From assembly GCA_041395785.1 (NCBI GenBank), contig JAWKZZ010000003.1, forward strand, positions 526,978 to 590,977: 64,000 nucleotides of DNA. Reading direction: 5' to 3'. Source of the stretch: Pseudomonadales bacterium. GTDB lineage: Bacteria > Pseudomonadota > Gammaproteobacteria > Pseudomonadales > UBA7239. The translations under genes were made by a program, and so were the position numbers. Below, in pieces: positions 1 to 64,000 of the stretch. The notes beneath the pieces were generated by a model, which saw nothing but the letters and a program-made list of their open reading frames with translations, did not search any database and was not told where the DNA came from. Numbering within the stretch: the first letter of the stretch is position 1; each line of letters opens with the position of its first letter.

Positions 1-576
1 AAACTGCATGGCAAACCAAAAGGCTCCAGCCAACACGATGAACACAATACTGATATCAACCAGTGTTGTGCGGTATTTGTGCAGCATGATGAAACTTTGT
101 GAATACTCCAACCGCGCCCAACCTATGGGTAAGTTGTGTGCATCGTTGCTACTAGTGCGGATAGAGCCGGCGAGACGAGGTTGTTTTATTGGTATCACGA
201 CTTGTCGCGTATTTTTTGTATGGAAATCAAGTGTTTCTGAAGTAAAAAGATTCAGTGCTGCTTCCCAATGTGTATGTAAAGGGCCTGCATGTGCTACTTC
301 ATGGCTGTTGGCATCGTAAAAAGTTACTGAGCGCAGCAGTGGATATTCCAGTGCCAGTTGTGCCGTGCTTTCCAATGTGGCGATATCGCCATCGCGCAGT
401 GCGCGGTATGCCTGCCGCGCTACTTGTTGGCTGTATACGCTGCTCATTTCGTTTTCGTACTGTGCAATATCGCGCACTAAGGCGTAGGTGAGATACGCGC
501 CAATCAATAAGGCGCAGACAACACCAGGACCGAGTGCGAATATTGCAATGTAAGTGCGTAGATTGCTGTGACGCAT
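1..576 (-). CDS. gacS: GacS/BarA-type sensor histidine kinase, N-terminal part (gene continues beyond window start)
   Basis: Absent from the ORF track because it is open at the window edge. My translation of the minus strand from the ATG at 576-574 gives MRHSNLRTYIAIFALGPGVVCALLIGAYLTYALV (TM1), then LRSVTFYDANSHEVAHAGP and IGWARLEYSQSFIMLHKYRTTLVDISIVFIVLAG (TM2). These match the periplasmic loop of Pseudomonas GacS as I recall it (VRAVSFLDAKQERLAHAGP; LGWVELELSHH). It is divergent from cysM, as in pseudomonads. Confidence 0.65.
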   Translation of the reverse strand, partial: MRHSNLRTYIAIFALGPGVVCALLIGAYLTYALVRDIAQYENEMSSVYSQQVARQAYRALRDGDIATLESTAQLALEYPLLRSVTFYDANSHEVAHAGPLHTHWEAALNLFTSETLDFHTKNTRQVVIPIKQPRLAGSIRTSSNDAHNLPIGWARLEYSQSFIMLHKYRTTLVDISIVFIVLAGAFWFAMQF

Positions 577-656
577 TATGAAATCTGTTTTGTTGTGATG
601 AGTGAAACCACGGTAGAATCCGCGACTGTTTATTATTGTGCAAGGCGGCTATTGCG

Positions 657-1547
657 ATGGATTATCCCACAATCGAAAGCTGTATCGGCAACACGCCCTT
701 GGTGCGTTTGCAGCGATTGGGGCAGGGCAATAACAACCATATCCTACTGAAACTGGAAGGGAATAATCCCGCCGGTTCTGTCAAAGATCGCCCCGCCGCC
801 AGCATGATTGCAGAAGCTGAACGCAGCGGTCGTATCCAACCGGGTGACACCTTGATTGAAGCGACCAGTGGCAATACGGGTATTGCCTTGGCGATGGTGG
901 CGGCGATCAAAGGCTATCGCATGATTTTAGTGATGCCCGACAACATGACCGCCGAACGCAAGGCGGCGATGACCGCGTACGGTGCTGAGCTGGTGCTGGT
1001 GTCACAAGAGCAGAGCATGGAAGGTGCGCGCGATCTGGCATTGCAGATGCAAGCAGACGGGCGCGGCAAAGTGCTGGATCAATTCGGTAACAACGATAAC
1101 CCGCTGGCGCATTACAAAGGCACGGGGCCGGAAATTTGGCAGCAGACCGCAGGAACAATCACGCACTTTGTCAGCGCAATGGGAACAACCGGCACCATCA
1201 TGGGGACTTCGCGGTTTTTGAAAGAAAAAAATCCCGCCATTCAAATTGTGGGTTTGCAGCCGCAAGAAGGCGCCAGCATCCCTGGTATTCGTCGCTGGTC
1301 GCCGGAGTATTTGCCCAGTATTTTTGATGCATCGCGCGTGGATACGGTGATGGATATTGCGCAGCAAGATGCAGAGCGCACAATGCGGGATCTCGCGCGC
1401 CAAGAAGGTATTTTTTGTGGTGTTTCTTCGGGTGGCGCGGTAGCGGCCGCGTTGCAGTTGGCAAAAACCGTCAGCAATGCCACTATCGTGACAATTATTT
1501 GTGATCGCGGTGATCGTTATTTGTCTTCTGGTATTTATAACGGTTAA
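657..1547 (+). CDS. cysM: Cysteine synthase B (O-acetylserine sulfhydrylase B)
   Basis: ORF 636..1547. From the internal Met it reads MDYPTIESCIGNTPLVRLQRL...LEGNNPAGSVKDRPA...TSGNTGIALA...GVSSGGA...CDRGDRYLS, nearly colinear with E. coli CysM. The Met at 657 was chosen as the start. Confidence 0.93.
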   Translation: MDYPTIESCIGNTPLVRLQRLGQGNNNHILLKLEGNNPAGSVKDRPAASMIAEAERSGRIQPGDTLIEATSGNTGIALAMVAAIKGYRMILVMPDNMTAERKAAMTAYGAELVLVSQEQSMEGARDLALQMQADGRGKVLDQFGNNDNPLAHYKGTGPEIWQQTAGTITHFVSAMGTTGTIMGTSRFLKEKNPAIQIVGLQPQEGASIPGIRRWSPEYLPSIFDASRVDTVMDIAQQDAERTMRDLARQEGIFCGVSSGGAVAAALQLAKTVSNATIVTIICDRGDRYLSSGIYNG

Positions 1548-1581
1548 AACGCTTCATGGTTAAGCAGTAGCAGTTAACTCT

Positions 1582-3825
1582 ATGGTTAAGATTCGCGAAG
1601 ATCATCCACTGGAAGAAAACGGTGATGTCGATATCGATGTTTGGCTGTCTGGTTTAGAGGCAGCGCACGAGTTTTCATCGGAGCAAATTGCACAGTTGCG
1701 CGCAGCGTGCATCACCAGTCGCCAAGCGGAACAAACGCGCAGTGAATCGGATAAACGCTGGCAGGAAACCAGCTGTTTTCGCACTGGTTTGGAGATGGCC
1801 GATATTCTCGGCGAGCTGAATTTGGATGCCGAGACTCTGGTGGCGGCCATTCTGTATCGCTCTGTGCGTGAGGAGCGCATTCCTCTTGCAGACATAGCGC
1901 AAACTTTCGGGCAGGAAGTGGCTGGCTTGATCGAAGGTGTTTTGCGCATGGCGTCGGTCAGTGCGATGCAAAGCCTCACAGATGAAACGGTGTTGGGGCG
2001 TGCCGCCAATGTACAGGTGGAAAATCTGCGCAAAATGTTGGTGGCGATCATCGATGATGTGCGCGTTGCCTTGGTGAAAATTGCGGAACGCACCTGTGCC
2101 ATTCGTGCAGTAAAAACGGCACCAGAAGAAAAACGCCGCCGCGTGGCGAGCGAGGTGATGAAAATCTACGCGCCACTCGCGCACCGTTTGGGGATTGGTC
2201 ATCTCAAATGGGAATTGGAGGATTTGGCATTCCGTTATTTAGAGCCAGATGCCTATCGCCATATTGCGCGTTTGCTGGACGAACGCCGCGTTGATCGCCA
2301 GCGTTTTATTACCGAAGCCAAAGCGCAGTTAGAAGCAGCTCTACAGCAAGCGGGCGTTGAACCGGATATCACGGGGCGTGCGAAACACATCTACAGTATC
2401 TGGCGCAAAATGCGCAATCGCGGTATTGGGTTTTCACAGGTCTATGACATTCGCGCGCTGCGTGTCTTGGTTGCTACGGTGCAAGATTGCTACACCGCCT
2501 TGGGGATTGTGCACGGTTTATGGCGCAACATTCCCAATGAGTTTGACGATTACATCGCCAATCCGAAAGAGAACGGCTATCAATCACTGCACACTGCCGT
2601 GATAGGGCCGGAAGGAAAAGTGCTGGAAGTACAGATTCGTACTTTTGCTATGCACCAAGACGCAGAGTTTGGCGTGTGCGCGCACTGGCAGTACAAGGGT
2701 GCAGACAAAGCGAATCAGCAGGGTGAACAAGCCAATAGCTACGACTCAAAAATTGAATGGTTGCGACAAGTGTTGGCGTGGCACGAAGAAACCGGCGGCA
2801 ATTTGGATTTGGTTAAAGAGCTGCGCACCAGTGTTGTCGAGGACCGCATTTATGTATTCACGCCAGAAGGGCATGTCATTGATCTGCCAAGCAGCGCTAC
2901 CGCTTTAGATTTCGCGTATCACATTCATACGGGGGTTGGGCATCGCTGTCGTGGCTGTCGAGTGAATGGCCGCGTCGTGCCACTGTATCAAGTGCTGCAC
3001 ACCGGCGATCAAGTGGAAATTATTACAGGTAAACGCGAAGCGCCCAGCCGCGATTGGCTCACTTCTGGATTGGAATATTTACGCACCGTGCGTGCGCGCA
3101 CCAGTGTGCAGCAGTGGTTTCGTCAGCAAGCGACTGATGAGAATATGGAGAATGGTCGCGCCATTTTGGATCGCGCTTTTCAGCGTTTGGCGGTATCACC
3201 GCAGCTGGATTTAGAGTCACTCGCGCACACGCTGGGGCATAAAAATCTGTACGATTTGTATATCGCCATCGGTACTGGTGAATGCAGCATGACGGCAGTG
3301 TTGGATGCTGCCATGCATTCCGGCAATGTGATGAGTCAGCCGGAATTGATGTTGGGATGGGATGAACAAATGGAAACGCTCTCGCGTTCCATTGTGGGTG
3401 CCGAAGGATACAGTTTGCGTTTAGCGCCGTGCTGTAATCCGGCAGAAGGTGATGCGGTTGTCGGTGTCATGGATGCGGACAATGTTGTCTCTGTACACCA
3501 ACAGTCTTGTGATCAGGCTTTGCAGATGCAGTTGGATCACCCAGAGCAAATTATGGCTGTGAATTGGGGTGGTGCGCGCCGCAGTACATTTCCTGCCACC
3601 ATTGTCGTGCGCGCTTATGACAGGCGTGGTTTGTTGCGCGATATCTGCTCACTGTTAGATAAAGAAGCAGCCAATATCATTCGTTTAGACACTGCGACAG
3701 ATCAACAAACACATTTGGTGGAAATGCAAATCACCTTGGAAGTGGAGAGCTTTCAGTTGTTGAGTCGTCTGCTAGAGGCAATCAATCAAATTCCCAATGT
3801 GTACAAAGCTAGCAGACAGGTGTGA
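1582..3825 (+). CDS. relA: GTP pyrophosphokinase (stringent response (p)ppGpp synthetase I)
   Basis: 747-aa ORF with the RelA/SpoT synthetase core (GRAKHIYSIWRKM, YQSLHTAV, EVQIRT), a TGS-like region (IYVFTPEGHVIDLP) and an ACT-like C-terminus. It follows cysM, as in pseudomonads. Confidence 0.93.
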   Translation: MVKIREDHPLEENGDVDIDVWLSGLEAAHEFSSEQIAQLRAACITSRQAEQTRSESDKRWQETSCFRTGLEMADILGELNLDAETLVAAILYRSVREERIPLADIAQTFGQEVAGLIEGVLRMASVSAMQSLTDETVLGRAANVQVENLRKMLVAIIDDVRVALVKIAERTCAIRAVKTAPEEKRRRVASEVMKIYAPLAHRLGIGHLKWELEDLAFRYLEPDAYRHIARLLDERRVDRQRFITEAKAQLEAALQQAGVEPDITGRAKHIYSIWRKMRNRGIGFSQVYDIRALRVLVATVQDCYTALGIVHGLWRNIPNEFDDYIANPKENGYQSLHTAVIGPEGKVLEVQIRTFAMHQDAEFGVCAHWQYKGADKANQQGEQANSYDSKIEWLRQVLAWHEETGGNLDLVKELRTSVVEDRIYVFTPEGHVIDLPSSATALDFAYHIHTGVGHRCRGCRVNGRVVPLYQVLHTGDQVEIITGKREAPSRDWLTSGLEYLRTVRARTSVQQWFRQQATDENMENGRAILDRAFQRLAVSPQLDLESLAHTLGHKNLYDLYIAIGTGECSMTAVLDAAMHSGNVMSQPELMLGWDEQMETLSRSIVGAEGYSLRLAPCCNPAEGDAVVGVMDADNVVSVHQQSCDQALQMQLDHPEQIMAVNWGGARRSTFPATIVVRAYDRRGLLRDICSLLDKEAANIIRLDTATDQQTHLVEMQITLEVESFQLLSRLLEAINQIPNVYKASRQV

Positions 3826-3953
3826 TCTTTCTTCTTATATATACATTTTGAATGCTGGTAGATTGCTTGAGTAAGCAGATTCAGCTGTGTAAGGTATTGA
3901 ACATCATTAAGTTAACAGCCTGAACGGGCACAAAGTGAGTGGAGTGTAAAAAT

Positions 3954-4592
3954 ATGAAAGTTATCTTGTTGGGTGCGCCCGGTGCCGGCAAAGGCACACA
4001 GGCAAAATTGATTATGGAGAAAATGGGGATTCCACAGATTTCTACCGGCGACATGTTGCGCGCTGCTGTTGCCGCCGGCACAGCGCTGGGTTTGCAGGTA
4101 AAAGACATCATGGCGTCCGGCGGTTTGGTGTCGGATGATTTGATCATCGCCTTGGTGAAAGAGCGCATTACACAACCCGATTGTGCAAAAGGTTTCTTGT
4201 TCGATGGATTTCCTCGCACGATTCCGCAAGCCGAAGCCATGCAGCGCGCCGAAGTGCAAATTGATCGCGTGATTGAAATTGATGTGCCTGATCAAGACAT
4301 CATCAGTCGTTTGAGTGGTCGCCGTGTGCACGAAGCATCAGGACGCGTGTATCACATAGAACATAATCTACCGAAAGTGGTGGGCGTGGATGATGTTACT
4401 GGCGAAGCCTTGATACAAAGAGCAGACGACACGGAAGCAACAGTTCGCAAAAGATTGCAGGTGTATCACGAGCAGACGCGTCCACTGGTTGATTTCTATC
4501 AGCAACACGGCGGCGATAATGTTTATCGCAATGTGCCCGGTGTGGGTAGCGTGGAGGAAATCAGCCGTCGCGTGCTGGCCGCATTGCAGTGA
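3954..4592 (+). CDS. adk: Adenylate kinase
   Basis: [18 protein letters not shown]-loop, GDMLRAAV and DGFPRT motifs, length ~212 aa. The internal Met of ORF 3939..4592 was chosen as the start. Confidence 0.95.
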
Positions 4593-5569
4593 AACAACGC
4601 GCAGTTATTCTGGTTTATCTCGGCTCACCTAGCGCAGCAGAGCCTTCTGCCATTCGGCAATTTCTCAATGCCTTTCTCTCTGATTCGCGCGTGGTAGAAA
4701 TACCACGCTGGCTTTGGCTGCCTTTGTTAAGAGCAGTCATTTTGCCGTTGCGCAGTCGACGCGTGGCGAAGTTGTATCAGTCGATATGGACGGAACAAGG
4801 TTCACCGCTCACGGTGATCACGCAACGCCAAGCCGAGCGGCTCCAAAAAACTTTAAGCGCGACAGAAACTGTTGTGCGTGCAGCGGCAGTTTATGGCGAG
4901 CCTTCGATAGCGAAGTGTATTGCTGATTTACGACAGCAGGGCATTGAACAGTTTTTGGTGTTACCGATGTACCCACAGTTTTCCGCTACCACAACGGCCG
5001 CTGTGTACGATCGGGTAGCAGAGTTATTTACGCAGCAGCGCTATGTGCCGGATGTTCGTATTGTCAGAGAGTATTGTTATCGCGAGGACTATATTGCTGC
5101 ATTAGCGCAGTCGATTCGCCAACATCGCACACAGCACGGTGCAGCTGATGTGCTGCTATTTTCTTTTCACGGCATTCCGCAGGCTTGTGTTGATCGTGGC
5201 GATCCTTACTATGCACAGTGCAAGTACACAGCGGAAGCCGTCGCAAATGCATTAGGACTTTCTAGCGAGCAGTGGCGTATCGGATTTCAATCGCGCTTTG
5301 GTCGTGCGCAATGGTTGCAGCCGTATACAGATGAGGTGTTGGCATCACTGCCGGCGAGTGGAAATCGACGCGTTGATGTTGTCTGTCCAGCGTTCGCCGC
5401 AGATTGTTTGGAGACGCTGGAAGAAATAGAACACGGCAGCAGACGCTGTTTCATGGAAGCGGGTGGTGAATATTTTTCGCGCATTGATTGCCTTAATGAT
5501 GCCGATGAGCACATTGCAATGTTGCAAGCGATCGCGAGTGAATACGGTTTTGGTGACGCAAAAAAGTAA
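4589..5569 (+). CDS. hemH: Ferrochelatase
   Basis: 326-aa ORF with a GTG start overlapping the adk stop. It carries [21 protein letters not shown] and the C-terminal [12 protein letters not shown] motif typical of HemH. Confidence 0.9.
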
Positions 5570-5767
5570 AAACAAAAGCTTGAAAGAACCATTTTAGGAA
5601 AAACTGCCAAAAAAATGAAAAAAAGTCCTAGATTGAGCAAAAAAACTGTTCCGAGTGGATGCAAAACTTGAAAAATTAAAATAATATCTGTGTCAAGCCC
5701 GTATGGGAGTGGTTACGAGCTTGTAGTATCCAAACTATTAACACTACCAACCATTGAGGAATGAAAC

Positions 5768-6256
5768 ATGGCAAAGTCAAAAAAGAAAGCTCCAGCAAAG
5801 CGCAAAGTAGCCGCTAAACCAGCTAAAGCGTTGTCTGCTTCAGCAATCGTTAGCGCCCTGAAAGCCAAGTTGGCTGCCAAGGCAGAAGCTGACCTGCAAA
5901 AAGCACAGGCAAAGTTCGTTGCTAAATGGGCGAAGAAACGCGCTGCCGCTGATAAGAAGAAACTGGCTTCAGCTAGCAAGAAAGCAGCTAAGAAAGCTGC
6001 AGCTGCTGCTAAGAAAGCTGCTGCTAAGAAAGCTGCTGCAGAGAGAAAAGCTGCAGCTAAAGCGAAAGTAGCTGCTAGAAAAGCTGCTGCTAAAGCTGCT
6101 AAAGCTGCCAAAAAGCAAGCTAAGGCTGCTAAGAAGGCCGCAGCTAAGCCAGCTAAGAAAGCCGCTAAGCCAGCTAAAGCGAAGAAAGCTAAAGCAGCTA
6201 AGCCTGCCAAGAAAAAAGCCGGCGCTAAAAAAGGCCGTCGTGCAGCTAAGAAGTAA
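5768..6256 (+). CDS. Lys/Ala-rich histone H1-like / AlgP-like basic protein
   Basis: 162-aa ORF made almost entirely of K, A and P (AAKKAAAKPAKKAAKPAKAKKAKAAKPAKKKAGAKKGRRAAKK). A GAGGAA-type SD precedes the ATG and a strong terminator follows. The antisense ORFs are mirror artefacts. Confidence 0.75.
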   Translation: MAKSKKKAPAKRKVAAKPAKALSASAIVSALKAKLAAKAEADLQKAQAKFVAKWAKKRAAADKKKLASASKKAAKKAAAAAKKAAAKKAAAERKAAAKAKVAARKAAAKAAKAAKKQAKAAKKAAAKPAKKAAKPAKAKKAKAAKPAKKKAGAKKGRRAAKK

Positions 6257-6265
6257 TACATCAAG

Positions 6266-6294
6266 GCTGATAAAAGACCCCCGGCAACCCCGGG
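6266..6294 (+). terminator. Rho-independent terminator after the K/A-rich gene
   Basis: Stem CCCCCGG (6268-6274) pairs with CCGGGGG (6280-6286), followed by T8 (6287-6294). Confidence 0.8.
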
Positions 6295-6320
6295 GGTTTT
6301 TTTTAAGTGAGAGAAAGTGA

Positions 6321-7004
6321 TTGAACATTTTAGCGATTGATACGACCGGCTCAGATTGTTGCGTTGGCATCGTCAGGCAAGATGGTCGACAGTTTGTGCA
6401 TGCCGAATCATCAGCGCAGTCGCATTCGCGTTGCATACTCGCCACTATCGATACGCTGCTAGAGGAAGCCGAATTACAGCTGTCGAATCTGCAGTTGCTA
6501 GTATGGAATGCAGGTCCTGGGTCGTTTACCGGTATACGCATTGCGGCCAGTGTGCTGCAGTCCTTGAGTTACAGTTTACAAATTCCGTTCCTGTCTTTAT
6601 CCGCGCTTGAGGTGCTGGCTTTTGCAGCGATGCGAACTTTGGATACAGCTATTCAGGACGCCTTGATTAAAGTCGCGGTCGATGCGCGTATGAATGGTGT
6701 CTACTGGGCCAGTTTCCGTTATAGGGAAGGCGGTGCGCTAGAACGCGTGGAAGACGATTGTTTGATGAGTCGAGATGAGTTTACGACACAGGGTAAACAA
6801 ATAGCTTCAGGTGTGGTGCTAGCTGGGGATGCTTGGTTATCTGTTACACAACAGACACATGCCGGCACATCAATAGAAGATTTGATAGAGCTGGCACAAA
6901 CGAAATCTCAGCAGTCATGGCGGTATCGTGCAGAGGAATGTTTGCCAAACTATGTGCAATCCAGCATCAACTGGCAAAAGCGTATCCGTTTACAAACACC
7001 TTAA
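6321..7004 (+). CDS. tsaB: tRNA N6-threonylcarbamoyladenosine biosynthesis protein TsaB (YeaZ)
   Basis: TTG start, then NILAIDTTGSDCCVGIV...GPGSFTGIRIAASV, the typical YeaZ/TsaB N-terminus. Length 227 aa. Confidence 0.85.
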   Translation: MNILAIDTTGSDCCVGIVRQDGRQFVHAESSAQSHSRCILATIDTLLEEAELQLSNLQLLVWNAGPGSFTGIRIAASVLQSLSYSLQIPFLSLSALEVLAFAAMRTLDTAIQDALIKVAVDARMNGVYWASFRYREGGALERVEDDCLMSRDEFTTQGKQIASGVVLAGDAWLSVTQQTHAGTSIEDLIELAQTKSQQSWRYRAEECLPNYVQSSINWQKRIRLQTP

Positions 7005-9397
7005 AACAAGTAGTCATCGCTGCTTGTAGATGTTTCTTCCCCGGCTCCATTGAGAGAGTCGCCATCTTCTATTTCGTCGCCGCGAAAGATTTCAAAGTCG
7101 CCATTAGCCTCAGTGTTATCCGTAGGCTGTTCCGCATTCGCAGGCGCTCTGACTGTGACTAAGCCGGTTGGTATGGCGCGCTCAATCACAGGCTGATCTT
7201 TCAGTGCTTCGCGCATGTATGAAATCCAGATAGGCAGCGCAGCAGTGCCACCAAACTCGCGTTTGCCCAACATGGTGTTATCGTCAAACCCAACCCATGT
7301 AGCAGTCGTGATAGCAGGGTTGTAGCCGACAAACCAGACATCGGTAGGGCCGTTAGTTGTTCCGGTTTTGCCGGCAATGTCAGAACGATTGAGCGCAGTA
7401 GCGGCATGCCCTGTGCCGCGACGAATAACATCTTTCAGCATATTGTCGATGATGTAAGCAGTTTGTTCGTCGATAACACGCGGTGCGAGTTCAGTCATAT
7501 CGTCTGCGCTGGGTTGCGTGTTCGCTGCACAGTCCGCGCAAACTACCTTGTATTTTTGTTGGTAGATAATGTTCCCTTTAGGGTCCGCAATTTGCTGCAC
7601 TAAAAAAGGCTCCACTTTGAAGCCGCCGTTGGAAAGTGCGGTGTATGCCGTTGCCATGGTGAGAGGGGTGAAGGCATGAGAACCCAAAGCGATGGACAAG
7701 TTTGGATCCATGTTTTTCGTATCAAAGCCAAATCGCGGCAAGCTATTGATCAGCGATTTCACGCCGATACTTTGCAACAAACGGATAGCTACCATGTTGC
7801 GTGATTGATACAGCGCCTGCCGTAGCGGAATCATGCCAAGATAAGTACCGCCGTGGTTTGCTGGCCGCCACGGTTTTGACATTCCAGCTTCCTGAAAGAC
7901 AATGGGAGAATCGTCTACGAGTGTTGCTGGCGTATAACCATTTTCTAGTGCTTTTAAATAGATAAATGGTTTAAAGCTGGAGCCGGGTTGTCGCAGTGCC
8001 TGCACTGCGCGATTGAATTTGCTATAGGCAAAGTCGATGCCTCCAGATAGAGCAATAACGGCGCCGGTTTGACTGTTGAGGGAAGCCAGAGTTGCTTGAA
8101 TGCGAGGAATTTGACTGATCTCCCATTTGTCTTCTCCTGTGTTGTGTAGGCGAATAAGATCGCCGACTTGAAATACCTCTGAAAAGTTTTTAGGTGCAGG
8201 AGCAACATAGTTTTCAGATTTGTACGGCTGCAAGCGTTTCGCCCCTGCTGCACTCCAGTTAAGTGTGACGCTGCGATTATTGGACAATACAAGTGTGAGA
8301 GAAGATTTATGAATACTGGCGACAATCGCAGGCTCAAGGTCACCCACTTTGCCGTAGTCTCTCAGCACAACAGCCCAATAGCTGGGCATTTGTTTTGCAG
8401 GTAACGGTGGTGTGGGAAAATGCTTTTCGGCGCCGCGATAGCCGTGGCGTTTGTCGTAATCAACAGCACCATTCCAAACAGCTTTTTGTGCTTCTAGCTG
8501 CAAGCGAGAATCAACCGTAGTGCGTACGATATATCCCCCGTTGTAAGCTTCGTTGCCGAGTTTTTCTACTGCAAATTGTCTAGCCATTTCCGCGATATAC
8601 GGCGCATCAATGTCTGTTTTTAAGCCGTGATAGCTAGCGGTTTCTGGTTCGGCTAACGCTTTATCGTGGGCAGCCTTGTCGATATAACCCAAAGATAGCA
8701 TGCGCCCTAAAATCCAGTTGCGTCTAATGAGTGCGCGTTCAGGATTCACCAGCGGGTTGTATTTGGACGGTGCTTTAGGAAGCCCTGCTAGCATTGCCCA
8801 TTGCGCAAGGGATAGCTGATCCAGTGTTTTCCCGTAGTAAACATATGCTGCAGATTGTGCGCCGTAAGCTTTGTGGCCTAGATAAATTTTGTTGACATAC
8901 AGGCCAAAGATTTGCTCTTTCTGTAGCGTTCTCTCCAGTTGTATAGAGAGAAGAATTTCATTGAATTTACGGATAAAAGACTTTTCAGAGCTAAGAAAAA
9001 AATTACGCGCTAGCTGCATGGTAATTGTGCTACCGCCAGAGCGAATATGCCCCGTTTTAATTAATTCTGTAGCCGCACGAGCCAAGCCTGTAGGATCCAC
9101 ACCGCCGTGCGTAAAGAAACGGTCGTCCTCAGCCGCTAATACAGCATTGACATAAGAAGAAGGAAGAGCGGAATAGGGCAATGGCTCTCGGCGCATTTCG
9201 CCGAATTCGCCCAACAGCAAACCGTCGCTACTAATAATTTTGAGTGGAGTTTGCAGTTTTAGGTCGAGAATGCTGTCTATTTTGGGCAGTTGAGGACCTA
9301 AATAGAGGGCAAAGCCACTGATAACAGCTGTTCCAGCGGCTAAAACAAGCAGAATACTCAGTAGAATGGCTCGGATTAGCCAGAGAAGAAATCGCAT
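7001..9397 (-). CDS. mrcA: Penicillin-binding protein 1A (bifunctional transglycosylase/transpeptidase)
   Basis: 798-aa ORF with an N-terminal TM segment, glycosyltransferase motifs (EDDRFFTHGGVD, GGSTITMQLARN, RKFNE) and transpeptidase motifs SSFKP and KTGTTN. It is divergent from pilM, as in Pseudomonas. Confidence 0.93.
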   Translation of the reverse strand: MRFLLWLIRAILLSILLVLAAGTAVISGFALYLGPQLPKIDSILDLKLQTPLKIISSDGLLLGEFGEMRREPLPYSALPSSYVNAVLAAEDDRFFTHGGVDPTGLARAATELIKTGHIRSGGSTITMQLARNFFLSSEKSFIRKFNEILLSIQLERTLQKEQIFGLYVNKIYLGHKAYGAQSAAYVYYGKTLDQLSLAQWAMLAGLPKAPSKYNPLVNPERALIRRNWILGRMLSLGYIDKAAHDKALAEPETASYHGLKTDIDAPYIAEMARQFAVEKLGNEAYNGGYIVRTTVDSRLQLEAQKAVWNGAVDYDKRHGYRGAEKHFPTPPLPAKQMPSYWAVVLRDYGKVGDLEPAIVASIHKSSLTLVLSNNRSVTLNWSAAGAKRLQPYKSENYVAPAPKNFSEVFQVGDLIRLHNTGEDKWEISQIPRIQATLASLNSQTGAVIALSGGIDFAYSKFNRAVQALRQPGSSFKPFIYLKALENGYTPATLVDDSPIVFQEAGMSKPWRPANHGGTYLGMIPLRQALYQSRNMVAIRLLQSIGVKSLINSLPRFGFDTKNMDPNLSIALGSHAFTPLTMATAYTALSNGGFKVEPFLVQQIADPKGNIIYQQKYKVVCADCAANTQPSADDMTELAPRVIDEQTAYIIDNMLKDVIRRGTGHAATALNRSDIAGKTGTTNGPTDVWFVGYNPAITTATWVGFDDNTMLGKREFGGTAALPIWISYMREALKDQPVIERAIPTGLVTVRAPANAEQPTDNTEANGDFEIFRGDEIEDGDSLNGAGEETSTSSDDYLF

Positions 9398-9542
9398 TAA
9401 AAGTCTTTTGAATCAATGGGTTGCTGTTGATTGGTGAGTTTGTATGGCAAGATGTGCATTATAAGTGTGATTTTGTGAATTAGGTATCAGTTTGGGTGCT
9501 TGCAGACCTTAGTTAAAGTAATGTAGCATCACCTCGTCGTAA

Positions 9543-10630
<1,088 letters not shown>

Positions 10631-10631
<1 letters not shown>

Positions 10632-11218
10632 TGGCCACAAAAATTAACCTGCTTCCTTGGCGCGCTGAGCTGCGGGAGCAAAGAAAGAAAGAGTTTCTTG
10701 CTGTGTTGGGAGCAAGCGCGGTTGTCGGGCTGCTTGTTTTCGCAGTTTGGTATATGACGGTCGCCAGCTTGATAGATTTTCAAAAGGAGCGTAACGCAAA
10801 AATTCAAGCCGAAATATCGTTACTTGATAAAAAAGTCACTGAGATTGACGAGTTAAAAAAACAGCGTAACGACATGATTGATAGGATGAAAGTTATCCAG
10901 AGCTTGCAGGGAAATCGACCATTAATCGTGCATATATTTGATGAGTTGGTTGGTAAGTTGCCAGATGGCGTTTTCTTTAAGCGTGCAGAGCGCAAAGGAG
11001 ACAAAATTCTTATCAGTGGCACAGCGGAGTCAAACAACAGGGTGTCGACTTTGATGCGTGACTTGAATAATTCAAAATGGTTAAAGAGCTCTGTGTTGAC
11101 TAAGGTGCAAGCCAACCCATCATTTGGTGATCAGGGAACGGACTTCGATATCAGTGTTGATGTTGTGTTGCCGGAAAGTGATCAAAAAGCTAACGCAAAA
11201 AAAGAGGGTGAAAAATAA
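10631..11218 (+). CDS. pilN: Type IV pilus assembly protein PilN
   Basis: MATKINLLPWR motif, a single TM segment, and a 1-nt overlap with the pilM stop. Confidence 0.9.
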
Positions 11219-11956
11219 ATGTCACTCCAAAATAGCCTAGAAAAACTGCAGAACGATTTCAGTAACTTAGATCCGGAGAATATGGGGGCATGGCCTCTGC
11301 CTGTCAAAATTGTCTGCTGGGCACTTACCGCGGTTATTGTTGTTATTCTTTCATATCAGCTTGTTCTGCGCGATCAGTCTAATGTGCTGAGTCAAGAGGT
11401 GCAAAAAGAGGCAACACTGCGCGCTAGTTTTGAAAGCAGAGTGCAAGAAGCCTCTAATTTGGAGGCGTATAGGGCGCAAATGAAAGAAATGAAGGAGTCA
11501 TTTGAGGCGCTGGTTTTACAGCTGCCCAAGGATACGGAAGTACCTGGATTGTTGGATGATATTTCCAATACAGGGCAGACCAGTGGACTCAATATTGATG
11601 CTATTAAGTTATTGCCAGAGAAAAAAGCGGATTTTTATGTGGAATTGCCAATCGATATCCAGGTGAGTGGTGGATATCATGACTTTGCAACATTTGTCAG
11701 TGGAATTGCGGGCTTGCCACGGATTGTAACCCTGCATGATTTTGTGATTGCTCCTGCTGGCTCCACTAAAGGCGCGACGGATGGCGGCAAGTCTAAAAAC
11801 CAAAATAACGATGATGCCCGTAATAGCGAAGAACTTGCGATGACGATTACTGCAAAAACTTACAGATATGGCGATGTGTCATCTAGTAGTGATGCTGGTG
11901 CTAAGGCTGTTGCCAACAAAAAAGCTGCCAAGAAAGGCAAGGCTGGTGGCAAATGA
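11219..11956 (+). CDS. pilO: Type IV pilus assembly protein PilO (with K-rich C-terminal extension)
   Basis: Assigned by its position between pilN and pilP, an N-terminal TM segment, a coiled segment and a PRIVTLHDF core. It has an extra tail, ANKKAAKKGKAGGK. Confidence 0.85.
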   Translation: MSLQNSLEKLQNDFSNLDPENMGAWPLPVKIVCWALTAVIVVILSYQLVLRDQSNVLSQEVQKEATLRASFESRVQEASNLEAYRAQMKEMKESFEALVLQLPKDTEVPGLLDDISNTGQTSGLNIDAIKLLPEKKADFYVELPIDIQVSGGYHDFATFVSGIAGLPRIVTLHDFVIAPAGSTKGATDGGKSKNQNNDDARNSEELAMTITAKTYRYGDVSSSSDAGAKAVANKKAAKKGKAGGK

Positions 11957-12519
11957 AAATGAGTGGCGCAAAAAAAGTGGGAGTAAAATTCTGTGCGGCG
12001 CTGTGTCTTCCGCTGCTTTTTGCAGGATGCGGCGACAGCGGAATGTCTGACCTTGAAAACTATATGCAAGAGGTGCGGTTGAGACCTGTGCCGCCTATTG
12101 AGCCAATTCCTACATTCCCTCAGTTTGACACTTTTGTGTATAAGGCGGCTGGAAAGCGTAGCCCATTTGAAAAGCCACAAGCACTAGTTGAAATAGAGAT
12201 TGAAGGTGGCAAAGTAACTGGTGGTGCGCTTATTAAGCCAGATGAGCTTCGCCCTAAAGAATATCTTGAGCAATACAATATCAGCTCAATAACTATGGTC
12301 GGCACAGTTACCAAAGATGGCGTGATATGGGGTTTGGTGGACGATGGAACATCTAACATTCATCGTGTGCAAGTGGGTAACTACATGGGGCGTAACCACG
12401 GGAAAATATTCCATATTGATAATGGACGCATTGATATAAAAGAGATTGTGCCTAGTGGCGATAACTTGTGGGTAGAGCGTCCTAAGACACTGCAATTGCG
12501 CGAATCCGCAGAACAATAA
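11953..12519 (+). CDS. pilP: Type IV pilus assembly lipoprotein PilP
   Basis: Lipobox LLFAGCG, ATGA overlap with pilO, and position upstream of pilQ. Confidence 0.85.
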   Translation: MKMSGAKKVGVKFCAALCLPLLFAGCGDSGMSDLENYMQEVRLRPVPPIEPIPTFPQFDTFVYKAAGKRSPFEKPQALVEIEIEGGKVTGGALIKPDELRPKEYLEQYNISSITMVGTVTKDGVIWGLVDDGTSNIHRVQVGNYMGRNHGKIFHIDNGRIDIKEIVPSGDNLWVERPKTLQLRESAEQ

Positions 12520-12591
12520 TTGATCCGGGTAAATAAAATGACACATCAGTTAAATACAACTGGAAAGGAAAGGGGTGGACTTGTGAAAAAT

Positions 12592-14730
12592 ATGAAAAAA
12601 ATCCTGGTGGCAACTTCGCCAATTCTTTTTTCTTTCTTGGCTGTGGCTGCACAAGCCACAACATTACAAAATATTTCATTTGCATCACTGCCTGGTGACA
12701 GATTTGAAGTAAAGATGGACTTTGATGTTAAGCCGTCAGAGCCAAAGGGCTACAACATTGATAAGCCGGCACGCGTTGTCATGGACTTTGAAGGTGTTGA
12801 AAGTGCGCTGAAAGAGAAAAAATACCCACTCTCTTTTGGTAGCGCTAAGAGTGCCAATGTATTGTCTGATGGTGGAAGAACGCGTTTGATTTTGAATATG
12901 ACGCAATTGGAGACCTATAAAACACGGTTTGAAGGCAGCAGCTTCATCATGACCGTTGGTAAGAGCGAAATTCAGGAGGTTAGTAAAAAAGGCGTCAGCT
13001 TGGCTGAGAGAATCACTTCAGATGACTCGGCATATGGTTCTGCAATAAAAGATGTCGACTTCCGCCGTGGTGAAAACGGCGAAGGTAAAGTTGTTATTTC
13101 GATGACAGACTCTAATGTCAATGTAGGTGTTGAAGACACAGGCGGCAAAATTACTGTTAATTTTGGCGGCACGCAGTTACCTGCGTCACTGAGAAGAAAG
13201 CTGGATGTGGTGGATTTCGCGACGCCGGTGCAATCAATATCATCTGATGTTAGTGGTGGTGATGCCGTATTCACTATCAATTCAACCGGCAACTACGATT
13301 ACATGGCGTACCAAACAGACAATCAGTATGTAATCAGTGTTAAGCAATTGTCTGAGAAGGAACAGGAAGAGCGTGCGCAGAAGTTTACTTATATTGGCCA
13401 GAGATTATCACTTAACTTCCAAGATATTCCAGTGCGCTCTGTATTGCAGTTAATTGCCGATTTCACCGATAAGAACTTGGTGGCAAGTGACACAGTAGAA
13501 GGGAAAATTACGCTCCGTCTTGATAATGTACCTTCAGATCAGGCCTTGGATTTGGTGTTGAAGACAAAAGGTCTTGATAAGCGTGAAGTCGGTAATGTCA
13601 TGATGGTTGCACCGGCAGCTGAAATTGCTGCGCGTGAGCGTGAAGAAATTCAAACAGCGAAGCAAATGCGTGAACTTGCACCGATACGCACCGAGTTTTT
13701 GCAGATTTTGTACGCAGATGCTAAGGATGTTTATAAGCTATTTGAAAAATCGGGCGGTGCAAGCGCCGATGGAATGTCAGCAGAGAGTTTGTTGTCATCA
13801 CGAGGCTCGGCTACGCTCGACAGTAGAACTAACTCGATTACAGTCCACGATACAGAAGCCAAAATTCAACAGATTCGTGACTACATCAAACGCATTGACA
13901 TCCCGGTGCGCCAAGTATCTATCGAAGCGCGCATTGTGAAGGCAACTTCTGGCTTCCGTGAAGACTTGGGTGTGATGTGGGGCTTGGATCTGAGTGCAAA
14001 AGATACTTTTGTTAATGGGTCTATTAATAATGTGTTGAGTGGCAATAATGCCCTATTTAGAAACAGAGGCGATAAATCTGGTTCGTATATCAAGCCAAGT
14101 GACCTTGATCTTATCAGCACGCCCACAGGTGCAGATTCCATGGTTGTTGATATGCGCGCCAAGCCAGAAGAAGGCGATCCAGGCTCGTTTTCAATCGGTT
14201 TGCTGGGCAATGATGGCTGGTTGGCTGTTGAGCTCTCGGCATTGGAAAAAACAGGCAAAGGCGAAGTGGTTTCGCAGCCAAAAGTAATTACTGGCGATAA
14301 GCAAAAAGCAGTAATTAAGAGCGGTCAAGAAATTGGTTATCAAGAAGCGAGCTCAAGCGGTGCATCCACTACATCGTTCAAAGAAGCAGTACTGAAATTG
14401 GAGGTTACTCCACAAATTACGCCAGATGATCGCATTATCATGGATTTGGTTATCAACAAAGATAGCATTGAAAGTTTTGTTGCGGGTATTCCTGTTATTG
14501 CTACTACGGAATTGACCACACGCGTTTTGGTTAACAACGGCGAAACAGTTGTACTGGGTGGTATTTTTGAGAATGAAAAGGTTGACCAGGTGAAGAAAAT
14601 CCCATTCTTGGGTGACTTGCCACTGGTAGGGCGCTTCTTCAGAAACACCTCACAAAGTGATACCAAAACAGAATTGTTGATCTTCGTAACCCCGCGCTTG
14701 CTGCAGGATCCTCTTGCTGATAAGCGTTAA
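12592..14730 (+). CDS. pilQ: Type IV pilus secretin PilQ
   Basis: ORF 12520..14730. Start chosen at MKKILVATSPILFSFLAVAAQA (signal peptide). It has an AMIN-like repeat (LPGDRFEVKMDF...PARVVMDF) and the secretin C-terminus (VPFLGDLPLVGRFF, ELLIFVTPRLL). Confidence 0.92.
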   Translation: MKKILVATSPILFSFLAVAAQATTLQNISFASLPGDRFEVKMDFDVKPSEPKGYNIDKPARVVMDFEGVESALKEKKYPLSFGSAKSANVLSDGGRTRLILNMTQLETYKTRFEGSSFIMTVGKSEIQEVSKKGVSLAERITSDDSAYGSAIKDVDFRRGENGEGKVVISMTDSNVNVGVEDTGGKITVNFGGTQLPASLRRKLDVVDFATPVQSISSDVSGGDAVFTINSTGNYDYMAYQTDNQYVISVKQLSEKEQEERAQKFTYIGQRLSLNFQDIPVRSVLQLIADFTDKNLVASDTVEGKITLRLDNVPSDQALDLVLKTKGLDKREVGNVMMVAPAAEIAAREREEIQTAKQMRELAPIRTEFLQILYADAKDVYKLFEKSGGASADGMSAESLLSSRGSATLDSRTNSITVHDTEAKIQQIRDYIKRIDIPVRQVSIEARIVKATSGFREDLGVMWGLDLSAKDTFVNGSINNVLSGNNALFRNRGDKSGSYIKPSDLDLISTPTGADSMVVDMRAKPEEGDPGSFSIGLLGNDGWLAVELSALEKTGKGEVVSQPKVITGDKQKAVIKSGQEIGYQEASSSGASTTSFKEAVLKLEVTPQITPDDRIIMDLVINKDSIESFVAGIPVIATTELTTRVLVNNGETVVLGGIFENEKVDQVKKIPFLGDLPLVGRFFRNTSQSDTKTELLIFVTPRLLQDPLADKR

Positions 14731-15296
14731 TGTCCGAAAGTGTTAATCAGGCAGTTGTAGGTTCTCCAGATATCAGTTTGCCAAATGTGTATCTTGTCGG
14801 CCCCATGGGGGTCGGCAAGACTACAGTAGGAAGGGCATTGGCTGATGCGCTGCATTTAAAGTTTATTGATGTTGATAGGGAAATTGAGTTGCGCGCCGGC
14901 GCTGATATTCCTTGGATTTTTGATGTTGAAGGCGAAGCTGGATTTCGCTTGCGCGAGTCGCGTGCCCTAGAAGATATTGCAGCTCAGTCAGGGCAGATGA
15001 TCGCAACGGGTGGTGGAATCGTTTTGTCTGAAGCCAATCGCAAGATCATAAAAACAGCCGGCTTCTGTGTTTATTTGAAAGCGGAATTGCAGCAGTTAGT
15101 GCAGCGGGTGGGGCGGGACAAGAAGCGTCCGTTGCTGAGAAATGGCAACCCCCGTGAAGTTTTGCAGAAAATTATGGCAGAGCGAGAGCCTTTATACATG
15201 GATGTGGCCAGCTGTGTGGTGCAGACCAGTGCAAAGCCTATGCGCCATGTGGTGCGCGAGGTTATTCGTTTATATCGCTTGCACTATAATTGCTGA
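14730..15296 (+). CDS. aroK: Shikimate kinase
   Basis: P-loop GPMGVGKTTVGR and ATGGG motif. It overlaps the pilQ stop by 1 nt and follows the pilQ-aroK-aroB synteny. Confidence 0.92.
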   Translation: MSESVNQAVVGSPDISLPNVYLVGPMGVGKTTVGRALADALHLKFIDVDREIELRAGADIPWIFDVEGEAGFRLRESRALEDIAAQSGQMIATGGGIVLSEANRKIIKTAGFCVYLKAELQQLVQRVGRDKKRPLLRNGNPREVLQKIMAEREPLYMDVASCVVQTSAKPMRHVVREVIRLYRLHYNC

Positions 15297-15312
15297 CGCA
15301 TTTTTGTCGTAA

Positions 15313-16413
15313 TTGGTGTGTGCTGTGAAAACTCTCTCTGTTGCGCTAGGTAACAGGTCTTACCCCATCTACATTGGAAGCGGGCTATTGGACGATGCAT
15401 CCCGCCTGCTGTCTCATCTGGTTGCTAAGCAGGTTCTGATCGTCACGAATGACCGTATCGCGCCTCTATATTTAGAAAAAGTGAAGCAACTATTTTTTGG
15501 ATTGCGTTGTCATGCCGTTGTGCTTCCTGATGGTGAGAAGCACAAGAATCTAGAAACAATGAATCTTATTTTTGATGCATTGATTGGCGAAAAGCACAGC
15601 AGAACAACAACGCTAATAGCGTTGGGTGGTGGCGTAGTCGGTGATATGACTGGCTTCGCGGCGGCGTGCTATCAACGCGGTGTAGCTTTTATTCAAATCC
15701 CCACCACTTTATTGGCGCAGGTTGATTCTTCAGTGGGAGGGAAAACTGGCGTGAATCATCCGCTGGGAAAAAACATGATCGGAGCCTTTCATCAGCCTGA
15801 GTGCGTGCTGATTGATGTGGACACATTGAGCACCTTGCCAGATCGAGAGTACCGCTCGGGTTTGGCAGAGGTGATTAAATATGGCTTGATTAACGATAGC
15901 GCTTTTTTTGAGTGGCTCAAGCAGAATGTGGATCGTTTGTTGCAGCGAGACTCTGAGGCTTTGGTTTACGCGATTGAGTGTTCTTGTCGCAATAAAGCCA
16001 ATATTGTTGCAGTGGACGAGAAAGAAACAGGTGTGCGCGCGTTGTTGAATTACGGCCACACATTTGGACATGCTATTGAAGCTTGGCAAAATTACACAGG
16101 CTTTTTACATGGCGAGGCGATTGCCATTGGTTCGGTAATTGCTGCTGAGCTGTCGGTGCGATTGGGATTGCTCTCACAAACTGATAGTGATGCTGTACGC
16201 GCCATCATTGAACAATTTGGTTTGCCGACATCTGCTCCCGCTAACATGACGGCGGATACATTTATTGATTTCATGCAGCGCGACAAGAAAATTTTAGACG
16301 GTAGCTTGCGCTTGATTTTACTAGAAGCTGTCGGCACGGCAGTGATTAAAGATTCTGTGTCTGTCGATCAAATCAAGCAGGCAATTGATGCGTGTCGAGA
16401 TGCAGGGCGGTAG
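15313..16413 (+). CDS. aroB: 3-dehydroquinate synthase
   Basis: LGGGVVGDMTGFAAA, VDSSVGGKTGVNHPLGKNMIGAF and LNYGHTFGHAIE are colinear with E. coli AroB. The exact start is uncertain (TTG/GTG cluster at 15313-15325). Confidence 0.93.
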   Translation: MVCAVKTLSVALGNRSYPIYIGSGLLDDASRLLSHLVAKQVLIVTNDRIAPLYLEKVKQLFFGLRCHAVVLPDGEKHKNLETMNLIFDALIGEKHSRTTTLIALGGGVVGDMTGFAAACYQRGVAFIQIPTTLLAQVDSSVGGKTGVNHPLGKNMIGAFHQPECVLIDVDTLSTLPDREYRSGLAEVIKYGLINDSAFFEWLKQNVDRLLQRDSEALVYAIECSCRNKANIVAVDEKETGVRALLNYGHTFGHAIEAWQNYTGFLHGEAIAIGSVIAAELSVRLGLLSQTDSDAVRAIIEQFGLPTSAPANMTADTFIDFMQRDKKILDGSLRLILLEAVGTAVIKDSVSVDQIKQAIDACRDAGR

Positions 16414-16419
16414 CGCAAT

Positions 16420-17229
16420 TTGAGCAATTATCCTTCCAGAAAAGAGCCTTTTGTTTCTGACGATGCTGCCGGTGATGTTGATCGTCAGTTGATGGAAGAA
16501 ACATCCAGTGCGTTGACGGCTGAAAATTGGCGTGAATATTCACCCGTTACGGCGCGGCGCAGTAAGAATCGAACCCCAATGTTGCCGCTGTTGATTGTGG
16601 CTTGTGTTTGTTTGGGAGGGCTTTTATGGCTCGTGAGTCGCACTGGTAATGATGCTCAACCAAGTGTGGCTCAATCTCCATCGCCAGTGGTGGCGCAGTC
16701 AGTTAGCGCCGAGCCGGCTGTGTTGCCGTCGGTCAGTCAGCCTGTGCCAATTACATCGCAGCCTCCTGTATCGAGTGCTCAGGTGCCTGAGCCAGCTGTT
16801 CAGCCGGAACGCGCAGAGCCAAAGTCAGTCGAGCCACCTAAAGTGGATGTAAAGCCAGCAGAGGTTAAACAAGTGGCACCCAAGAAGGTGGCAACAACCG
16901 CAGTCACCAATGAGCGGCCTAGCTCGGTCGCACCCAAGCCCAGCAAATCCGGTACGATGAAGTGGAAGGCAAAGCCAGATAATTACACGGTGCAGTTGAT
17001 TGCAGCTTTTAATGGATCCAGCGTCGAACGCATTAGAGCGCAATTGCCTGCAGCAACGCCTAGCACCGTTCACAAAACCACCAAGGACGGCAAACCGTGG
17101 TTTATCTTGGTTTATGGTTCTTTTGCCACCAAGCAGGAGGCACAGAGTGCACAATCTCGGTTGCCTGACGCCCTAAAAAAGGGCGTGAAGCCGTGGGTGC
17201 GCAAACAAGGCGAGGTTTTCGCGCAATAG
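16420..17229 (+). CDS. DamX-like cell-division protein with C-terminal SPOR domain
   Basis: TTG start, one TM segment, a P/S/V/Q-rich linker, and a SPOR-like C-terminus (YTVQLIAAFNGSSVERIRAQL...WFILVYGSFATKQEAQSAQSRLP). It sits after aroB, as damX does. Confidence 0.75.
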   Translation: MSNYPSRKEPFVSDDAAGDVDRQLMEETSSALTAENWREYSPVTARRSKNRTPMLPLLIVACVCLGGLLWLVSRTGNDAQPSVAQSPSPVVAQSVSAEPAVLPSVSQPVPITSQPPVSSAQVPEPAVQPERAEPKSVEPPKVDVKPAEVKQVAPKKVATTAVTNERPSSVAPKPSKSGTMKWKAKPDNYTVQLIAAFNGSSVERIRAQLPAATPSTVHKTTKDGKPWFILVYGSFATKQEAQSAQSRLPDALKKGVKPWVRKQGEVFAQ

Positions 17230-17344
17230 GCTGGTTTTCCGGCACTTTTTTCTTCACAAGGGGTGGGGTTTTTCGCTAGAATCGCTCCCCCCTTGCCTTC
17301 CCAGCAATGTTTCAAACCACTCTAGTTAGTAGCGGAGAACAGTT

Positions 17345-20300
17345 ATGCGTGCGCGCGGTTTATACAACCCGTCCAATGAACACGATGCCTGTGGTATCGG
17401 TTTTGTCGCTCATATAAAAGGCCAAAAGAGTCATTCTATTATTGAGCAGGGCTTACAAATTCTGGAAAACCTTGAGCACCGTGGTGCCGTAGGTTCTGAT
17501 CCTCTGATGGGTGACGGCGCGGGCATTCTGATTCAAATTCCAGATCAGTTTTACCGCGAAGAAATGGCGAAACAAGGCGTAACGCTGCCGCCTGCCGGTG
17601 AGTACGGCGTGGGCATGGTGTTTCTGCCCAAAGAATCAGCCTCGCGTATTGCCTGTGAACAAGAAATCGAACGCGCCGTTCGCAATGAAGGGCAAATTAT
17701 TTTGGGATGGCGTGATGTGCCGGTGGATATGGGTATGCCTATGTCACCGACTGTGCGCGCCAAAGAGCCGGTTATCCGTCAAATTTTTATCGGCCACAGC
17801 CAAAATGTGTTGGTGACTGACGCGCTGGAGCGCAAGTTGTATGTGATCCGTAAATCATCGGGCCATGCAATTCAGTCATTGAATTTGCGTCATGGCAAAG
17901 AGTTTTTTGTGCCGTCTATGTCTGCGCGCACCGTGGTTTATAAAGGCCTGCTCTTAGCCAACCAAGTAGGCGTTTATTACAAAGATTTGCAGGATCCGCG
18001 CTGTGTTTCTGCATTGGCTTTGGTGCATCAACGCTTCTCTACCAACACATTCCCTGAATGGCCGTTGGCACACCCGTATCGCATGATTGCGCACAACGGT
18101 GAAATCAATACTGTAAAAGGCAATTTCAACTGGATGCGCGCGCGCGAAGGCGTGATGAAATCCACCGTGTTGGGCGACGATTTGCAAAAATTGTTTCCGC
18201 TGATTTATGAAGGGCAGTCCGATACGGCGTGTTTTGATAATGCGCTGGAGTTGCTGGTAATGGCGGGTTACCCCATCGCGCAAGCCATGATGATGATGGT
18301 GCCAGAGGCGTGGGAAAATCACACGCTGATGGATGAAAACCGTCGCGCATTTTATGAATATCACGCAGCCATGATGGAGCCGTGGGACGGCCCTGCGGCG
18401 CTGGCGTTTACGGACGGTCGTTACATCGGTGGCACCTTGGATCGCAACGGTTTGCGTCCGGCGCGTTTTATCGTCACCGATGATGATTTGGTGGTGATGG
18501 CATCGGAGTCTGGCACGCTGCCAATTCCCGATGCGAAAATCAACAGAAAATGGCGCTTGCAGCCAGGAAAAATGTTTCTGATTGATTTGGAAGAAGGGCG
18601 CATCATCGGCGATAAAGAGCTGAAAGATACTTACGCCAGCGCCAAACCTTACAAAGCGTGGATCAACTCTGTCCGCATCAAATTGGAAGAATTGAAGGCT
18701 GCTGATGCTGCAGAGGCCGAAAAAACTTCAGTGAGTTTGTTGGATCGTCAGCAAGCGTTCGGCTATACGCAAGAAGACATCAAAACCATTTTGTCGACGA
18801 TGGCGGCGAATGGCGAAGAAGCGACAGGTTCAATGGGCAATGACTCGCCACTGGCCGTGATGTCTGACAAATTGAAGCCGCTGTACAACTATTTCAAACA
18901 ATTGTTTGCACAAGTTACCAACCCGCCTATCGATCCGATTCGTGAGGCGATGGTGATGTCCTTGGTGTCCTTTATTGGTCCAAAACCGAATTTGCTGGAT
19001 ACCAATAACATCAACCCGCCGTTGCGTTTGGAAGTATCGCAGCCTGTGTTAGATGTGGCTGACATGAAACGCATTCGTGGTATTGATGCGTTGACGGGCG
19101 GTAATTTTAAATCGTTCGAATTAAATATTTGCTATCCCGTTGCATGGGGCAAAGAAGGCGTTGAAGCTCGCTTAGCTTCTCTGTGTGCAAAAGCGGTGGA
19201 TGCAATTAAAGATGGCTACAATATTTTGATTGTGTCTGATCACAAAATGGATGCAGAGCATGTTGCGATTCCAGCCTTACTTGCGACAGCAGCGATTCAT
19301 CAGCACTTGGTAAGAAAAGGTTTGCGTACCGCAACGGGTTTGGTGGTAGAGACCGGTTCTGCTAAGGAAGTACACCACTTCGCTTTGTTGGGTGGTTACG
19401 GTGCCGAAGCCGTTCACCCGTATTTGGCGATTGAAACGCTCGCAGATTTGGCGAGTGGTTTGCCGGGTGATTTGACGGCGGAAAAAGCAGTCTACAACTT
19501 CAAAAAAGCCATCAGTAAAGGCTTGATGAAGGTCATGTCCAAAATGGGCATCTCCACCTATATGTCTTACTGCGGCGCGCAAATTTTTGAAGCAATCGGC
19601 TTGAATCGTGCGTTGGTAGATAAGTATTTCACCGGCACACCATCCAATGTGGAAGGCGTTGGTTTGTTTGAAATTGCTGAAGAAGCTATTCGTTTGCACA
19701 AGCTGGCATTTGGCAATGATCAAGTGTTGGCTACCATGCTGGACGCAGGCGGTGAATACGCTTTCCGTGTGCGCGGTGAAGAGCACATGTGGACACCTGA
19801 TGCGATTGCAAAATTGCAGCATTCGACCAAAACCAATAGCTACAGCACCTACAAGGAATACGCGCAGATCATCAATGATCAAAGTCAGCGTCACATGACT
19901 TTGCGCGGCTTGTTTGAATTCCGTTTTGATAAAGCGCAGCCAATTCCTGTAGAGGAAGTGGAGCCAGCAAAAGAAATCGTGAAGCGTTTTGCCTCCGGTG
20001 CAATGTCGCTGGGCTCAATCAGCAGCGAAGCGCACACCACTTTGGCGGTTGCGATGAACCGTATCGGTGGTAAGTCAAATACGGGTGAGGGTGGTGAAGA
20101 TCCGCTGCGTTATCGCAACGAACAAAAAGGCGTGGCAATTAAAGACGGCGACACCATTGCTTCGGTTATTGGCAGCGACAGAATTGTTGCTGATATTCCA
20201 TTGCAAGCTGGCGACTCTCTGCGTTCGCGCATCAAACAGGTCGCGGCTGGTCGTTTTGGTGTGACAGCAGAATACTTAAATTCTGCCGATCAAATTCAAA

Positions 20301-22018
20301 TCAAAATGGCGCAAGGTGCAAAACCGGGTGAAGGCGGTCAGCTGCCAGGCGGAAAAGTTTCGGAATACATCGCGCAACTGCGTTTTTCTGTGCCCGGTGT
20401 GGGTTTGATTTCTCCGCCGCCGCATCACGATATTTACTCCATCGAAGATTTGGCGCAGTTGATTCACGATTTGAAGAATGCGAATCCGCGCGCTGATATT
20501 TCCGTGAAATTAGTAGCGGAAGTGGGCGTCGGAACTGTGGCTGCCGGTGTGGCAAAAGCGAAATCGGATCACTTGGTTATCGCTGGTCACGATGGCGGGA
20601 CGGGTGCATCGCCGCTGTCCTCTGTGAAGCACGCAGGTGCGCCGTGGGAGTTGGGCCTCTCTGAAACGCAGCAGACTTTGGTGCTCAATGGTTTGCGCAG
20701 CCGCATTCGTGTGCAGGCTGATGGTCAAATGAAAACTGGGCGCGATGTAGTAATTGCGGCATTGTTAGGCGCGGATGAGGTGGGTTTTGCCACCGCGCCA
20801 CTCGTGGTGGAAGGCTGCATCATGTTGCGCAAATGCCATCTCAATACTTGTTCTGTGGGTGTGGCCACGCAAGATCCTGTGTTGCGTAAAAAGTTTGCAG
20901 GTAAACCTGAACATGTGGTGAATTATTTCTTCTTTGTGGCAGAAGAAGCGCGTCAAATCATGGCGCAGTTGGGTATTCGCAAGTTTGATGATTTGATTGG
21001 TCGTGCAGACTTGTTAGATAAATCGAAAGCGATCACACACTGGAAAGCCAAAGGTTTGGATTTCAGCAAGTTGCTGTATCAGCCTAAAGTGACGGATGTG
21101 TCTGAACGCTATCATGTAGAAAATCAGGATCACGGTCTTGATAAGGCTCTCGATAACGAATTGATTGCAAAATCTGCAGCAGCGTTGGAGAAAGGCACCA
21201 AAGTTTCTTTCACTTCACCGGTGAAAAACTTAAATCGCACCGTGGGCACGATGCTTTCCAGTGAAGTGGCGAAACGCTATGGTCATGCTGGTTTGCCGAG
21301 TGACACTATTCATATCGAGTTGAACGGCACAGCCGGTCAGTCCGCTGCTGCATTTTTGGCGCACGGCATCACGCTGGATTTGGTGGGTGAAGGTAATGAC
21401 TATGTGGGCAAAGGTTTGTCCGGTGGTCGTGTAATCGTTCGTCCTAGCAAAGATTTTCGCGGTACAGCATCTGAAAATATGATCATCGGCAACACCGTGT
21501 TGTACGGCGCGATAGCCGGTGAAGCGTTTTTTAGCGGCGTAGCGGGCGAACGATTTGCTGTGCGCAATTCTGGTGCTGCAACGGTAGTTGAAGGTGTGGG
21601 CGATCACGGTTGTGAATACATGACCGGCGGTACGGTGGTTGTGTTGGGTGACACGGGCCGCAATTTTGCAGCGGGTATGTCGGGCGGTATCGCGTATGTG
21701 TATGACCCGGCAGGTAACTTCGCCAGCAAGTGCAATATGGATATGGTGAAACTTGAGCCAGTATTAACAGTGGCCGAACAGGACAAACAAGTCGAGCGCG
21801 CGATGTGGCACAGCGAGCAACGCGGTGGGCAAGGCGTTGAAGATGAAGCGTTGTTAAAAAGTTTGGTAGAGCGTCACGCGAAATACACTGGCAGCGAACG
21901 CGCGCAGGCAATCCTTAAAGATTGGGATAACAGCCGTAAATTGTTTGTAAAAGTGTTTCCTGATGAATATCGCCGCGCATTGCGCGAAATTAATGCGGCT
22001 GCCAGCGTGGCTGCGTAA
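17345..22018 (+). CDS. gltB: Glutamate synthase (NADPH) large subunit
   Basis: 1557 aa. It has an N-terminal Ntn amidotransferase Cys ([10 protein letters not shown]), an FMN/Fe-S central domain and the GXGXG C-terminal domain. Confidence 0.97.
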
Positions 22019-22087
22019 AAGCCAAGGGTTTCTGCTTGAGTCATTAACACGCAATCAGAATCTAATTTGGGTATAGAGGTTTTTAGT

Positions 22088-23551
22088 ATGGGTAAAGTGA
22101 CAGGTTTCATGGAGTTTGATCGTCAAAAAGACGAATACGCCGATGTTGCAGGACGATTGAAGCATTACAAAGAATTTGTCATTCCTATGACAAATGAAAA
22201 AGCGACCGTGCAAGCGGCGCGTTGTATGGATTGCGGCACACCGTTTTGCACCACCGGCTGTCCTGTTAACAACATCATTCCTGATTGGAATGACTTGGTT
22301 TACAAAGGCAATTATCAGCAAGCACTGAATACGCTGCACTCCACGAATAACTTCCCTGAATTTACGGGTCGCATTTGTCCTGCGCCTTGCGAAGCGGCGT
22401 GCACGCTGAATGTGAATCGCGATCCGGTTGGCATCAAATCTATTGAGCGATTTATTGCTGAAAAGGGTTGGGAGAACAGTTGGGTAGTTCCGCAGCCTGC
22501 TGCTCATAAAACAGGTAAAAAAGTTGCTGTGGTTGGTTCCGGGCCAGCGGGATTGGCAGCGGCACAACAGTTGGCGCGCGCAGGTCATGCTGTCACTGTG
22601 TTTGAAAAAAACGATCGCATAGGCGGTTTAATGCGTTACGGCATCCCAGGCTTCAAAATGGAAAAATCCGTCATTGATCGCCGTATGGAGCAGATGAAAG
22701 CCGAAGGCGTAACTTTTCGCACCGGCGTGATGATTGGTAAAGATTTTCCGAGCATCGTGAATAATTGGTCAAAAGAGACGATTTCTCCAGGGCAGTTACA
22801 GAAAGATTTTGATGCGGTGATTATGGCGGGCGGAGCCGAGATGCCGCGCGATTTGCCAGCTCCAGGTCGTGAATTGCAAGGCATTCATTTTGCGATGGAG
22901 TTTTTGCCACAACAAAATAAAGTGGATGCTGGCGATGCGGTGCCGCAGCAAATTCTCGCAACCGGCAAGCATGTGGTGGTCATCGGTGGTGGCGATACCG
23001 GCTCCGATTGTGTGGGCACATCCAACCGCCACGGCGCTGTCAGTGTTACACAGCTGGAAGTGATGCCAAAACCACCAGAGCAAGAAAATAAACCGCTGGT
23101 GTGGCCTTACTGGCCAATGAAATTGCGCACATCCACTTCACATGACGAAGGCTGTGAGCGCGATTGGGCGGTTTCTACCAAACGCTTTGAAGGTAAAGAT
23201 GGCAAAGTAGAAAAAATCATTGCCTGCCGCGTTGAATTCAAAGACGGCAAAATGGAAGAAGTGCCCAATTCTGAATTTGAAATCAAAGCAGATTTAATTT
23301 TGTTGGCAATGGGTTTTGTTGCACCAGTAGCAGCGGTCGTTGATGCATTTGGTGTAGAAAAAGATGCGCGCGGCAATGTTAAAGCCACAACGGATGGGCA
23401 GGGTTGCTATCAAACTTCGGTAGAGAAGGTGTTTGCTGCAGGTGATATGCGTCGCGGGCAGTCGCTGGTGGTGTGGGCTATTCGTGAAGGTCGTCAATGT
23501 GCGCGAGAAGTCGATGCATTCTTGATGGGTTCTTCAGAGCTGCCGCGCTAG
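22088..23551 (+). CDS. gltD: Glutamate synthase (NADPH) small subunit
   Basis: ORF 22067..23551, start chosen at [10 protein letters not shown]. It has Fe-S cysteines (CMDCGTPFC...CP) and two dinucleotide folds ([27 protein letters not shown]). Confidence 0.95.
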
Positions 23552-23575
23552 TATTTCTTCGCCAGCTCTTGTACA

Positions 23576-23604
23576 AAGGCCGCTGACTGCGGCCTTATTT
23601 TTTT
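23576..23604 (+). terminator. Rho-independent terminator after gltD
   Basis: Stem AAGGCCGC (23576-23583) pairs with GCGGCCTT (23589-23596), followed by a T-rich run ATTTTTTT. Confidence 0.8.
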
Positions 23605-23607
23605 AGT

Positions 23608-23688
23608 AGCGTATTGAGCGTATTGAGCGTATTGAGCGTATTGAGCGTATTGAGCGTATTGAGCGTATTGAGCGTATTGAGCGTATTG
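23608..23688. repeat. Perfect 9-bp tandem repeat (GTATTGAGC) x 8 plus partial copies, directly upstream of hemE
   Basis: Eight identical units run from 23611 to 23682, flanked by a leading AGC and a trailing GTATTG. The hemE ATG is at 23691. Confidence 0.97.
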
Positions 23689-23690
23689 TG

Positions 23691-24749
23691 ATGACTGAAT
23701 TAAAGAATGATCGTTTTTTGCGCGCTTTATTGCGCCAGCCCGTGGATATGACACCAGTGTGGATGATGCGTCAGGCTGGCCGTTATTTGCCGGAGTACCG
23801 CGCGACACGCGCACAGGCGGGAGATTTTCTTGCGCTGTGCATGAATCCAGAGCTGGCATGCGAGGTGACTTTACAGCCTTTGCGTCGCTATGCGTTAGAT
23901 GCTGCAATTCTGTTTTCAGACATTCTCACCATCCCCGATGCAATGGGTTTGGGTTTGTTTTTTGAGGAGGGCGAAGGTCCGCGTTTTCGTAAAACGGTGC
24001 GTACAGAAAATGATGTAGCGCAGTTGTCGGTTATCAAGCCTGAAAAAGATTTGCCGTATGTGTTGGATGCGGTGAAGTTGATTCGCCGTGAATTGAATGG
24101 TGCAGTGCCTTTGATCGGTTTTTCTGGCAGCCCATGGACACTGGCAACTTACATGATAGAAGGTGGTTCCAGTCGCGATTTTGTGCACGCGAAAAAAATG
24201 CTGTATGACACACCAGCGTTAATGCATCAGTTATTGGCGGTATTGGCAGACTCAGTGGCCGCTTATCTCAATGCACAGATTGCCGCAGGTGCGCAGGCGG
24301 TGCAGATTTTTGATACTTGGGGCGGTGCATTAAGTCACGCTGCTTATGAAGAGTTTTCACTGGCATACATGAGCCGCGTGGTTAAGCAGTTACAGCGAGA
24401 GCGTGAAGGACGCAAGGTGCCGGTGATTCTGTTTACCAAGGGTGGCGGGCAGTGGTTGGAGGCTATGGCTGAATCGGGTTGCGACGCTTTAGGTTTGGAT
24501 TGGACGGTCGATATCGGCCGCGCTCATCAGCGCGTTGGTAGCCAAGTCGCATTACAGGGCAATATGGATCCAGCAATCCTACGCGCATCACCACAAGCCA
24601 TCCGAGTAGAGGTGAAGCGCATCCTTGAGAGCTTTGGATCGCATCCAGGACATGTTTTTAATCTGGGACATGGGATAACGCCGGATGTGTTGCCGGAGCA
24701 CGCTGGGTGTTTTATTGATGCGGTTCACGAATTTTCTCAACAAAAATAA
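23691..24749 (+). CDS. hemE: Uroporphyrinogen decarboxylase
   Basis: [37 protein letters not shown] is the canonical HemE N-terminus. Length 352 aa. Confidence 0.95.
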
Positions 24750-24844
24750 GTATTTAGTGCCGTTAAAGGCTTTGCAGTGTCGTGGAAAAACGGTAAATTG
24801 GCTGCAGAAACAACGAAGAACAGGCGATCTCAAGGGAGTTCAGC

Positions 24845-26212
24845 GTGTCTGGGATTAAACAGGTTAAAGTTGATGTCAATGAGCTGATCATTGGCATGTA
24901 TGTATCAGGGTTGGATAGACCTTGGTCGCAAACGCCTTTTCCATTGCAGGGTTTTTTCATTCGTCAGCCGGATGAAATCGATCAACTGCGTTTGTACTGC
25001 AAATATGTGTTGATTGATGTGCAGCGCGGCAAGCAGCCGGTTGCGGTTAAACATTCCACGATAGAAAAGAAAGGTGGTGGCGGTGCTGCCGATGCGGCTG
25101 AGGCAAGACAGCGCCAGCAGATCACGGCTGCGCCACTTAAATTGCGCCATAATTTTTACAGTGATCCAGTTGCGCTGAAAAAAGAAAATGTAGCGGCAGA
25201 AAAACTGCATGGTGATATCAAGGCCAATCTCAATGAAATAATGAGTGGGGTGAGCCAAGGTGGAGTTGTAGAAGTCAAAAAAGCGACACAGTTGGCGAGT
25301 CAGGTAGTTGACTCCGTTGTGCGCAACCCTGATGCGTTTTCATGGCTGTCGCGCATACGGGATAAAGATGAGTTTACTTACGGTCATATCGTGCGCTCGG
25401 CGGTGTGGGCCGGCGTATTTGGCCGGCACATCGGTCTTGATAAAAAAGAAATGAATGCGCTGGTGTCAGCGTGCTTGTTGAAAGATGTCGGCAAGGTGAA
25501 GTTGCCTGAGCAGTTGTTGGTGATTCCAGAAGAGGAACGCACACCAGAGCAACAAACAGAATATAAAAAATTTATTGAACACAGCGTTGAGATTTTGCGT
25601 ACAACCCCAGGGGTGCCCGCTGAAATTATTCATATTGTGCGCAATCACTGCGAGCGTTTTGATGGCTCAGGTTTCCCTCAGGGTTTGATTGGCGACAAAA
25701 TTCCTTTCTTAGCCAAAGTGGCCGGCATTGTTACGGTTTACGACGCGGTGACAAATCCGCGTAATAGTAAGTATCCATTGGCACCTTCAAAGGCTATGGC
25801 AAAGCTGTATGACATGCGCAACATTGAGTTTCAAGAAGAGCTGGTAGTGCAGTTTATTCAGGCGCTGGGGATTTATCCTACTGGCACATTGATTGAGCTG
25901 AATACCGGTGAAGTGGCTGTTGTGGTGGAACAAACTTTTGCGCGGCGCCTGAAACCTAAAGTGGCTATCGTTGTTGATAAGGATAAAAACAGACTCAAAG
26001 AGCCTGCGATTCTTGATTTGTTTGAAGATTTTTCAGAGAAATTGCGCAAAGCAGAAAAACGCGGTCAACCAACTAGTTCTATTAAAGCCATCGAAATTGT
26101 GAAAGACCTAGAGCCGGGCGCTTTTGATATTGATATCGCCGAAGTGCGCGACAGTTACCTTAAGGAAACTTGGAACTGGCGCACCATGTTGGGCAATATT
26201 ACAGGGCGCTGA
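24845..26212 (+). CDS. HD-GYP-family protein with DUF3391-like N-terminus and degenerate metal-binding motifs
   Basis: GTG start after an AAGGGAG SD. The N-terminus (VDVNELIIGMYVSGLDRPW) resembles the N-domain commonly fused to HD-GYP. The C-terminus has LLKDVGKV (in place of HDxGK) and NHCERFDGSGFPQGL (in place of HHExxDGxGYP). Confidence 0.8.
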   Translation: MSGIKQVKVDVNELIIGMYVSGLDRPWSQTPFPLQGFFIRQPDEIDQLRLYCKYVLIDVQRGKQPVAVKHSTIEKKGGGGAADAAEARQRQQITAAPLKLRHNFYSDPVALKKENVAAEKLHGDIKANLNEIMSGVSQGGVVEVKKATQLASQVVDSVVRNPDAFSWLSRIRDKDEFTYGHIVRSAVWAGVFGRHIGLDKKEMNALVSACLLKDVGKVKLPEQLLVIPEEERTPEQQTEYKKFIEHSVEILRTTPGVPAEIIHIVRNHCERFDGSGFPQGLIGDKIPFLAKVAGIVTVYDAVTNPRNSKYPLAPSKAMAKLYDMRNIEFQEELVVQFIQALGIYPTGTLIELNTGEVAVVVEQTFARRLKPKVAIVVDKDKNRLKEPAILDLFEDFSEKLRKAEKRGQPTSSIKAIEIVKDLEPGAFDIDIAEVRDSYLKETWNWRTMLGNITGR

Positions 26213-26228
26213 GATCAGCGCCTTTTTT
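26205..26228 (+). terminator. Rho-independent terminator overlapping the HD-GYP gene stop
   Basis: Stem GGCGCTGA (26205-26212) pairs with TCAGCGCC (26215-26222), followed by T6. It lies between convergent genes. Confidence 0.7.
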
Positions 26229-28335
26229 ATTCCTCAAAGACATAATCCATTTTTTCGCGCGGTGCTTGCACATAGTTGCCTTGAATAAAGTGTGCGCCTG
26301 ACTGCCACAGCGTGGCCATCAGTGATGCTTGTTCTACATAAGGCACGATGGAAGTTTTTCTTGTTTCATTGAGCTTTGTGATCAGCTCTTTGAGCGTATC
26401 TGTTTTTTCGTTTTTGTGCTGAATGTCGTTGGCGAATGAGCCATCAATTTTTACCATTTCTACATTCAGGTGCGCCAGTGTTTTAAACGGATCTAGTGAA
26501 CAGCCAAAGTGTTTAATGCTGCAACGGATATTGAGGTCACTCATGGCGTCGCAGAAAGTTTTGGCGTGCGTGAGGTAGTTGGCTGCATCGGTTTCGGAAA
26601 ATTGCAGCATGAGAGATTTTGCTGGAATGTTGGCAGTGCTCAACGCCACTTTTAACCATGCGGGGAAACTTTCGTCACGCAGGGTGGCTGCACTGATGTT
26701 GATCAACAGATTGGTGTCGTGCCCTGCGCCGTGATGCGCTGCTAGAGCTTTAGCAGCATTGATGGTTGCCCAGCGATCAATCTTTTTGCCCAGCTCATTG
26801 TTGCTGCCAAGTACACGGAACATTTCTTTATTGTCGATAGTTTTGCCGTCTTCATCGGGCGCCATATGTAACAGCGCCTCGTAGTGCTCGGTGGTATCCC
26901 CTTGCAAACTGATGAAGGGTTGATATTTCAGTGTGAAGCCATCTTTGCGCAAAGTGTTTTCGATGACTTCAGTGATAAGTGAATCGTCTTTTTCCGCATC
27001 AGCATCGCCCAGTTTGGCAATGAAGTAGCGCGCGTCATTACCAGTGCCGTTTTTGCCTGCGCTGCGCACTTCTTCGCAGGCAATATGCGCGCGATCCAAA
27101 ACTTGATCGGGGTTGGTTATTTTTTCTGTGATTGGGCAAATGCCGATACTGACCGTCACTTGCGTAGTTTTACCGCCAGCTTGGCAAATATGTGCGGCTA
27201 TTTTTTGGCACAAGGATTTCGCTTGCTGCGTTTGCTGATCTTCGTCTGTGCCGCTGGTCAACCAAGCAAATTCACCGTCGGCAATTCGACCTAAAGTACC
27301 GTTGCCACCCAGTGCGTTTTTGATGAAGTCTGCGAGGTCTTTGGTGGCGCTGTCGCGCGCCGATGCACCTAGAGATGTGCGCATTTCATCGTACAAATCG
27401 ATGCTGATGATGTGTAGTGAGCTGAACTTATCTTTTTCCGATGCGTTATGAACTGCCTGATCCAGAGCGCTGTTCATGTAGACGCGGTTGTAAATGCCGG
27501 TGAGTGGGTCGAGGTTGCTGGCTTTTTTGATCTCTGCAGCAACTGCCGCGCTGTCGAGGCCAATTTGTGCCGCAACGAGCAGTTGGGTACAAGGGTCGTT
27601 TTCATAAACGGCATGCGTAACGGCGATATCAATATTAAAAGCACTGCCATCGGCGCGGGTGCCGGTGAGCGCTAATTCTTGTTTGTCATCTTCGCTGAAT
27701 TTAAAAGCTTTCATGAAGCTTTTGTATTTTTCTTGATCGGTAGCAGCAATGATGTCGATAACGGGGATAGAAATAATGTCATCCGTTTCTTGGTAGCCAA
27801 AGCGCTCAGCAAAACTTTGGTTGGCGTACAAAAACATGCCGTCTTCCACATAGGCGATGGCATCGCGTGAGCTATCCAGTAATTGTTGGCAGCGTTTTTC
27901 AGAGGCCAATAATTTTCTATCAGCCGTGCGGCGTTCACGGCGTTCTTGCAAGTTGCCTAGCTCACGCGTCATCACCATCAGCAAATGTTGGTCGTCGTCC
28001 AAAATAACCACATCGCGCGCGCCGGCTTTTAGGCCGTCAATGAGTGCCATGGCAAATTCGTCGGGATCGGTTTCTGTCAGAAAAATTGCCGGAATATCTT
28101 TGTCTAATTTTTTGATTGCGCGCAGAGCATCTTTTGGATTGCAAGATTTTGCAGCGTCGACAGCTAACAGCAAATCCCATGCTTGATCGCCCAATAATTT
28201 CTCCAAGCCCTCAATGCTGGGCACATGCTGTGAGCGCATGGTGTGACCGGAATTGCGCAACATACTCAGCAGGCGTTCTACCTCGCTGGCGTTGTCGTTG
28301 ATGATGAGAAGGCGGGTGGTTTCAGATTTGCTCAT
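26227..28335 (-). CDS. FimX-like REC-PAS-GGDEF-EAL protein with degenerate catalytic motifs
   Basis: 702 aa. It has an N-terminal receiver-like fold (RLLIINDNASE), a PAS-like segment, a GGDEF position reading RIADGEFAW, and an EAL domain with YEALL retained but IKHFGCS where DDFGTG is expected. Size and order match P. aeruginosa FimX as I recall it. Confidence 0.7.
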   Translation of the reverse strand: MSKSETTRLLIINDNASEVERLLSMLRNSGHTMRSQHVPSIEGLEKLLGDQAWDLLLAVDAAKSCNPKDALRAIKKLDKDIPAIFLTETDPDEFAMALIDGLKAGARDVVILDDDQHLLMVMTRELGNLQERRERRTADRKLLASEKRCQQLLDSSRDAIAYVEDGMFLYANQSFAERFGYQETDDIISIPVIDIIAATDQEKYKSFMKAFKFSEDDKQELALTGTRADGSAFNIDIAVTHAVYENDPCTQLLVAAQIGLDSAAVAAEIKKASNLDPLTGIYNRVYMNSALDQAVHNASEKDKFSSLHIISIDLYDEMRTSLGASARDSATKDLADFIKNALGGNGTLGRIADGEFAWLTSGTDEDQQTQQAKSLCQKIAAHICQAGGKTTQVTVSIGICPITEKITNPDQVLDRAHIACEEVRSAGKNGTGNDARYFIAKLGDADAEKDDSLITEVIENTLRKDGFTLKYQPFISLQGDTTEHYEALLHMAPDEDGKTIDNKEMFRVLGSNNELGKKIDRWATINAAKALAAHHGAGHDTNLLINISAATLRDESFPAWLKVALSTANIPAKSLMLQFSETDAANYLTHAKTFCDAMSDLNIRCSIKHFGCSLDPFKTLAHLNVEMVKIDGSFANDIQHKNEKTDTLKELITKLNETRKTSIVPYVEQASLMATLWQSGAHFIQGNYVQAPREKMDYVFEE

Positions 28336-28424
28336 GACAGGCTTTTTATAAGTGTTTTATAGGATGTAAGACCGAGGGGCGATGATAGCGAACTTGCCGA
28401 TTAAAGGAAAAGCCAACGCTTCGT

Positions 28425-29426
28425 TTAGACCAGCCAAGACTTCGAGGGCTTCCCTGCGTTTTCGCGCACTAGGCGCGGCACCAGAAAGCCCGGCAGCAGC
28501 GCTTGCAGCTTGCGGTGAATGGCAACAGCTTGCTGATCGCCCAAGGCAAAGTGGTGGCTGCCTTTTACTTTGTCTAGCACATGCAGGTAGTAAGGCAGGC
28601 AACCCGCGGCGAACAAGCGTTCGCTCAAATCGGCTAGCGTGTCGGCGTTGTCGTTGATGTTTGCCAGCAGTACGGATTGGTTGAGCACAGTAATCCCCGC
28701 TCGGCGCAGTCTGCCAATGGCATCGGCAACAGCGGCATCTACCTCGTTGGGGTGGTTGCAGTGCAGCACCATCACGGTTTGCAGGCGGCTGTTGCTGAGG
28801 GTGTGCAGTAGGCTGTCGGTGAGGCGTTGGGGAATGACCACCGGCAGGCGCGTGTGGATGCGCAGGCGAGTGATGTGCGGGATGGCTGCGATATGCTCGG
28901 TCAGCCACGCGAGCTGTTTGTCAGGCAGCGAGAGCGGGTCGCCGCCCGACAAAATGACCTCGTTCAACTCGGTGTGTAGGCGAATGTAGTGGAGGGCTTG
29001 CTGCCATTCCAAACGGCTATTGCGGTTGTCCTGATAGGGAAACTCGCGACGAAAGCAGTAGCGGCAGTGCACAGCGCACATGCTGGTGCTGATTAACAAC
29101 ACGCGAGAATGATATTTGTGTACCAACCCCGGCACGGGGTTGTGCTGGCGCTCATCGAGTGGGTCGCTAGTAAAGTCCGGTTGCTCTAGCAGCTCGGCAG
29201 CTTGCGGTAATACTTGCAGTAGCAGCGGGTCGGTGGGGTCGCCCAGTTGCATGCGCTGTAAATAGGGCTCGGGTACACGCAGGGGAAAGGCGGCGCAGGC
29301 TTGAGCGATGGCAGAGGCTGATTCAGCGGGTAGCGAGAGGCGTTGGCATAAGGCTGTTGGGTCGCTGATGGCATCGCGCAAAAGGGATTGCCAATCCTGA
29401 CAGGCTGCATGGGAAACGGGTATCAT
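28425..29426 (-). CDS. epmB: EF-P beta-lysylation protein EpmB (lysine 2,3-aminomutase family radical SAM)
   Basis: ORF 28425..29588, start chosen at [12 protein letters not shown]. It has [15 protein letters not shown] (CxxxCxxC), SGGDPL and [10 protein letters not shown], colinear with E. coli EpmB/YjeK. Confidence 0.9.
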
Positions 29427-29480
29427 TGCGCCTCTTTTTTTGGCTTGTTTTTCAGGCCTGTTTGTCGACAGCGAGGGGTT

Positions 29481-30048
29481 ATGGCGAACTATTCTACCAG
29501 CGAATTTAAAGGCGGACTCAAAGTGATGCTGGACGGTGATCCGTGCAATATTTTGGAGAACGAGCATGTCAAACCCGGCAAAGGACAAGCGTTCAACCGT
29601 GTGAAATTAAAAAACTTAAAAACCGGTCGCGTGTTGGAAAAAACATTTAAATCGGGTGATACCTTGGAAGGTGCCGATGTATCCGATTCCGATATGCAAT
29701 ATTTGTACAACGATGGCGAATACTGGCACTTCATGGAGCCGGAATCGTTTGAACAACATCAAGCAGATAAAGCGACGGTGGGTGATGCGGCGCTGTGGCT
29801 GAAAGAGCAAGACACTTGCATCGTGACGCTGTACAACGGTGCGCCATTGGCGGTGACACCGCCGAATCATGTGGTGATGGAAGTGGTGGAAACCGATCCA
29901 GGTTTGTGGTGATACCGCAACCGGCGGCACCAAGCCTGCCAAATTGGCAACGGGTGCCGTGGTAAAAGTACCGTTGTTTATGAATGTCGGCGATTTGATC
30001 AAAATTGACACGCGCACCGGCGAATACCTCAGCCGCGCTAAAGAGTGA
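29481..30048 (+). pseudogene. efp: Elongation factor P, reading frame interrupted at 29907-29912
   Basis: Frame 1 (29481..29912) reads [19 protein letters not shown]...VKPGKGQAF...VETDPGLW*. Frame +1 from 29908 reads [46 protein letters not shown] and ends at 30048. The span is 568 nt, not a multiple of 3, and the K/R of the conserved GL(K/R)GDT is missing. Confidence 0.85.
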
Positions 30049-30074
30049 GTGTGGTGTTGATGTACACGACACAG

Positions 30075-30099
30075 AAAACCGGCTCAGGCCGGTTTTTTT
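30075..30099 (+). terminator. Rho-independent terminator after efp
   Basis: Stem AAAACCGGC pairs with GCCGGTTTT around loop TCAG, followed by T7 (30093-30099). Confidence 0.8.
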
Positions 30100-30120
30100 A
30101 TTTGAATATGAGAGTGTGGC

Positions 30121-31062
30121 ATGACTGATTGGAAACCATCAGCCAGCATGGACATGCTGCAAAAGCGCGCAGCCTTGTTGGCGACAATTCGCGCGTTTTT
30201 TGCGGAAAAAAAAGTGCTGGAAGTGGATGTGCCTGCGATTACTGCAACCGCTGTTACGGATATCAATATCGATAGTTTGCAGGTGGGCTTTTCTGGTTGT
30301 GCAGGGTTTGCTGGTTGTTTGATTACCTCACCAGAGTTCTACATGAAGCGCCTGCTGGCTGCGGGCAGTGGTGATATTTATTCTCTGGCACACGCGTTTC
30401 GCGTGGATGAATCCGGCACGCGCCATCAGCGCGAATTTTCCCTGTTGGAGTGGTATCGCGTGGGCTGGGATTTGTCGGCATTGATGCAAGAGGTGTGCGA
30501 GTTAGTGCAGGGCGTGGTGGCTGGAGAACTGCGCCACATCACTTATCGACAAGCGTTTTTGGATTGTCTTAATTTAGATCCTTTTTGTGCGTCGCTTGCT
30601 GAATTAAAACAGTGTGCACAGGAAAAATTGTCGCCAGCGTTTGATGGCGATGAGCGGGATATTTGGCTGGATTTGTTGTTTTCACATTTGGTGGAGCCGG
30701 CATTGCGTGGCGTGGTGTTGGTGGCAGATTTTCCTGCCTCGCAAGCTGCATTGGCACAAATCAAAAACGACACTTACGGCAATGCCGTGGCAGCGCGCTT
30801 TGAGCTGTACATCGACGGCATGGAAATCGCGAATGGCTATCAAGAGGAGTTGTGTGCAGAGACTTTACGAAAACGCTTTCAGTGCGATCGAGCAGTGCGT
30901 CAACAGCGCGGGCAAGTTGTGCCGGCAATTGATGAACAATTTCTAGCGGCGATGTCTGCCGGCTTGCCTGCTTGTGCGGGTGTGGCCTTGGGTGTGGATC
31001 GTTTATTGATGGCAGTGACAGGCGAAAAAACTATTCGTGCGGTGGTGCCGTTTGCTGTGTAA
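30121..31062 (+). CDS. epmA: EF-P-lysine lysyltransferase EpmA (PoxA/GenX)
   Basis: WKPSASMDMLQKRAALLATIRAFFAEKKVLEVDVP, SPEFYMKRLLAAG, EFSLLEWY and GVALGVDRLLM are colinear with E. coli EpmA, a class II LysRS paralogue. Confidence 0.9.
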   Translation: MTDWKPSASMDMLQKRAALLATIRAFFAEKKVLEVDVPAITATAVTDINIDSLQVGFSGCAGFAGCLITSPEFYMKRLLAAGSGDIYSLAHAFRVDESGTRHQREFSLLEWYRVGWDLSALMQEVCELVQGVVAGELRHITYRQAFLDCLNLDPFCASLAELKQCAQEKLSPAFDGDERDIWLDLLFSHLVEPALRGVVLVADFPASQAALAQIKNDTYGNAVAARFELYIDGMEIANGYQEELCAETLRKRFQCDRAVRQQRGQVVPAIDEQFLAAMSAGLPACAGVALGVDRLLMAVTGEKTIRAVVPFAV

Positions 31063-31066
31063 AAAA

Positions 31067-31678
31067 TTACACGCGACGAAACAGGCCTAGCGTTTTTACC
31101 ATCGGCAACTCTTCAAATAAGCCAGAGGCTTTAGCCAGCTTCCAAATGTCGTAGGGTGCCTGCCCGCCTTGTGTAGGGTCAGGGAAAATATCGTGGATAG
31201 CGAGAATGCCGCCGACGCGGATATGTGCCACCCAGCTGCGGTAATCATTCAGTGCGGCTTCCCAAGAATGGCCGCCGTCGATAAATACCATGCCCAGCGG
31301 CGTTGCCCAGTGACGAGCCGCCACAGTGGAGGGCGCGACAATCGGCACCACATGATTTTCTAACTGTGCGGCGCGCATGGCTTTGCGAAACTCGCGAAAG
31401 CTGTCCATCAAGCCGACACCCGCATCGTATAAATCAGGGTCGTGATATTCCTCGCCGAGTTGATGCTCCTCAGAGCCGCGATGGTGGTCGACGGCATACA
31501 CAATATTGTTGGCGTGTTTGGCGGCGGTGCCGAGGTAGACCGTCGATTTGCCGCAGTAGCTGCCGACCTCTAAACAAGGCCCCAGCGCGGCGGTAGCCAG
31601 CCCGTGTTGATACAGCGCAGCGCCTTCTTCAGGGTCGAGAAAACCTTTGATGGTGTTGATGTCGATAGGGAGCTGCAT
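31067..31678 (-). CDS. Class I SAM-dependent methyltransferase (O-methyltransferase-like)
   Basis: 203 aa with a SAM-binding motif I-like CLEVGSYCGKST and a later FIDGGHS motif. The specific substrate cannot be told from the sequence. Confidence 0.6.
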   Translation of the reverse strand: MQLPIDINTIKGFLDPEEGAALYQHGLATAALGPCLEVGSYCGKSTVYLGTAAKHANNIVYAVDHHRGSEEHQLGEEYHDPDLYDAGVGLMDSFREFRKAMRAAQLENHVVPIVAPSTVAARHWATPLGMVFIDGGHSWEAALNDYRSWVAHIRVGGILAIHDIFPDPTQGGQAPYDIWKLAKASGLFEELPMVKTLGLFRRV

Positions 31679-31837
31679 GGGCTTCGAAACTCAGGAGGAA
31701 AGTGAAGGATGGGCGTGGCGCGCATTATACAGGCGGCGGTTTTTTAGGAGGACGTGCGGCTGTTATTTACCTTGAGCCAGCCCCTGTGCGTCTTTAATAT
31801 GTGCCATCTTTCGCGGTAGGTTTTAGGGGATATTGAA

Positions 31838-32713
31838 ATGATTACGGGCAGCATGGTGGCTCTAGTAACGCCAATGAATGAGAGCGGGGCGTTGGATTGG
31901 GATGCGCTGGCCGAGCTGATCGAGTGGCATATCGAGCAAGGTACGCACGCTATTGTTGCGATGGGTACCACGGGTGAATCTGCAACATTGAGTTTTGAAG
32001 AACATATCGCAGTGGTGCGCAGTGCGGTGAATCAAGTGCGCGGCCGCATCCCTGTGATTGCTGGCACCGGCGCTAATTCCACTTCGGAAGCGATTGAGCT
32101 GACGCGCGCCGCTAAAGAGGCCAAAGTGGACGCTTGTTTGTTGGTGACGCCGTATTACAACAAGCCGACACAAGAAGGTTTGTATCTGCACCATAAAGCG
32201 GTAGCAGAAGCGGTAGCGATTCCTCAAATCTTGTACAACGTGCCAGGCCGAACCGCTTGCGATATGTTGCTGGATACCACGCTGCGTTTGGCACAAATTC
32301 CAAATATTCGTGGCATTAAAGATGCAACTGGTAATTTAGAGCGTGCGCGAGAATTGATTGAGCGCGTGCCAAATGATTTTGCCGTGTATTCCGGTGATGA
32401 TGAAACGGCTGTTGAATTGGTTTTACTCGGCGGCAAAGGCGACATCTCTGTGACCGCGAATGTGGCACCGAAACTGGTTGCAAAAATGAATTCACTGGCA
32501 CTGGCTGGAAAAGCTGAAGAAGCGCGCGCCATCAATGAAGATTTAATGGCAGTACACAAGGCGATGTTTGTGGAGTCCAACCCCATTCCCGTGAAATGGG
32601 CGTTGGAGCAAATGGGAAAAATTAAATCAGGCATTCGCTTGCCATTGACTGTCTTGTCATCCAAGCAGCATGAAGCAGTAAGAGCGGCATTGACTGCTGC
32701 GAGCTTGCTGTGA
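31838..32713 (+). CDS. dapA: 4-hydroxy-tetrahydrodipicolinate synthase
   Basis: [13 protein letters not shown]...GTTGES...YNKPTQEGL...YNVPGRT...IKDATG, the canonical DapA pattern. Length 291 aa. Confidence 0.95.
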
Positions 32714-32745
32714 TGTATGCGCGCGATTTGAAAAAGGAAAGCAAC

Positions 32746-33738
32746 ATGCTGATCAAAAAAATAGTGAGAGGTTCAGCGGTTTCGTTGCTGGCGTTGTCTG
32801 CGAGTGGTTGTGGATTGTTTTTTGGTGATGATGGCGTATTTCGTGATCGCGGCGATGATTACTTAAAAGCTCGCAGTGTGGAGCCGATCAAAATTCCGTC
32901 AGACAGCAAAGGCGAGCGCATAGGCCAGTTGTTCGTAATTCCTGATGCGGGCAATGTGAGCGGACATTCAGCTGCTGAGTTTCGTGTGCCGAAACCGGCC
33001 AGCCCTGAAACGCTGACTCAGAGAGCTGATCAGATAAAAATTCAGAAATTGGGCGAGCAGCGTTGGATTAGCGCCAGCAGACCGCCGGAAGAAGTGTGGC
33101 CGGGTGTGCGTGATTTTTTGTCAGCTAAAGGCATTGCCGTATTGGATCAAAACCCCAGTGCAGGCGTGTTGGAGGCGGCCAGTGCGGAGGATCACTACCG
33201 TATTCAGCTGAAAAACGGCTTGAGCCTGCGCTCGACAGAAATACAAGTTGTGCAGATGCCGGCGCAGGCATCTGCTGTGCGGTATCGCCAAGAATGGCCT
33301 GAGCGTTCCGCAAATGTGGATCGGGAAGCGTGGATGATTAAAGAGCTGGCGACTTATCTTGCCAGTAATGTTGGTTCGCAGGCATCCATGTTGGCGCAAG
33401 GTATAGGCAATAGAGCGGCGCGCGTTAGTTTGGTGCAAGCGCCGGAACCTGCGCTGTTGATGCAGGTTGATTATGCGCGTGCCTGGGCTTCGGTGAGTGG
33501 TTCCTTGAATAGTGATGGTTATCGTGTGGATAGCGCTAATCGCGAGCAGGGACAGTGGTTGATTTCTGTTTCACCTGCTGTGGATGACGATGAAAAAGAA
33601 ACAGCGAATTATCGTGTGCAGTTACAGCGCTTGAGCGATGAAAAAATGCAAGTAACCGTACGCAACAGTGATGGAGAAGTTTTGCCAGAAGACGATAGCG
33701 ATGCGCTGTTGCGCCATATTTGGGATAACTTGCTCTGA
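32746..33738 (+). CDS. bamC: Outer membrane protein assembly factor BamC (NlpB) lipoprotein
   Basis: ORF 32710..33738, start chosen at MLIKKIVRGSAVSLLALSASGCG (lipobox). It sits immediately after dapA, as in E. coli and Pseudomonas. Confidence 0.75.
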   Translation: MLIKKIVRGSAVSLLALSASGCGLFFGDDGVFRDRGDDYLKARSVEPIKIPSDSKGERIGQLFVIPDAGNVSGHSAAEFRVPKPASPETLTQRADQIKIQKLGEQRWISASRPPEEVWPGVRDFLSAKGIAVLDQNPSAGVLEAASAEDHYRIQLKNGLSLRSTEIQVVQMPAQASAVRYRQEWPERSANVDREAWMIKELATYLASNVGSQASMLAQGIGNRAARVSLVQAPEPALLMQVDYARAWASVSGSLNSDGYRVDSANREQGQWLISVSPAVDDDEKETANYRVQLQRLSDEKMQVTVRNSDGEVLPEDDSDALLRHIWDNLL

Positions 33739-34541
33739 TGCGTTTTGCGTCCATCGGTAGTGGTAGTCGCGGCAATGGCACTCTGGTGCAGGCTGGCGAT
33801 AATTTATTACTGGTAGATTGTGGATTCGCATTAAAAGAAACGATTGTACGGTTAGCAAAATTAGGTATTGAGCCACAGCAACTGAGTGCTGTATTAGTCA
33901 CACACGAACACGGTGATCATTGCAGCGGTGTGCGTGTGTTGGCGAATCGCTATCAATTGCCGGTATATATGACAGCAGGCACTGCGCGATCAAAAGCGCT
34001 GGCTGATGTAGCGCACGCCGTTATTATTGATAGTCATGCTCCATTTGCGGTGGGTGAGATTGCAGTGCAGCCAGTGGCTGTGCCGCATGATGCGGCGGAG
34101 CCGGTGCAGTTTGTGTTTTCTTGGCAGAACCGTTGTTTGGGTTTGCTGACCGATATCGGCGCTATTACGCCGTTTGTCAAACAGCATTACAGCGCGTGTG
34201 ACGCACTGCTGCTTGAAAGCAATCATTGCCTCGATATGTTGGCGCGCAGTGATTACCCGCCTTCTTTGAAGCTGCGTGTGAGTGGGCGTTTTGGACACTT
34301 GAGCAATGCGCAAGCAGCGAGTTTGTTGGAAGAAGTGGATAGCGAGCGTTTGCAGCATTTGGTGATTGCGCATCTCAGTGAAAAAAATAATTCATTGGAG
34401 CGCGTACAGCAAAGTATGGAAAAAGTTTTACAGGGTGTGCGCAGTGTCCTGTTTGCTTGTCAGGAGAATGGATTTGATTGGCTTGCTATTGGTCAATCAA
34501 CAAATAATGTAATCAGTAATATTTCGAGAGATGTCGCATGA
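33738..34541 (+). CDS. MBL-fold metallo-hydrolase
   Basis: LVDCGF...[10 protein letters not shown] (HxHxDH motif). It lies between bamC and purC, as in pseudomonads. Confidence 0.8.
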
Positions 34542-35254
34542 GCCTAGAAAAGCAAGCCGAGCTGTACCAAGGTAAAGCCAAAACCGTGTACGCCACCAAC
34601 GATCCTGATCGTTTGATTTTGTTGTTTCGCAACGACACTTCAGCGTTTGATGGAAAAAAATTGGCGCAGTTGGATCGCAAAGGCATGGTGAACAATAAGT
34701 TCAACGCATTCATCATGCAAAAACTGCAAGCGGCTGGCATTCCTACGCATTTTGAGAGCTTGCTGAATGATCAAGAATGCGTAGTGAAAAAGCTGACGAT
34801 GCTGCCGGTGGAGTGCGTGGTGCGCAACCGTGCGGCGGGCAGTATGTGTCGTCGTTTAGGTATTAAAGAAGGCGAAGAATTATCGCCACCTACTTTTGAG
34901 TTTTTTCTCAAAAATGATGCACTCGGTGATCCGATGATCAACGAGTCGCATATCGAAACTTTTGCTTGGGCAACGCGCGAACAGGTGGAGGCTATGAAGG
35001 CCATGACTTTTCGCGTCAATCAAATCCTGAAGGATATTTTCCTGGCGGGTAATATGGTGTTGGTGGACAGCAAGCTGGAGTTCGGTTTGTTCAATGGCGA
35101 GTTGACCTTGGGCGATGAGTTCAGTCCAGATGGTTGTCGTTTGTGGGATAAAACCACTGGTGAAAAGATGGATAAAGATCGCTTCCGTCAGGATTTAGGC
35201 AATGTTATTGAGGCCTATGAGCAGGTGGCGCAACGCATTGGCGTGCCGTTGTAA
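34538..35254 (+). CDS. purC: Phosphoribosylaminoimidazole-succinocarboxamide (SAICAR) synthase
   Basis: [16 protein letters not shown]...RNDTSAFDG...VVRNRAAGS...LVDSKLEFG, colinear with E. coli PurC. Confidence 0.95.
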
Positions 35255-35347
35255 TAGATAAATTGTTAACAGCTTGGCAAAATGGTAAAAAACTCACAGC
35301 AGGAAGGGCTGCCCTGACTATAATCGGGCGGCCGGTGAGCAACACGA

Positions 35348-36292
35348 ATGTGGCGCACTCAAATGGATCAGAGAATGCAGCAGTCAGAACCAAAGGCAAA
35401 ACAGCCCGCTAGCTACGATATCAGTCACACCGTTTGTATCGATAATCCGGTCGATGTTTGCGATGCTGTGCGCGCGGCGTTTGTTTCACATTTTTCTGTA
35501 GCTGAATTTTCCGTTATCGAAACAGCCTTTGTTGATGTGGCTCGTATGTACCGAGGCGATGCGCCGGACTATCACGCCTGCGACACCGATTATCACGATC
35601 TGCGCCATATTCTGGATGTAACCTTGGCGGTAACGCGCTTGCTAATTGGGTATGAGCGCGTGCACGCCGATACGCCTGATGTCTTGGGTGTTGAGCGCGT
35701 GCAGATGGGAATTATTGCGGCGCTGTATCACGACATCGGCTATTTGCGACATGTTAAAGATACGCGTCATAAGCATGGTGCGGAGTACACCAAAACACAT
35801 GTCACCCGAGGCGTGCATTTTTTAGCGCGTTATTTGCCCAGTATAGGAAAGGCTGGTTGGGTGCCTCGCATGCGGCAGTTGCTGCACTACACGGGTTATG
35901 AAAAAACCGTCCGCATGAAAGATGTTCGCGACCATATGCTCGGTTGTTTGTTGGGAACAGGTGATTTAATTGCACAGATGTCTGATCGCGCTTATTTAGA
36001 GCGTTGCCGCGACAGCCTCTACAACGAGTTTCGCATCGGCAATGTGCCAGCGCCAAAAAGCACTGATGGCCAGCCGTTTGAGTCACCGGCAGATTTGCTG
36101 AATCAAACACCAGAATTCATGCGGATAACGGTAGACAGCCGTTTGAACAAATTGTTCGGCTCGGTCTATCGCTACGCGGAACAATTTTTTGATGGCAAGA
36201 ATTTGTACATGCTGGGCCTGGAAAAGAACTGCACTTATCTACAAAAACTATTAGAAGAAAAACGCTTGTACCGATTGCAGCGCCGCGTTTAG
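35348..36292 (+). CDS. HD-domain-containing hypothetical protein
   Basis: HDLRHILDV...ALYHDIGYL (H...HD pattern). There is no other recognisable domain. The start is uncertain (35348 or Met at 35363). Confidence 0.6.
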   Translation: MWRTQMDQRMQQSEPKAKQPASYDISHTVCIDNPVDVCDAVRAAFVSHFSVAEFSVIETAFVDVARMYRGDAPDYHACDTDYHDLRHILDVTLAVTRLLIGYERVHADTPDVLGVERVQMGIIAALYHDIGYLRHVKDTRHKHGAEYTKTHVTRGVHFLARYLPSIGKAGWVPRMRQLLHYTGYEKTVRMKDVRDHMLGCLLGTGDLIAQMSDRAYLERCRDSLYNEFRIGNVPAPKSTDGQPFESPADLLNQTPEFMRITVDSRLNKLFGSVYRYAEQFFDGKNLYMLGLEKNCTYLQKLLEEKRLYRLQRRV

Positions 36293-36344
36293 CCGCGCAT
36301 ACTTTTGCTTCTAAACGGTTTACTCGCCCGAGTAGGAGGCAAAA

Positions 36345-37112
36345 ATGTTGCGTAAATTTATCCCTGTATTGCTGCTCGCTAGTTTGGTGGGTTGCCAAAC
36401 AACAGATCCTTACACCGGAGAAAGTAGAACGAGCCACACGGCTAAAGACGCGGGTATAGGCGCGTTGGCCGGCGCGGTACTCGGTGCGGCTGTGAGTCAT
36501 AACAATCGCGGCAAAGGCGCAATGATTGGTGCGGCAGTGGGTGGCGTGGCAGGTGGTGGCTACGGCTACTATCAAGACAAACAGGAGGAAAAATTGCGTC
36601 AGCAGTTAGCGGGTACCGGTGTTGATGTGCAGCGCAACGGTGACAATATCAAACTGATCATGCCTGGCAATGTCACTTTCCGTACGGGCAGCGCCGATAT
36701 TCAGCCTGATTTTTATCAAACATTGAATGCAGTAAGTGGTTCATTGCGTGAATTTCCCGACAGTAATGTGCGCATCAGCGGTTACACCGATTTCACCGGT
36801 GATGCTATGCGCAATCAAATACTGAGCGAGCAGCGTGCCAGTAGCGTGGCGCGTTATTTGGAATCACAGGGTGTTTCTTCTTCGCGTTTCCAAGTTAGTG
36901 GTTTTGGTGCGCGTTACCCTATCGACAGTAACGCCACAGAATCGGGTCGCCAAGCTAATCGTCGCGTAGAGTTGGATGTTATTCCGTTGAATCGTCAGCA
37001 AGGACAGGGCGGGCAGCAGAATTACAACAATGGAGGCAACAACGGTTATAACAACAATGGTTATAACAACGGTGGTTATAACAATAACGGATACAACAAT
37101 AGACCGTACTAA
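36345..37112 (+). CDS. OmpA-family lipoprotein with glycine-zipper N-domain and N/G/Y-rich tail
   Basis: Lipobox LLASLVGCQ, a glycine zipper GIGALAGAVLGAAV...GAAVGGVAGGG, an OmpA-like peptidoglycan-binding core (ISGYTDFTGDAMRNQILSEQRASSVARYL...NRRVEL), and the tail NYNNGGNNGYNNNGYNNGGYNNNGYNNRPY. Confidence 0.85.
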   Translation: MLRKFIPVLLLASLVGCQTTDPYTGESRTSHTAKDAGIGALAGAVLGAAVSHNNRGKGAMIGAAVGGVAGGGYGYYQDKQEEKLRQQLAGTGVDVQRNGDNIKLIMPGNVTFRTGSADIQPDFYQTLNAVSGSLREFPDSNVRISGYTDFTGDAMRNQILSEQRASSVARYLESQGVSSSRFQVSGFGARYPIDSNATESGRQANRRVELDVIPLNRQQGQGGQQNYNNGGNNGYNNNGYNNGGYNNNGYNNRPY

Positions 37113-37159
37113 GCCGATAGGCGGAATGCAGTTAGCTTTGCGATGAGTAGGTGAGAAAT

Positions 37160-40072
37160 TTAGATCGCCAGCTCATCGAGCTGACTTATCCAAGACAGCA
37201 CATTATTTTGCGCATATTGCTGCAGGAAGTTGCTGTTCAAAATAAAGGCTAATTCGCCATTGCTGCGTACCGTGGCGCCACTAATGGAAGGTGCGTTGCG
37301 CAAATCGCGATGCAACTCGCGTACAAAAACATTCTCCCTTCCTAAAACATTGCTTACACAAATACCTATTTTATTTTTCTTTTGACCGATGATGAGGATG
37401 GAGGCAGCTGTCTGTTCATCAATGGGTTGAAAGCGCAGCGCGTGATTATCTGAGCTGATACGCAGGCCGCGTTCCATGACGAGGTCATCAAGATAAAAAA
37501 GAGGAATGACCGTGTCGCGCAAGAGTAGAGCTGATTGCCCCATCATGCTTTGGATAATGCAATCGGTGGAGGACAGAATTTCCATCACTCGCGCCTGTGC
37601 AACGGCGTAGGTGTTGTCGTGATTTTGTATGACGACAACATCTTGTAATGCGGCGGAGAGTGGTAGCGTCATGGTGAAGTGCGTGCCAGCCCCCTGTGTT
37701 GTCTGCACATCAATGTTGCCGCCGATATGCTGGATGCGCGTAATCACGACATCCATGCCGACACCGCGCCCTGATGTCTCGGTAATAGTTTCCGCAGTAG
37801 AAAAACCGGGCAGAAAAATTAATTGACAGATTTCTTGATCGGTTAAAGTGTCATGGGGTTGGATAAATCCTTTGCGAATACCGCTCTCGCGAATTCTTGC
37901 CAAGTTCATGCCGCGACCGTCATCGGCAATTTCTAGTAGCAGTGTGCTGCCCTCTTGTGAGGCGGACAGTACGAGCGAGGCGGTGTCGTTTTTCCCAGAG
38001 GCGTAGCGTTCGCCGGGCAGTTCAATGCCGTGGTCGATGCAGTTCCGCACCAGGTGAATGAGCGGCTCCATCAAAATATCCACCATGCCTTTATCGACGC
38101 GAACATCGGCGCCTTCAATGGACAAATTGATTTTCTTCTCTTGTGCTTCAGCCATTTTTTGCACGAGTTGAGGTATGCGATTAAAAACAGCAGCAATGGG
38201 CACAACGCGTAAATCTAAGATTCTGTTCTGCATGGCATCAAGAGAAGCGCGCAATTTTTCATGGCTCTCGACTATCCTATTTTGTGCCTGTTGTAGTGTA
38301 TTGAGTGTGGTGCGTATGACATCTGCGTCGCTGGCTGTAAGTGTTTCATTCTTGTAATTGGCTAGCCACTTTTTTCCTGTGGTGATAGAGTTTTCGATGG
38401 ATGGATTATTTATCTCATGAGATAAAGCGTTATGTGCCATCAGCAACTCGCCAGTTTGTGTCATCAGATTCTCGAGTGTTTCGCTCTCAATGCGCAGCGT
38501 GGCACTGGATGATGGCGTTTGTTTGATATCGGTATCGGCGCTGAGTTTTTTCTCTAGTGCTTGATCTGCTTTGCTACTTTTTTGTAGGCGAATGTCTCTG
38601 ATGGATGAAAAATTCTTTGCGTGAGCAACTTCACTGATAGTAGAGGATAGTGTTGCTATGTCTATTTCTGATGTAAAAATGAAGACAAATTGATTGTTTT
38701 CCTCAATGTTTTCTTCATTGTTATTAAATACAGAGTAGCTGTGGATAATGCTGCTTGTTGTTGCAATGACGGCAAGAATGGCTTCCAGTATTTCAGTGGT
38801 ACAGCTAGCGGCTATACTGATTTCTGCAATGATTTTCCCAGTGTTGAGTGCGCTATCTAGCTCTGTGATGGCCTTACTAGATAGGTTTCTAATAATTACT
38901 GGCGTGAGCGTGAGGCTTTCGGCAAGATTTTGTTTAGTGCTGGCGCTGATATTACCCAACATGGCCTGAGCAATACTGTCATCTAACTCGGCGATTCTAT
39001 TTTTTAATGTTTGAGCGGCGGCTGAGGATTCGCCAGCCTGCATTTCCGTGGTGAAGGAGATGTCGGCAGCGCGTCTTATGGCATAAAAGGCCGTGCGTTT
39101 GTCGGGAATTTCATTGCGTTTGATGTGGCGCAGGATTTGTAAGATGTAGCGAAACAGGGTTGCTAGCTGCAAGTGTCCAAACAATTCTGCATTGATGGTG
39201 AGATGTTTCAGCAGCGATTCACCGGCCTCCAGCGAGTCTGCTGCTTCAGGGTTTTCTTCGATCAGGTCCAGCAGATAGTCCAATCGGCCAGACAACTGCG
39301 TGAAGTTGACAAACATGGCATCAAAGTAGGCAGTGTGCAGAATTGCTGTGCCGCAATTAACGCCGTAGTGATTTTCAAAGAGTGCAATACGATTCAAAAT
39401 TTCAGCGGCAAGATTGGCTGCCAGCCCCTGATCCAGTGGATTGGTTGCTTTGATGTATTTGCGCAGCAGCGATGCAATAGCCGTAAAGCCAAGTAGATTG
39501 CTAATGCTTACCAATTTGTTGAGCGAGCGTTTGATTTTTGCCGGGTCTTGATTGGGTGTGAGGCCGGCAACCAATTCTTCGGAACAGGCAGTGGCAAATT
39601 CATGCAGTTCGTCATTGCTCAGCTGTACTTCTGTGAAAAATCCAGCTTGTGATGACTCTGCGTCATTATTCTGCTCCTCGGGTTCTGCAATGGTAGAGAA
39701 GCCTTGCGAGAGTTGATGTAAACGCGCGACTAAATTTGGATTTTCTAATGGCGCGTTGCCGGTATTTCGCATTTGTTGCAGTTGCGATTTTAACCAGTCG
39801 ATGCCTTCCAATAAGGTGTTAATCGTTGCGATGTCTAATGCTGTTCGCCCTTTGCGCACTAGGTCTAGATAGTCTTCGCTGGCATGGGCGATCTTTTCCA
39901 TGCTGTAAAAGTCCATCATCGCGCAGCTGCTTTTTATGGTGTGAAAATCGCGAAACAGTTGATGGATGTCTGCATGCTCTGCCGCGTTATTGGCGGCGAG
40001 TATCTGCTCAAGGTTATCGAGTTGCTCCGATACCTCGGTAAAAAAGGCTTGCCAGAGGTCGTTATTTTTCAT
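37160..40072 (-). CDS. CheA-type histidine kinase, long form (N-terminal Hpt plus extra Hpt-like modules, HATPase, CheW domain)
   Basis: 970 aa. Hpt reads FRDFHTIKSSCAMMDF. All kinase boxes are canonical: HLVRNCIDHGIE (N), DDGRGM (G1), FLPGFST (F), SGRGVGMDVV (G2), GAGTHFTMTLPL. The C-terminus is a CheW-like domain. Confidence 0.88.
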   Translation of the reverse strand: MKNNDLWQAFFTEVSEQLDNLEQILAANNAAEHADIHQLFRDFHTIKSSCAMMDFYSMEKIAHASEDYLDLVRKGRTALDIATINTLLEGIDWLKSQLQQMRNTGNAPLENPNLVARLHQLSQGFSTIAEPEEQNNDAESSQAGFFTEVQLSNDELHEFATACSEELVAGLTPNQDPAKIKRSLNKLVSISNLLGFTAIASLLRKYIKATNPLDQGLAANLAAEILNRIALFENHYGVNCGTAILHTAYFDAMFVNFTQLSGRLDYLLDLIEENPEAADSLEAGESLLKHLTINAELFGHLQLATLFRYILQILRHIKRNEIPDKRTAFYAIRRAADISFTTEMQAGESSAAAQTLKNRIAELDDSIAQAMLGNISASTKQNLAESLTLTPVIIRNLSSKAITELDSALNTGKIIAEISIAASCTTEILEAILAVIATTSSIIHSYSVFNNNEENIEENNQFVFIFTSEIDIATLSSTISEVAHAKNFSSIRDIRLQKSSKADQALEKKLSADTDIKQTPSSSATLRIESETLENLMTQTGELLMAHNALSHEINNPSIENSITTGKKWLANYKNETLTASDADVIRTTLNTLQQAQNRIVESHEKLRASLDAMQNRILDLRVVPIAAVFNRIPQLVQKMAEAQEKKINLSIEGADVRVDKGMVDILMEPLIHLVRNCIDHGIELPGERYASGKNDTASLVLSASQEGSTLLLEIADDGRGMNLARIRESGIRKGFIQPHDTLTDQEICQLIFLPGFSTAETITETSGRGVGMDVVITRIQHIGGNIDVQTTQGAGTHFTMTLPLSAALQDVVVIQNHDNTYAVAQARVMEILSSTDCIIQSMMGQSALLLRDTVIPLFYLDDLVMERGLRISSDNHALRFQPIDEQTAASILIIGQKKNKIGICVSNVLGRENVFVRELHRDLRNAPSISGATVRSNGELAFILNSNFLQQYAQNNVLSWISQLDELAI

Positions 40073-40099
40073 GGCGAATATTTACTTGGCATGGTGGTA

Positions 40100-41152
40100 T
40101 CAGTCCTTGCTGTTCTGCAAACACTGTTTGATGAGATCAGGCATCGCGGTGTACGGCACTTGCCACTCCACGGCGCCAATGTCCATTGCCACGCGCGGCA
40201 TGCCGTAAACCGCACAAGTGGCTTGGTCTTGTCCGATAGTAGGCGCGCCCGCTTTGCGCATTTCCAGTAGCCCTGCAGCGCCGTCTTCGCCCATGCCGGT
40301 CAGAATAATACCGATGGCTTTGGCGCCAAGCTGCGCGGCCACTGAGCGAAACAATACATCGACAGAGGGGCGGTGACGATTGACCGGCGGATCCTCCGTG
40401 ATGCGAACATGAAGCGCGTTATTTTGTTTGATGAGCTGCATGTGCATGCCGCCGGGCGCAATGAGCGCCGTACCTTTTGCAATACGGTCACCGTCAACGG
40501 CCTCGCGCACCTCGATGTCGCAAATGCCATTGAGGCGCTTGGCAAAAAGTGCGGTGAAGTGCTTGGGCATGTGTTGCGCGATAAGAACACACGGCGATTC
40601 TTTGTTCATCTGTCGCAATAAATGCTCTACCACCGTGGTGCCGCCTGTGGAACTGCCGATAGCAATGACAGCGGGTGTGCGGCGAATTAACGGAGCTGCG
40701 GCGATAGGCTGTGGCGTGGCGATTTTTCTGTGTGCATCGGGTGCTTGGCGCGTGGTTGCACATGCAGCCGCTTTTATCGCTTGCGTAATGGTGTTGGTAA
40801 TTTCTTCTAAATAGGACTCAACGCCGATATTCGGTTTGGAAATAATATCAACAGCACCCAAAGCCAACGCGTCTAGCGATGCTTTTGCGCCAGGTCCGAC
40901 ATGCGAAGAGCAGACAACAAAAGGTGTGGGATGGTGTTCGCGAATATATTTTAGAAATTCCAAACCGTGCATGCCTGGCATTTCCAAATCGGAAATGATG
41001 ACATCCGGCCACTGTTTGCTCATTTTTTTGAGGGCGATATCCGCCGTAGCGGCAACGCCAATGACGCAGATATCTGGGTCTTTTTCTAGCAGGAGTTTCA
41101 GCACTGCACGCACAGTGGCTGAGTCATCAACTAGAAATACATTAATGGGCAT
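40100..41152 (-). CDS. cheB: Protein-glutamate methylesterase CheB (REC + methylesterase)
   Basis: The REC domain reads VFLVDDS...ISDLEMPGM...SKP. The catalytic Ser/His/Asp contexts are GSSTGG, AQHMP and GMGEDG. Confidence 0.92.
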   Translation of the reverse strand: MPINVFLVDDSATVRAVLKLLLEKDPDICVIGVAATADIALKKMSKQWPDVIISDLEMPGMHGLEFLKYIREHHPTPFVVCSSHVGPGAKASLDALALGAVDIISKPNIGVESYLEEITNTITQAIKAAACATTRQAPDAHRKIATPQPIAAAPLIRRTPAVIAIGSSTGGTTVVEHLLRQMNKESPCVLIAQHMPKHFTALFAKRLNGICDIEVREAVDGDRIAKGTALIAPGGMHMQLIKQNNALHVRITEDPPVNRHRPSVDVLFRSVAAQLGAKAIGIILTGMGEDGAAGLLEMRKAGAPTIGQDQATCAVYGMPRVAMDIGAVEWQVPYTAMPDLIKQCLQNSKD

Positions 41153-41651
41153 GGAGAGGAGCGCCGTTGTTGTTGGTTAAAAATTGGTTTGCTGTTTTGA
41201 TAGTGTTAGGCAGCCATTGCAGTGGATCTTTTAGGCACATCATCAAACAGTCGTGTTGGTCTTTTGCGTACAGGCGATCAAAAAAAACATCAATATCCTT
41301 GTTGATGCCACTGGTTTGATACCACTCGTGAGCTTGTGGCTCTACAAAACCGACTACATCATCGACAGCAATGATAGCAATTGGTTGAAATGTGGCATTG
41401 CTGCGCAATACAAGTGCGCTAAGTGGTGGCAGTAGTTTTTCGTGCGGTAGTTGTAGTGTTAGTCGAAAATCGAGATACGGTAATACGGTGTCATTCCAAG
41501 TGGTGGTTTTGCCGTGATGTGCCAGTGAATCACCTGAGGGAGAGCAGAGTGCGCTGTCAAAGTCCAAAATTTTTGCCATATTGCCGATAGGCAGCAGCAG
41601 TGCAAAAGGGCCACAGTGAAATTGCAGAAATTGTTTATCACTATGCAGCAT
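41142..41651 (-). CDS. Divergent CheW-like coupling protein
   Basis: ORF 41142..41666, with the Met at 41651 overlapping the upstream cheA stop. FLQFHCGPFALLLPIGNMAKIL...IIAVDDVVGF resembles a single CheW domain and sits between cheA and cheB. Confidence 0.6.
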   Translation of the reverse strand: MLHSDKQFLQFHCGPFALLLPIGNMAKILDFDSALCSPSGDSLAHHGKTTTWNDTVLPYLDFRLTLQLPHEKLLPPLSALVLRSNATFQPIAIIAVDDVVGFVEPQAHEWYQTSGINKDIDVFFDRLYAKDQHDCLMMCLKDPLQWLPNTIKTANQFLTNNNGAPLHAH

Positions 41652-43419
41652 ACAAAGGCTCTCCATAGTGTTGGGTTAGGCGAAACAGGCCTTCGCAGTC
41701 CAAAATGAGGATGGCATTGCCATTGCCTAATAGGGATACGCCGCTGATTCCAGGAATATTGAGGATATCTTGGTGAATATTGCGCAAAAAAAGATCTTGT
41801 TTTCCTTCAATGCTATCAACATGCAGGGCGATACACTGCGTTTCATTCTGCAGTATCACGAGCAGAATTTTTTTGTTGTTTGTGGATGGCGGCGTTCGCA
41901 GTTGCAGCAATGTGCTAAGCGAATACACAGGCAGTAAATTTCCACGCAAGTCTAGCTGCGAAAAACCTTGGCTGGTGTCGAGTTGCTCAGGTGTGACTTC
42001 GTTGATTTCAACAACTTGCCGAAGTGGGATTGCGAAACATTGACCGCTGGCCTGTATCGCCAGAGTGTTTTGGATGGCGACTGTCATGGGCATGCGCATG
42101 GTAAAGCGTGTGCCGGTGCCGAGTGTGCTTTTAATGGAGATAGAGCCGCCGATGCGCAATAAGTTTTCTCGCACTACATCCAGGCCAGTGGTGCGGTTGG
42201 GTGTATCAGTGCTGAAACCGTGTGAAAAAAGGAAGCTGAGCCAGAATTCTTCAGAAGTGTATTGTGTTGAGTGATTGTCTTCGGTTGTGTCAGATGCTAA
42301 TCCTTTGCTGATAGCTTTGTCGCGTATGCTGCGGTAGTCAATGCCGCGACCGTCGTCTTGAATGTCTAGCTGAATCATGTCGCCATTTTTTTGAGCGGAA
42401 ATATGAATTTTCCCTGTTTCAGATTTGTTGCTGGCTTTGCGTTCATCGGCAGATTCGAGTCCGTGTACAACAGCATTATGCAGCAGGTGAATGATGGGCT
42501 CTGCAATGATATCAATCATGCTCTTGTCGATAGCGATATCGCCGCCATCCGAGAAAAGTTGCACCGTTTTTTGATGAGTAGAGGCTTTTTGTCGAACAAT
42601 ACGCGGTAGGCGAGTAAAAATGGTGGAGAGGGGTATTGCCCGCAGCGACAGCATGCGAGCTTGCAGATTGTCGCTGATGGTTTTGATCTCGGCGTCTATT
42701 TGCAGTAGTGATTTTTGATAATCGGCAAAGGTGCTAAGAAGCGTTGCAAAATGTGCAACAACGGTATGTTTTTCGGCCGCCACTTCATTTTTTAAAGATT
42801 GTTGAGTGGCATAGATGGCGTTGTCTGTCTTGGTTTTTATGGTTGTGCCGTCAATACTGTGTTCGGCCAAAATGAGTTGTGTGATTTGTGTTACCAGCTC
42901 ATCTAGACTGCTGCTGTTGATACGAAGCGTGTCTATTTCTAGCGCTTCCTTCTGTTCGCTGATATTGGATTTTTCGGCGAGTTCAATTTTCTCCGCTGGC
43001 GCTGGATCGGCGAGTAAAAGTTCCTCTTGTTGGCGAAATGGAGCCAGTTTTCTGTGTAGAGCCTCATTGGTGGTGTGAGGGTATTGTCCCGGTGCTGCTT
43101 CTGCCATTTGTTTTTTAATCCAATCCACAGACTCTAGTAGTGCATCGAGAATCTGTTGATTGGGCGCGGTTTTTGATTTTCGCAAGCCGTGCAAAATATC
43201 TTCACAGGCATTGGCAATTTCCATGGGTTCTTTGAAGTCCACCATGGATAAATTGCTTTTTAAGGTGTGGAACTCGCGGAATAGTGCATCAACGGCGTGG
43301 CTGTCATCTGTGTTGCTATCTGGCGAGGCGGCTTTGGTCACCATCGCCTCTAATGTGTCCAGTTTTTCACCCACTTCGGCGGTGAAAACAGGCCACAGTT
43401 GTTCCAGCATGCTGCTCAT
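41641..43419 (-). CDS. CheA-type histidine kinase, short form, with non-canonical G2 box
   Basis: 592 aa. Hpt reads FREFHTLKSNLSMVDF, the N box HLLHNAVVHGLE, G1 DDGRGID and F FSHGFST. The G2 position reads NRTTGLDVV instead of GxGxGxD. The C-terminus is a CheW-like domain. Confidence 0.85.
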   Translation of the reverse strand: MSSMLEQLWPVFTAEVGEKLDTLEAMVTKAASPDSNTDDSHAVDALFREFHTLKSNLSMVDFKEPMEIANACEDILHGLRKSKTAPNQQILDALLESVDWIKKQMAEAAPGQYPHTTNEALHRKLAPFRQQEELLLADPAPAEKIELAEKSNISEQKEALEIDTLRINSSSLDELVTQITQLILAEHSIDGTTIKTKTDNAIYATQQSLKNEVAAEKHTVVAHFATLLSTFADYQKSLLQIDAEIKTISDNLQARMLSLRAIPLSTIFTRLPRIVRQKASTHQKTVQLFSDGGDIAIDKSMIDIIAEPIIHLLHNAVVHGLESADERKASNKSETGKIHISAQKNGDMIQLDIQDDGRGIDYRSIRDKAISKGLASDTTEDNHSTQYTSEEFWLSFLFSHGFSTDTPNRTTGLDVVRENLLRIGGSISIKSTLGTGTRFTMRMPMTVAIQNTLAIQASGQCFAIPLRQVVEINEVTPEQLDTSQGFSQLDLRGNLLPVYSLSTLLQLRTPPSTNNKKILLVILQNETQCIALHVDSIEGKQDLFLRNIHQDILNIPGISGVSLLGNGNAILILDCEGLFRLTQHYGEPLYAA

Positions 43420-43441
43420 GATGGTGTGTCTTGTTCAGTGA

Positions 43442-43867
43442 TTAGAGGCATTTGTGTATTGCATCAAGAAGTTCGCGGCTTTTCTTTTCTTCGAAATCTA
43501 AACTAAGCACGCCAGATGGCTTGGGAATGATGTCTGCAGCGCCCAGTGCCAATGCTTCACGCGCTTCGTTGGAGTCTAGTCTTGCTACAGAGGAAATAAT
43601 AATGACCTTTGCGCTGGTGACTAAACGAGATCGGCGCAAAAACTCAATGCCATCCATATTGGGCATTTCGATGTCGAGTAAAACAATGTCGGGGGATAAT
43701 TCAGACACTTTTTCCAGCGCAATCAAGCCGTCCTCAGCTTCGCCCACGATGCTGAGGGCAGGATCATTTTCTACGATGTTGCGAATGATCCGCCGCATCA
43801 AAAAAGAATCATCCACAATCAACACTTTTAAGGTGTTGGCGGAGGCTGCGGTGGCGGTGTCGTTCAT
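43442..43867 (-). CDS. CheY-like single-domain response regulator
   Basis: ORF 43442..43891, internal Met chosen as start. It reads KVLIVDDS...VLLDIEMPNMDG...IISS...PKP, with all receiver signature residues present. Confidence 0.88.
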   Translation of the reverse strand: MNDTATAASANTLKVLIVDDSFLMRRIIRNIVENDPALSIVGEAEDGLIALEKVSELSPDIVLLDIEMPNMDGIEFLRRSRLVTSAKVIIISSVARLDSNEAREALALGAADIIPKPSGVLSLDFEEKKSRELLDAIHKCL

Positions 43868-43900
43868 GGTGTGTTCTCCGAGTATGCTCAATGCGCGTAG

Positions 43901-45286
43901 TTAAGCTTGTGCTGCCCACTGCTGGTTGAATAGATTGGGGTTGAGCAGAGGAATCAGTTCTTCCTCAACGCGAGCAATGCCGCTCAGTGGTCTGGCATCG
44001 GGTGTTGATTCGCTGTGAATGCTAGAGAGTGGTATTTGCACAATGTGTTGTGCCGCTTCTACGCAGATGGCCCACTCTTGCGCAGCATCACCGACGATAA
44101 TGTATTCATTGTGTGTGTGTTGTTCTATTTTTAGAATCTTTTCAATGGCAAGAACAGGGATAATTTTCCCTTCTATATTGATGGCGCCGCAAATGTTATC
44201 TGTTTTGTCATTGATGGGGTTCATGGGGAAAAATGGAACAATGCGCTTTACATTATGCAGTGGGATGACAAAGGATTTTTCCCCGAGGATGATTTTTAAA
44301 AAGCTGCTCGTTGCTTCTTTTTCAATTAAAGAGCCATTGATGTTTTTTTCTACATAGGGCGTGAGAAAGTTCGCCATATTCTCGTCAATAATTTGTCGTG
44401 GGCTTAATGACAAGGTTGTTGTTTCTTCATGGATAAACATGCCAGAAATTTGTTGACCGCTATCGATTACTGGCTGAAAGCTTTCAAATGGGAATTTTTT
44501 TACGCCCAACAGTTGATTGACCAGCAAGCCATAGAGAGCGCCTTCGCGTTCGACCACAATCAACCAAGATTGTTCGCCAGTGCGGGTTTCTGTCGTGAGT
44601 AAGTCGGCAAGTGCGATGACGGGAATCGTTTGGTCGCGCAGCAGGCAAAAGCCGAGTAGGCCGTTCGGGGCATCGGGGATGGCGGTATAGCTGCCTGCTT
44701 CTACAATTTCAATGACGCTTTGCAGTTCAAAGGCGTATTGATCTTTGCCAATGCCGACGATGAGGCAGGCGATTGTCATGTGTTCTTCAGTGCGGTGATT
44801 GTCGGCAACTTTCCCCAAGATACCTGTAGCCCCCTCGCGCAGTGGGCTGGTTTGGATGAGTTCGCCGATACGCTGCGGGTTGAGAATGTAAACGCGGTTG
44901 TCTGCGTGGGGCGCTATACCGGCCAGCAGGTTCTTGTCGATGGGGGCGTCCGCTTCAACGGGTAATGGTTGGAGGGTTAAGTGTGTGCGCTCAACGATGC
45001 GCTCTGCCTGCAATGCACACAGCGCTCGCCCTGTATCAATCAATATCAGCTCGGTGCGCCCAAGGTGTGTGGTGTCGCTCAGTGTGGCAAGATTGACTTG
45101 GATGGCAATGGCGCCGTCAACATTGACCAAGCCATCGATGCTCGCGGGAACAAAGGGGATGGGCGTGACGGGCAGTGTGGGAATTATTTTGCGCACACAG
45201 ACAGCAGGCAGTGCAAAACAGTGTTTGCCACTGGTAATGACTAGGTGCTGTGTTGCTGTGATTTCATTGTTTTTCATAGATAACAC
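43901..45286 (-). CDS. Multi-CheW-domain scaffold protein (three CheW-like repeats)
   Basis: 461 aa. Three repeats of the pattern (hydrophobic)-F-(A/E)-(L/F)...V..I.....(T/I)P.P each run ~140 aa, beginning HCFALPAVCVRKI, QYAFELQSVIEIV and KSFVIPLHNVKRI. The start is uncertain (GTG 45286 or ATG 45277). Confidence 0.75.
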   Translation of the reverse strand: MLSMKNNEITATQHLVITSGKHCFALPAVCVRKIIPTLPVTPIPFVPASIDGLVNVDGAIAIQVNLATLSDTTHLGRTELILIDTGRALCALQAERIVERTHLTLQPLPVEADAPIDKNLLAGIAPHADNRVYILNPQRIGELIQTSPLREGATGILGKVADNHRTEEHMTIACLIVGIGKDQYAFELQSVIEIVEAGSYTAIPDAPNGLLGFCLLRDQTIPVIALADLLTTETRTGEQSWLIVVEREGALYGLLVNQLLGVKKFPFESFQPVIDSGQQISGMFIHEETTTLSLSPRQIIDENMANFLTPYVEKNINGSLIEKEATSSFLKIILGEKSFVIPLHNVKRIVPFFPMNPINDKTDNICGAINIEGKIIPVLAIEKILKIEQHTHNEYIIVGDAAQEWAICVEAAQHIVQIPLSSIHSESTPDARPLSGIARVEEELIPLLNPNLFNQQWAAQA

Positions 45287-46181
45287 ATTTGTTTTGGCGG
45301 TTTTCGTGATAGAGGTTCGGGACAGCCATCGTGTCTACCAAACTCAACATCAAGCAGCCGCCGTGTTGCAGGGCTTGATGCAGTGCACGAACAATAATTT
45401 TTTGTGGTTCATGATCCATATAGATCAGTGCATTGCGACAAAAAATAACATCGAACTCGCGCTGCGGCGGCAGTGGGTTCATCAAATTATGAAGATCAAA
45501 GTGCACATGGCGCCGCACGCTGTCTTTGATTTGCCAAGTTTTTCTGTCGCTGTCATCACTGCTGATTAAATCAAAAAAACGCAGATAAGCGGGAGGAAAT
45601 TGGCGGAAGGACGAAAGCCCTTCCTGGCGCTGCGTGTAGGTGGCTTCACGCGCGATGCGGATGGCTTGTCGCGAAATATCAGTACCTAAAACCTCCAGTT
45701 TCCAGTCGGCGGGCAAAGTGATATTGCCTCGCGTTGCTTCGTGCGCAATACCCAAGCGCACTAGGGTGTTAAGGGTGAGCATGGTCAGCGTATACGCTTC
45801 TTCACCCGTGGCGCAGGCGGCAGACCAGAGCGATATTTTTTTGATACCACCCTGCTGTTTCTTTTTCTGCACCAACGCTGGAATCACCACATCTTCCAAG
45901 GCGTTCAAATGTGCGCGTTCGCGAAAAAAATAGGTTTCGTGATTGGTTAAATCTTCCACTAAAGCAGCCAGTTGGTTGTTGTTGGCATCGCTTTCAATAC
46001 TGTGCAAAAAAGAAGACAGGTCAGCCGAGTTTTGAAAAATGCGTTCGAGTTTGCGTTGAATTTGTGGGGAAGCACGAAAGCCAGCGAATTGCTTTAGCTG
46101 CTGCATGAGCTGTTCGACCATGCGTGTTGCGACAGATGACTTGGTGTCTGTGTGTGAATAGCTGCTGTGGCTAGTGGCCAT
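45264..46181 (-). CDS. cheR: Chemotaxis protein methyltransferase CheR
   Basis: ORF 45264..46283, with the Met at 46181 preceded by an AGGGGA SD. It reads ETYFFRE, LWSAACATGEEAYTL, VLGTDIS and IFCRNALIYMD. Confidence 0.9.
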   Translation of the reverse strand: MATSHSSYSHTDTKSSVATRMVEQLMQQLKQFAGFRASPQIQRKLERIFQNSADLSSFLHSIESDANNNQLAALVEDLTNHETYFFRERAHLNALEDVVIPALVQKKKQQGGIKKISLWSAACATGEEAYTLTMLTLNTLVRLGIAHEATRGNITLPADWKLEVLGTDISRQAIRIAREATYTQRQEGLSSFRQFPPAYLRFFDLISSDDSDRKTWQIKDSVRRHVHFDLHNLMNPLPPQREFDVIFCRNALIYMDHEPQKIIVRALHQALQHGGCLMLSLVDTMAVPNLYHENRQNKCVIYEKQ

Positions 46182-46215
46182 GCCAATCCCCTGTGAGGTT
46201 TGCAGCAGGGAAAGG

Positions 46216-46662
46216 CTATTGTAGGCAGACCACCAAGGAGGCGGGATACCCATTCCAGAAAAATGGCACAACGCCGATGTCATAGTTGCGCGGGAAGTAG
46301 ATGTGCTCTGGTCTGCCGCTCACAACCACGGGAACCGAAATCATAAAGCCGGAACCCAGGATTTTTCTGGCGTTGCCAGACACAGTGTTGGTGATTTCGC
46401 CGATGACATCGTGGAATAGACTTTCGTCGATTTCGGGTTCGCCCATTGCCAGCAGCACTTGTCCCAACATCTCCTTGGTGGCGGTCAGGTAGATAGAGCC
46501 CTGCTTGTCACCACTGACGCCGATGATGCCGGTGTATTCGCTGGCAGGTGTGCCTGTGGTCTCGGTATGGTAAGACGGCTGGATCTCCAAGTTGCCGCCA
46601 ATATTGGCGGCAAAATAGTGGCGCAGGCTGTCGATAAAAATTTGCAGTTCAGCTTCTTTCAT
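46216..46662 (-). CDS. cheX: CheX-like CheY-P phosphatase (CheC/CheX/FliY family)
   Basis: ORF 46216..46692, with the ATG at 46662 preceded by an AGGAGA SD. YTGIIGVSGDKQGSIYL...DVIGEITNTVSGNARKIL matches the CheX pattern I know. Confidence 0.75.
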   Translation of the reverse strand: MKEAELQIFIDSLRHYFAANIGGNLEIQPSYHTETTGTPASEYTGIIGVSGDKQGSIYLTATKEMLGQVLLAMGEPEIDESLFHDVIGEITNTVSGNARKILGSGFMISVPVVVSGRPEHIYFPRNYDIGVVPFFWNGYPASLVVCLQ

Positions 46663-46688
46663 GGGCCTGGCTCTCCTATCAGACGATG

Positions 46689-47057
46689 TCAACCCTGGGC
46701 TTCCTCGATCAACTCTTCCAATGCCGCGTTGATTTGCTCATCGTCGAAGGGTTTGGTCAAAAAACCTTTGGCACCGTTTTTCATGGCTTGGATGGTGGTG
46801 GCTTTGTCTGACAAGGATGAGATCACCAAGATCAGCACATCGGGCTTGATGGCGACCAAATGTTGCACACATTCCACGCCGTCCATTTCGGGCATGGTGA
46901 GATCCATGGTCACCAGTTCGGGCATCTCGCGTTTGAACACTTCAACGGCCTCTACGCCGTTGCTAGCGGTGAAGAAATCGGTGACTTGATCTAGGGTGAT
47001 CGACCGCTGGATCTTGCGCTGCATGACCGTGGAATCGTCAACAATCAGCATTTTCAT
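46689..47057 (-). CDS. CheY-like single-domain response regulator (first gene of the operon)
   Basis: MKMLIVDDS...VTMDLTMPEMDG...VISS...TKP. It is a canonical receiver of 122 aa. Confidence 0.9.
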   Translation of the reverse strand: MKMLIVDDSTVMQRKIQRSITLDQVTDFFTASNGVEAVEVFKREMPELVTMDLTMPEMDGVECVQHLVAIKPDVLILVISSLSDKATTIQAMKNGAKGFLTKPFDDEQINAALEELIEEAQG

Positions 47058-47206
47058 GGAGCATCCTCAAGTGGTGTGTGAATGGGGTCATGGTTTTACA
47101 AAAGCGCAGGTCTTGTCAATGATTTTACGATCCGAGACGGCGAGTGTGGTTTGCGGTGGGTTCAGGCGTTATCCTTGCGCCCATAAGAAAGTAAAGAGGC
47201 TTCAGC

Positions 47207-48844
47207 ATGGTGAAAGTGGCTATTAGTGACTTGATCGAAAATCAGCTCCAGCAGGAAAAGCAGCTGGAGAAGTTTTTTCGTACAGCCACGCCGCAATCCC
47301 TGAAGGCGCACTTGGCCGACATGCCGGCAGGTGTGTCTGAGCAAATTGCGTATCTAAACGCTGTTTTGAAGGTATTGAGCGAGCTCGATGTGGCTCCTGT
47401 GCAGGTATTTTCTCTGCTGGAGACAGTGCGCCCCGTGGTGTACGAAAAGTTCAATATGCTGACTTCGCGTTTTTTGGGGCGATCAGCCGTGTTTCCAGCG
47501 CGCATCCAAGAGCTACTCGGGCAGGCTGTTGCACTGCTGAGCCACATGACTTCCTCTTACGACAATGTGGTGGAGGAGACGCGCGCGCAGGGCGATAAGC
47601 AGGTATTTATTCTCGGTGCCGCTATTCAGCGTGCTATGGCGGATAAGGCTTTTCTGTTGTACTGCTATTTGCAATTGTATTTGCCGGTGCCGCAGCAAAT
47701 TTGGCGGCAGTTCAACAAGTTGTATTTAATCGCTGCAGAAAATAAATTGCTGATCCAAACCACGCCGGATCCGCTGGTATTTCCGCGCAAGCCGCTCAAC
47801 CTGCGGCAAATTTATCTCTACGCTGTCATGTTGGATTGTTCGGACAGCCGGCATTTGAATTGTGGCGATATTCGCACATTGTCTGAAGCCCTAAAAGATT
47901 GGGTGTCGTACATCAGCATCGTCGACAGTAAATCGGATAAAGAAGAAAACCCGTTGGTGGTCAATTTAGAAGCGCCATCCGGCGCTGTGTTTTATGCCGA
48001 TCTTGGCAATAAATACAGTAGTAAATTGGTTTTTTTGCAGCTGGATAAATTTATTGCCCACCTAAGAGGGTTAAAAAAATATTCATTGCGTGTCAGTATC
48101 AGTGAAGAGTGGCTGTTTGATAAGCCCATGATTGAGCAATTGCTAGATCAGTGGATTGTGCACAAGCCAAAATCCACTGATCGTGTTGAATTGAATGAAG
48201 TGGTGGTGGCGGTGTTGGGTGTGCTGCCTGTGCATTATTATTTGGCAGGGTTTCGCACGCCAGAAGTATTGACGGGCAATGCGGTGTTTGCCGAAAAAGA
48301 CCCTGCCGGTAAGTTGTTGTACGGTGAGTTGCCCACGGCATTTCGCACGCTCACTAGCACTCTGCCAGCAATGAAAATTGAAAAGCCGGAATATGCTTAC
48401 GAGAAAGTGATGGCGGTTGACCAAAGCCCGGGTGGTTACTGTTTGGAGTGGGTCAGTGACGCACAGGATGAATTGTCGGTAGGGAAAATCATTAGTATTC
48501 GCCACAAAATGTCGCCGTATTGGAAGGTTGGTGAAATCGTTTCCATCACGCATACGGACGATAAAAAAGTGCGCACCGGCATCAATTTGATCAGCACAGA
48601 AGCGGTGCCCGTGGTTGCGCGTTTGCTCAATAAAATTGATTCGTTGCCGATTTTATTGTGTCCAGCAGAAAAATCGTTGAATCGAAAAAGCGCAACCGCT
48701 GTCGTGCCGAAGTCGGTTTGCCAGATGGGTGAAAAACTGCAAATCGCACAAATGGGACACACGCGCACGATTCAGTTGATGCAGCCGATCAAACGAAATG
48801 ACAGTTGTATTCTGTTCGAGTGCGCCTATCTCGCTACGGAATAA
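47207..48844 (+). CDS. Hypothetical 545-aa protein with PilZ-like C-terminal beta-barrel
   Basis: No recognisable N-terminal domain. The C-terminus reads VMAVDQSPGGYCLEW...VGKIISIRHK...WKVGEIVSITHTDDKKVRTGINLIS, which fits the PilZ D-x-S-x-x-G core and barrel pattern, but no upstream RxxxR was found. It is divergent from the che operon. Confidence 0.55.
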   Translation: MVKVAISDLIENQLQQEKQLEKFFRTATPQSLKAHLADMPAGVSEQIAYLNAVLKVLSELDVAPVQVFSLLETVRPVVYEKFNMLTSRFLGRSAVFPARIQELLGQAVALLSHMTSSYDNVVEETRAQGDKQVFILGAAIQRAMADKAFLLYCYLQLYLPVPQQIWRQFNKLYLIAAENKLLIQTTPDPLVFPRKPLNLRQIYLYAVMLDCSDSRHLNCGDIRTLSEALKDWVSYISIVDSKSDKEENPLVVNLEAPSGAVFYADLGNKYSSKLVFLQLDKFIAHLRGLKKYSLRVSISEEWLFDKPMIEQLLDQWIVHKPKSTDRVELNEVVVAVLGVLPVHYYLAGFRTPEVLTGNAVFAEKDPAGKLLYGELPTAFRTLTSTLPAMKIEKPEYAYEKVMAVDQSPGGYCLEWVSDAQDELSVGKIISIRHKMSPYWKVGEIVSITHTDDKKVRTGINLISTEAVPVVARLLNKIDSLPILLCPAEKSLNRKSATAVVPKSVCQMGEKLQIAQMGHTRTIQLMQPIKRNDSCILFECAYLATE

Positions 48845-48851
48845 GCCTCGT

Positions 48852-50585
48852 TTGTTGCACAAACAAATTCGCCACTATGTTTCTGAGGAAGACAGCCCGC
48901 CATTAATGGGGGTGCCGTCTATTTTGGCGCGCGTGTATCGCCATCGCGGCGTGCGCAGTGGCGATGAGTTGAATTACAGCTTCGCTCATCTACCTTCGCC
49001 TGATTTACTCAAAGGTTTGCCAGAAGCTTTAGCGTTGCTAGTTGCTGCTTTGCAACAACAGCAGCGCATTTTGGTGGTGGGCGATTTTGATGCCGATGGC
49101 GCGACTTCTACCGCGGTGGCGCTGCGCGGTTTGCGCGCGTTGGGTGCAAAACATGTCGATTTTTTGGTGCCGGATCGTTTCGTCTACGGTTACGGCTTAA
49201 CGCCGGCGATTGTGGAGTTAGCGCAGCAACAGCAGCCAGATTTAATTGTCACGGTTGATAACGGCATTTCCAGTATTGATGGCGTGGCGGCGGCAAAAGC
49301 AGCTGGAGTAAAAGTGTTGGTGACCGATCACCATTTGCCTGGCGCGCAATTGCCCAACGCGGATGCCATCGTCAATCCCAATCAGCCCAACTGCCTGTTT
49401 CCTGATAAAGCACTCGCCGGTGTCGGCGTAATGTTTTATATCTTGTTGGCGTTGCGCAAAAGTTTGCGTGAAACGGGTTGGTTTGCCGAACAAAAGATAA
49501 TCGAGCCAAATTTGGCGAGTTTGTTGGATTTAGTCGCCTTGGGTACGGTGGCGGATGTGGTGCCGCTGTCACACATCAATCGCATTTTGGTGCAGCAGGG
49601 TTTACAGCGCATACGAGCAGGACAGTGTTGTGCCGGTATTCGCGCTTTAGCCGATATTGCTGGCAAAAAATTACCGCGTTTGATGACGACGGATTTTGGT
49701 TTTGCGATTGCGCCGCGTTTGAATGCCGCTGGGCGTTTGGATGATATGAAGCACGGCATTGAATGTTTGCTAACAGATGACCCAGTGTTGGCACAGCAGT
49801 ACGCAGTTGAATTGGATGCCATGAACAAAACGCGGCGTGCAATTCAAGATGATATGCAAAACATTGCGTTGAACGATCCGCGTTTGGCGGCGTGGCAAGA
49901 TGGTGAAGCGCTGCCGTGGAGTTTATGCCTCTACGACAGCAGCTGGCATCAAGGCGTGATCGGCGTATTGGCGGGGAAAATCAAAGACCGTTTTCATCGC
50001 CCTGCCATTATGTTTGCCGATGCGGGAGCAGGTGAAATCAAAGGTTCTGCACGCTCCGTGGCGGGGCTGCATATTCGCGATGCTTTAGACAGCATTGCCG
50101 CGCAGCATCCACACCTCCTGAATAAATTTGGCGGCCACGCCATGGCGGCGGGTTTAACCATTCAGCGTGAGCATTTCTCCCTGTTTGTGGAGTTGTTTGA
50201 GCAGGAAGTGCAACTGTGGCTGGATGAAACCGATTTGGATGCAGTGTTGTTAAGTGATGGTGAGCTGCCTGCTGAAACTATTTCTCTGGAAACAGCGGAA
50301 CAGTTGCGCGCCGCTGGCCCTTGGGGGCAGCGTTTTCCCGAGCCGGTTTTTGATGGCGTGTTTAAAATCATCAATCAAAAATTGGTGGGTGAAAAACACG
50401 TCCGGCTGCGCGTTGCTGCACTCGACGATAAAAGTTTTTTTGATGCGATTGCTTTTAATGTTGACATCGAGCAATGGCCGCCAACAGTCGGCGACTATGT
50501 GCATCTCGCTTATCGTTTGGATGTGAACGAATACAACGGCCAGCGCAGCGTGCAGCTGTTGGTGCAGGGGGTGGGGGAGTTGTAG
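48852..50585 (+). CDS. recJ: Single-stranded-DNA-specific exonuclease RecJ
   Basis: VVGDFDADGATSTA, TVDNGISS, VTDHHLP, GTVADVVPL and GGHAMAAGL (DHH/DHHA1 motifs) are colinear with E. coli RecJ. The start is uncertain: the TTG at 48852 was chosen so as not to overlap the upstream gene, and the ORF track starts at 48798. Confidence 0.9.
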   Translation: MLHKQIRHYVSEEDSPPLMGVPSILARVYRHRGVRSGDELNYSFAHLPSPDLLKGLPEALALLVAALQQQQRILVVGDFDADGATSTAVALRGLRALGAKHVDFLVPDRFVYGYGLTPAIVELAQQQQPDLIVTVDNGISSIDGVAAAKAAGVKVLVTDHHLPGAQLPNADAIVNPNQPNCLFPDKALAGVGVMFYILLALRKSLRETGWFAEQKIIEPNLASLLDLVALGTVADVVPLSHINRILVQQGLQRIRAGQCCAGIRALADIAGKKLPRLMTTDFGFAIAPRLNAAGRLDDMKHGIECLLTDDPVLAQQYAVELDAMNKTRRAIQDDMQNIALNDPRLAAWQDGEALPWSLCLYDSSWHQGVIGVLAGKIKDRFHRPAIMFADAGAGEIKGSARSVAGLHIRDALDSIAAQHPHLLNKFGGHAMAAGLTIQREHFSLFVELFEQEVQLWLDETDLDAVLLSDGELPAETISLETAEQLRAAGPWGQRFPEPVFDGVFKIINQKLVGEKHVRLRVAALDDKSFFDAIAFNVDIEQWPPTVGDYVHLAYRLDVNEYNGQRSVQLLVQGVGEL

Positions 50586-50676
50586 GAGCGTCTTCCACCA
50601 TTTCAACGGCTATCTGTTGGAAGCTGCACGCTGGCATGGTAAAAGAAACTTCAGATAACCTAAAAGGATAAGGTTT

Positions 50677-52620
50677 ATGAGCAGTCTTGCTGCATGCACT
50701 ACAGCCTCGGTTTTTCACCGAATGTCAGCTGTTGTTTTGTTGATTATTGGCGGACTATTTTCTGCACACGTTTTTGCGGTTCCATCTAATGTTTATGGGG
50801 CAATTTACGGTGGTGGAACATGTAAGCCGATCTTCTCCCCCAATAAGATGTATGTGCGCAGAAATGGATTGGAGTGTGATGTTACAGGCTCCACCACGCT
50901 ACAGTGTCGCGCCTATCACGGTGTTGGGCTTAGTAGTGGTGCCTCTATGCCTGGTTCTTTTCCTGCCTGCGGCGCACAGGATAGTTACTCAAGTTCTGTG
51001 ACAGTGAATGCGGCTGCAGATATCAGTGGCATCACATTATCGATGACTCAATTATGTGCAAATACTGCTTTGGGTAACCAGTGCTGGGATGTCGTTTTAA
51101 GCGTTGCTGAGTCTGTTGTATCGAATAAATATAGCTACGCATTTAATTTTGCGCTGACAGATCAAGACGCAGATGCTGATGGCGTACTCAATGCAACGGA
51201 CAACTGCCTATTCGTTTCAAATGCAGATCAGTTGAATACTGATGGAGATAGTGCGGGCGATGCATGCGACGCAACACCGAACGGTGACACGGACAACGAC
51301 GGCATCGATAACTTAAGTGACAACTGCGCGGCTGTTTCCAACAGCAATCAACTGGATTGGGATGGCAATGGCATCGGTGATGCCTGCGACGAACCTGTGC
51401 CAGTGCCTGAAGATGTGAAGGGCGAATTGAAAGCCGACAAAGCCGGTTCTTCTGTGGCATTTGCTGGTGATTTCAACGGCGATGGTTATGGCGACTATGT
51501 GGTCGGTTCACCGGGTGCCAACAAGGGTTCAGGTAAAGCCGTTGTGATGTCCGGCAAAGACGGCAGCATTCTCGCTTCGGTTGAAGGCACCGCCGCAAAA
51601 TATGCGATGGGTTTTGCCGTGGCAGGTAACGCCGATATTGATGGTGACGGTTTTGCCGATGTGATTGTCAGCGCGCCACAGGCTGCCATTCCCGGTCGCA
51701 AAGCCGTGGGTGAGGTGGTGGTGATCTACGGCTGCGCTGCAAACTGCACTGTCACCAACACGTTGCACGGCACAGAGTCCAAGGCGCTGTTTGGCGCAGC
51801 ACTGGCGTTGGCGGATGTAGTCGGTGACGGCCATGCCGATGTGATTGTCGGTGTACCAAAAGCCACGTACAACCGTGACGGTGTTGCGCTGAAACAGGCG
51901 GGCAGTGTGATCGTGTATGACGGCAGCACTATGGAAGTTGGCAAACGGTTTTACGGTGCCGCCGCCAATGCCCATGCAGGCACCGCCGTTGCAACGGGTG
52001 ATGCCGATGGCGACGGTCTGGCAGACATTATCATCGGTGCACCGGATGAAGACGGTGTGGGCAGTGTTCGTGGTTACAGTCGTAATGGAGCCGAATTGCT
52101 GCACAAGACCGGAACAGGCAAAAAATCACAATTTGGCAAAGCCGTGGCGAGTGCCGACATCAATCACGATGGCCATGCCGATATTGTCGTTGGCGCACCT
52201 CTGGATGATGATGCTGTCACTCGTACAAAAGACACAGGCAGCATCCGTGTGTTTAGTGGCAGCGATGGCGAATTATTACCAGTACAATTATTTGGCGCAG
52301 TGAAAAAAGCGTGGCTTGGCAGCAGTGTGGTGCTGGCGGATGTCAATGGTGACGGCACAATGGACATCATCGCTGGTGCGCCACAAAACGATAGCAGCAC
52401 CATCAAAAAAACCGGCAGCGTCACGGTATGGAGTGGTGCGACTTACGTGCCAATTATCACGGTGTACGGTTCGGCTTTCGGTAATTTATTTGGCGCGGCA
52501 TTGAGCGCAGGCGACATCAACAGCGATGGCAAGGCGGATGTGATTATCGGTGTGCCGGGTTTTGATTTGCCAAAAAAAGACGCAGGGAAAGTGACAGTGG
52601 TAAATGGATCCGCATTGTAG
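50677..52620 (+). CDS. Secreted FG-GAP (integrin-alpha-like) repeat protein with thrombospondin type-3-like Ca-binding repeats
   Basis: Signal-like N-terminus (AVVLLIIGGLFSAHVFA). TSP3-like repeats read DADADGVLNATDNC...DQLNTDGDSAGDACD...DTDNDGIDNLSDNC...DWDGNGIGDACD. At least 6 FG-GAP units follow (FG.A....D.NGDG.ADVI.GAP). Confidence 0.8.
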   Translation: MSSLAACTTASVFHRMSAVVLLIIGGLFSAHVFAVPSNVYGAIYGGGTCKPIFSPNKMYVRRNGLECDVTGSTTLQCRAYHGVGLSSGASMPGSFPACGAQDSYSSSVTVNAAADISGITLSMTQLCANTALGNQCWDVVLSVAESVVSNKYSYAFNFALTDQDADADGVLNATDNCLFVSNADQLNTDGDSAGDACDATPNGDTDNDGIDNLSDNCAAVSNSNQLDWDGNGIGDACDEPVPVPEDVKGELKADKAGSSVAFAGDFNGDGYGDYVVGSPGANKGSGKAVVMSGKDGSILASVEGTAAKYAMGFAVAGNADIDGDGFADVIVSAPQAAIPGRKAVGEVVVIYGCAANCTVTNTLHGTESKALFGAALALADVVGDGHADVIVGVPKATYNRDGVALKQAGSVIVYDGSTMEVGKRFYGAAANAHAGTAVATGDADGDGLADIIIGAPDEDGVGSVRGYSRNGAELLHKTGTGKKSQFGKAVASADINHDGHADIVVGAPLDDDAVTRTKDTGSIRVFSGSDGELLPVQLFGAVKKAWLGSSVVLADVNGDGTMDIIAGAPQNDSSTIKKTGSVTVWSGATYVPIITVYGSAFGNLFGAALSAGDINSDGKADVIIGVPGFDLPKKDAGKVTVVNGSAL

Positions 52621-52640
52621 GGGCGCGATTTATCGCGCCC
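52621..52640. terminator. GC-rich hairpin between convergent genes (possible bidirectional terminator)
   Basis: GGGCGCG-ATTTAT-CGCGCCC palindrome immediately after the FG-GAP gene stop and 5 nt before the ribE stop. It has no clear U-tract. Confidence 0.4.
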
Positions 52641-52645
52641 ATTCT

Positions 52646-53311
52646 CTAATGCGACAAGAATCCGTGTTCTGCCAGAAAGCTTGCCGTCAATTTTTCAGCA
52701 CTGTTTTTCTCTGCAGCCTTGTCGCCCAACAGTAAACGCTCCAAGTAGCGGGCAACGACATCCACTTCCAGGTTGACCTTGGTGCCGGTTTTGTATTCAC
52801 CAAACAGGGTTTTTTGTTGCGTGTGCGGCACAATATTCAAATCAAATTCGGCACCTTCGACTTGGTTGACGGTGAGGCTCACGCCGTCGACACACACGGA
52901 GCCTTTGTGTGCGATATAGCGCGCCAGCTCTGCCGGTGCGCGCAAGCGGTAGCGAATCGAACGCGCATCGCTGTGGATGTTGACAATTTCACCGACGCCA
53001 TCGACATGCCCGCTGACGATATGGCCACCTAAGCGATCATTTGCGCGCAAGGCTTTTTCTAAATTGACGCGGCTGCCGTTTTTCAACGCGCCCAGTGTGG
53101 TGTGGTTGAGTGTTTCTATCGAAACATCGGCCCAAAAACCGTCACCGGGTAATTCCACAACAGTGAGACAAACGCCGTTGGTGGCGATGCTGTCGCCCAA
53201 GATCACATCGGAAAGATCCAAGCTGGCGGTTTGAATGCGCAAGCGTTTGTCGCCGTGGTGGTTTTCGCTGGCGACCAATTTTCCCACTGCTTGAATAATG
53301 CCGGTAAACAT
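52646..53311 (-). CDS. ribE: Riboflavin synthase (alpha chain)
   Basis: ORF 52646..53380, start chosen at MFTGIIQAVGK, the canonical N-terminus. It has the duplicated lumazine-binding repeat (GDSIATNGVCLTV / GSVCVDGVSLTV). Confidence 0.93.
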   Translation of the reverse strand: MFTGIIQAVGKLVASENHHGDKRLRIQTASLDLSDVILGDSIATNGVCLTVVELPGDGFWADVSIETLNHTTLGALKNGSRVNLEKALRANDRLGGHIVSGHVDGVGEIVNIHSDARSIRYRLRAPAELARYIAHKGSVCVDGVSLTVNQVEGAEFDLNIVPHTQQKTLFGEYKTGTKVNLEVDVVARYLERLLLGDKAAEKNSAEKLTASFLAEHGFLSH

Positions 53312-53324
53312 AAATCGGTTCTCT

Positions 53325-54419
53325 TTAGTGCGTAGTGCGAAGAATAAAACGCCAGTCGTTGCCGATGGCGCGTGCATCAATCATGTGTAACTGATGTGCG
53401 TTTGCCATGTTATCCAGTGGCAAATTGAATAGAGGGCGTGCGCCACTGCCCATCAATTGTGGCGCCATGTAAATCACCAATTCATCGGCTAAATTGTGTT
53501 GCATAAAAGCACCGGCCAATGTTGCGCCAGCTTCCACCAACACTTCGTTGCATTGTCGGCGTGCAAGTTCAACGAGTAATGCGTGTAAGTCGAGATGATT
53601 GTCTTTGCGCGGCAGCGTGCAAGGCGTGATATGTGCAGGCAGTGATGCTGTCGGTGTGAGATTGCTACACCACAACACGGGGGCTGTGTCGACAAAGAAG
53701 GGTGTGTCGAGCGCAACGCGGGCGTGCTGGTCGAGCAACACGCGCAGAGGTTGGCGATGGTTTAGCTGTTGCAGTGCTTCAGGATGTCGCACGGTGAGCC
53801 TAGCGGCATCGTGCAAAACTGTGTCGGCAGTCGTGATAATCGCACAGCTGCGCGCGCGCAAAAACTGCACATCTTCACGCGCCGCGGCGCCGGTAATCCA
53901 CTGCGATTCACCGGAGGCCATCGCGGTGCGGCCATCCAAACTCATCGCCATTTTGATGCGCACAAACGGCAGGTTTTTTTGCATGCGTTTGATAAAGCCG
54001 AGGTTCAATGCGCGAGCTTCTTTTTCTAGCAACGGTCCGTCGACCATAACGCCAGCTTCGCGCAGTTTTTGCAGGCCGCGCCCAGCCACTTGTGGGTTGG
54101 GATCTTGCATGCCGTACACCACGCGCGCAATGCCGGCGGCGATCAGTGCTTCGCAACAGGGGCCGGTTTTGCCGTGGTGCGAGCAGGGTTCTAGCGTGAC
54201 ATAGGCGGTTGCGCCGCGGGCTTTGTCACCCGCTTGTTGCAGGGCATGAATTTCGGCATGGGCTTCGCCCGCTTTGGCGTGCCAGCCTTCAGCGATGCAA
54301 GTGCCCGTGTTGTCGACAATGACGCAACCCACGCGCGGGTTGGGTGGGGTGCTGTACAGGCCGCGCTCCGCCAATTGCAGGGCGCGCGTCATGTGTTGTT
54401 GGTCAGCGTCGGAGAGCAC
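53325..54419 (-). CDS. ribD: Bifunctional diaminohydroxyphosphoribosylaminopyrimidine deaminase / 5-amino-6-(5-phosphoribosylamino)uracil reductase
   Basis: HAEIHAL...TLEPCSHHGKTGPCC (CDA zinc motif) and SLDGRTAMASGESQWITG (reductase). The GTG at 54419, just after the nrdR stop, was chosen as the start. Alternatives are the Met at 54392 or at 54470. Confidence 0.92.
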   Translation of the reverse strand: MLSDADQQHMTRALQLAERGLYSTPPNPRVGCVIVDNTGTCIAEGWHAKAGEAHAEIHALQQAGDKARGATAYVTLEPCSHHGKTGPCCEALIAAGIARVVYGMQDPNPQVAGRGLQKLREAGVMVDGPLLEKEARALNLGFIKRMQKNLPFVRIKMAMSLDGRTAMASGESQWITGAAAREDVQFLRARSCAIITTADTVLHDAARLTVRHPEALQQLNHRQPLRVLLDQHARVALDTPFFVDTAPVLWCSNLTPTASLPAHITPCTLPRKDNHLDLHALLVELARRQCNEVLVEAGATLAGAFMQHNLADELVIYMAPQLMGSGARPLFNLPLDNMANAHQLHMIDARAIGNDWRFILRTTH

Positions 54420-54423
54420 GGCG

Positions 54424-54882
54424 TTAGGTATGTTGCGGTTGCAGTTTGTCAATTTCGGCGCGGAATTCATCGAGATCTTTGAAATCGCGATACACCGAAG
54501 CAAAGCGCACATAAGCCACTTGATCGAGCTTGCGCAATTGCTCCATCACTTGTTCGCCAATGCTGCGCGAGGACAGTTCGCGCTCGCCGGTGGCCTGCAA
54601 TTTGTGTTTGATATGCGTGAGTGCCGATTCAATGTCCTCCATGCTCACTGGGCGTTTTTCCAGTGCTTTTTGCATGCCGGCGCGCAATTTGTGTTCGTCA
54701 AACGGCACGCGCGAACCGTCGCTTTTGATGATGCGCGGCATCAGCAGTTCAGCGATTTCGTAGGTGGTAAAGCGCTCGTGACAGGTGAGGCACTCGCGAC
54801 GACGGCGCACTTGATCGCCTTCAGCAACCAAACGCGAGTCGATAACCTTGGTGTCAGTTTCAGAGCAAAACGGGCAGTGCAT
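54424..54882 (-). CDS. nrdR: Transcriptional repressor NrdR
   Basis: [19 protein letters not shown]...[17 protein letters not shown] (zinc ribbon) plus an ATP-cone. Length 152 aa. Confidence 0.95.
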
Positions 54883-54927
54883 AGCCGAGGGATCCTTGAT
54901 CTACAATGGCGCAGATTGTAACTGTGA

Positions 54928-55536
54928 ATGCCGACCATGACCGAGACCAGCCATTTTTTTGCCTACCTCAGCAAACTGCGTTGGATCGAGCGCTGGGGGA
55001 TGAAGCGTAACGCCATCCGTGAAAATGTTATGGAGCACAGTTTTGAAGTGGCTGTCGTGGCGCACGCTCTGGGTGAGTTGTACAACCAAAATCATACAGA
55101 GAAATTGGATTTAGGCGTGCTGGTGTTGACCGCTTTGTATCACGATGCTTCAGAAGTGTTGACCGGCGATTTGCCATCGCCGATCAAGTACCACAATGAA
55201 AAAATTCGCGATGCGTACAAAGAAGTAGAGCATGCAGCGGAACGCGAAATGTTGGCGATGCTGCCCAAGCCTTTACAGGCTACTTATGCACCGTTTTTGT
55301 TGTCAGAGCGTGTAGATCCTATTGTTAAACAATTGATTAAAGCCGCTGATATCATCGTGGCGTACACCAAATGCAAAGCGGAAATGGTGGCGGGCAACCC
55401 GGAATTCAGCAAAGCCATGAAAGATATGGAGGAGAAACTGTCGCACATTGCTTTGCCAGAAGTGCGCCAGTTCTGTGAAATGTTTTTGCCGAGCTTTAGT
55501 TTGACGCTGGATGAGTTGATTAAGCCGCAGGCTTGA
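54928..55536 (+). CDS. yfbR: 5'-deoxynucleotidase YfbR (HD domain)
   Basis: SHFFAYLSKLRWIERWGMKRNAIRENVMEHS...LYHDASEVLTGDLPSPIKY is colinear with E. coli YfbR. Confidence 0.88.
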   Translation: MPTMTETSHFFAYLSKLRWIERWGMKRNAIRENVMEHSFEVAVVAHALGELYNQNHTEKLDLGVLVLTALYHDASEVLTGDLPSPIKYHNEKIRDAYKEVEHAAEREMLAMLPKPLQATYAPFLLSERVDPIVKQLIKAADIIVAYTKCKAEMVAGNPEFSKAMKDMEEKLSHIALPEVRQFCEMFLPSFSLTLDELIKPQA

Positions 55537-56554
55537 TTAAAGAGGGCAGTTGCCGCAAATGGGATTGAGTGTGTCTTTTGCATATGTGCTAGTCGAAGTG
55601 CTTGATATTCGTTTCCGTTCCAATACTCACTAAAATTTCCTGTATTAATATTAAATGTCCCATGGTTTGGTTGGGTGCGTGCACAGCAGGGTGTTACATG
55701 TCCTTCGGCGGTGATATGTACGGAGCGATAAGGCCATGCGCATTTACCGATGCGCCGCTTTGGTAATTTATAGCCAACCATGATGCCGCGAAATGCCAAA
55801 CGCCATTGCTGTTTTATGATGGCCTTATGGATTTCCGGTAATTTCAAGAGAGACTTATGTATCCTGTCGGCCGTTGTTTGGTAATCAGGATCTCCGCGCA
55901 CCAGCCAAGTTTTCGACAAAGCCTATGGCCAGATAATCGACGCCCAGATCAATACACAACGAACCCAGCGATGAAAGATTTTTGTAGTTCATCTCAGTGG
56001 TGGTGTTGTGTATTCCTATGATGACGCTGGAGTCACCACGATTCCTTTCTTCCAATAACACTCGCATACCTGTCAGTACTTCATCTAGGCCGACTTTTTC
56101 CATAGGTCGAATTTGCGCGAATTCTTCGGGCTCTGTCGAATCGATGCTGATACCGACTTCATAGACATATTCGTGTATTAGGCGGCGGATTTTTTTCATT
56201 GAGCAACAAGCTGCCGTTGGTGATAATCCATACCTTGATCGAGCGCTCCTTGAGTTTTTTCAAAATAAATTCGATGTCAGGGTGAAGAAATATTTCACCG
56301 AGCCCCGCGAGGCGGATGGTTTTCAGGTCTGGCAGTGTCGTCAGTATCTTGTCGAGAGTCGCTGGTAATAGATCATTTTTTAGGTCGTTAGGATGTAGAC
56401 TGCTGCGTGAACAGGTGCCGCAAGTTGCATTGCAGCGTGTAGTCGCTTCGATCTCGACATGATCCGGCATTGGTGCGAGCAGAGCTGGCTTGTAGCGAAT
56501 CATGCTTGTATAGAGAACAAGCTTGCGAAACTTCCGGTGCAGGCTTCTGAACAT
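55537..56554 (-). pseudogene. Radical SAM / SPASM-domain protein split by three frameshifts
   Basis: Track ORFs 56159..56554 (EATTRCNATCGTCS, a CxxxCxxC motif), 55885..56199 and 55284..55919 (CAWPYRSVHITAEGHVTPCC, SPASM-like) are consecutive pieces of one gene. A fourth frame supplies the expected end, KDTLNPICGNCPL*, with its stop at 55537, abutting the yfbR stop at 55536. The frame changes lie at an A7 run (~56190-56196), near GAAAAC (~55905) and at CAAAAG (~55584). Confidence 0.8.
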
Positions 56555-56568
56555 AAATTTTCCCGCAA

Positions 56569-58137
56569 CTACACAGCTTGTGTACTGGCAATCAATTCAT
56601 GTTCAGCAGTCTTGCTTTTCCTGACTACTTGGTAGTTGGTGCGTGATGGAGTTTGTCCGCGGAATTCATATTGAGGCCAGCGGTCACGAGCGTAATAGCG
56701 TGAAGAAATCTTGGTTGATAGTGGCGGCATGAAAAGAAATTTAAGGACATAGTAAAAATCCCAGAAAATAGCGCCTGTCCTCAATCCGTGTGTAAGCCGC
56801 CGCCAAATAAATTTGGCATTGAATAAAACGGCTCTTTTATAAGCTATTTGAGTGTATTGAGCCACGGTCTCTCGACTGAGGTGGCTGTGTGTAAACAGAG
56901 ATTCATTCGAGTAAGTGTAATAATCATCCCAGTTGTAGGATTGGATAATGCCTTGTGCATGATAACGATTGAACATTTCTGTTCCTGGAAATGCTACGGT
57001 TCTACCAAATTTAATCATTTCCAAGGGTAATTCACTGGCAAAACGGATGGTGTCCTCCATGGTTTCTTCAGTGTCTGCAGCTAGACCAAGCATGAAAAAA
57101 CCACTGGTTTCTAGCTTGCATTTTCTGGCAATTGCCGCAGCCTGTTTGCCCAACTCTATACTTGCTTTTCCTCCTTTGCCAAACGAACGAAGTATTTCGT
57201 CATTACCTGACTCGAAGCCAAAAGAAACGCGGTAACAGCCGGCGCTATACATTTTTTTAAAAAGAGTCTCGTCGGCACTTTCAACGCGGATGCCGTTTGT
57301 ACAAGTCCAGGCGATATTCACGCCGGCAGCAATGATTGCATCACAAACGCGTGTGGCCCATTCTTGGTCTGAAGTGAAAATGTCATCGACCAGAACCGCT
57401 TCGCGAAAGCCGAGAGACTCTAGTTTTTTCAATTCTGCGGCACAGCGTTCCGGAGATTTTTTTCGATAACCTAACGCCATAGTCATCTTGCTGGCGCAGT
57501 AGTCACATTTGTAAACACAGCCGCGTGAAAATTCAACGCTAGCTACTGGTTGATGGCGGGCAAATAGTCGTGAACCGTGTTTCCGATAGATTTCTTTATC
57601 ATACAGTTCCCAGGCGGGTAGTGGTAAGTCATCTAGATTCGCAATAGGTGTGCGCATCCCTGTAAATAGAATTTCTTCGCCGTTTCTGTAGTACAGGCCT
57701 TTAATATCTTTTGGGGGCACACCGTCACAATATTCTGCGAAGGAGATATCAGCTTCGCCGACAAATACGGCATCTAAGTGAGACTCTAATAGCGACTCAC
57801 GCGGCAGTGATGAAACATGAGCGCCGCCGCCAATTATGCGCACAGACGGAAGAATTTCTTTGGCCAATAAACTGATATCGCGTAACTGGTTCATGAGGGG
57901 TGTTGTAGCGGTGATGCCGATCACATCTGGCTTGTAATTGAGAATCTTGTCTTTGACTAGTTCGAAGTTATACGGCGTGTATGACAGATCAAAGATTTCA
58001 ACCTGATGACCGTGCTGCATAGCACTGGCGGCAATGGTGGCTAGGCCGAGCGTGGGAAATACCGGATTGGTGATTGCTCCCTTGCTGCCACTATAGCTGG
58101 GTACATACGATGGGTTGATCAAAAGTACACGCGCCAT
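56569..58137 (-). CDS. B12-binding-domain radical SAM protein (class B rSAM)
   Basis: MARVLLINPS...GLATIAASAMQHGHQVEIFD...DVIGITATTP...IIGGGAHVS is the cobalamin-binding Rossmann pattern. It is followed by FSRGCVYKCDYCAS (CxxxCxxC). Length ~522 aa. Confidence 0.85.
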   Translation of the reverse strand: MARVLLINPSYVPSYSGSKGAITNPVFPTLGLATIAASAMQHGHQVEIFDLSYTPYNFELVKDKILNYKPDVIGITATTPLMNQLRDISLLAKEILPSVRIIGGGAHVSSLPRESLLESHLDAVFVGEADISFAEYCDGVPPKDIKGLYYRNGEEILFTGMRTPIANLDDLPLPAWELYDKEIYRKHGSRLFARHQPVASVEFSRGCVYKCDYCASKMTMALGYRKKSPERCAAELKKLESLGFREAVLVDDIFTSDQEWATRVCDAIIAAGVNIAWTCTNGIRVESADETLFKKMYSAGCYRVSFGFESGNDEILRSFGKGGKASIELGKQAAAIARKCKLETSGFFMLGLAADTEETMEDTIRFASELPLEMIKFGRTVAFPGTEMFNRYHAQGIIQSYNWDDYYTYSNESLFTHSHLSRETVAQYTQIAYKRAVLFNAKFIWRRLTHGLRTGAIFWDFYYVLKFLFMPPLSTKISSRYYARDRWPQYEFRGQTPSRTNYQVVRKSKTAEHELIASTQAV

Positions 58138-58324
58138 TAGCACATACCTGTTTCAGATCGTTTGGAGGCGAATATAATCCACTTCATTTGCAGGGTTTCT
58201 ATCGGGCGGTTTTGATTATTAATTATTGGATTAAGTCTACCACCACTCTAAACCTGCATTACGCTTTGTTCCACCTTTTTGCAGCTGAGATGGCGGAAGT
58301 TTCTCCCAGTGTTATAACAAATGC

Positions 58325-59587
58325 TCAGCGATACACTGGATACTTCGCACACAGCGCTGACACTTTTTCGCGCACAGCGCTGATAGTTGCTTCGGCATCG
58401 CCTTTTTCCATCGCGTCAAAAATATCGCAAATCCAGTTGGCGAGTTCGCGGCATTCTGCTTCGCCAAAGCCGCGTGTGGTGCAGGCCGGTGTGCCGATGC
58501 GGATACCGGAAGTCACCATCGGTGGGCGCGGGTCGTTCGGTACGGCATTTTTGTTGACGGTGATATGCGCTTGGCCGAGCGCAGCATCCGCTTCTTTGCC
58601 GGTGATGTTTTTATCGATCAGTGACAACAAGAACAAATGGTTTTCTGTGCCGCCGGATACCACTTGATAGCCGCGAGCCATCACGGTGGCGGCCATCGCT
58701 TTGGCATTGGTGATCACTTGTTGTTGATAAGTTTTGAACGCGGGTTGCAGTGCTTCTTGGAAGCACACCGCTTTGGCGGCGATGACATGCATCAGCGGGC
58801 CGCCTTGTTGCCCAGGGAAAACAGCGGAGTTCAGTTTCTTTTCCAATTCTTCGTTTTTGCGCGCAAGGATCAAACCGCCACGAGGGCCACGCAGGGTTTT
58901 GTGTGTGGTGGTGGTGACCACATCGGCAAACGGCACAGGGTTGGGGTAGAGGCCAGCGGCGATCAAGCCGGCGACATGCGCCATATCGACAAACAAATAC
59001 GCGCCCACTTTGTCGGCAATTTCGCGAAAGCGCGGGAAGTCTAAAATACCGGAGTACGCAGAAAAACCCGCGACGATCATTTTGGGTTTGTGTTCGAGTG
59101 CGAGGCGCTCTAGTTCGGCGTAGTCAATCAGGCCGGTGGCTGGATCCAAGCCGTATTGCGCAGATTTGTAGATCTTGCCGGAAAAATTGACACCGGCGCC
59201 GTGGGTGAGGTGGCCGCCGTGGGCGAGTGACATGCCGAGTACGGTGTCGCCCGGTTGGCACAGCGCCATGTAAACCGCTGCATTGGCTTGGCTGCCGGAG
59301 TGCGGCTGCACATTGGCGTAATCGGCGCCGAATAATTGTTTGGCGCGATCGATGGCGAGTTGCTCCACAACATCCACATATTCGCAGCCGCCGTAGTAGC
59401 GTTTGCTGGGGTAGCCCTCGGCGTATTTGTTGGTCAGTTCGGAGCCTTGCGCTGCCATTACCGCAGGACTGGCGTAGTTTTCAGAAGCGATCAGCTCGAT
59501 GTGATCCTCTTGTCGTTTTTGTTCGCTCTGAATGGCGCTCCAGAGGTCAGGATCGAACGAGGCGAGGGTGACATCTTTGCTAAACAT
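58325..59587 (-). CDS. glyA: Serine hydroxymethyltransferase
   Basis: ORF 58325..59632, start chosen at [16 protein letters not shown]. It reads [20 protein letters not shown] and [14 protein letters not shown] (PLP lysine). Confidence 0.96.
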
Positions 59588-59703
59588 AACAAGGCTCCGA
59601 AACAGCAGGGCTGGGAAAAAATGATGCCGCATTGTACACGAGGGGTTGCTTTCGGCAGAATGCAGAGCATCCCTGCTGGTTGTGCCGTTTTTGCTGTTTG
59701 CTT

Positions 59704-59955
59704 ATGCCTGATGTTTTCAATCCCGATCACTCCATTGATGCGCGTCATCTGTACTGTCCAGAGCCCGTGATGCTGCTGCATAAAGCCGTGCGCGAGGTAC
59801 TGGAAGGGCAGCTGATCGAAATGCTGGCGACCGACCCTTCTACCACGCGTGATGTGCCGAAGTTTTGTCACTTTCTCGGCCATGAATTGTTGGTGCAAAC
59901 ACAAGATGGCGAGTTGTATCGCTATGTCATTCGCAAAATCGTAAAAGAGGTTTGA
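59704..59955 (+). CDS. tusA: Sulfurtransferase TusA family protein
   Basis: [29 protein letters not shown]...[14 protein letters not shown]...YRYVIRK is colinear with E. coli TusA, including the CPxP active site. Confidence 0.88.
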
Positions 59956-59956
59956 G

Positions 59957-60340
59957 ATGCGTTTATTGCACACCATGTTGCGCGTGACCGACTTGCCGCG
60001 CTCAATTGCTTTTTATACCGATGTGTTGGGGATGCGCTTGTTGCGCCAGCAAGATTATCCTGACGGCCAATTTACGCTTGCCTTTCTCGGCTACGGTGAC
60101 GAAGCCAGTAACACCGTCATCGAGCTCACCTACAACTGGGGCTTGAGCAGCTATGAATTAGGCACCGCGTACGGGCACATCGCAATAGCCGTGGATGATG
60201 TGCAGGCGGCGGTAGATGCGATGCGCGCCAAAGGGGCGAAGATTTTGCGCGAGCCGGGGCCGATGAAAGCCGGTACAACGGTGTTGGCGTTTCTTGAAGA
60301 CCCTGACGGCTATCGCATAGAGTTATTGGCAAAACATTAA
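59957..60340 (+). CDS. gloA: Lactoylglutathione lyase (glyoxalase I)
   Basis: [30 protein letters not shown]...ELTYNWG...GHIAIAVDD...[10 protein letters not shown]. Confidence 0.93.
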
Positions 60341-60361
60341 AAACAAAACAATAAGGAGTGA

Positions 60362-61063
60362 ATGATGAGTTCAACGCCAAATAATCAACACGGCTCACTG
60401 GAAACGGCTGTCGCTGGTCAATATGACTTCACTATCGGCGAAATATTGTCGGAAGCATGGGCGCGAATTTATGGCTACAAATTTCCGTACGCCATTATAA
60501 CTTCTGTGTATTTTCTGATTTATTTTGTGGCGTTGGTTTCGGTGATTGCAGTGATGGGCGAAGAAGATTCAGCGCGCGCGCAAGCTGTTATTCAGTTGTT
60601 GAGTTTTGCCATGATGCCGATGAGTGCTGCTCTTACCATGATGGGGCTCGATATGGCTATGGGGCGCCCGATAGCGGTTAAGCAGTTGTTTGCTTATTAC
60701 AATATCCAGGGCTTAGCAGTGATCGGTTTGCAGATTGTTATGATGATGGCCATCGTGTTCGGTTTGTTGTTGTTCATTATTCCTGGTATTTATTTGTCGA
60801 TTGCCTTGATGTTTGCTGTGCCACTGATGCTGGAAAAAAATATTTCCATCATTGACGCTTTTGAGGCATCGCGCAAAGCGGCAACGCATCACTGGTTCAA
60901 ATTGTTTGGTCTTTTGTTTGTGATGGGCGTTATTTTGTTTTTGTCGATGTTGCCCCTGGGAATTGGTTTGATTTGGACGATGCCGATGATGATGGCGGTG
61001 ATCGGCGTGTTGTATCGCCGCATGTTTGGTATTAATGGCCAGGCAGATAGCGTATATCTGTAA
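60362..61063 (+). CDS. Integral membrane protein of unknown function
   Basis: 233 aa with 5-6 hydrophobic helices (e.g. IITSVYFLIYFVALVSVIAV, MMMAIVFGLLLFIIPGIYLSIALMFAV). No catalytic motif was recognised. Confidence 0.6.
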   Translation: MMSSTPNNQHGSLETAVAGQYDFTIGEILSEAWARIYGYKFPYAIITSVYFLIYFVALVSVIAVMGEEDSARAQAVIQLLSFAMMPMSAALTMMGLDMAMGRPIAVKQLFAYYNIQGLAVIGLQIVMMMAIVFGLLLFIIPGIYLSIALMFAVPLMLEKNISIIDAFEASRKAATHHWFKLFGLLFVMGVILFLSMLPLGIGLIWTMPMMMAVIGVLYRRMFGINGQADSVYL

Positions 61064-61538
61064 TAAAAAGCTGTCGTAGGCTATGCGCAGTTTGGAAGCT
61101 GATTTCATCGTCCAGTTGTTTGCCCAGTGCCGCACGCGCTAACGGCGCATCCATGCTGATCCAATTTTTCGCGGGGTTAATTTCATCCGGACCGACAATG
61201 CGGTAACAGTTTTCGTTGCCGTCTTCGTCTTCCACGGTAATCCACGCACCAAAAAATACTTTATTTTGTTGCTCAGGGATGCGGTCGACTACCGTGAGCA
61301 CTTCTAAGCGTTTACTCAAATAGCGCACGCGGCTGTCTATCTCACGCAAGCGGCGCTTGCCATAGATGTAATCGCCATTTTCCGAGCGATCGCCGTTCTT
61401 GGCGGCTTCGTGTACCGCGGCTGTCACTTGTGGCCTTTCGATTTTCCACAAGCGATGCAGTTCTGCGCGCAGATTTTCCGCACCTTCAGGCGTGATGTAG
61501 GCAGAGCCTTTGGGGGCAGGAGGGCGATAGCGTCCCAT
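61032..61538 (-). CDS. greB: Transcription elongation factor GreB
   Basis: MGRYRPPAPKGSAYITPEGAENLRAELHRLW...GDRSENGDYIYGKRRLREIDSRVRYL...FGAWITVEDEDG. The N-terminus is Pseudomonas GreB-like. Confidence 0.9.
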   Translation of the reverse strand: MGRYRPPAPKGSAYITPEGAENLRAELHRLWKIERPQVTAAVHEAAKNGDRSENGDYIYGKRRLREIDSRVRYLSKRLEVLTVVDRIPEQQNKVFFGAWITVEDEDGNENCYRIVGPDEINPAKNWISMDAPLARAALGKQLDDEISFQTAHSLRQLFITDIRYLPGH

Positions 61539-61549
61539 GGTTTTTCTAA

Positions 61550-61879
61550 TCAACCGCCAGCTAACTTTACTTTGAAGCCGCGTTTTTCTAATTCGGCTTT
61601 TAATTTTTCGCGTTGATCGCCTTGAATTTCAATCGTCCAGTCTTTCACTGTGCCGCCAGTGCCGCACAATTGTTTTAACTGTTTGGATAGCGTTTGCAAT
61701 TCTGCGGCGGGCAATTCAAAACCGGTGAGCGTGGTGACGCCTTTGCCATTGCGTCCAGCGGTTTCACGGCGAATGCGTATAAAGCCGTCGCCTTTGGGAG
61801 GTAGATTGGGCAACGGGTCGATGGATTTGATGCGGCCTGTTTCGGTGGAGTACACCAGTTTGCTGTCTTTTTTGCTCAT
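61550..61879 (-). CDS. yciH: SUI1/eIF1-family translation factor YciH
   Basis: MSKKDSKLVYSTETGRI...IRIRRETAGRNGKGVTTLTGF...LKQLCGTGGTVKD...IEIQGDQREKL. Confidence 0.88.
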   Translation of the reverse strand: MSKKDSKLVYSTETGRIKSIDPLPNLPPKGDGFIRIRRETAGRNGKGVTTLTGFELPAAELQTLSKQLKQLCGTGGTVKDWTIEIQGDQREKLKAELEKRGFKVKLAGG

Positions 61880-62862
61880 GGCTGTTTTTCGAGAGTGATG
61901 GCAATTTTTCCAAAGTGCCCACGATTTTGCATGCGTTGGTGAGCGGTTTCTACATGGTGAAAGTCAAATGTGTTGTCAATCACAGGACGAAATTGACTGC
62001 TATCTACCCACGACCAAGCGCGCTGCAGAATGTCACGCACTATCGTGGCTTTTTGTGCGGCAGACTGTGCGCGCAGCGTGGAGCCGGTGATGGTCAGGCG
62101 TTTCATCATCACAGCGGCGAGATTGATTTCCGCTTTGCTGCCGTTCAATACGGCGATATTGACGATACGGCCATCGAGAGCAGCGAGCTTGATGTGCTGT
62201 GCAAGTGCGCTGCCGCCGAGTATATCCAGCGTGACATCTATGCCGTGTTGTTCAGTCGCGCTAAGTAATTTTTCGGTGAGATGATCTTGGTGATAATCAA
62301 AAGCGTGTTCTGCGCCTAAGGATTCGCAGCGCGCACATTTTTCTGCATTGCCCGCCGTTGTAAAAACGCGCGCACCAGCGAGTTTGGCGAGCTGAATGGC
62401 AGTGGTGCCGATGCCGCTACTGCCGGCTTGGATCAAAACGGTTTCACCGGTTTGTAAGTTTCCGCGTTGAAATAAGTTGTGCCACACCGTGATGAAGGAT
62501 TCGGGTAAACAAGCGGCTTCACTGGCGCTGTATTGTTTAGGCCACGGCAAACACTGTGTGGCAGGTGCGTAACAGTAATCGCTGTAGCCGCCGCCGTTCA
62601 CCAGCGCGCAAACACGGTCGCCTTCGCGCCACTGCCGCACATTTTTTCCGCAGGCAGCGACCGTGCCTGCCACCTCTAAACCCAGTATGGGTGAGGCGTC
62701 TGCGGGGGCGGGATACAGTCCTGCTTTTTGCAATAGCTCGGGGCGATTGATGCCGAAAGCAGTGACAGCAATCAGCACTTCTTCATCGCCGATTTCGCGC
62801 AGCGTTTGCTCGGCAATTTGCAAGGATTGATCCGGTAGATGCTGAATGAAGCGCTGCTTCAT
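61876..62862 (-). CDS. NAD(P)H:quinone oxidoreductase, zinc-independent MDR (PIG3/Qor-like)
   Basis: GINRPELLQKAGLYPAP...LGLEVAGTV...LIQAGSSGIGTTAIQLAK...GKI. Length 328 aa. Confidence 0.85.
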   Translation of the reverse strand: MKQRFIQHLPDQSLQIAEQTLREIGDEEVLIAVTAFGINRPELLQKAGLYPAPADASPILGLEVAGTVAACGKNVRQWREGDRVCALVNGGGYSDYCYAPATQCLPWPKQYSASEAACLPESFITVWHNLFQRGNLQTGETVLIQAGSSGIGTTAIQLAKLAGARVFTTAGNAEKCARCESLGAEHAFDYHQDHLTEKLLSATEQHGIDVTLDILGGSALAQHIKLAALDGRIVNIAVLNGSKAEINLAAVMMKRLTITGSTLRAQSAAQKATIVRDILQRAWSWVDSSQFRPVIDNTFDFHHVETAHQRMQNRGHFGKIAITLEKQP

Positions 62863-64000
62863 GCGGTGACCGATGATTGTGTGGCGATGGGTGGGATTGG
62901 TGCGTCGAGTGTGTCGGCCACTGCGCGCAGCAATTCAATCGCTTCTGCGCTGTATTGCTGTTGTTCATTGGCAATGGCGGCGCAGCAGGCTTTTAGCAGG
63001 CGCGGTTTAGCCAGCGCTTGCAGGCGACGCAGTTGTTGTACGGCTTGATCTAGCGCGCCGATGTTGGATAACACCTCTGTATCACATGCGCTAGCAGCTA
63101 AGCCGAGTTGTTGCCAGGCTGTGTCAAAAAAAGTTGGTGCGGTATCAATCGTATGGGTGGCGAGACTCAGTGCAGATAACACGGTGCGGCAGCTGTTTTC
63201 TGTTGCTGCTAAAGCGAGCGAACTTGCGACAGGTTTTTGTGTGTCGAGTGCTTGGCGCAGTATGCGATACAGCGACCATTCAAATAATGAAATGTGCTGA
63301 TCGACATTGATTTGAGCCATCACTGCTTTCAAAAATTGCTCGCGCCGTGTTGTGCTCAATAATTTCAAACTGGGCAAGCACAAATCCAATAATGGTAGGC
63401 GCAAGGTGTAAGGTAATTGTTGTATCGATGCTGCAATTTTTTCGCACAGTGTGAAAACGCTTCCTGCGGTTTGTGTTTGTAAAATAGCGAATGTCTGCGT
63501 GTGGTCTTGCGTGTGGCGATCAATTAATAGGCAGTGCGCTATCGCGCTAGCTCCCCAAGATTCCCGCGCCAGTTTTTGTAGGTTTTCTGGAATGCTAGTG
63601 AGGCGTTGCTTGGCTTCGGTTAGGTGTTCTGGTTGCGGCGCACCGATATTTTCTAAAGCAGCAACGATTCCTGCAGTAGCGATGCCGGTAGCTATTGCCG
63701 GCTGCGTGTACTGAACTTCGCCGTTAACAATTTGCACGCGTGATGGGTCGATAGCCGGTTTGTCGATAACAACCGTGTTGGCATCGATAGCCGTGAATTC
63801 ACCGTCCCAGCGCGCATCGATAGCGCGAATGCGATCTTCTAGGGAGGGGTGAGTGGCAAACAGCGAGGTGCGCAGACTAACACCATCGCCAAAAAATAAA
63901 TGACTGGCCTGCGATGCATTGGGATGTGTGATGAAAGAACCCGATGCGCAACCCCCGATTTTTTTTAAAGCGCCAGCAATGCCTTCTGGATTGCGTGTGT
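62859..64000 (-). CDS. M48-family metallopeptidase-like protein, C-terminal part (gene continues beyond window end)
   Basis: The reading frame is open to the window edge. My translation of 64000-63738 gives TRNPEGIAGALKKIGG...LFATHPSLEDRIRAID, the conserved C-terminal helix of M48/HtpX-like peptidases. A ~290-aa helical extension of unknown function follows. Confidence 0.65.
   Translation of the reverse strand, partial: TRNPEGIAGALKKIGGCASGSFITHPNASQASHLFFGDGVSLRTSLFATHPSLEDRIRAIDARWDGEFTAIDANTVVIDKPAIDPSRVQIVNGEVQYTQPAIATGIATAGIVAALENIGAPQPEHLTEAKQRLTSIPENLQKLARESWGASAIAHCLLIDRHTQDHTQTFAILQTQTAGSVFTLCEKIAASIQQLPYTLRLPLLDLCLPSLKLLSTTRREQFLKAVMAQINVDQHISLFEWSLYRILRQALDTQKPVASSLALAATENSCRTVLSALSLATHTIDTAPTFFDTAWQQLGLAASACDTEVLSNIGALDQAVQQLRRLQALAKPRLLKACCAAIANEQQQYSAEAIELLRAVADTLDAPIPPIATQSSVTA

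Follow-up and report, generated by a model that had tools for sequence, protein, structure and literature searches.

A functional chemosensory operon of an uncharacterised lineage, whose signal might be read through a FimW-like c-di-GMP receptor encoded by the divergent neighbouring gene, is the explanation favoured here, tentatively and with a confidence that stays just short of even. The defining traits of the lineage are a scaffold protein with three concatenated CheW domains (CheW3), a long canonical CheA, a CheY resembling CheB receivers, a CheY-CheX pair, CheR/CheB, transmembrane receptors of 34H length and the recurrent link to a PilZ protein of the FimW family. In loci of the type found in the window, that is, in the whole 64-kb stretch of DNA that was analysed, the receptor gene is located outside the cluster. 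Novel is an unstudied operon type with CheW3, a probable dead-kinase partner and the FimW-like link, while CheW3 as such is already known from the F9 class. Domain content, motifs, linkage and selection were read from the sequence, and from these we infer every functional step. So far, the system is found only in uncultured Pseudomonadales/Cellvibrionales-like Gammaproteobacteria, with all homologues derived from metagenomes or MAGs, and constitutes a small uncharacterised lineage.

Gene content and conservation of the locus

Nine minus-strand genes between 37160 and 47057 and a divergent ORF had been described in the initial annotation, and all ten ORFs are present (Table 1), with the operon in the order CheY, CheX, CheR, triple-CheW, CheY, CheA-592, divergent CheW, CheB and CheA-970 (Y-X-R-W3-Y-A-W-B-A). 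Counted from the CheA-970 end, the gaps between the longest ORFs amount to 27, -11, -26, 22, 9, -23, -68 and -4 nt; with the start codons taken from the gene calls of a close relative (L029), every gap is at most 34 nt, in agreement with the tight packing (35 nt or less) previously noted. Probable starts are located at 46662 for CheX (148 aa; gene calls in L029 and L016), at 46181 for CheR (305 aa; 300-305 aa in the gene calls of relatives) and at 43867 for CheY-149 (141 aa). The spacing suggests co-transcription of the nine che genes. The flanks are as originally described, with an OmpA/Gly-zipper gene on one side and recJ beyond the divergent gene. An invariant TGTCAAT...TTTT block at 47114-47126 emerged from the alignment of six orthologous intergenic regions, and its minus-strand reading, TTGACA, could serve the che operon as a -35 element. 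Scans for promoters and terminators gave no useful information; the consensus scan, with fewer sites overall than in shuffled sequences, placed only a plus-strand TTTACA/AATGAT site in the intergenic region.

Table 1. Features of the chemosensory locus and its divergent neighbour (positions counted from the first nucleotide of the window)
Feature	Coordinates	Strand	Evidence
CheY-122, single-domain response regulator, 122 aa, first gene of the operon	46689..47057	-	Pfam Response_reg 91 bits
CheX phosphatase	46216..46692	-	Pfam CheX 66.5 bits
CheR methyltransferase	45264..46283	-	Pfam CheR 141 bits
CheW3, scaffold with three concatenated CheW domains, 461 aa	43901..45286	-	Pfam CheW 185 bits, 3 stretches
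CheY-149, stand-alone receiver, 149 aa	43442..43891	-	Pfam Response_reg 86 bits
CheA-592, P1-P3-P4-P5 CheA homologue, 592 aa	41641..43419	-	Pfam Hpt, HATPase_c, CheW
CheW-174, divergent single-domain CheW	41142..41666	-	Pfam CheW 21 bits, under the 23.5-bit cut-off
CheB methylesterase, REC and catalytic domain	40100..41152	-	Pfam CheB_methylest 205 bits, Response_reg 82 bits
CheA-970, canonical kinase, 970 aa	37160..40072	-	Pfam Hpt 5-101, HATPase_c 670-806, CheW 812-948
Divergent intergenic region, 149 bp	47058..47206	.	Alignment of six orthologous intergenic regions
FimW-family PilZ-type protein, 545 aa, putative c-di-GMP receptor	47207..48844	+	Precomputed Pfam PF27104 FimW_N

Characteristic residues of the signalling proteins are in place, as read from the sequence, including the acidic pocket DD(7-8), phospho-site D52, S80/81 and K102 of CheY-122, D27/D28, D72 and K123 of CheY-149, the active-site motif D95-x3-E99-x2-N102 of CheX and the SAM-binding motifs of CheR. 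CheB (NCBIfam CheB 383 bits, over the cut-off) retains D54 and, with S167, H193 and D289, its catalytic triad. CheY-149 is closest to CheB receiver domains, its top NCBIfam match being the CheB N-terminus (123 bits). Positional orthologues of CheW-174 score 28-33 bits against Pfam CheW, with 33 bits for the orthologue in L012. Where four CheW domains had been counted, the cluster encodes six CheW-like domains, three in CheW3, one in CheW-174 and the two P5 domains. Pfam and NCBIfam profiles matched no CheZ, CheD, CheV, GGDEF or REC-fused CheA among the cluster genes, consistent with what had been reported.

A survey of gene order including the divergent gene recovered the nine-gene order together with the FimW-like gene and the recJ/OmpA flanks in about ten loci (L001, L002, L003, L007, L016, L018, L019, L029, the P0007 contig and the window itself), either whole or up to the contig end. 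Wherever a locus covers the complete cluster, none of the nine ORFs is disrupted, and no broken gene was seen in the partial loci, among lineages whose proteins diverge by up to 60%. The dN/dS values of eight che genes, the FimW-like gene and recJ range from 0.01 to 0.18 (CheX 0.01, FimW-like 0.019, CheY-122 0.03, CheW3 0.10, CheA-592 0.11, CheW-174 0.18) and indicate purifying selection; CheA-970, which lies outside L029, is excluded from this range. The FimW-like gene, CheY-122 (97-98% identity in L001, L002 and L029) and CheX are the most constrained genes at the locus. Least conserved are CheA-592, CheW-174 and CheW3, with 39-70% identity as compared to 82-97% for their neighbours; CheW-174 evolves fastest (39-53% identity in L001/L002), yet under purifying selection.

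The two CheA homologues and the receptor

The cluster had been credited with two kinases, an assignment that holds for CheA-970 and probably fails for CheA-592, in which a degenerate G2 box and ATP lid have been conserved. CheA-970 displays the full CheA motif set with canonical N, G1, F and G2 boxes and is composed of a P1 domain with the conserved histidine, an unassigned linker of about 420 aa and P3-P4-P5. The linker (residues 106-525) gave no Pfam match even at E=10 and no Hpt, and the alignment of P1 against it by hhalign was weak (E 0.006, probability 6.5%). In CheA-592, the P1 motif FHTLKS around His51 is invariant and P5 is kept; the G2 box, however, reads NRTTGLD in place of GRGVGMD, five residues are deleted from the lid and the N-box arginine is replaced by histidine, in a register confirmed by alignment with E. 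coli CheA (6S1K). G1 and the N-box asparagine are kept in most CheA-592 orthologues. Loss of the G2 glycines, lid indels and N-box changes were found in 9/9 short CheAs spanning two cluster types; the short CheA of one lineage has lost the HATPase_c Pfam match altogether, and the short CheA is equally degenerate in sister clusters that retain an MCP. Long CheAs and F9 CheAs, on the other hand, are all canonical. CheA-592 is thus a probable pseudokinase and phosphotransfer scaffold, and this second CheA homologue was added together with its own small CheW in the branch of the window. As CheA-970 possesses its own P1, trans-phosphorylation of CheA-592 would not be required. A tblastn comparison of the CheAs with plasmid-borne CheAs gave approximately 30% identity to all and did not discriminate the class.

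No MCP gene is present within the cluster or the 64-kb window, as had been stated at the outset: a fuzzy search for the hairpin-tip motif of receptors, run over the window in all six frames and able to recover the MCPs in control loci, found none, and Pfam detected neither MCPsignal nor HAMP in the other window ORFs of at least 200 aa outside larger ORFs. Equally, the approximately ten syntenic loci are devoid of an MCP in the cluster stretch covered by each contig, which is in line with the suggestion that the receptor is encoded elsewhere in this lineage. The designation as receptor-less is, however, appropriate for the gene layout of the window branch and not for the system, since sister clusters encode a transmembrane MCP. 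Each of these receptors has a single hairpin tip and two TM segments, and the 119-121 residues that follow the tip glutamate correspond to 17 heptads per arm and are consistent with 34H, an assignment by length count and not by Alexander-Zhulin HMMs. Real DosM controls (L009, L010) showed two tips and no TM segment by the tip-motif test.

The FimW-like protein and the proposed signal flow

The sequence motifs of the divergent gene product, its predicted fold and a precomputed Pfam assignment to FimW_N bear out its description as PilZ-like. The 545-aa protein had no match in the Pfam/NCBIfam profile search, the profile set used being without the FimW_N model; FimW_N (PF27104) is precomputed in 19/19 homologues found and in the che-linked relatives. 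The PilZ motifs K322-x3-R326 and D405-x-S407-x-x-G410 are present, with R326, D405, S407 and G410 invariant and position 322 occupied by K/R in 14/15. An AF2 model (pLDDT 75) predicts a helical N-terminal and a beta-rich C-terminal half, and the best of its meaningful Foldseek hits are YcgR, PlzD(VCA0042), MrkH and PP4397 (probability 0.57-0.97, with weak E-values). Motifs and model together predict a member of the FimW family and a putative c-di-GMP receptor. [quoted passage not shown] The genome analysed here encodes pilMNOPQ 22 kb from the locus in a housekeeping context, which provides no direct link between locus and pili.

The initial annotation had singled out the divergent gene as a candidate effector, and its standing as a candidate partner is strengthened by three independent gene arrangements in which the subfamily is che-linked. 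The gene is divergent from the che operon in loci of the window type, convergent in another chromosomal neighbourhood (L011-L014) and located between cheA and mcp inside single-CheA operons (L024, L027). This recurrence next to such che clusters suggests that the FimW-like protein is a likely component of the che system. On the other hand, two subfamily members (L025, L026) are without che genes within 10 kb and three CheW3 clusters (L005, L006, L008) without a FimW-like gene nearby.

In the mechanism proposed, an array would be built from CheW3, CheW-174, the P5 domains of the two CheAs and at least one 34H transmembrane MCP whose gene lies elsewhere. Only CheA-970 would hydrolyse ATP, phosphorylating its own P1 and, in trans, the P1 histidine of CheA-592, and the two P1 domains would supply different receivers among CheY-149, CheY-122 and CheB. 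CheX would reset phosphorylated CheY, while CheR and CheB would adapt the receptor. The pathway includes no enzymatic or DNA-binding output, and the signal would most likely be read with or through the FimW-like c-di-GMP receptor, and integration of phosphorylated CheY and c-di-GMP may direct polar or surface behaviour, for example type IV pilus activity, in place of the main flagellar navigation. The recurrent linkage suggests that chemosensing is coupled directly to c-di-GMP and to surface behaviour; c-di-GMP might feed into the array, or the FimW-like protein might be the output of the array. More specifically, and with considerable doubt, the FimW-family receptor might belong as an integral subunit, serving as co-sensor or as output, to a membrane array that is scaffolded by CheW3 and driven by the kinase/pseudokinase CheA pair. 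Commitment to polar pili or to the surface would then be decided in one complex from the chemoreceptor phosphorelay and c-di-GMP.

F8, F9 and other accessory chemosensory systems occur widely, yet little is known of their outputs. The only conserved non-Che gene is in this case a FimW-type c-di-GMP receptor, sometimes intra-operonic, and therewith a testable candidate for a readout as well as for the physical joining of chemosensing and c-di-GMP surface signalling. Furthermore, the loci indicate that the triple-CheW scaffold is not confined to cytoplasmic DosM (F9) arrays, and CheW3 outside of F9 has a bearing on how array geometry is built.

That the cluster is a decaying, non-functional remnant which has lost its receptor, with the degenerate CheA-592 and the fast-evolving CheW genes as signs of relaxed selection, would be compatible with the missing MCP and with the low conservation of CheA-592, CheW-174 and CheW3. 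This reading is already disfavoured and appears very improbable, as the nine ORFs have stayed intact wherever the whole cluster is covered, across lineages with up to 60% protein divergence, dN/dS is 0.10-0.18 even in the fast genes, the G2 substitutions are identical across clades and not random, and MCP-bearing sister clusters share the degenerate short CheA. Alternatively, the FimW-like gene could be functionally unrelated and merely share a syntenic block (purC-ompA-che-X-recJ-ribE), with a CheY target elsewhere as the output of the che system. The whole neighbourhood is indeed syntenic within the clade of the window, so that adjacency alone weighs little there; subfamily members without che genes exist, and canonical FimW adjoins a fimX-like gene and not che genes. 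The link persists, however, despite changed neighbourhood and orientation in L011-L014 and with the gene inside the operon itself in L024 and L027, and most of the examined loci of the high-scoring subfamily (about 10 of about 2190 family representatives) are che-linked, so that a mere neighbour is considered distinctly unlikely.

Relation to described chemosensory systems

The gene order is unlike the flagellar, Pil-Chp and Wsp layouts, as originally noted, and does not map cleanly to canonical F9 either. The triple-CheW protein, whose domains had been counted among the signs of an unusual array, is present, but has its precedent in the published F9 signature, as triple CheW has been described as unique to this class (PMC9321776, PMC7534058). 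A rearranged F9 system of the V. cholerae cluster I type, with a cytoplasmic double-layered array, DosM encoded elsewhere and the FimW-like gene as a mere neighbour, is one alternative. V. cholerae cluster I (DosM-CheW3-CheB-HEAT-CheR-CheY-CheA) and the window cluster both have the triple-CheW scaffold, two receivers of the CheY type and adaptation by CheR/CheB; CheY-CheX pairs as seen here end several F9 clusters (PMC9321776, text and S6 table). The output of F9, an accessory system, is unknown (PMC7534058), and F9 gene sets that are incomplete or hybrid have been described. This reading is improbable. The window CheW3, for which a word-index search yielded just 14 homologue clusters, shares no more than 22-27% identity with genuine F9 CheW3 proteins, and the order DosM-W3-B-(HEAT)-R-Y-A differs from Y-X-R-W3-Y-A-W-B-A with its two CheA homologues. 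In a rough NJ tree rooted with two F9 CheAs as outgroup, the CheAs of the cluster group together and apart from the outgroup. F9 membership was considered improbable because neither a DosM nor a HEAT-repeat gene occurs here or in any related locus and because the receptors of the sister clusters are single-tip, two-TM proteins of 34H length, whereas F9 is linked to cytoplasmic DosM, two-tipped and TM-free in the controls, and to receptors of the 44H type.

Receptors of 34H length have been assigned to F8 (PMC11253619, PMC9321776), and a further reading, unlikely though of more weight, is an F8-like accessory chemotaxis system that modulates flagellar motility, with the FimW-like protein as a c-di-GMP-dependent input or brake on the array, CheR or CheA. 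Described F8 systems (P. syringae cluster II, Vibrionales F8, Borrelia CheA1) share with the related clusters a receptor of 34H length and are likewise accessory, poorly characterised pathways with CheA, CheW, CheY, CheB and CheR; CheD, carried by F8 clusters, is also found in one distant relative of the window cluster. The position of the FimW-like gene between cheA and mcp in L024 and L027 would suit an array component. Chemotaxis proteins are known targets of some PilZ proteins, such as MapZ, which acts on CheR1 in P. aeruginosa. MapZ is listed among the PilZ proteins in PMC12564702. Unlike the window cluster, however, described F8 clusters possess single-domain CheW, one CheA, no CheX-CheY pair and no FimW-like gene; neither the window nor any of the loci retrieved contains a flagellar gene, and single-domain CheYs would still need a target. 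We retain, as tentatively as stated above, a lineage of its own with a FimW-like readout.

Two CheA homologues per operon, one of them with P1 and P5 but a degenerate kinase core, are also encoded by cheOp3 of Rhodobacter (Cereibacter) sphaeroides, where CheA3 and CheA4 are believed to function as a single unit (PMC10782961). In the CheA3/CheA4 type, the partner kinase is without P1 and relies on the P1 of the other protein, whereas CheA-970 keeps its own; furthermore, the window cluster has no TlpT or PpfA genes and no sign of cytoplasmic arrays. A common origin of the two pairs is not evident, and the degenerate CheA-592 would, after Rhodobacter, add another and probably independent example of a kinase combined with a phosphotransfer scaffold.

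With P. aeruginosa FimW (PA4958), the FimW-like protein shares FimW_N, alignability over the full length (22-24% identity to FimWs in canonical context), the [KR]xxxR and (D/N)xSxxG motifs and a similar length. It differs by having only FimW_N on record for its subfamily and not FimW_C (PF27125), while the canonical L028 has both, by the missing C-terminal DDFDxIWxxL tail, although canonical members can still be aligned over the C-terminal half, and by its neighbours, recJ and the che operon, in place of fimX (GGDEF-EAL), the fimX-like context being seen in L028. Compared to Pil-Chp (Tfp), the window cluster is without PilJ and without a multi-Hpt, REC-fused ChpA, neither CheA carrying a REC domain; compared to Wsp (ACF), it is without a WspR-type REC-GGDEF output, its receivers being single-domain or part of CheB. 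Both are nevertheless Che-like pathways that serve pili or c-di-GMP rather than flagella, much like the role that is proposed here.

Gene content, surroundings and conservation of the cluster

All ten open reading frames (ORFs) named in the initial annotation, the nine minus-strand che genes and the divergent gene for the PilZ-like protein here called FimW-like, are present in the window, with the identities of the che genes confirmed by Pfam and NCBIfam. CheA, CheY and single-domain CheW proteins are designated by their length in amino acids, and CheW3 is the protein with three concatenated CheW domains. In the translations, the P1 histidine is readable in both CheA proteins, the Asp pocket and Lys are readable in CheY-122, CheY-149 and CheB, the Ser-His-Asp triad of CheB is intact, and the SAM motifs of CheR and the D-x3-E-x2-N motif of CheX are seen. 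CheW-174 falls under the Pfam CheW cut-off, with its positional orthologues above it. No enzymatic or DNA-binding output gene is found in the cluster.

Coordinates of the che genes (in transcription order) and of other features in the window
Feature	Coordinates	Strand	Remark
CheY-122	46689-47057	-	1st
CheX	46216-46692	-	2nd
CheR	45264-46283	-	3rd
CheW3	43901-45286	-	4th; 461 aa, three CheW domains
CheY-149	43442-43891	-	5th
CheA-592	41641-43419	-	6th
CheW-174	41142-41666	-	7th; weak CheW
CheB	40100-41152	-	8th
CheA-970	37160-40072	-	9th
Invariant intergenic block	47114-47126		TGTCAAT...TTTT
FimW-like	47207-48844	+	545 aa, divergent
FG-GAP/thrombospondin-type-3 repeat protein	50677-52620		647 aa, between recJ and ribE
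Conserved 314-aa protein	35348-36292		between purC and OmpA-like gene
HD-GYP gene and PAS-GGDEF-EAL gene	24845-28335	+ and -	tail to tail; DUF3391 + HD_5 in the former
Type IV pilus assembly cluster	9564-14730		adjoins mrcA
pilM	9564-10631		end of pilus cluster, Pfam
pilQ	12520-14730		end of pilus cluster, Pfam
mrcA	7001-9397

The spacing between the longest ORFs of the cluster ranges from -68 to +27 nt, and with start codons taken from the gene calls of the close relative L029 every gap is 34 nt or less. Consensus scans for promoters and terminators gave fewer matches than shuffled sequences and no notable internal minus-strand terminator; since these scans are otherwise uninformative, we infer co-transcription from spacing. 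The block invariant in the alignment of the 149-bp intergenic region reads TTGACA on the minus strand, a candidate -35 element of the che operon.

Homologues of CheW3 are scarce, a word-index search recovering 14 clusters. The nine-gene order, along with the divergent gene and flanking recJ and OmpA genes, recurs, whole or as far as the contig reaches, in nine other loci or contigs (L001, L002, L003, L007, L016, L018, L019, L029 and the P0007 contig) retrieved by genome and metagenome scans and contig look-ups, all of them uncultured Pseudomonadales or Cellvibrionales metagenome-assembled genomes or metagenome contigs. The metagenome scan yielded seven loci, mostly short, which confirmed the gene order and contained no new arrangement. 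Compared with L029, dN/dS is 0.01-0.18 for eight che genes, the FimW-like gene and recJ, CheA-970 lying outside the L029 contig, with the lowest values for CheX (0.01), the FimW-like gene (0.019) and CheY-122 (0.03). Purifying selection thus acts on the genes compared, CheW3, CheA-592 and CheW-174 included although they evolve fast, and a decaying remnant was rejected on these dN/dS values. The dS of cheR is 0.12 (window 45264-46181 versus L029 5417-6334), much below the 0.4-1.4 of its neighbours, and therefore suggests a patch of recent recombination or gene conversion.

The cluster is flanked on one side by bamC, an MBL hydrolase gene, purC, a hypothetical gene and an OmpA/Gly-zipper gene, and on the other side by the FimW-like gene, recJ, the FG-GAP/TSP3 repeat gene and ribE. 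The remaining scanned ORFs of at least 200 aa include relA/spoT, mrcA, pilM-Q, gltBD, hemE, the HD-GYP and PAS-GGDEF-EAL genes and glyA. The 314-aa protein has no match in the local Pfam copy, its relatives show a faint precomputed match to PF28239 (Npun_R2479), and its gene is syntenic in every locus of the window type that extends that far. The repeat gene next to recJ is a variable element of a block that is syntenic in other respects: L001 and L002 have it inserted, and in L003, L007, L018, L029 and the P0007 contig it is absent and recJ directly adjoins ribE. Taken at its longest, the recJ ORF (start 48798) shares 47 nt with the end of the FimW-like gene (48844); as the 577-aa recJ called in L029 starts 19 nt past the FimW-like stop, the true start in the window is probably near 48852. 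The HD-GYP and PAS-GGDEF-EAL pair are c-di-GMP turnover genes some 9 kb distant from the che cluster, in the vicinity of the putative receptor for c-di-GMP. An Rfam scan of the window, including c-di-GMP riboswitches, gave no match. Flagellar genes are absent from the window, and the pilus assembly cluster indicates that the organism probably makes type IV pili.

Receptors and the two CheA homologues

A fuzzy search in six frames for the hairpin-tip motif of methyl-accepting chemotaxis proteins (MCPs) found no match in the window and detected the MCPs of control loci, in agreement with the initial annotation; neither is an MCP found in the syntenic loci, within the cluster stretch that each covers. 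The designation as receptor-less holds for this branch only, as related clusters (L005, L006, L008, L011-L014, L024 and L027) carry a receptor inside, which in L005 is of the 4HB-HAMP type. All six receptors examined in detail (L006, L008, L011, L012, L024, L027) have one hairpin tip, and all five checked among them have two transmembrane-like segments. In five (L006, L011, L012, L024, L027) the distance from the tip Glu to the C-terminus is 119-121 residues, that is 17 heptads per arm or the 34H length class. With the same script, the double-signalling-domain receptor DosM from the control loci L009 and L010 showed two tips and no transmembrane segment; on the basis of a single tip together with two transmembrane segments, a DosM-type receptor was rejected for the related clusters so checked.

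Two CheA homologues are indeed encoded, of which probably one is a kinase and the other, CheA-592, a pseudokinase. The N, G1, F and G2 boxes of CheA-970 all have the canonical form. Its P1-P3 linker of about 420 residues has no Pfam match even at E=10, and an additional Hpt or P2 domain was rejected upon hhalign comparison of P1 with three linker segments (best E 0.006, probability 6.5%), so that the linker stays unassigned. In all nine short CheAs, CheA-592 and eight orthologues from two cluster types, the G2 box GRGVGMD is changed to xRTTGLD or xxxSGLD, the ATP lid contains indels and the N-box Arg is replaced by His or Gln; the FHTLKS motif of P1 is kept and the P5 domain is intact. The G2 glycines of CheA are required for ATP-lid function and autophosphorylation. 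Alignment with E. coli CheA (PDB 6S1K) confirmed the register, G470 corresponding to N and G472 to T in CheA-592, with five residues deleted. The dN/dS of 0.11 versus L029 indicates that CheA-592 is a maintained protein. In a rough neighbour-joining tree rooted on two F9 CheAs, the short CheAs form a single clade within the CheAs from CheW3 clusters, which would fit an old duplication in this lineage. The short CheA of the P0007/L015 lineage (542 aa; L015 2709-4337 and the P0007 contig) has lost the HATPase_c match; in the L015 alignment part of the G1-box region is missing and Tyr takes the place of the N-box Asn, a further stage of kinase-core degeneration with P1 and P5 retained.

The FimW-like protein and its linkage to che genes

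The divergent gene encodes a FimW-family PilZ protein, a putative c-di-GMP receptor. FimW-like has no match in the local Pfam or NCBIfam copies; the precomputed Pfam family PF27104 (FimW_N in contig tables) is assigned to 19 of 19 homologues, one of which is labelled 'cyclic-di-GMP-binding protein' in one source. In the alignment R326, D405, S407 and G410 are invariant and position 322 is basic in 14 of 15 sequences, the PilZ motifs being set apart by an insertion of about 75 residues. In the AF2 model (pLDDT 75) the N-terminal half is helical and the C-terminal half rich in beta structure, with YcgR, PlzD/VCA0042, MrkH and PP4397 as best meaningful Foldseek matches (probability 0.57-0.97, E-values weak). 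The FimW-like profile retrieved 2190 relatives (E <=0.001) from 1.84 billion representatives, of which only about 10 exceed 380 bits, the rest being proteins of 550-630 aa with about 200 bits or less. It had no meaningful match in a sequence search of solved structures; equally, tblastn against plasmids gave no match and a second word-index search with the alignment no new proteins. One of the lower-scoring relatives, in L028, contains FimW_N and FimW_C and has a GGDEF-EAL gene, rhodanese, psd and motB as neighbours, which is the P. aeruginosa fimW-fimX neighbourhood. FimW-like aligns with this protein over the full length at 22% identity and lacks its C-terminal DDFDxIWxxL tail. [quoted passage not shown]

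The suggestion that the divergent gene is a partner of the che cluster is plausible, with linkage of the high-scoring subfamily found in three arrangements. In the window type FimW-like is divergent from cheY; in L011-L014, with the order ...W3-Y-Ashort-W-MCP(dCache)-B-Along, it converges on the long cheA, and the neighbourhood is a different one, with ssb, nhaA and a steroid dehydrogenase gene; and in L024 and L027 it is embedded in a single-CheA operon, Y-X-Y-Along-FimWlike-MCP-R-W3-B(-W). The linkage persists when the neighbourhood, the orientation or the place in the operon changes, and this persistence offers good comparative support for a functional tie between FimW-like and the che system. 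On the other hand, three distant CheW3 clusters (L005, L006, L008) are without a FimW-like gene, and around two subfamily members (L025 13112-13993 and L026 689-1570) no che genes lie within 10 kb. Both of the latter are near a LuxR-type Autoind_bind gene, in L026 also near receiver-domain genes, which may represent an alternative signalling partnership.

Proposed signalling route and relation to known systems

Gene content, motifs, linkage and selection are shown by the sequences; the route inferred beyond them is one in which a 34H transmembrane receptor encoded elsewhere would assemble with CheW3, CheW-174 and the two P5 domains. CheA-970, as the sole ATP-using kinase, would load its own P1 domain and possibly that of CheA-592, and the two P1 domains would serve CheY-149, CheY-122 and CheB. 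CheX would reset phosphorylated CheY, and CheR and CheB would adapt the receptor. A read-out through or together with the c-di-GMP receptor FimW-like, on polar or surface behaviour, is favoured because neither an enzymatic nor a DNA-binding output is encoded in the cluster and FimW-like is its only conserved non-Che partner. A serious rival is the opposite direction, c-di-GMP acting on the array via FimW-like, as MapZ acts on CheR1. The initial interpretation is partly supported, by wholly comparative data from uncultured organisms, and the locus offers a link, concrete and open to testing, of an orphan Che class to c-di-GMP/FimW signalling.

The triple CheW has a published precedent, as CheW3 and DosM are signature components of the F9 class, which in V. 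cholerae forms cytoplasmic double-layered arrays with unknown output (PMC7534058; PMC9321776). The canonical F9 order is DosM-W3-B-.-R-Y-A, and in several Alphaproteobacteria a CheY-CheX pair is at the end of the cluster (PMC9321776, S6 table). The plasmid-borne F9 clusters of Methylobacterium currus (L009) and Azospirillum brasilense (L010) both read DosM-CheW3-CheB-HEAT-CheR-CheY-CheA. The window cluster shares CheW3 with F9, at only 22-27% identity to the two plasmid proteins, but is without DosM and the HEAT-repeat gene and differs in order. The initial description as an uncharacterised system stands. Class assignment by the plasmid-borne CheAs was uninformative, since each of the two window proteins shows about 30% identity to all of them. 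As 34H receptors are tied to F8 and 44H receptors to F9 systems (PMC9321776; PMC11253619), the single-tip, 34H-length transmembrane receptors of the related clusters argue that CheW3 occurs outside F9 in this case, and the lineage looks F8-like or unclassified. For the pair of a kinase and a degenerate CheA, the nearest precedent is R. sphaeroides, where CheA3, consisting of P1, a degenerate core and P5, acts with CheA4 (PMC10782961); unlike in that pair, the predicted active kinase here, CheA-970, keeps its own P1.

Follow-up and report, generated by a model that had tools for sequence, protein, structure and literature searches.

Location and gene content of the pair

Why do two radical-SAM genes stand between glyA and nrdR-ribD-ribE in a wastewater Pseudomonadales bacterium, is one of them decaying, and what would their products modify? 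In the window (the whole 64,000-nt stretch of DNA that we analysed), the minus strand carries glyA (serine hydroxymethyltransferase; 58325–59587; NF000586, 665 bits), a 187-nt spacer (58138–58324) with a 16-codon ORF, an intact 522-aa class-B radical-SAM gene with a B12-binding domain (56569–58137; PF02310 and PF04055), and a second radical-SAM gene with a truncated-SPASM (twitch-like) C-terminal domain (55537–56554; PF13186), hereafter the partner. These are followed by yfbR on the plus strand (5'-deoxynucleotidase; 54928–55536; NF003009, 256 bits; PF12917) and by the nrdR-ribD-ribE block (52646–54882, minus strand; nrdR matching TIGR00244 at 227 bits), in which ribD and ribE were identified by translation and by synteny with the related locus L001. 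The coordinates and gene content of this two-gene insertion in the preliminary description are correct. glyA, nrdR, ribD and ribE are co-directional with both radical-SAM genes; yfbR is convergent with them, its stop codon lying 1 nt from that of the partner. The B12 gene and the partner gene are 14 nt apart here, and in L001 and L092 the stop codon of the one overlaps the start codon of the other.

No integrase or transposase was found at the radical-SAM locus, and a repeat scan returned only chance-level flanking matches, none of them meaningful; both results accord with the preliminary description. Promoter and terminator scans of the glyA-to-B12 spacer stayed at background level, with no convincing hit. 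In metatranscriptomes, one 191-nt contig is the whole expression record for the pair, and it is too short to judge co-transcription with glyA.

We propose, with moderate confidence, that the pair is a once-acquired two-gene accessory operon encoding a class B and a BtrN-like radical-SAM enzyme that would modify a carbohydrate in sequence, and that the partner gene as read here carries a recent lesion or an assembly error.

Distribution and history of the pair

At least five related Pseudomonadales lineages, at 71–95% DNA identity, carry the pair at this site (the glyA/yfbR junctions of L008, L010/L012, L014, L001/L013, L096, L098 and L100), and L092 has it at a different locus. Only the partner gene is found in L093 and L097, where the B12 gene is missing, and neither gene in L099, where glyA and yfbR lie 9 nt apart; the site thus exists among relatives in three states: both genes, partner only, or none. 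The empty site and the partner-only loci support the view of the pair as an accessory insertion into the glyA/yfbR-nrdR-ribD-ribE block. An empty site with presence/absence polymorphism, as in a genomic islet, is found (L099; L093, L097); mobility genes or flanking repeats are not. A recent insertion is not supported, given the identical site down to 71% DNA identity and the purifying selection on the pair. From the site shared by these lineages, the partner-only strains, the empty site and the second locus, we conclude that the pair is an old, gain/loss-polymorphic accessory module and not a recent island.

In a tree of the B12 enzyme, all copies paired with the 338-aa partner form one clade (SH-aLRT 95). 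The clade falls within a gammaproteobacterial group (support 100), which in turn branches among alphaproteobacterial sequences. The module may have been acquired once, by an ancestor of a wastewater and freshwater Pseudomonadales group (Cellvibrionales-type), and would since have been kept at the glyA/yfbR junction, moved, or lost in part or whole, strain by strain. Outside the Pseudomonadales clade the partner gene is unlinked to this B12 family, and in L094 a partner homologue adjoins a different B12 radical-SAM enzyme. Single-linkage clustering had suggested that the partner recurs in 12 loci; direct BLAST left only the Pseudomonadales copies as orthologues, with the rest at most 28% identical.

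The segment had also been described as clearly more AT-rich than its flanks. Windowed calculation revealed that its lower GC is real (0.461 versus 0.496 on average over the window, with an sd of 0.023 among same-length segments; 6th percentile) but that the difference is modest: the flanks have a GC of 0.50–0.60 versus about 0.46 for the pair, which falls within the native core-gene range, and the lowest-GC stretch in the window is the core pilMNOPQ operon. The GC3 of the B12 gene (0.44) is 1.2 sd under the mean of 51 ORFs (0.515 ± 0.064), and the adjacent housekeeping genes have a GC3 of 0.59–0.64. Among relatives, the pair lies 2–9 GC points under its flanks in L001, L010, L014 and L096, and not so in L092. 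Because the native pilMNOPQ operon has a still lower GC, composition alone carries no mark of foreign origin for the pair.

The B12-binding enzyme

The 522-aa protein matched PF02310 at 65.8 bits (cut-off 32.1) and PF04055 at 63.9 bits. A B12-binding domain at the N-terminus and, after it, a radical-SAM core with CxxxCxxC (here CVYKCDYC) place it in class B by architecture, and it is predicted to bind cobalamin; C209, C213 and C216 are retained in each of 35 homologues. The gene starts at ATG 58137 rather than at GTG 58143, the N-terminus MARVLLINPSY being common to all relatives. The C-terminal extension is conserved, and dN/dS is 0.10 against L008.

Homologues at about 60% identity number more than 1000 and are spread over more than 10 phyla; those at 55–60% identity range from Pelagibacter to Nitrospina, Elusimicrobia and Binatia. 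The family is strikingly conserved and widely transferred, and it has no named NCBIfam model. A Magnetospirillum homologue is found at locus L018.

The best NCBIfam match of the enzyme was HpnJ (164.9 bits versus a cut-off of 577.6), followed by BchE (148.4 versus 481.35), and a ladderane-type lipid B12 radical-SAM family scored 95 bits versus 360. These top matches raise the reading that the pair tailors a lipid or cofactor that bears no sugar, by methylating or cyclising a hopanoid, another membrane lipid, a quinone or a tetrapyrrole. The pair also stands alone, as hopanoid methylase genes do; L094 holds UbiA and a CMAS-like methyltransferase, and the JGI label for the B12 enzyme is 'anaerobic Mg-protoporphyrin IX monomethyl ester cyclase'. 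That label, however, is an automatic transfer, all three scores are far under the family cut-offs, and hopanoid, chlorophyll or quinone genes lie beside no homologue examined, glycosyltransferases being prominent instead. We consider a sugar-free lipid or cofactor substrate unlikely. Equivalog status with HpnJ or BchE was rejected on the same scores. In agreement with the preliminary description, NCBIfam assigns no function to the B12 enzyme or the partner, none of its models reaching the cut-off for either.

The partner enzyme

The partner gene has 338 codons in relatives, with intact orthologues in L008, L010, L014 and L001; in the window it is split over three reading frames. The protein carries the radical-SAM cluster motif CNATCGTC and a PF13186 SPASM match (35.8 bits, Pfam), and its AF2 model has a mean pLDDT of 90. 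Five C-terminal cysteines are invariant (C271, C289, C290, C333 and C336), and the chain terminates two residues past the CxxC. We rejected assignment to the full SPASM class, which has a seven-cysteine motif and two auxiliary 4Fe-4S clusters; the partner lacks this motif because it stops directly after the CxxC. Its arrangement, C-x(~18)-C ... CxxC placed C-terminal to the core with one predicted auxiliary cluster, is that of a twitch domain of the BtrN-like type.

Frameshifts in the partner gene

Three frameshifts interrupt the partner gene, all of them 1-base indels that change homopolymer length (minus strand): A7 at 56190–56196, which is A6 in relatives and in near-identical wastewater contigs; TT at 55907–55908, a single T in the others; and A4 at 55576–55579, A5 in the others. 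Together with the sole window-specific SNP (56099), they fall within one 617-bp patch. The frameshifts are missing from contigs of more than 99% identity (four runs, two studies), and the frameshifted allele was found in no public run. Comparison with these wild contigs over positions 24001–64000 revealed no further indel. SNP 56099 is the only one common to all runs that cover its position; the other five SNP positions in these about 40 kb were each seen in one run.

General long-read error was rejected as the cause of the frameshifts because these 40 kb contain no other indel. Long-standing pseudogene decay was likewise rejected because the partner gene has a dN/dS of 0.036 against L008. The clustering within 617 bp, the absence from near-identical contigs and this low dN/dS indicate either a lesion that this strain acquired very recently or an error of assembly at this spot. 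They do not indicate decay of the lineage, which in general retains intact copies of both genes, with purifying selection acting on them. The partner had been described as apparently decaying; that reading is not supported, its frameshifts being unique to the window sequence and absent from near-identical environmental copies.

The module may nevertheless be genuinely dead in this strain, with three real frameshifts, either produced jointly, for instance by error-prone repair of one patch, or favoured by selection in culture; this would leave the B12 gene an orphan heading for loss. The remaining window is clean, with about 60 genes intact besides the indel-free 40 kb, and the assembly is therefore not generally error-prone; relatives also shed parts of the module: L093 and L097 have a deletion of the B12 gene, and L099 lacks the whole pair. 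We regard this as a serious possibility, somewhat short of probable: three indels and one SNP in 617 bp are far beyond the expectation for neutral decay, the dN/dS gives no sign of a period of relaxed selection, no public run contains the allele, and homopolymer-length indels in a read-sized patch are typical of a low-coverage or single-read stretch. The reads should be checked before a "pseudogene" label for the partner is passed on.

Candidate substrates

Pairings of class-B and SPASM radical-SAM enzymes are common in RiPP clusters, and the preliminary description had called such a pairing characteristic of peptide maturation or of unusual cofactor or lipid maturation. On the peptide reading, the B12 enzyme would act as methylase of a ribosomal peptide, and cross-linking or epimerisation would fall to its SPASM partner. 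Besides the pairing itself, SuiB, CteB and SkfB are among the top fold matches, ApyD, AlbA and WgkB gave weak NCBIfam matches, and a 16-codon ORF with a terminal Cys (58187–58137) abuts the B12 gene, its TAA overlapping the ATG. The encoded peptide, however, is conserved in the 95%-identical L008 only; in L001 its place is taken by an unrelated 12-codon ORF, again with a TAATG overlap, L010 and L092 lack both ORFs, and the glyA-yfbR interval has no space for another ORF. Across the relatives, no conserved precursor peptide gene adjoins the pair. A RiPP recognition element was likewise not found (Pfam reports radical-SAM and SPASM domains only, and at its N-terminus the structure model shows just one helix), no leader protease, exporter or other transporter occurs in any of the three genomic contexts, and the partner has five auxiliary cysteines, not seven. 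The remark that no obvious precursor, transporter or protease is present thus extends to the relatives and to the three contexts. A peptide substrate is highly improbable, and contexts and profile matches point to carbohydrates instead.

A carbohydrate or glycolipid is the best inference for the substrate: the pair most likely tailors a sugar or glycolipid rather than a peptide. Among 74 loci with B12-enzyme homologues at 48–67% identity, 20 have a GT2 glycosyltransferase directly beside the homologue, and 48 have at least one glycan-type gene within three genes (counting GT2, AsnB-like amidotransferase, GMC-type oxidoreductase, SDR epimerases, methyltransferases, MBOAT, PMT/ArnT-like GT-C and UbiA). 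The nearest unpaired homologues lie downstream of two sugar SDR genes, and a 51%-identical partner homologue clusters with an NTP-transferase, an epimerase, GT2, UbiA and a FAD_binding_4 protein. By sequence profile, the best solved-structure matches were AprD4 for the B12 enzyme (7.7e-22) and BtrN for the partner (1.5e-12). In Foldseek searches with the partner, the RiPP maturases SuiB, CteB and SkfB ranked level with the sugar enzymes DesII, BtrN and BlsE, and the fold therefore does not discriminate between the two substrate types. No glycan genes lie beside the pair in the window lineage, so the carbohydrate assignment draws on distant homologues and on about 14–20% identity to AprD4 and BtrN. 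A literature search found no characterised B12-radical-SAM/GT2/AsnB glycan cluster.

Proposed mechanism and significance

Under the carbohydrate reading, the two enzymes would act sequentially on a carbohydrate moiety. Candidates for it are a nucleotide-sugar, a polyprenyl-phosphate-linked sugar and a sugar that a lipid or glycan already carries. Like BtrN, the twitch-type partner may use hydrogen-atom abstraction to oxidise or epimerise a sugar carbon; for the B12 enzyme, the candidate reactions are radical C-methylation and a rearrangement, for example the ring contraction proposed for HpnJ. The outcome would be a cell-envelope decoration that varies between strains. In a bolder version, which we hold to be quite improbable, the pair is a self-sufficient module for an undescribed radical modification of a common envelope sugar or a lipid-linked sugar (ring contraction to a carbocycle, for example, or C-methylation of an unactivated carbon), toggled between near-clonal wastewater strains, perhaps by phage or predator pressure, and the 617-bp frameshift cluster is a real single-event inactivation.

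A minimal two-gene version in a cultivable-type gammaproteobacterium would offer a convenient entry to the substrate of the B12 family, and the natural series of strains with both genes, one or none is usable for comparative envelope chemistry. Apart from the unassigned B12 family and this series, the pair is an ordinary accessory operon.

Comparison with known systems

SPASM peptide maturases (SuiB, CteB, AlbA and PqqE) resemble the partner in its Pfam SPASM match and in the top Foldseek TM-scores of 0.6–0.7; they differ in that the partner has no seven-cysteine motif, RiPP recognition domain or precursor gene.

HpnJ and BchE are non-methylating class-B enzymes, and HpnJ has been proposed to contract the ring of a lipid-attached sugar rather than methylate it (PMC9204698). 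HpnJ (TIGR03471; hopanoid cyclitol-ether formation) matches residues 76–452 of the B12 enzyme at 3e-48 and has the same B12-binding and radical-SAM architecture, and a GT2 neighbour occurs among the homologues of the B12 enzyme, as in hpnI-hpnJ. The window protein nevertheless scores 165 bits versus 578, has 522 aa and a conserved C-terminal extension, and hopanoid genes occur in no context of its homologues that we examined.

AprD4 (PDB 6FD2), a diol dehydratase of the radical-SAM type from apramycin biosynthesis, works on a sugar and aligns with core residues 161–399 of the B12 enzyme. The alignment covers the core only; the B12-enzyme family matches PF02310 at 66 bits, whereas the N-terminal domain of AprD4 is not known to use cobalamin.

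BtrN (PDB 4M7T), the twitch-domain radical-SAM dehydrogenase of butirosin biosynthesis, acts on an aminocyclitol or sugar. It aligns with the core and the C-terminal auxiliary-cluster domain of the partner and shares the C...(x17-18)...C...CxxC spacing. Identity is about 14%, and BtrN has 250 aa versus 338 aa for the partner, which carries an extra helical insert (model residues 224–253) and C290 as an additional invariant cysteine.

Organization of the radical-SAM gene pair

The two radical-SAM genes between glyA and yfbR are linked and conserved, evolve under purifying selection, and constitute an accessory pair that is polymorphic for gain and loss; one enzyme carries a B12-binding domain and the other probably a single auxiliary cluster. 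On the minus strand, glyA (59587..58325) is followed by a 187-nt spacer and the B12 gene (58137..56569; 522 aa; PF02310 and PF04055 above threshold; motif CVYKCDYC). Within the 3' end of glyA lies a 22-nt tandem direct repeat (58344-58388; 86% identical, spacing 23 nt). The partner gene (56554..55537, minus strand; cluster motif CNATCGTC), which encodes a SPASM-type C-terminus (PF13186), begins 14 nt after the B12 gene. The N-terminus MARVLLINPSY, common to all relatives, places the B12-gene start at ATG 58137 and rules out the GTG at 58143 from the mechanical ORF list. yfbR (54928-55536, plus strand) is convergent, with its stop codon one nucleotide from the partner end, and nrdR, ribD and ribE lie beyond it on the minus strand.

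Re-derivation of gene positions and start codon confirmed the extent (55537-58187) and gene content given in the preliminary description, except that yfbR is convergent rather than part of a co-directional string. Gene content and a repeat scan likewise agreed with its claim that mobility genes and meaningful flanking repeats are absent around the pair in the window.

Distribution and evolutionary history

A large protein collection contains more than 1000 homologues of the B12 protein. The closest (98, 89, 86 and 72-80% identical), from wastewater, activated-sludge and other metagenomes, keep the order glyA, B12 gene, 338-aa partner, convergent yfbR, nrdR-ribD-ribE. This arrangement was observed at loci L001-L004, L008-L014, L096, L098 and L100, including records named 'uncultured Pseudomonadales bacterium' and 'Cellvibrionales bacterium UBA2034', with pair DNA identities to the window of 95% (L008), 79% (L010/L011) and 71% (L001). 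Both genes are under purifying selection, with dN/dS values against L008 of 0.10 for the B12 gene and 0.036 for the partner (6 non-synonymous and 43 synonymous differences, after its frame was restored by projection onto L008).

Other relatives showed alternative states of the site. At L093 and L097, a stretch of approximately 1.8 kb, covering the B12 gene plus the initial ~95 nt of the partner, has given way to ~135 bp (L093:8996-9131; counterpart L001:9840-11660). The L093 flanks are 95-99% identical to L001; strains of the L001 species have lost the B12 gene. At both loci the partner is kept directly after glyA, overlapping the glyA end. Its N-terminus is new and the protein runs to 350-351 aa, a longer form that recurs in several protein clusters (P0140-P0146). 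L099 holds no radical-SAM gene: the glyA and yfbR stops lie 9 nt apart (L099:2190-2212), and the flanking proteins resemble those of the window as closely as L001's do. The empty site belongs to a 64%-GC relative, and both stops fall inside a short palindrome, GCCTGACGCCCGGCGTCAGC, which could be a shared bidirectional terminator of yfbR and glyA. At L092 the pair occupies an unrelated neighbourhood, between yjdM and a cold-shock gene, and its stop and start codons overlap.

In a quick, midpoint-rooted tree of the B12 enzyme, all copies with a 338-aa partner formed one clade (SH-aLRT 95). The clade belongs to a gammaproteobacterial group with support 100 that branches from among Rhodospirillales sequences. 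The clade, the shared site and its alternative states together indicate that the pair is an old accessory module acquired once by this group; at the glyA site it has been inherited mostly vertically, with repeated partial or whole loss. The insertion described initially is therefore accessory and gain/loss-polymorphic (L093, L097, L099), but not recent, as the same site is occupied down to 71% DNA identity.

The GC content of the pair segment was 0.461, versus a window mean of 0.496 (sd of same-length windows 0.023), and ~6% of same-length windows were as low or lower; GC3 of the B12 gene was 0.44, versus 0.515 ± 0.064 for 51 ORFs. The contrast owes its apparent strength mostly to the high GC3 (0.61-0.64) of the immediately neighbouring glyA, nrdR and ribD. 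Within the window, GC is lowest (0.43-0.46) at 9564-14730, a stretch made up of the core type IV pilus operon pilMNOPQ and, after it, aroK-aroB; low GC therefore does not single out foreign DNA here. Where relatives carry the pair beside glyA, it is 2-9 points lower in GC than the flanking DNA; at the second site, in L092, it is not. The reported AT-richness is thus real by windowed GC and GC3, yet it is no decisive sign of foreign origin.

Frameshifts in the partner gene

Relative to intact orthologues, the partner carries three indels (minus strand): +1 in an A-run at 56190-56196 (A7 vs A6), +1 T at 55907-55908, and −1 in an A-run at 55576-55579 (A4 vs A5). Contigs from four wastewater runs of two studies (X1, X3, X6, X9), 99+% identical to the window, lack all three wherever covered. 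Over 24001-64000, these runs and X12 were free of further indels and had six SNP positions. Five of these were each seen in one run; the sixth, 56099, was shared by all runs that cover it and falls in the partner gene. All window-specific differences consequently fall within a 617-bp patch (55580-56196), with no comparable cluster elsewhere in 24001-64000.

The frameshifts behind the initial view of a decaying partner are therefore present in the window, but lineage-level decay is ruled out by the indel-free near-identical contigs and by the dN/dS of 0.036, which implies no period of relaxed selection. A generally error-prone assembly is also ruled out, given that no other indel occurs in 24001-64000 and all other genes in the window are intact. 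We lean towards a read-sized stretch of poor sequence as the source of the patch; a single recent mutational event has a chance just short of even, and a pseudogene call is doubtful.

Expression and short upstream ORFs

One 191-nt wastewater metatranscriptome contig (X25), 100% identical within the B12 gene (56935-57125), gives a weak hint of B12-gene expression in situ. No convincing terminator was found between glyA and the pair, and they may therefore be co-transcribed.

A 16-codon ORF (58187..58137, minus strand; MKWIIFASKRSETGMC) ends in TAATG, overlapping the B12-gene start codon, and is shared with L008 (95% identical) alone. The ORF of 12 codons in L001 (L001:9961-10003), with TAATG likewise over the B12-gene start, is unrelated to it, and L010 and L092 have nothing comparable upstream of the gene. 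As the peptides are not conserved, any role would be in translational coupling rather than as a product. Maturation of a RiPP, the cassette type proposed initially, is very improbable: the one candidate precursor is unconserved beyond L008, there is no space for another ORF between glyA and yfbR, and a recognition domain, protease and exporter are absent from every context examined.

Genomic context of homologues and predicted substrate

We surveyed 80 genome loci with B12-enzyme homologues, mostly 48-67% identical, from Alpha-, Gamma- and Zetaproteobacteria, Nitrospinota, Nitrospirota, Elusimicrobiota, Binatia, Bdellovibrionota, Acidobacteriota and others, and clustered the neighbouring ORFs. 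Recurrent neighbours were GT2 glycosyltransferases, AsnB-type amidotransferases, a GMC-like flavoprotein, GalE-like and short SDR epimerases, SAM methyltransferases, MBOAT, carbamoyltransferase, DegT aminotransferase, GT4, PMT/ArnT-like GT-C, and heparinase II/III-like and UbiA (decaprenyl-phosphate phosphoribosyltransferase-like) proteins. At least one of these types lies within three genes in 48/74 loci, and a GT2 directly adjoins the homologue in 20/74. The nearest homologues without a partner (L015:3457-9082, L016:1978-7644) follow two sugar-type SDR genes; they adjoin convergent efp and earP (EF-P arginine rhamnosyltransferase). A partner homologue (51% identical) lies in a large cluster (L094:6207-19023) with three methyltransferases, an NTP-transferase, an SDR epimerase, a GT2, a UbiA and a FAD_binding_4 protein, a layout resembling a polyprenyl-phosphate-sugar pathway; there it adjoins a different, Sden_1168-like B12 radical-SAM enzyme.

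The theme common to these contexts is glycan or polyprenyl-phosphate-sugar chemistry. From these neighbours and the closest solved structures (below), we infer that the substrate of the pair is probably a sugar or sugar-lipid; tailoring of a lipid or cofactor that carries no sugar is unlikely. Speculatively, a carbon of the sugar would be oxidised or epimerised by the twitch enzyme and methylated or rearranged by the B12 enzyme, yielding a variable envelope decoration. As new, uncharacterised members of known superfamilies, the two enzymes are of moderate-to-low general interest, but as a minimal system they would give convenient access to an orphan B12 radical-SAM family that is very widespread.

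Comparison with known radical-SAM enzymes

The partner family is small, with 53 matches in all; 39 full-length clusters have ≥49% identity, below which identity falls straight to ≤36%. Its invariant cysteines (C41, C45, C48; C271, C289, C290, C333, C336) rule out a seven-Cys SPASM motif, and the protein terminates two residues past the last CxxC, a pattern that matches the single-cluster 'twitch' type. A Foldseek search with the confident AlphaFold model (pLDDT 90) ranked the RiPP maturases SuiB, CteB and SkfB together with the sugar enzymes DesII, BtrN and BlsE; the predicted fold says only SPASM/twitch radical SAM.

No NCBIfam model reached its cut-off for either enzyme. The best matches of the B12 enzyme, HpnJ (165 bits, cut-off 578) and BchE (148, cut-off 481), are class-B enzymes without methylation, and HpnJ is proposed to perform sugar-ring contraction of hopanoid-linked glucosamine (PMC9204698). 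By sequence profile, the best solved structure for the B12 enzyme is the aminoglycoside sugar dehydratase AprD4 (7.7e-22, core only), and that for the partner is the aminocyclitol dehydrogenase BtrN (1.5e-12), with an alignment that spans the core as well as the auxiliary-cluster region.
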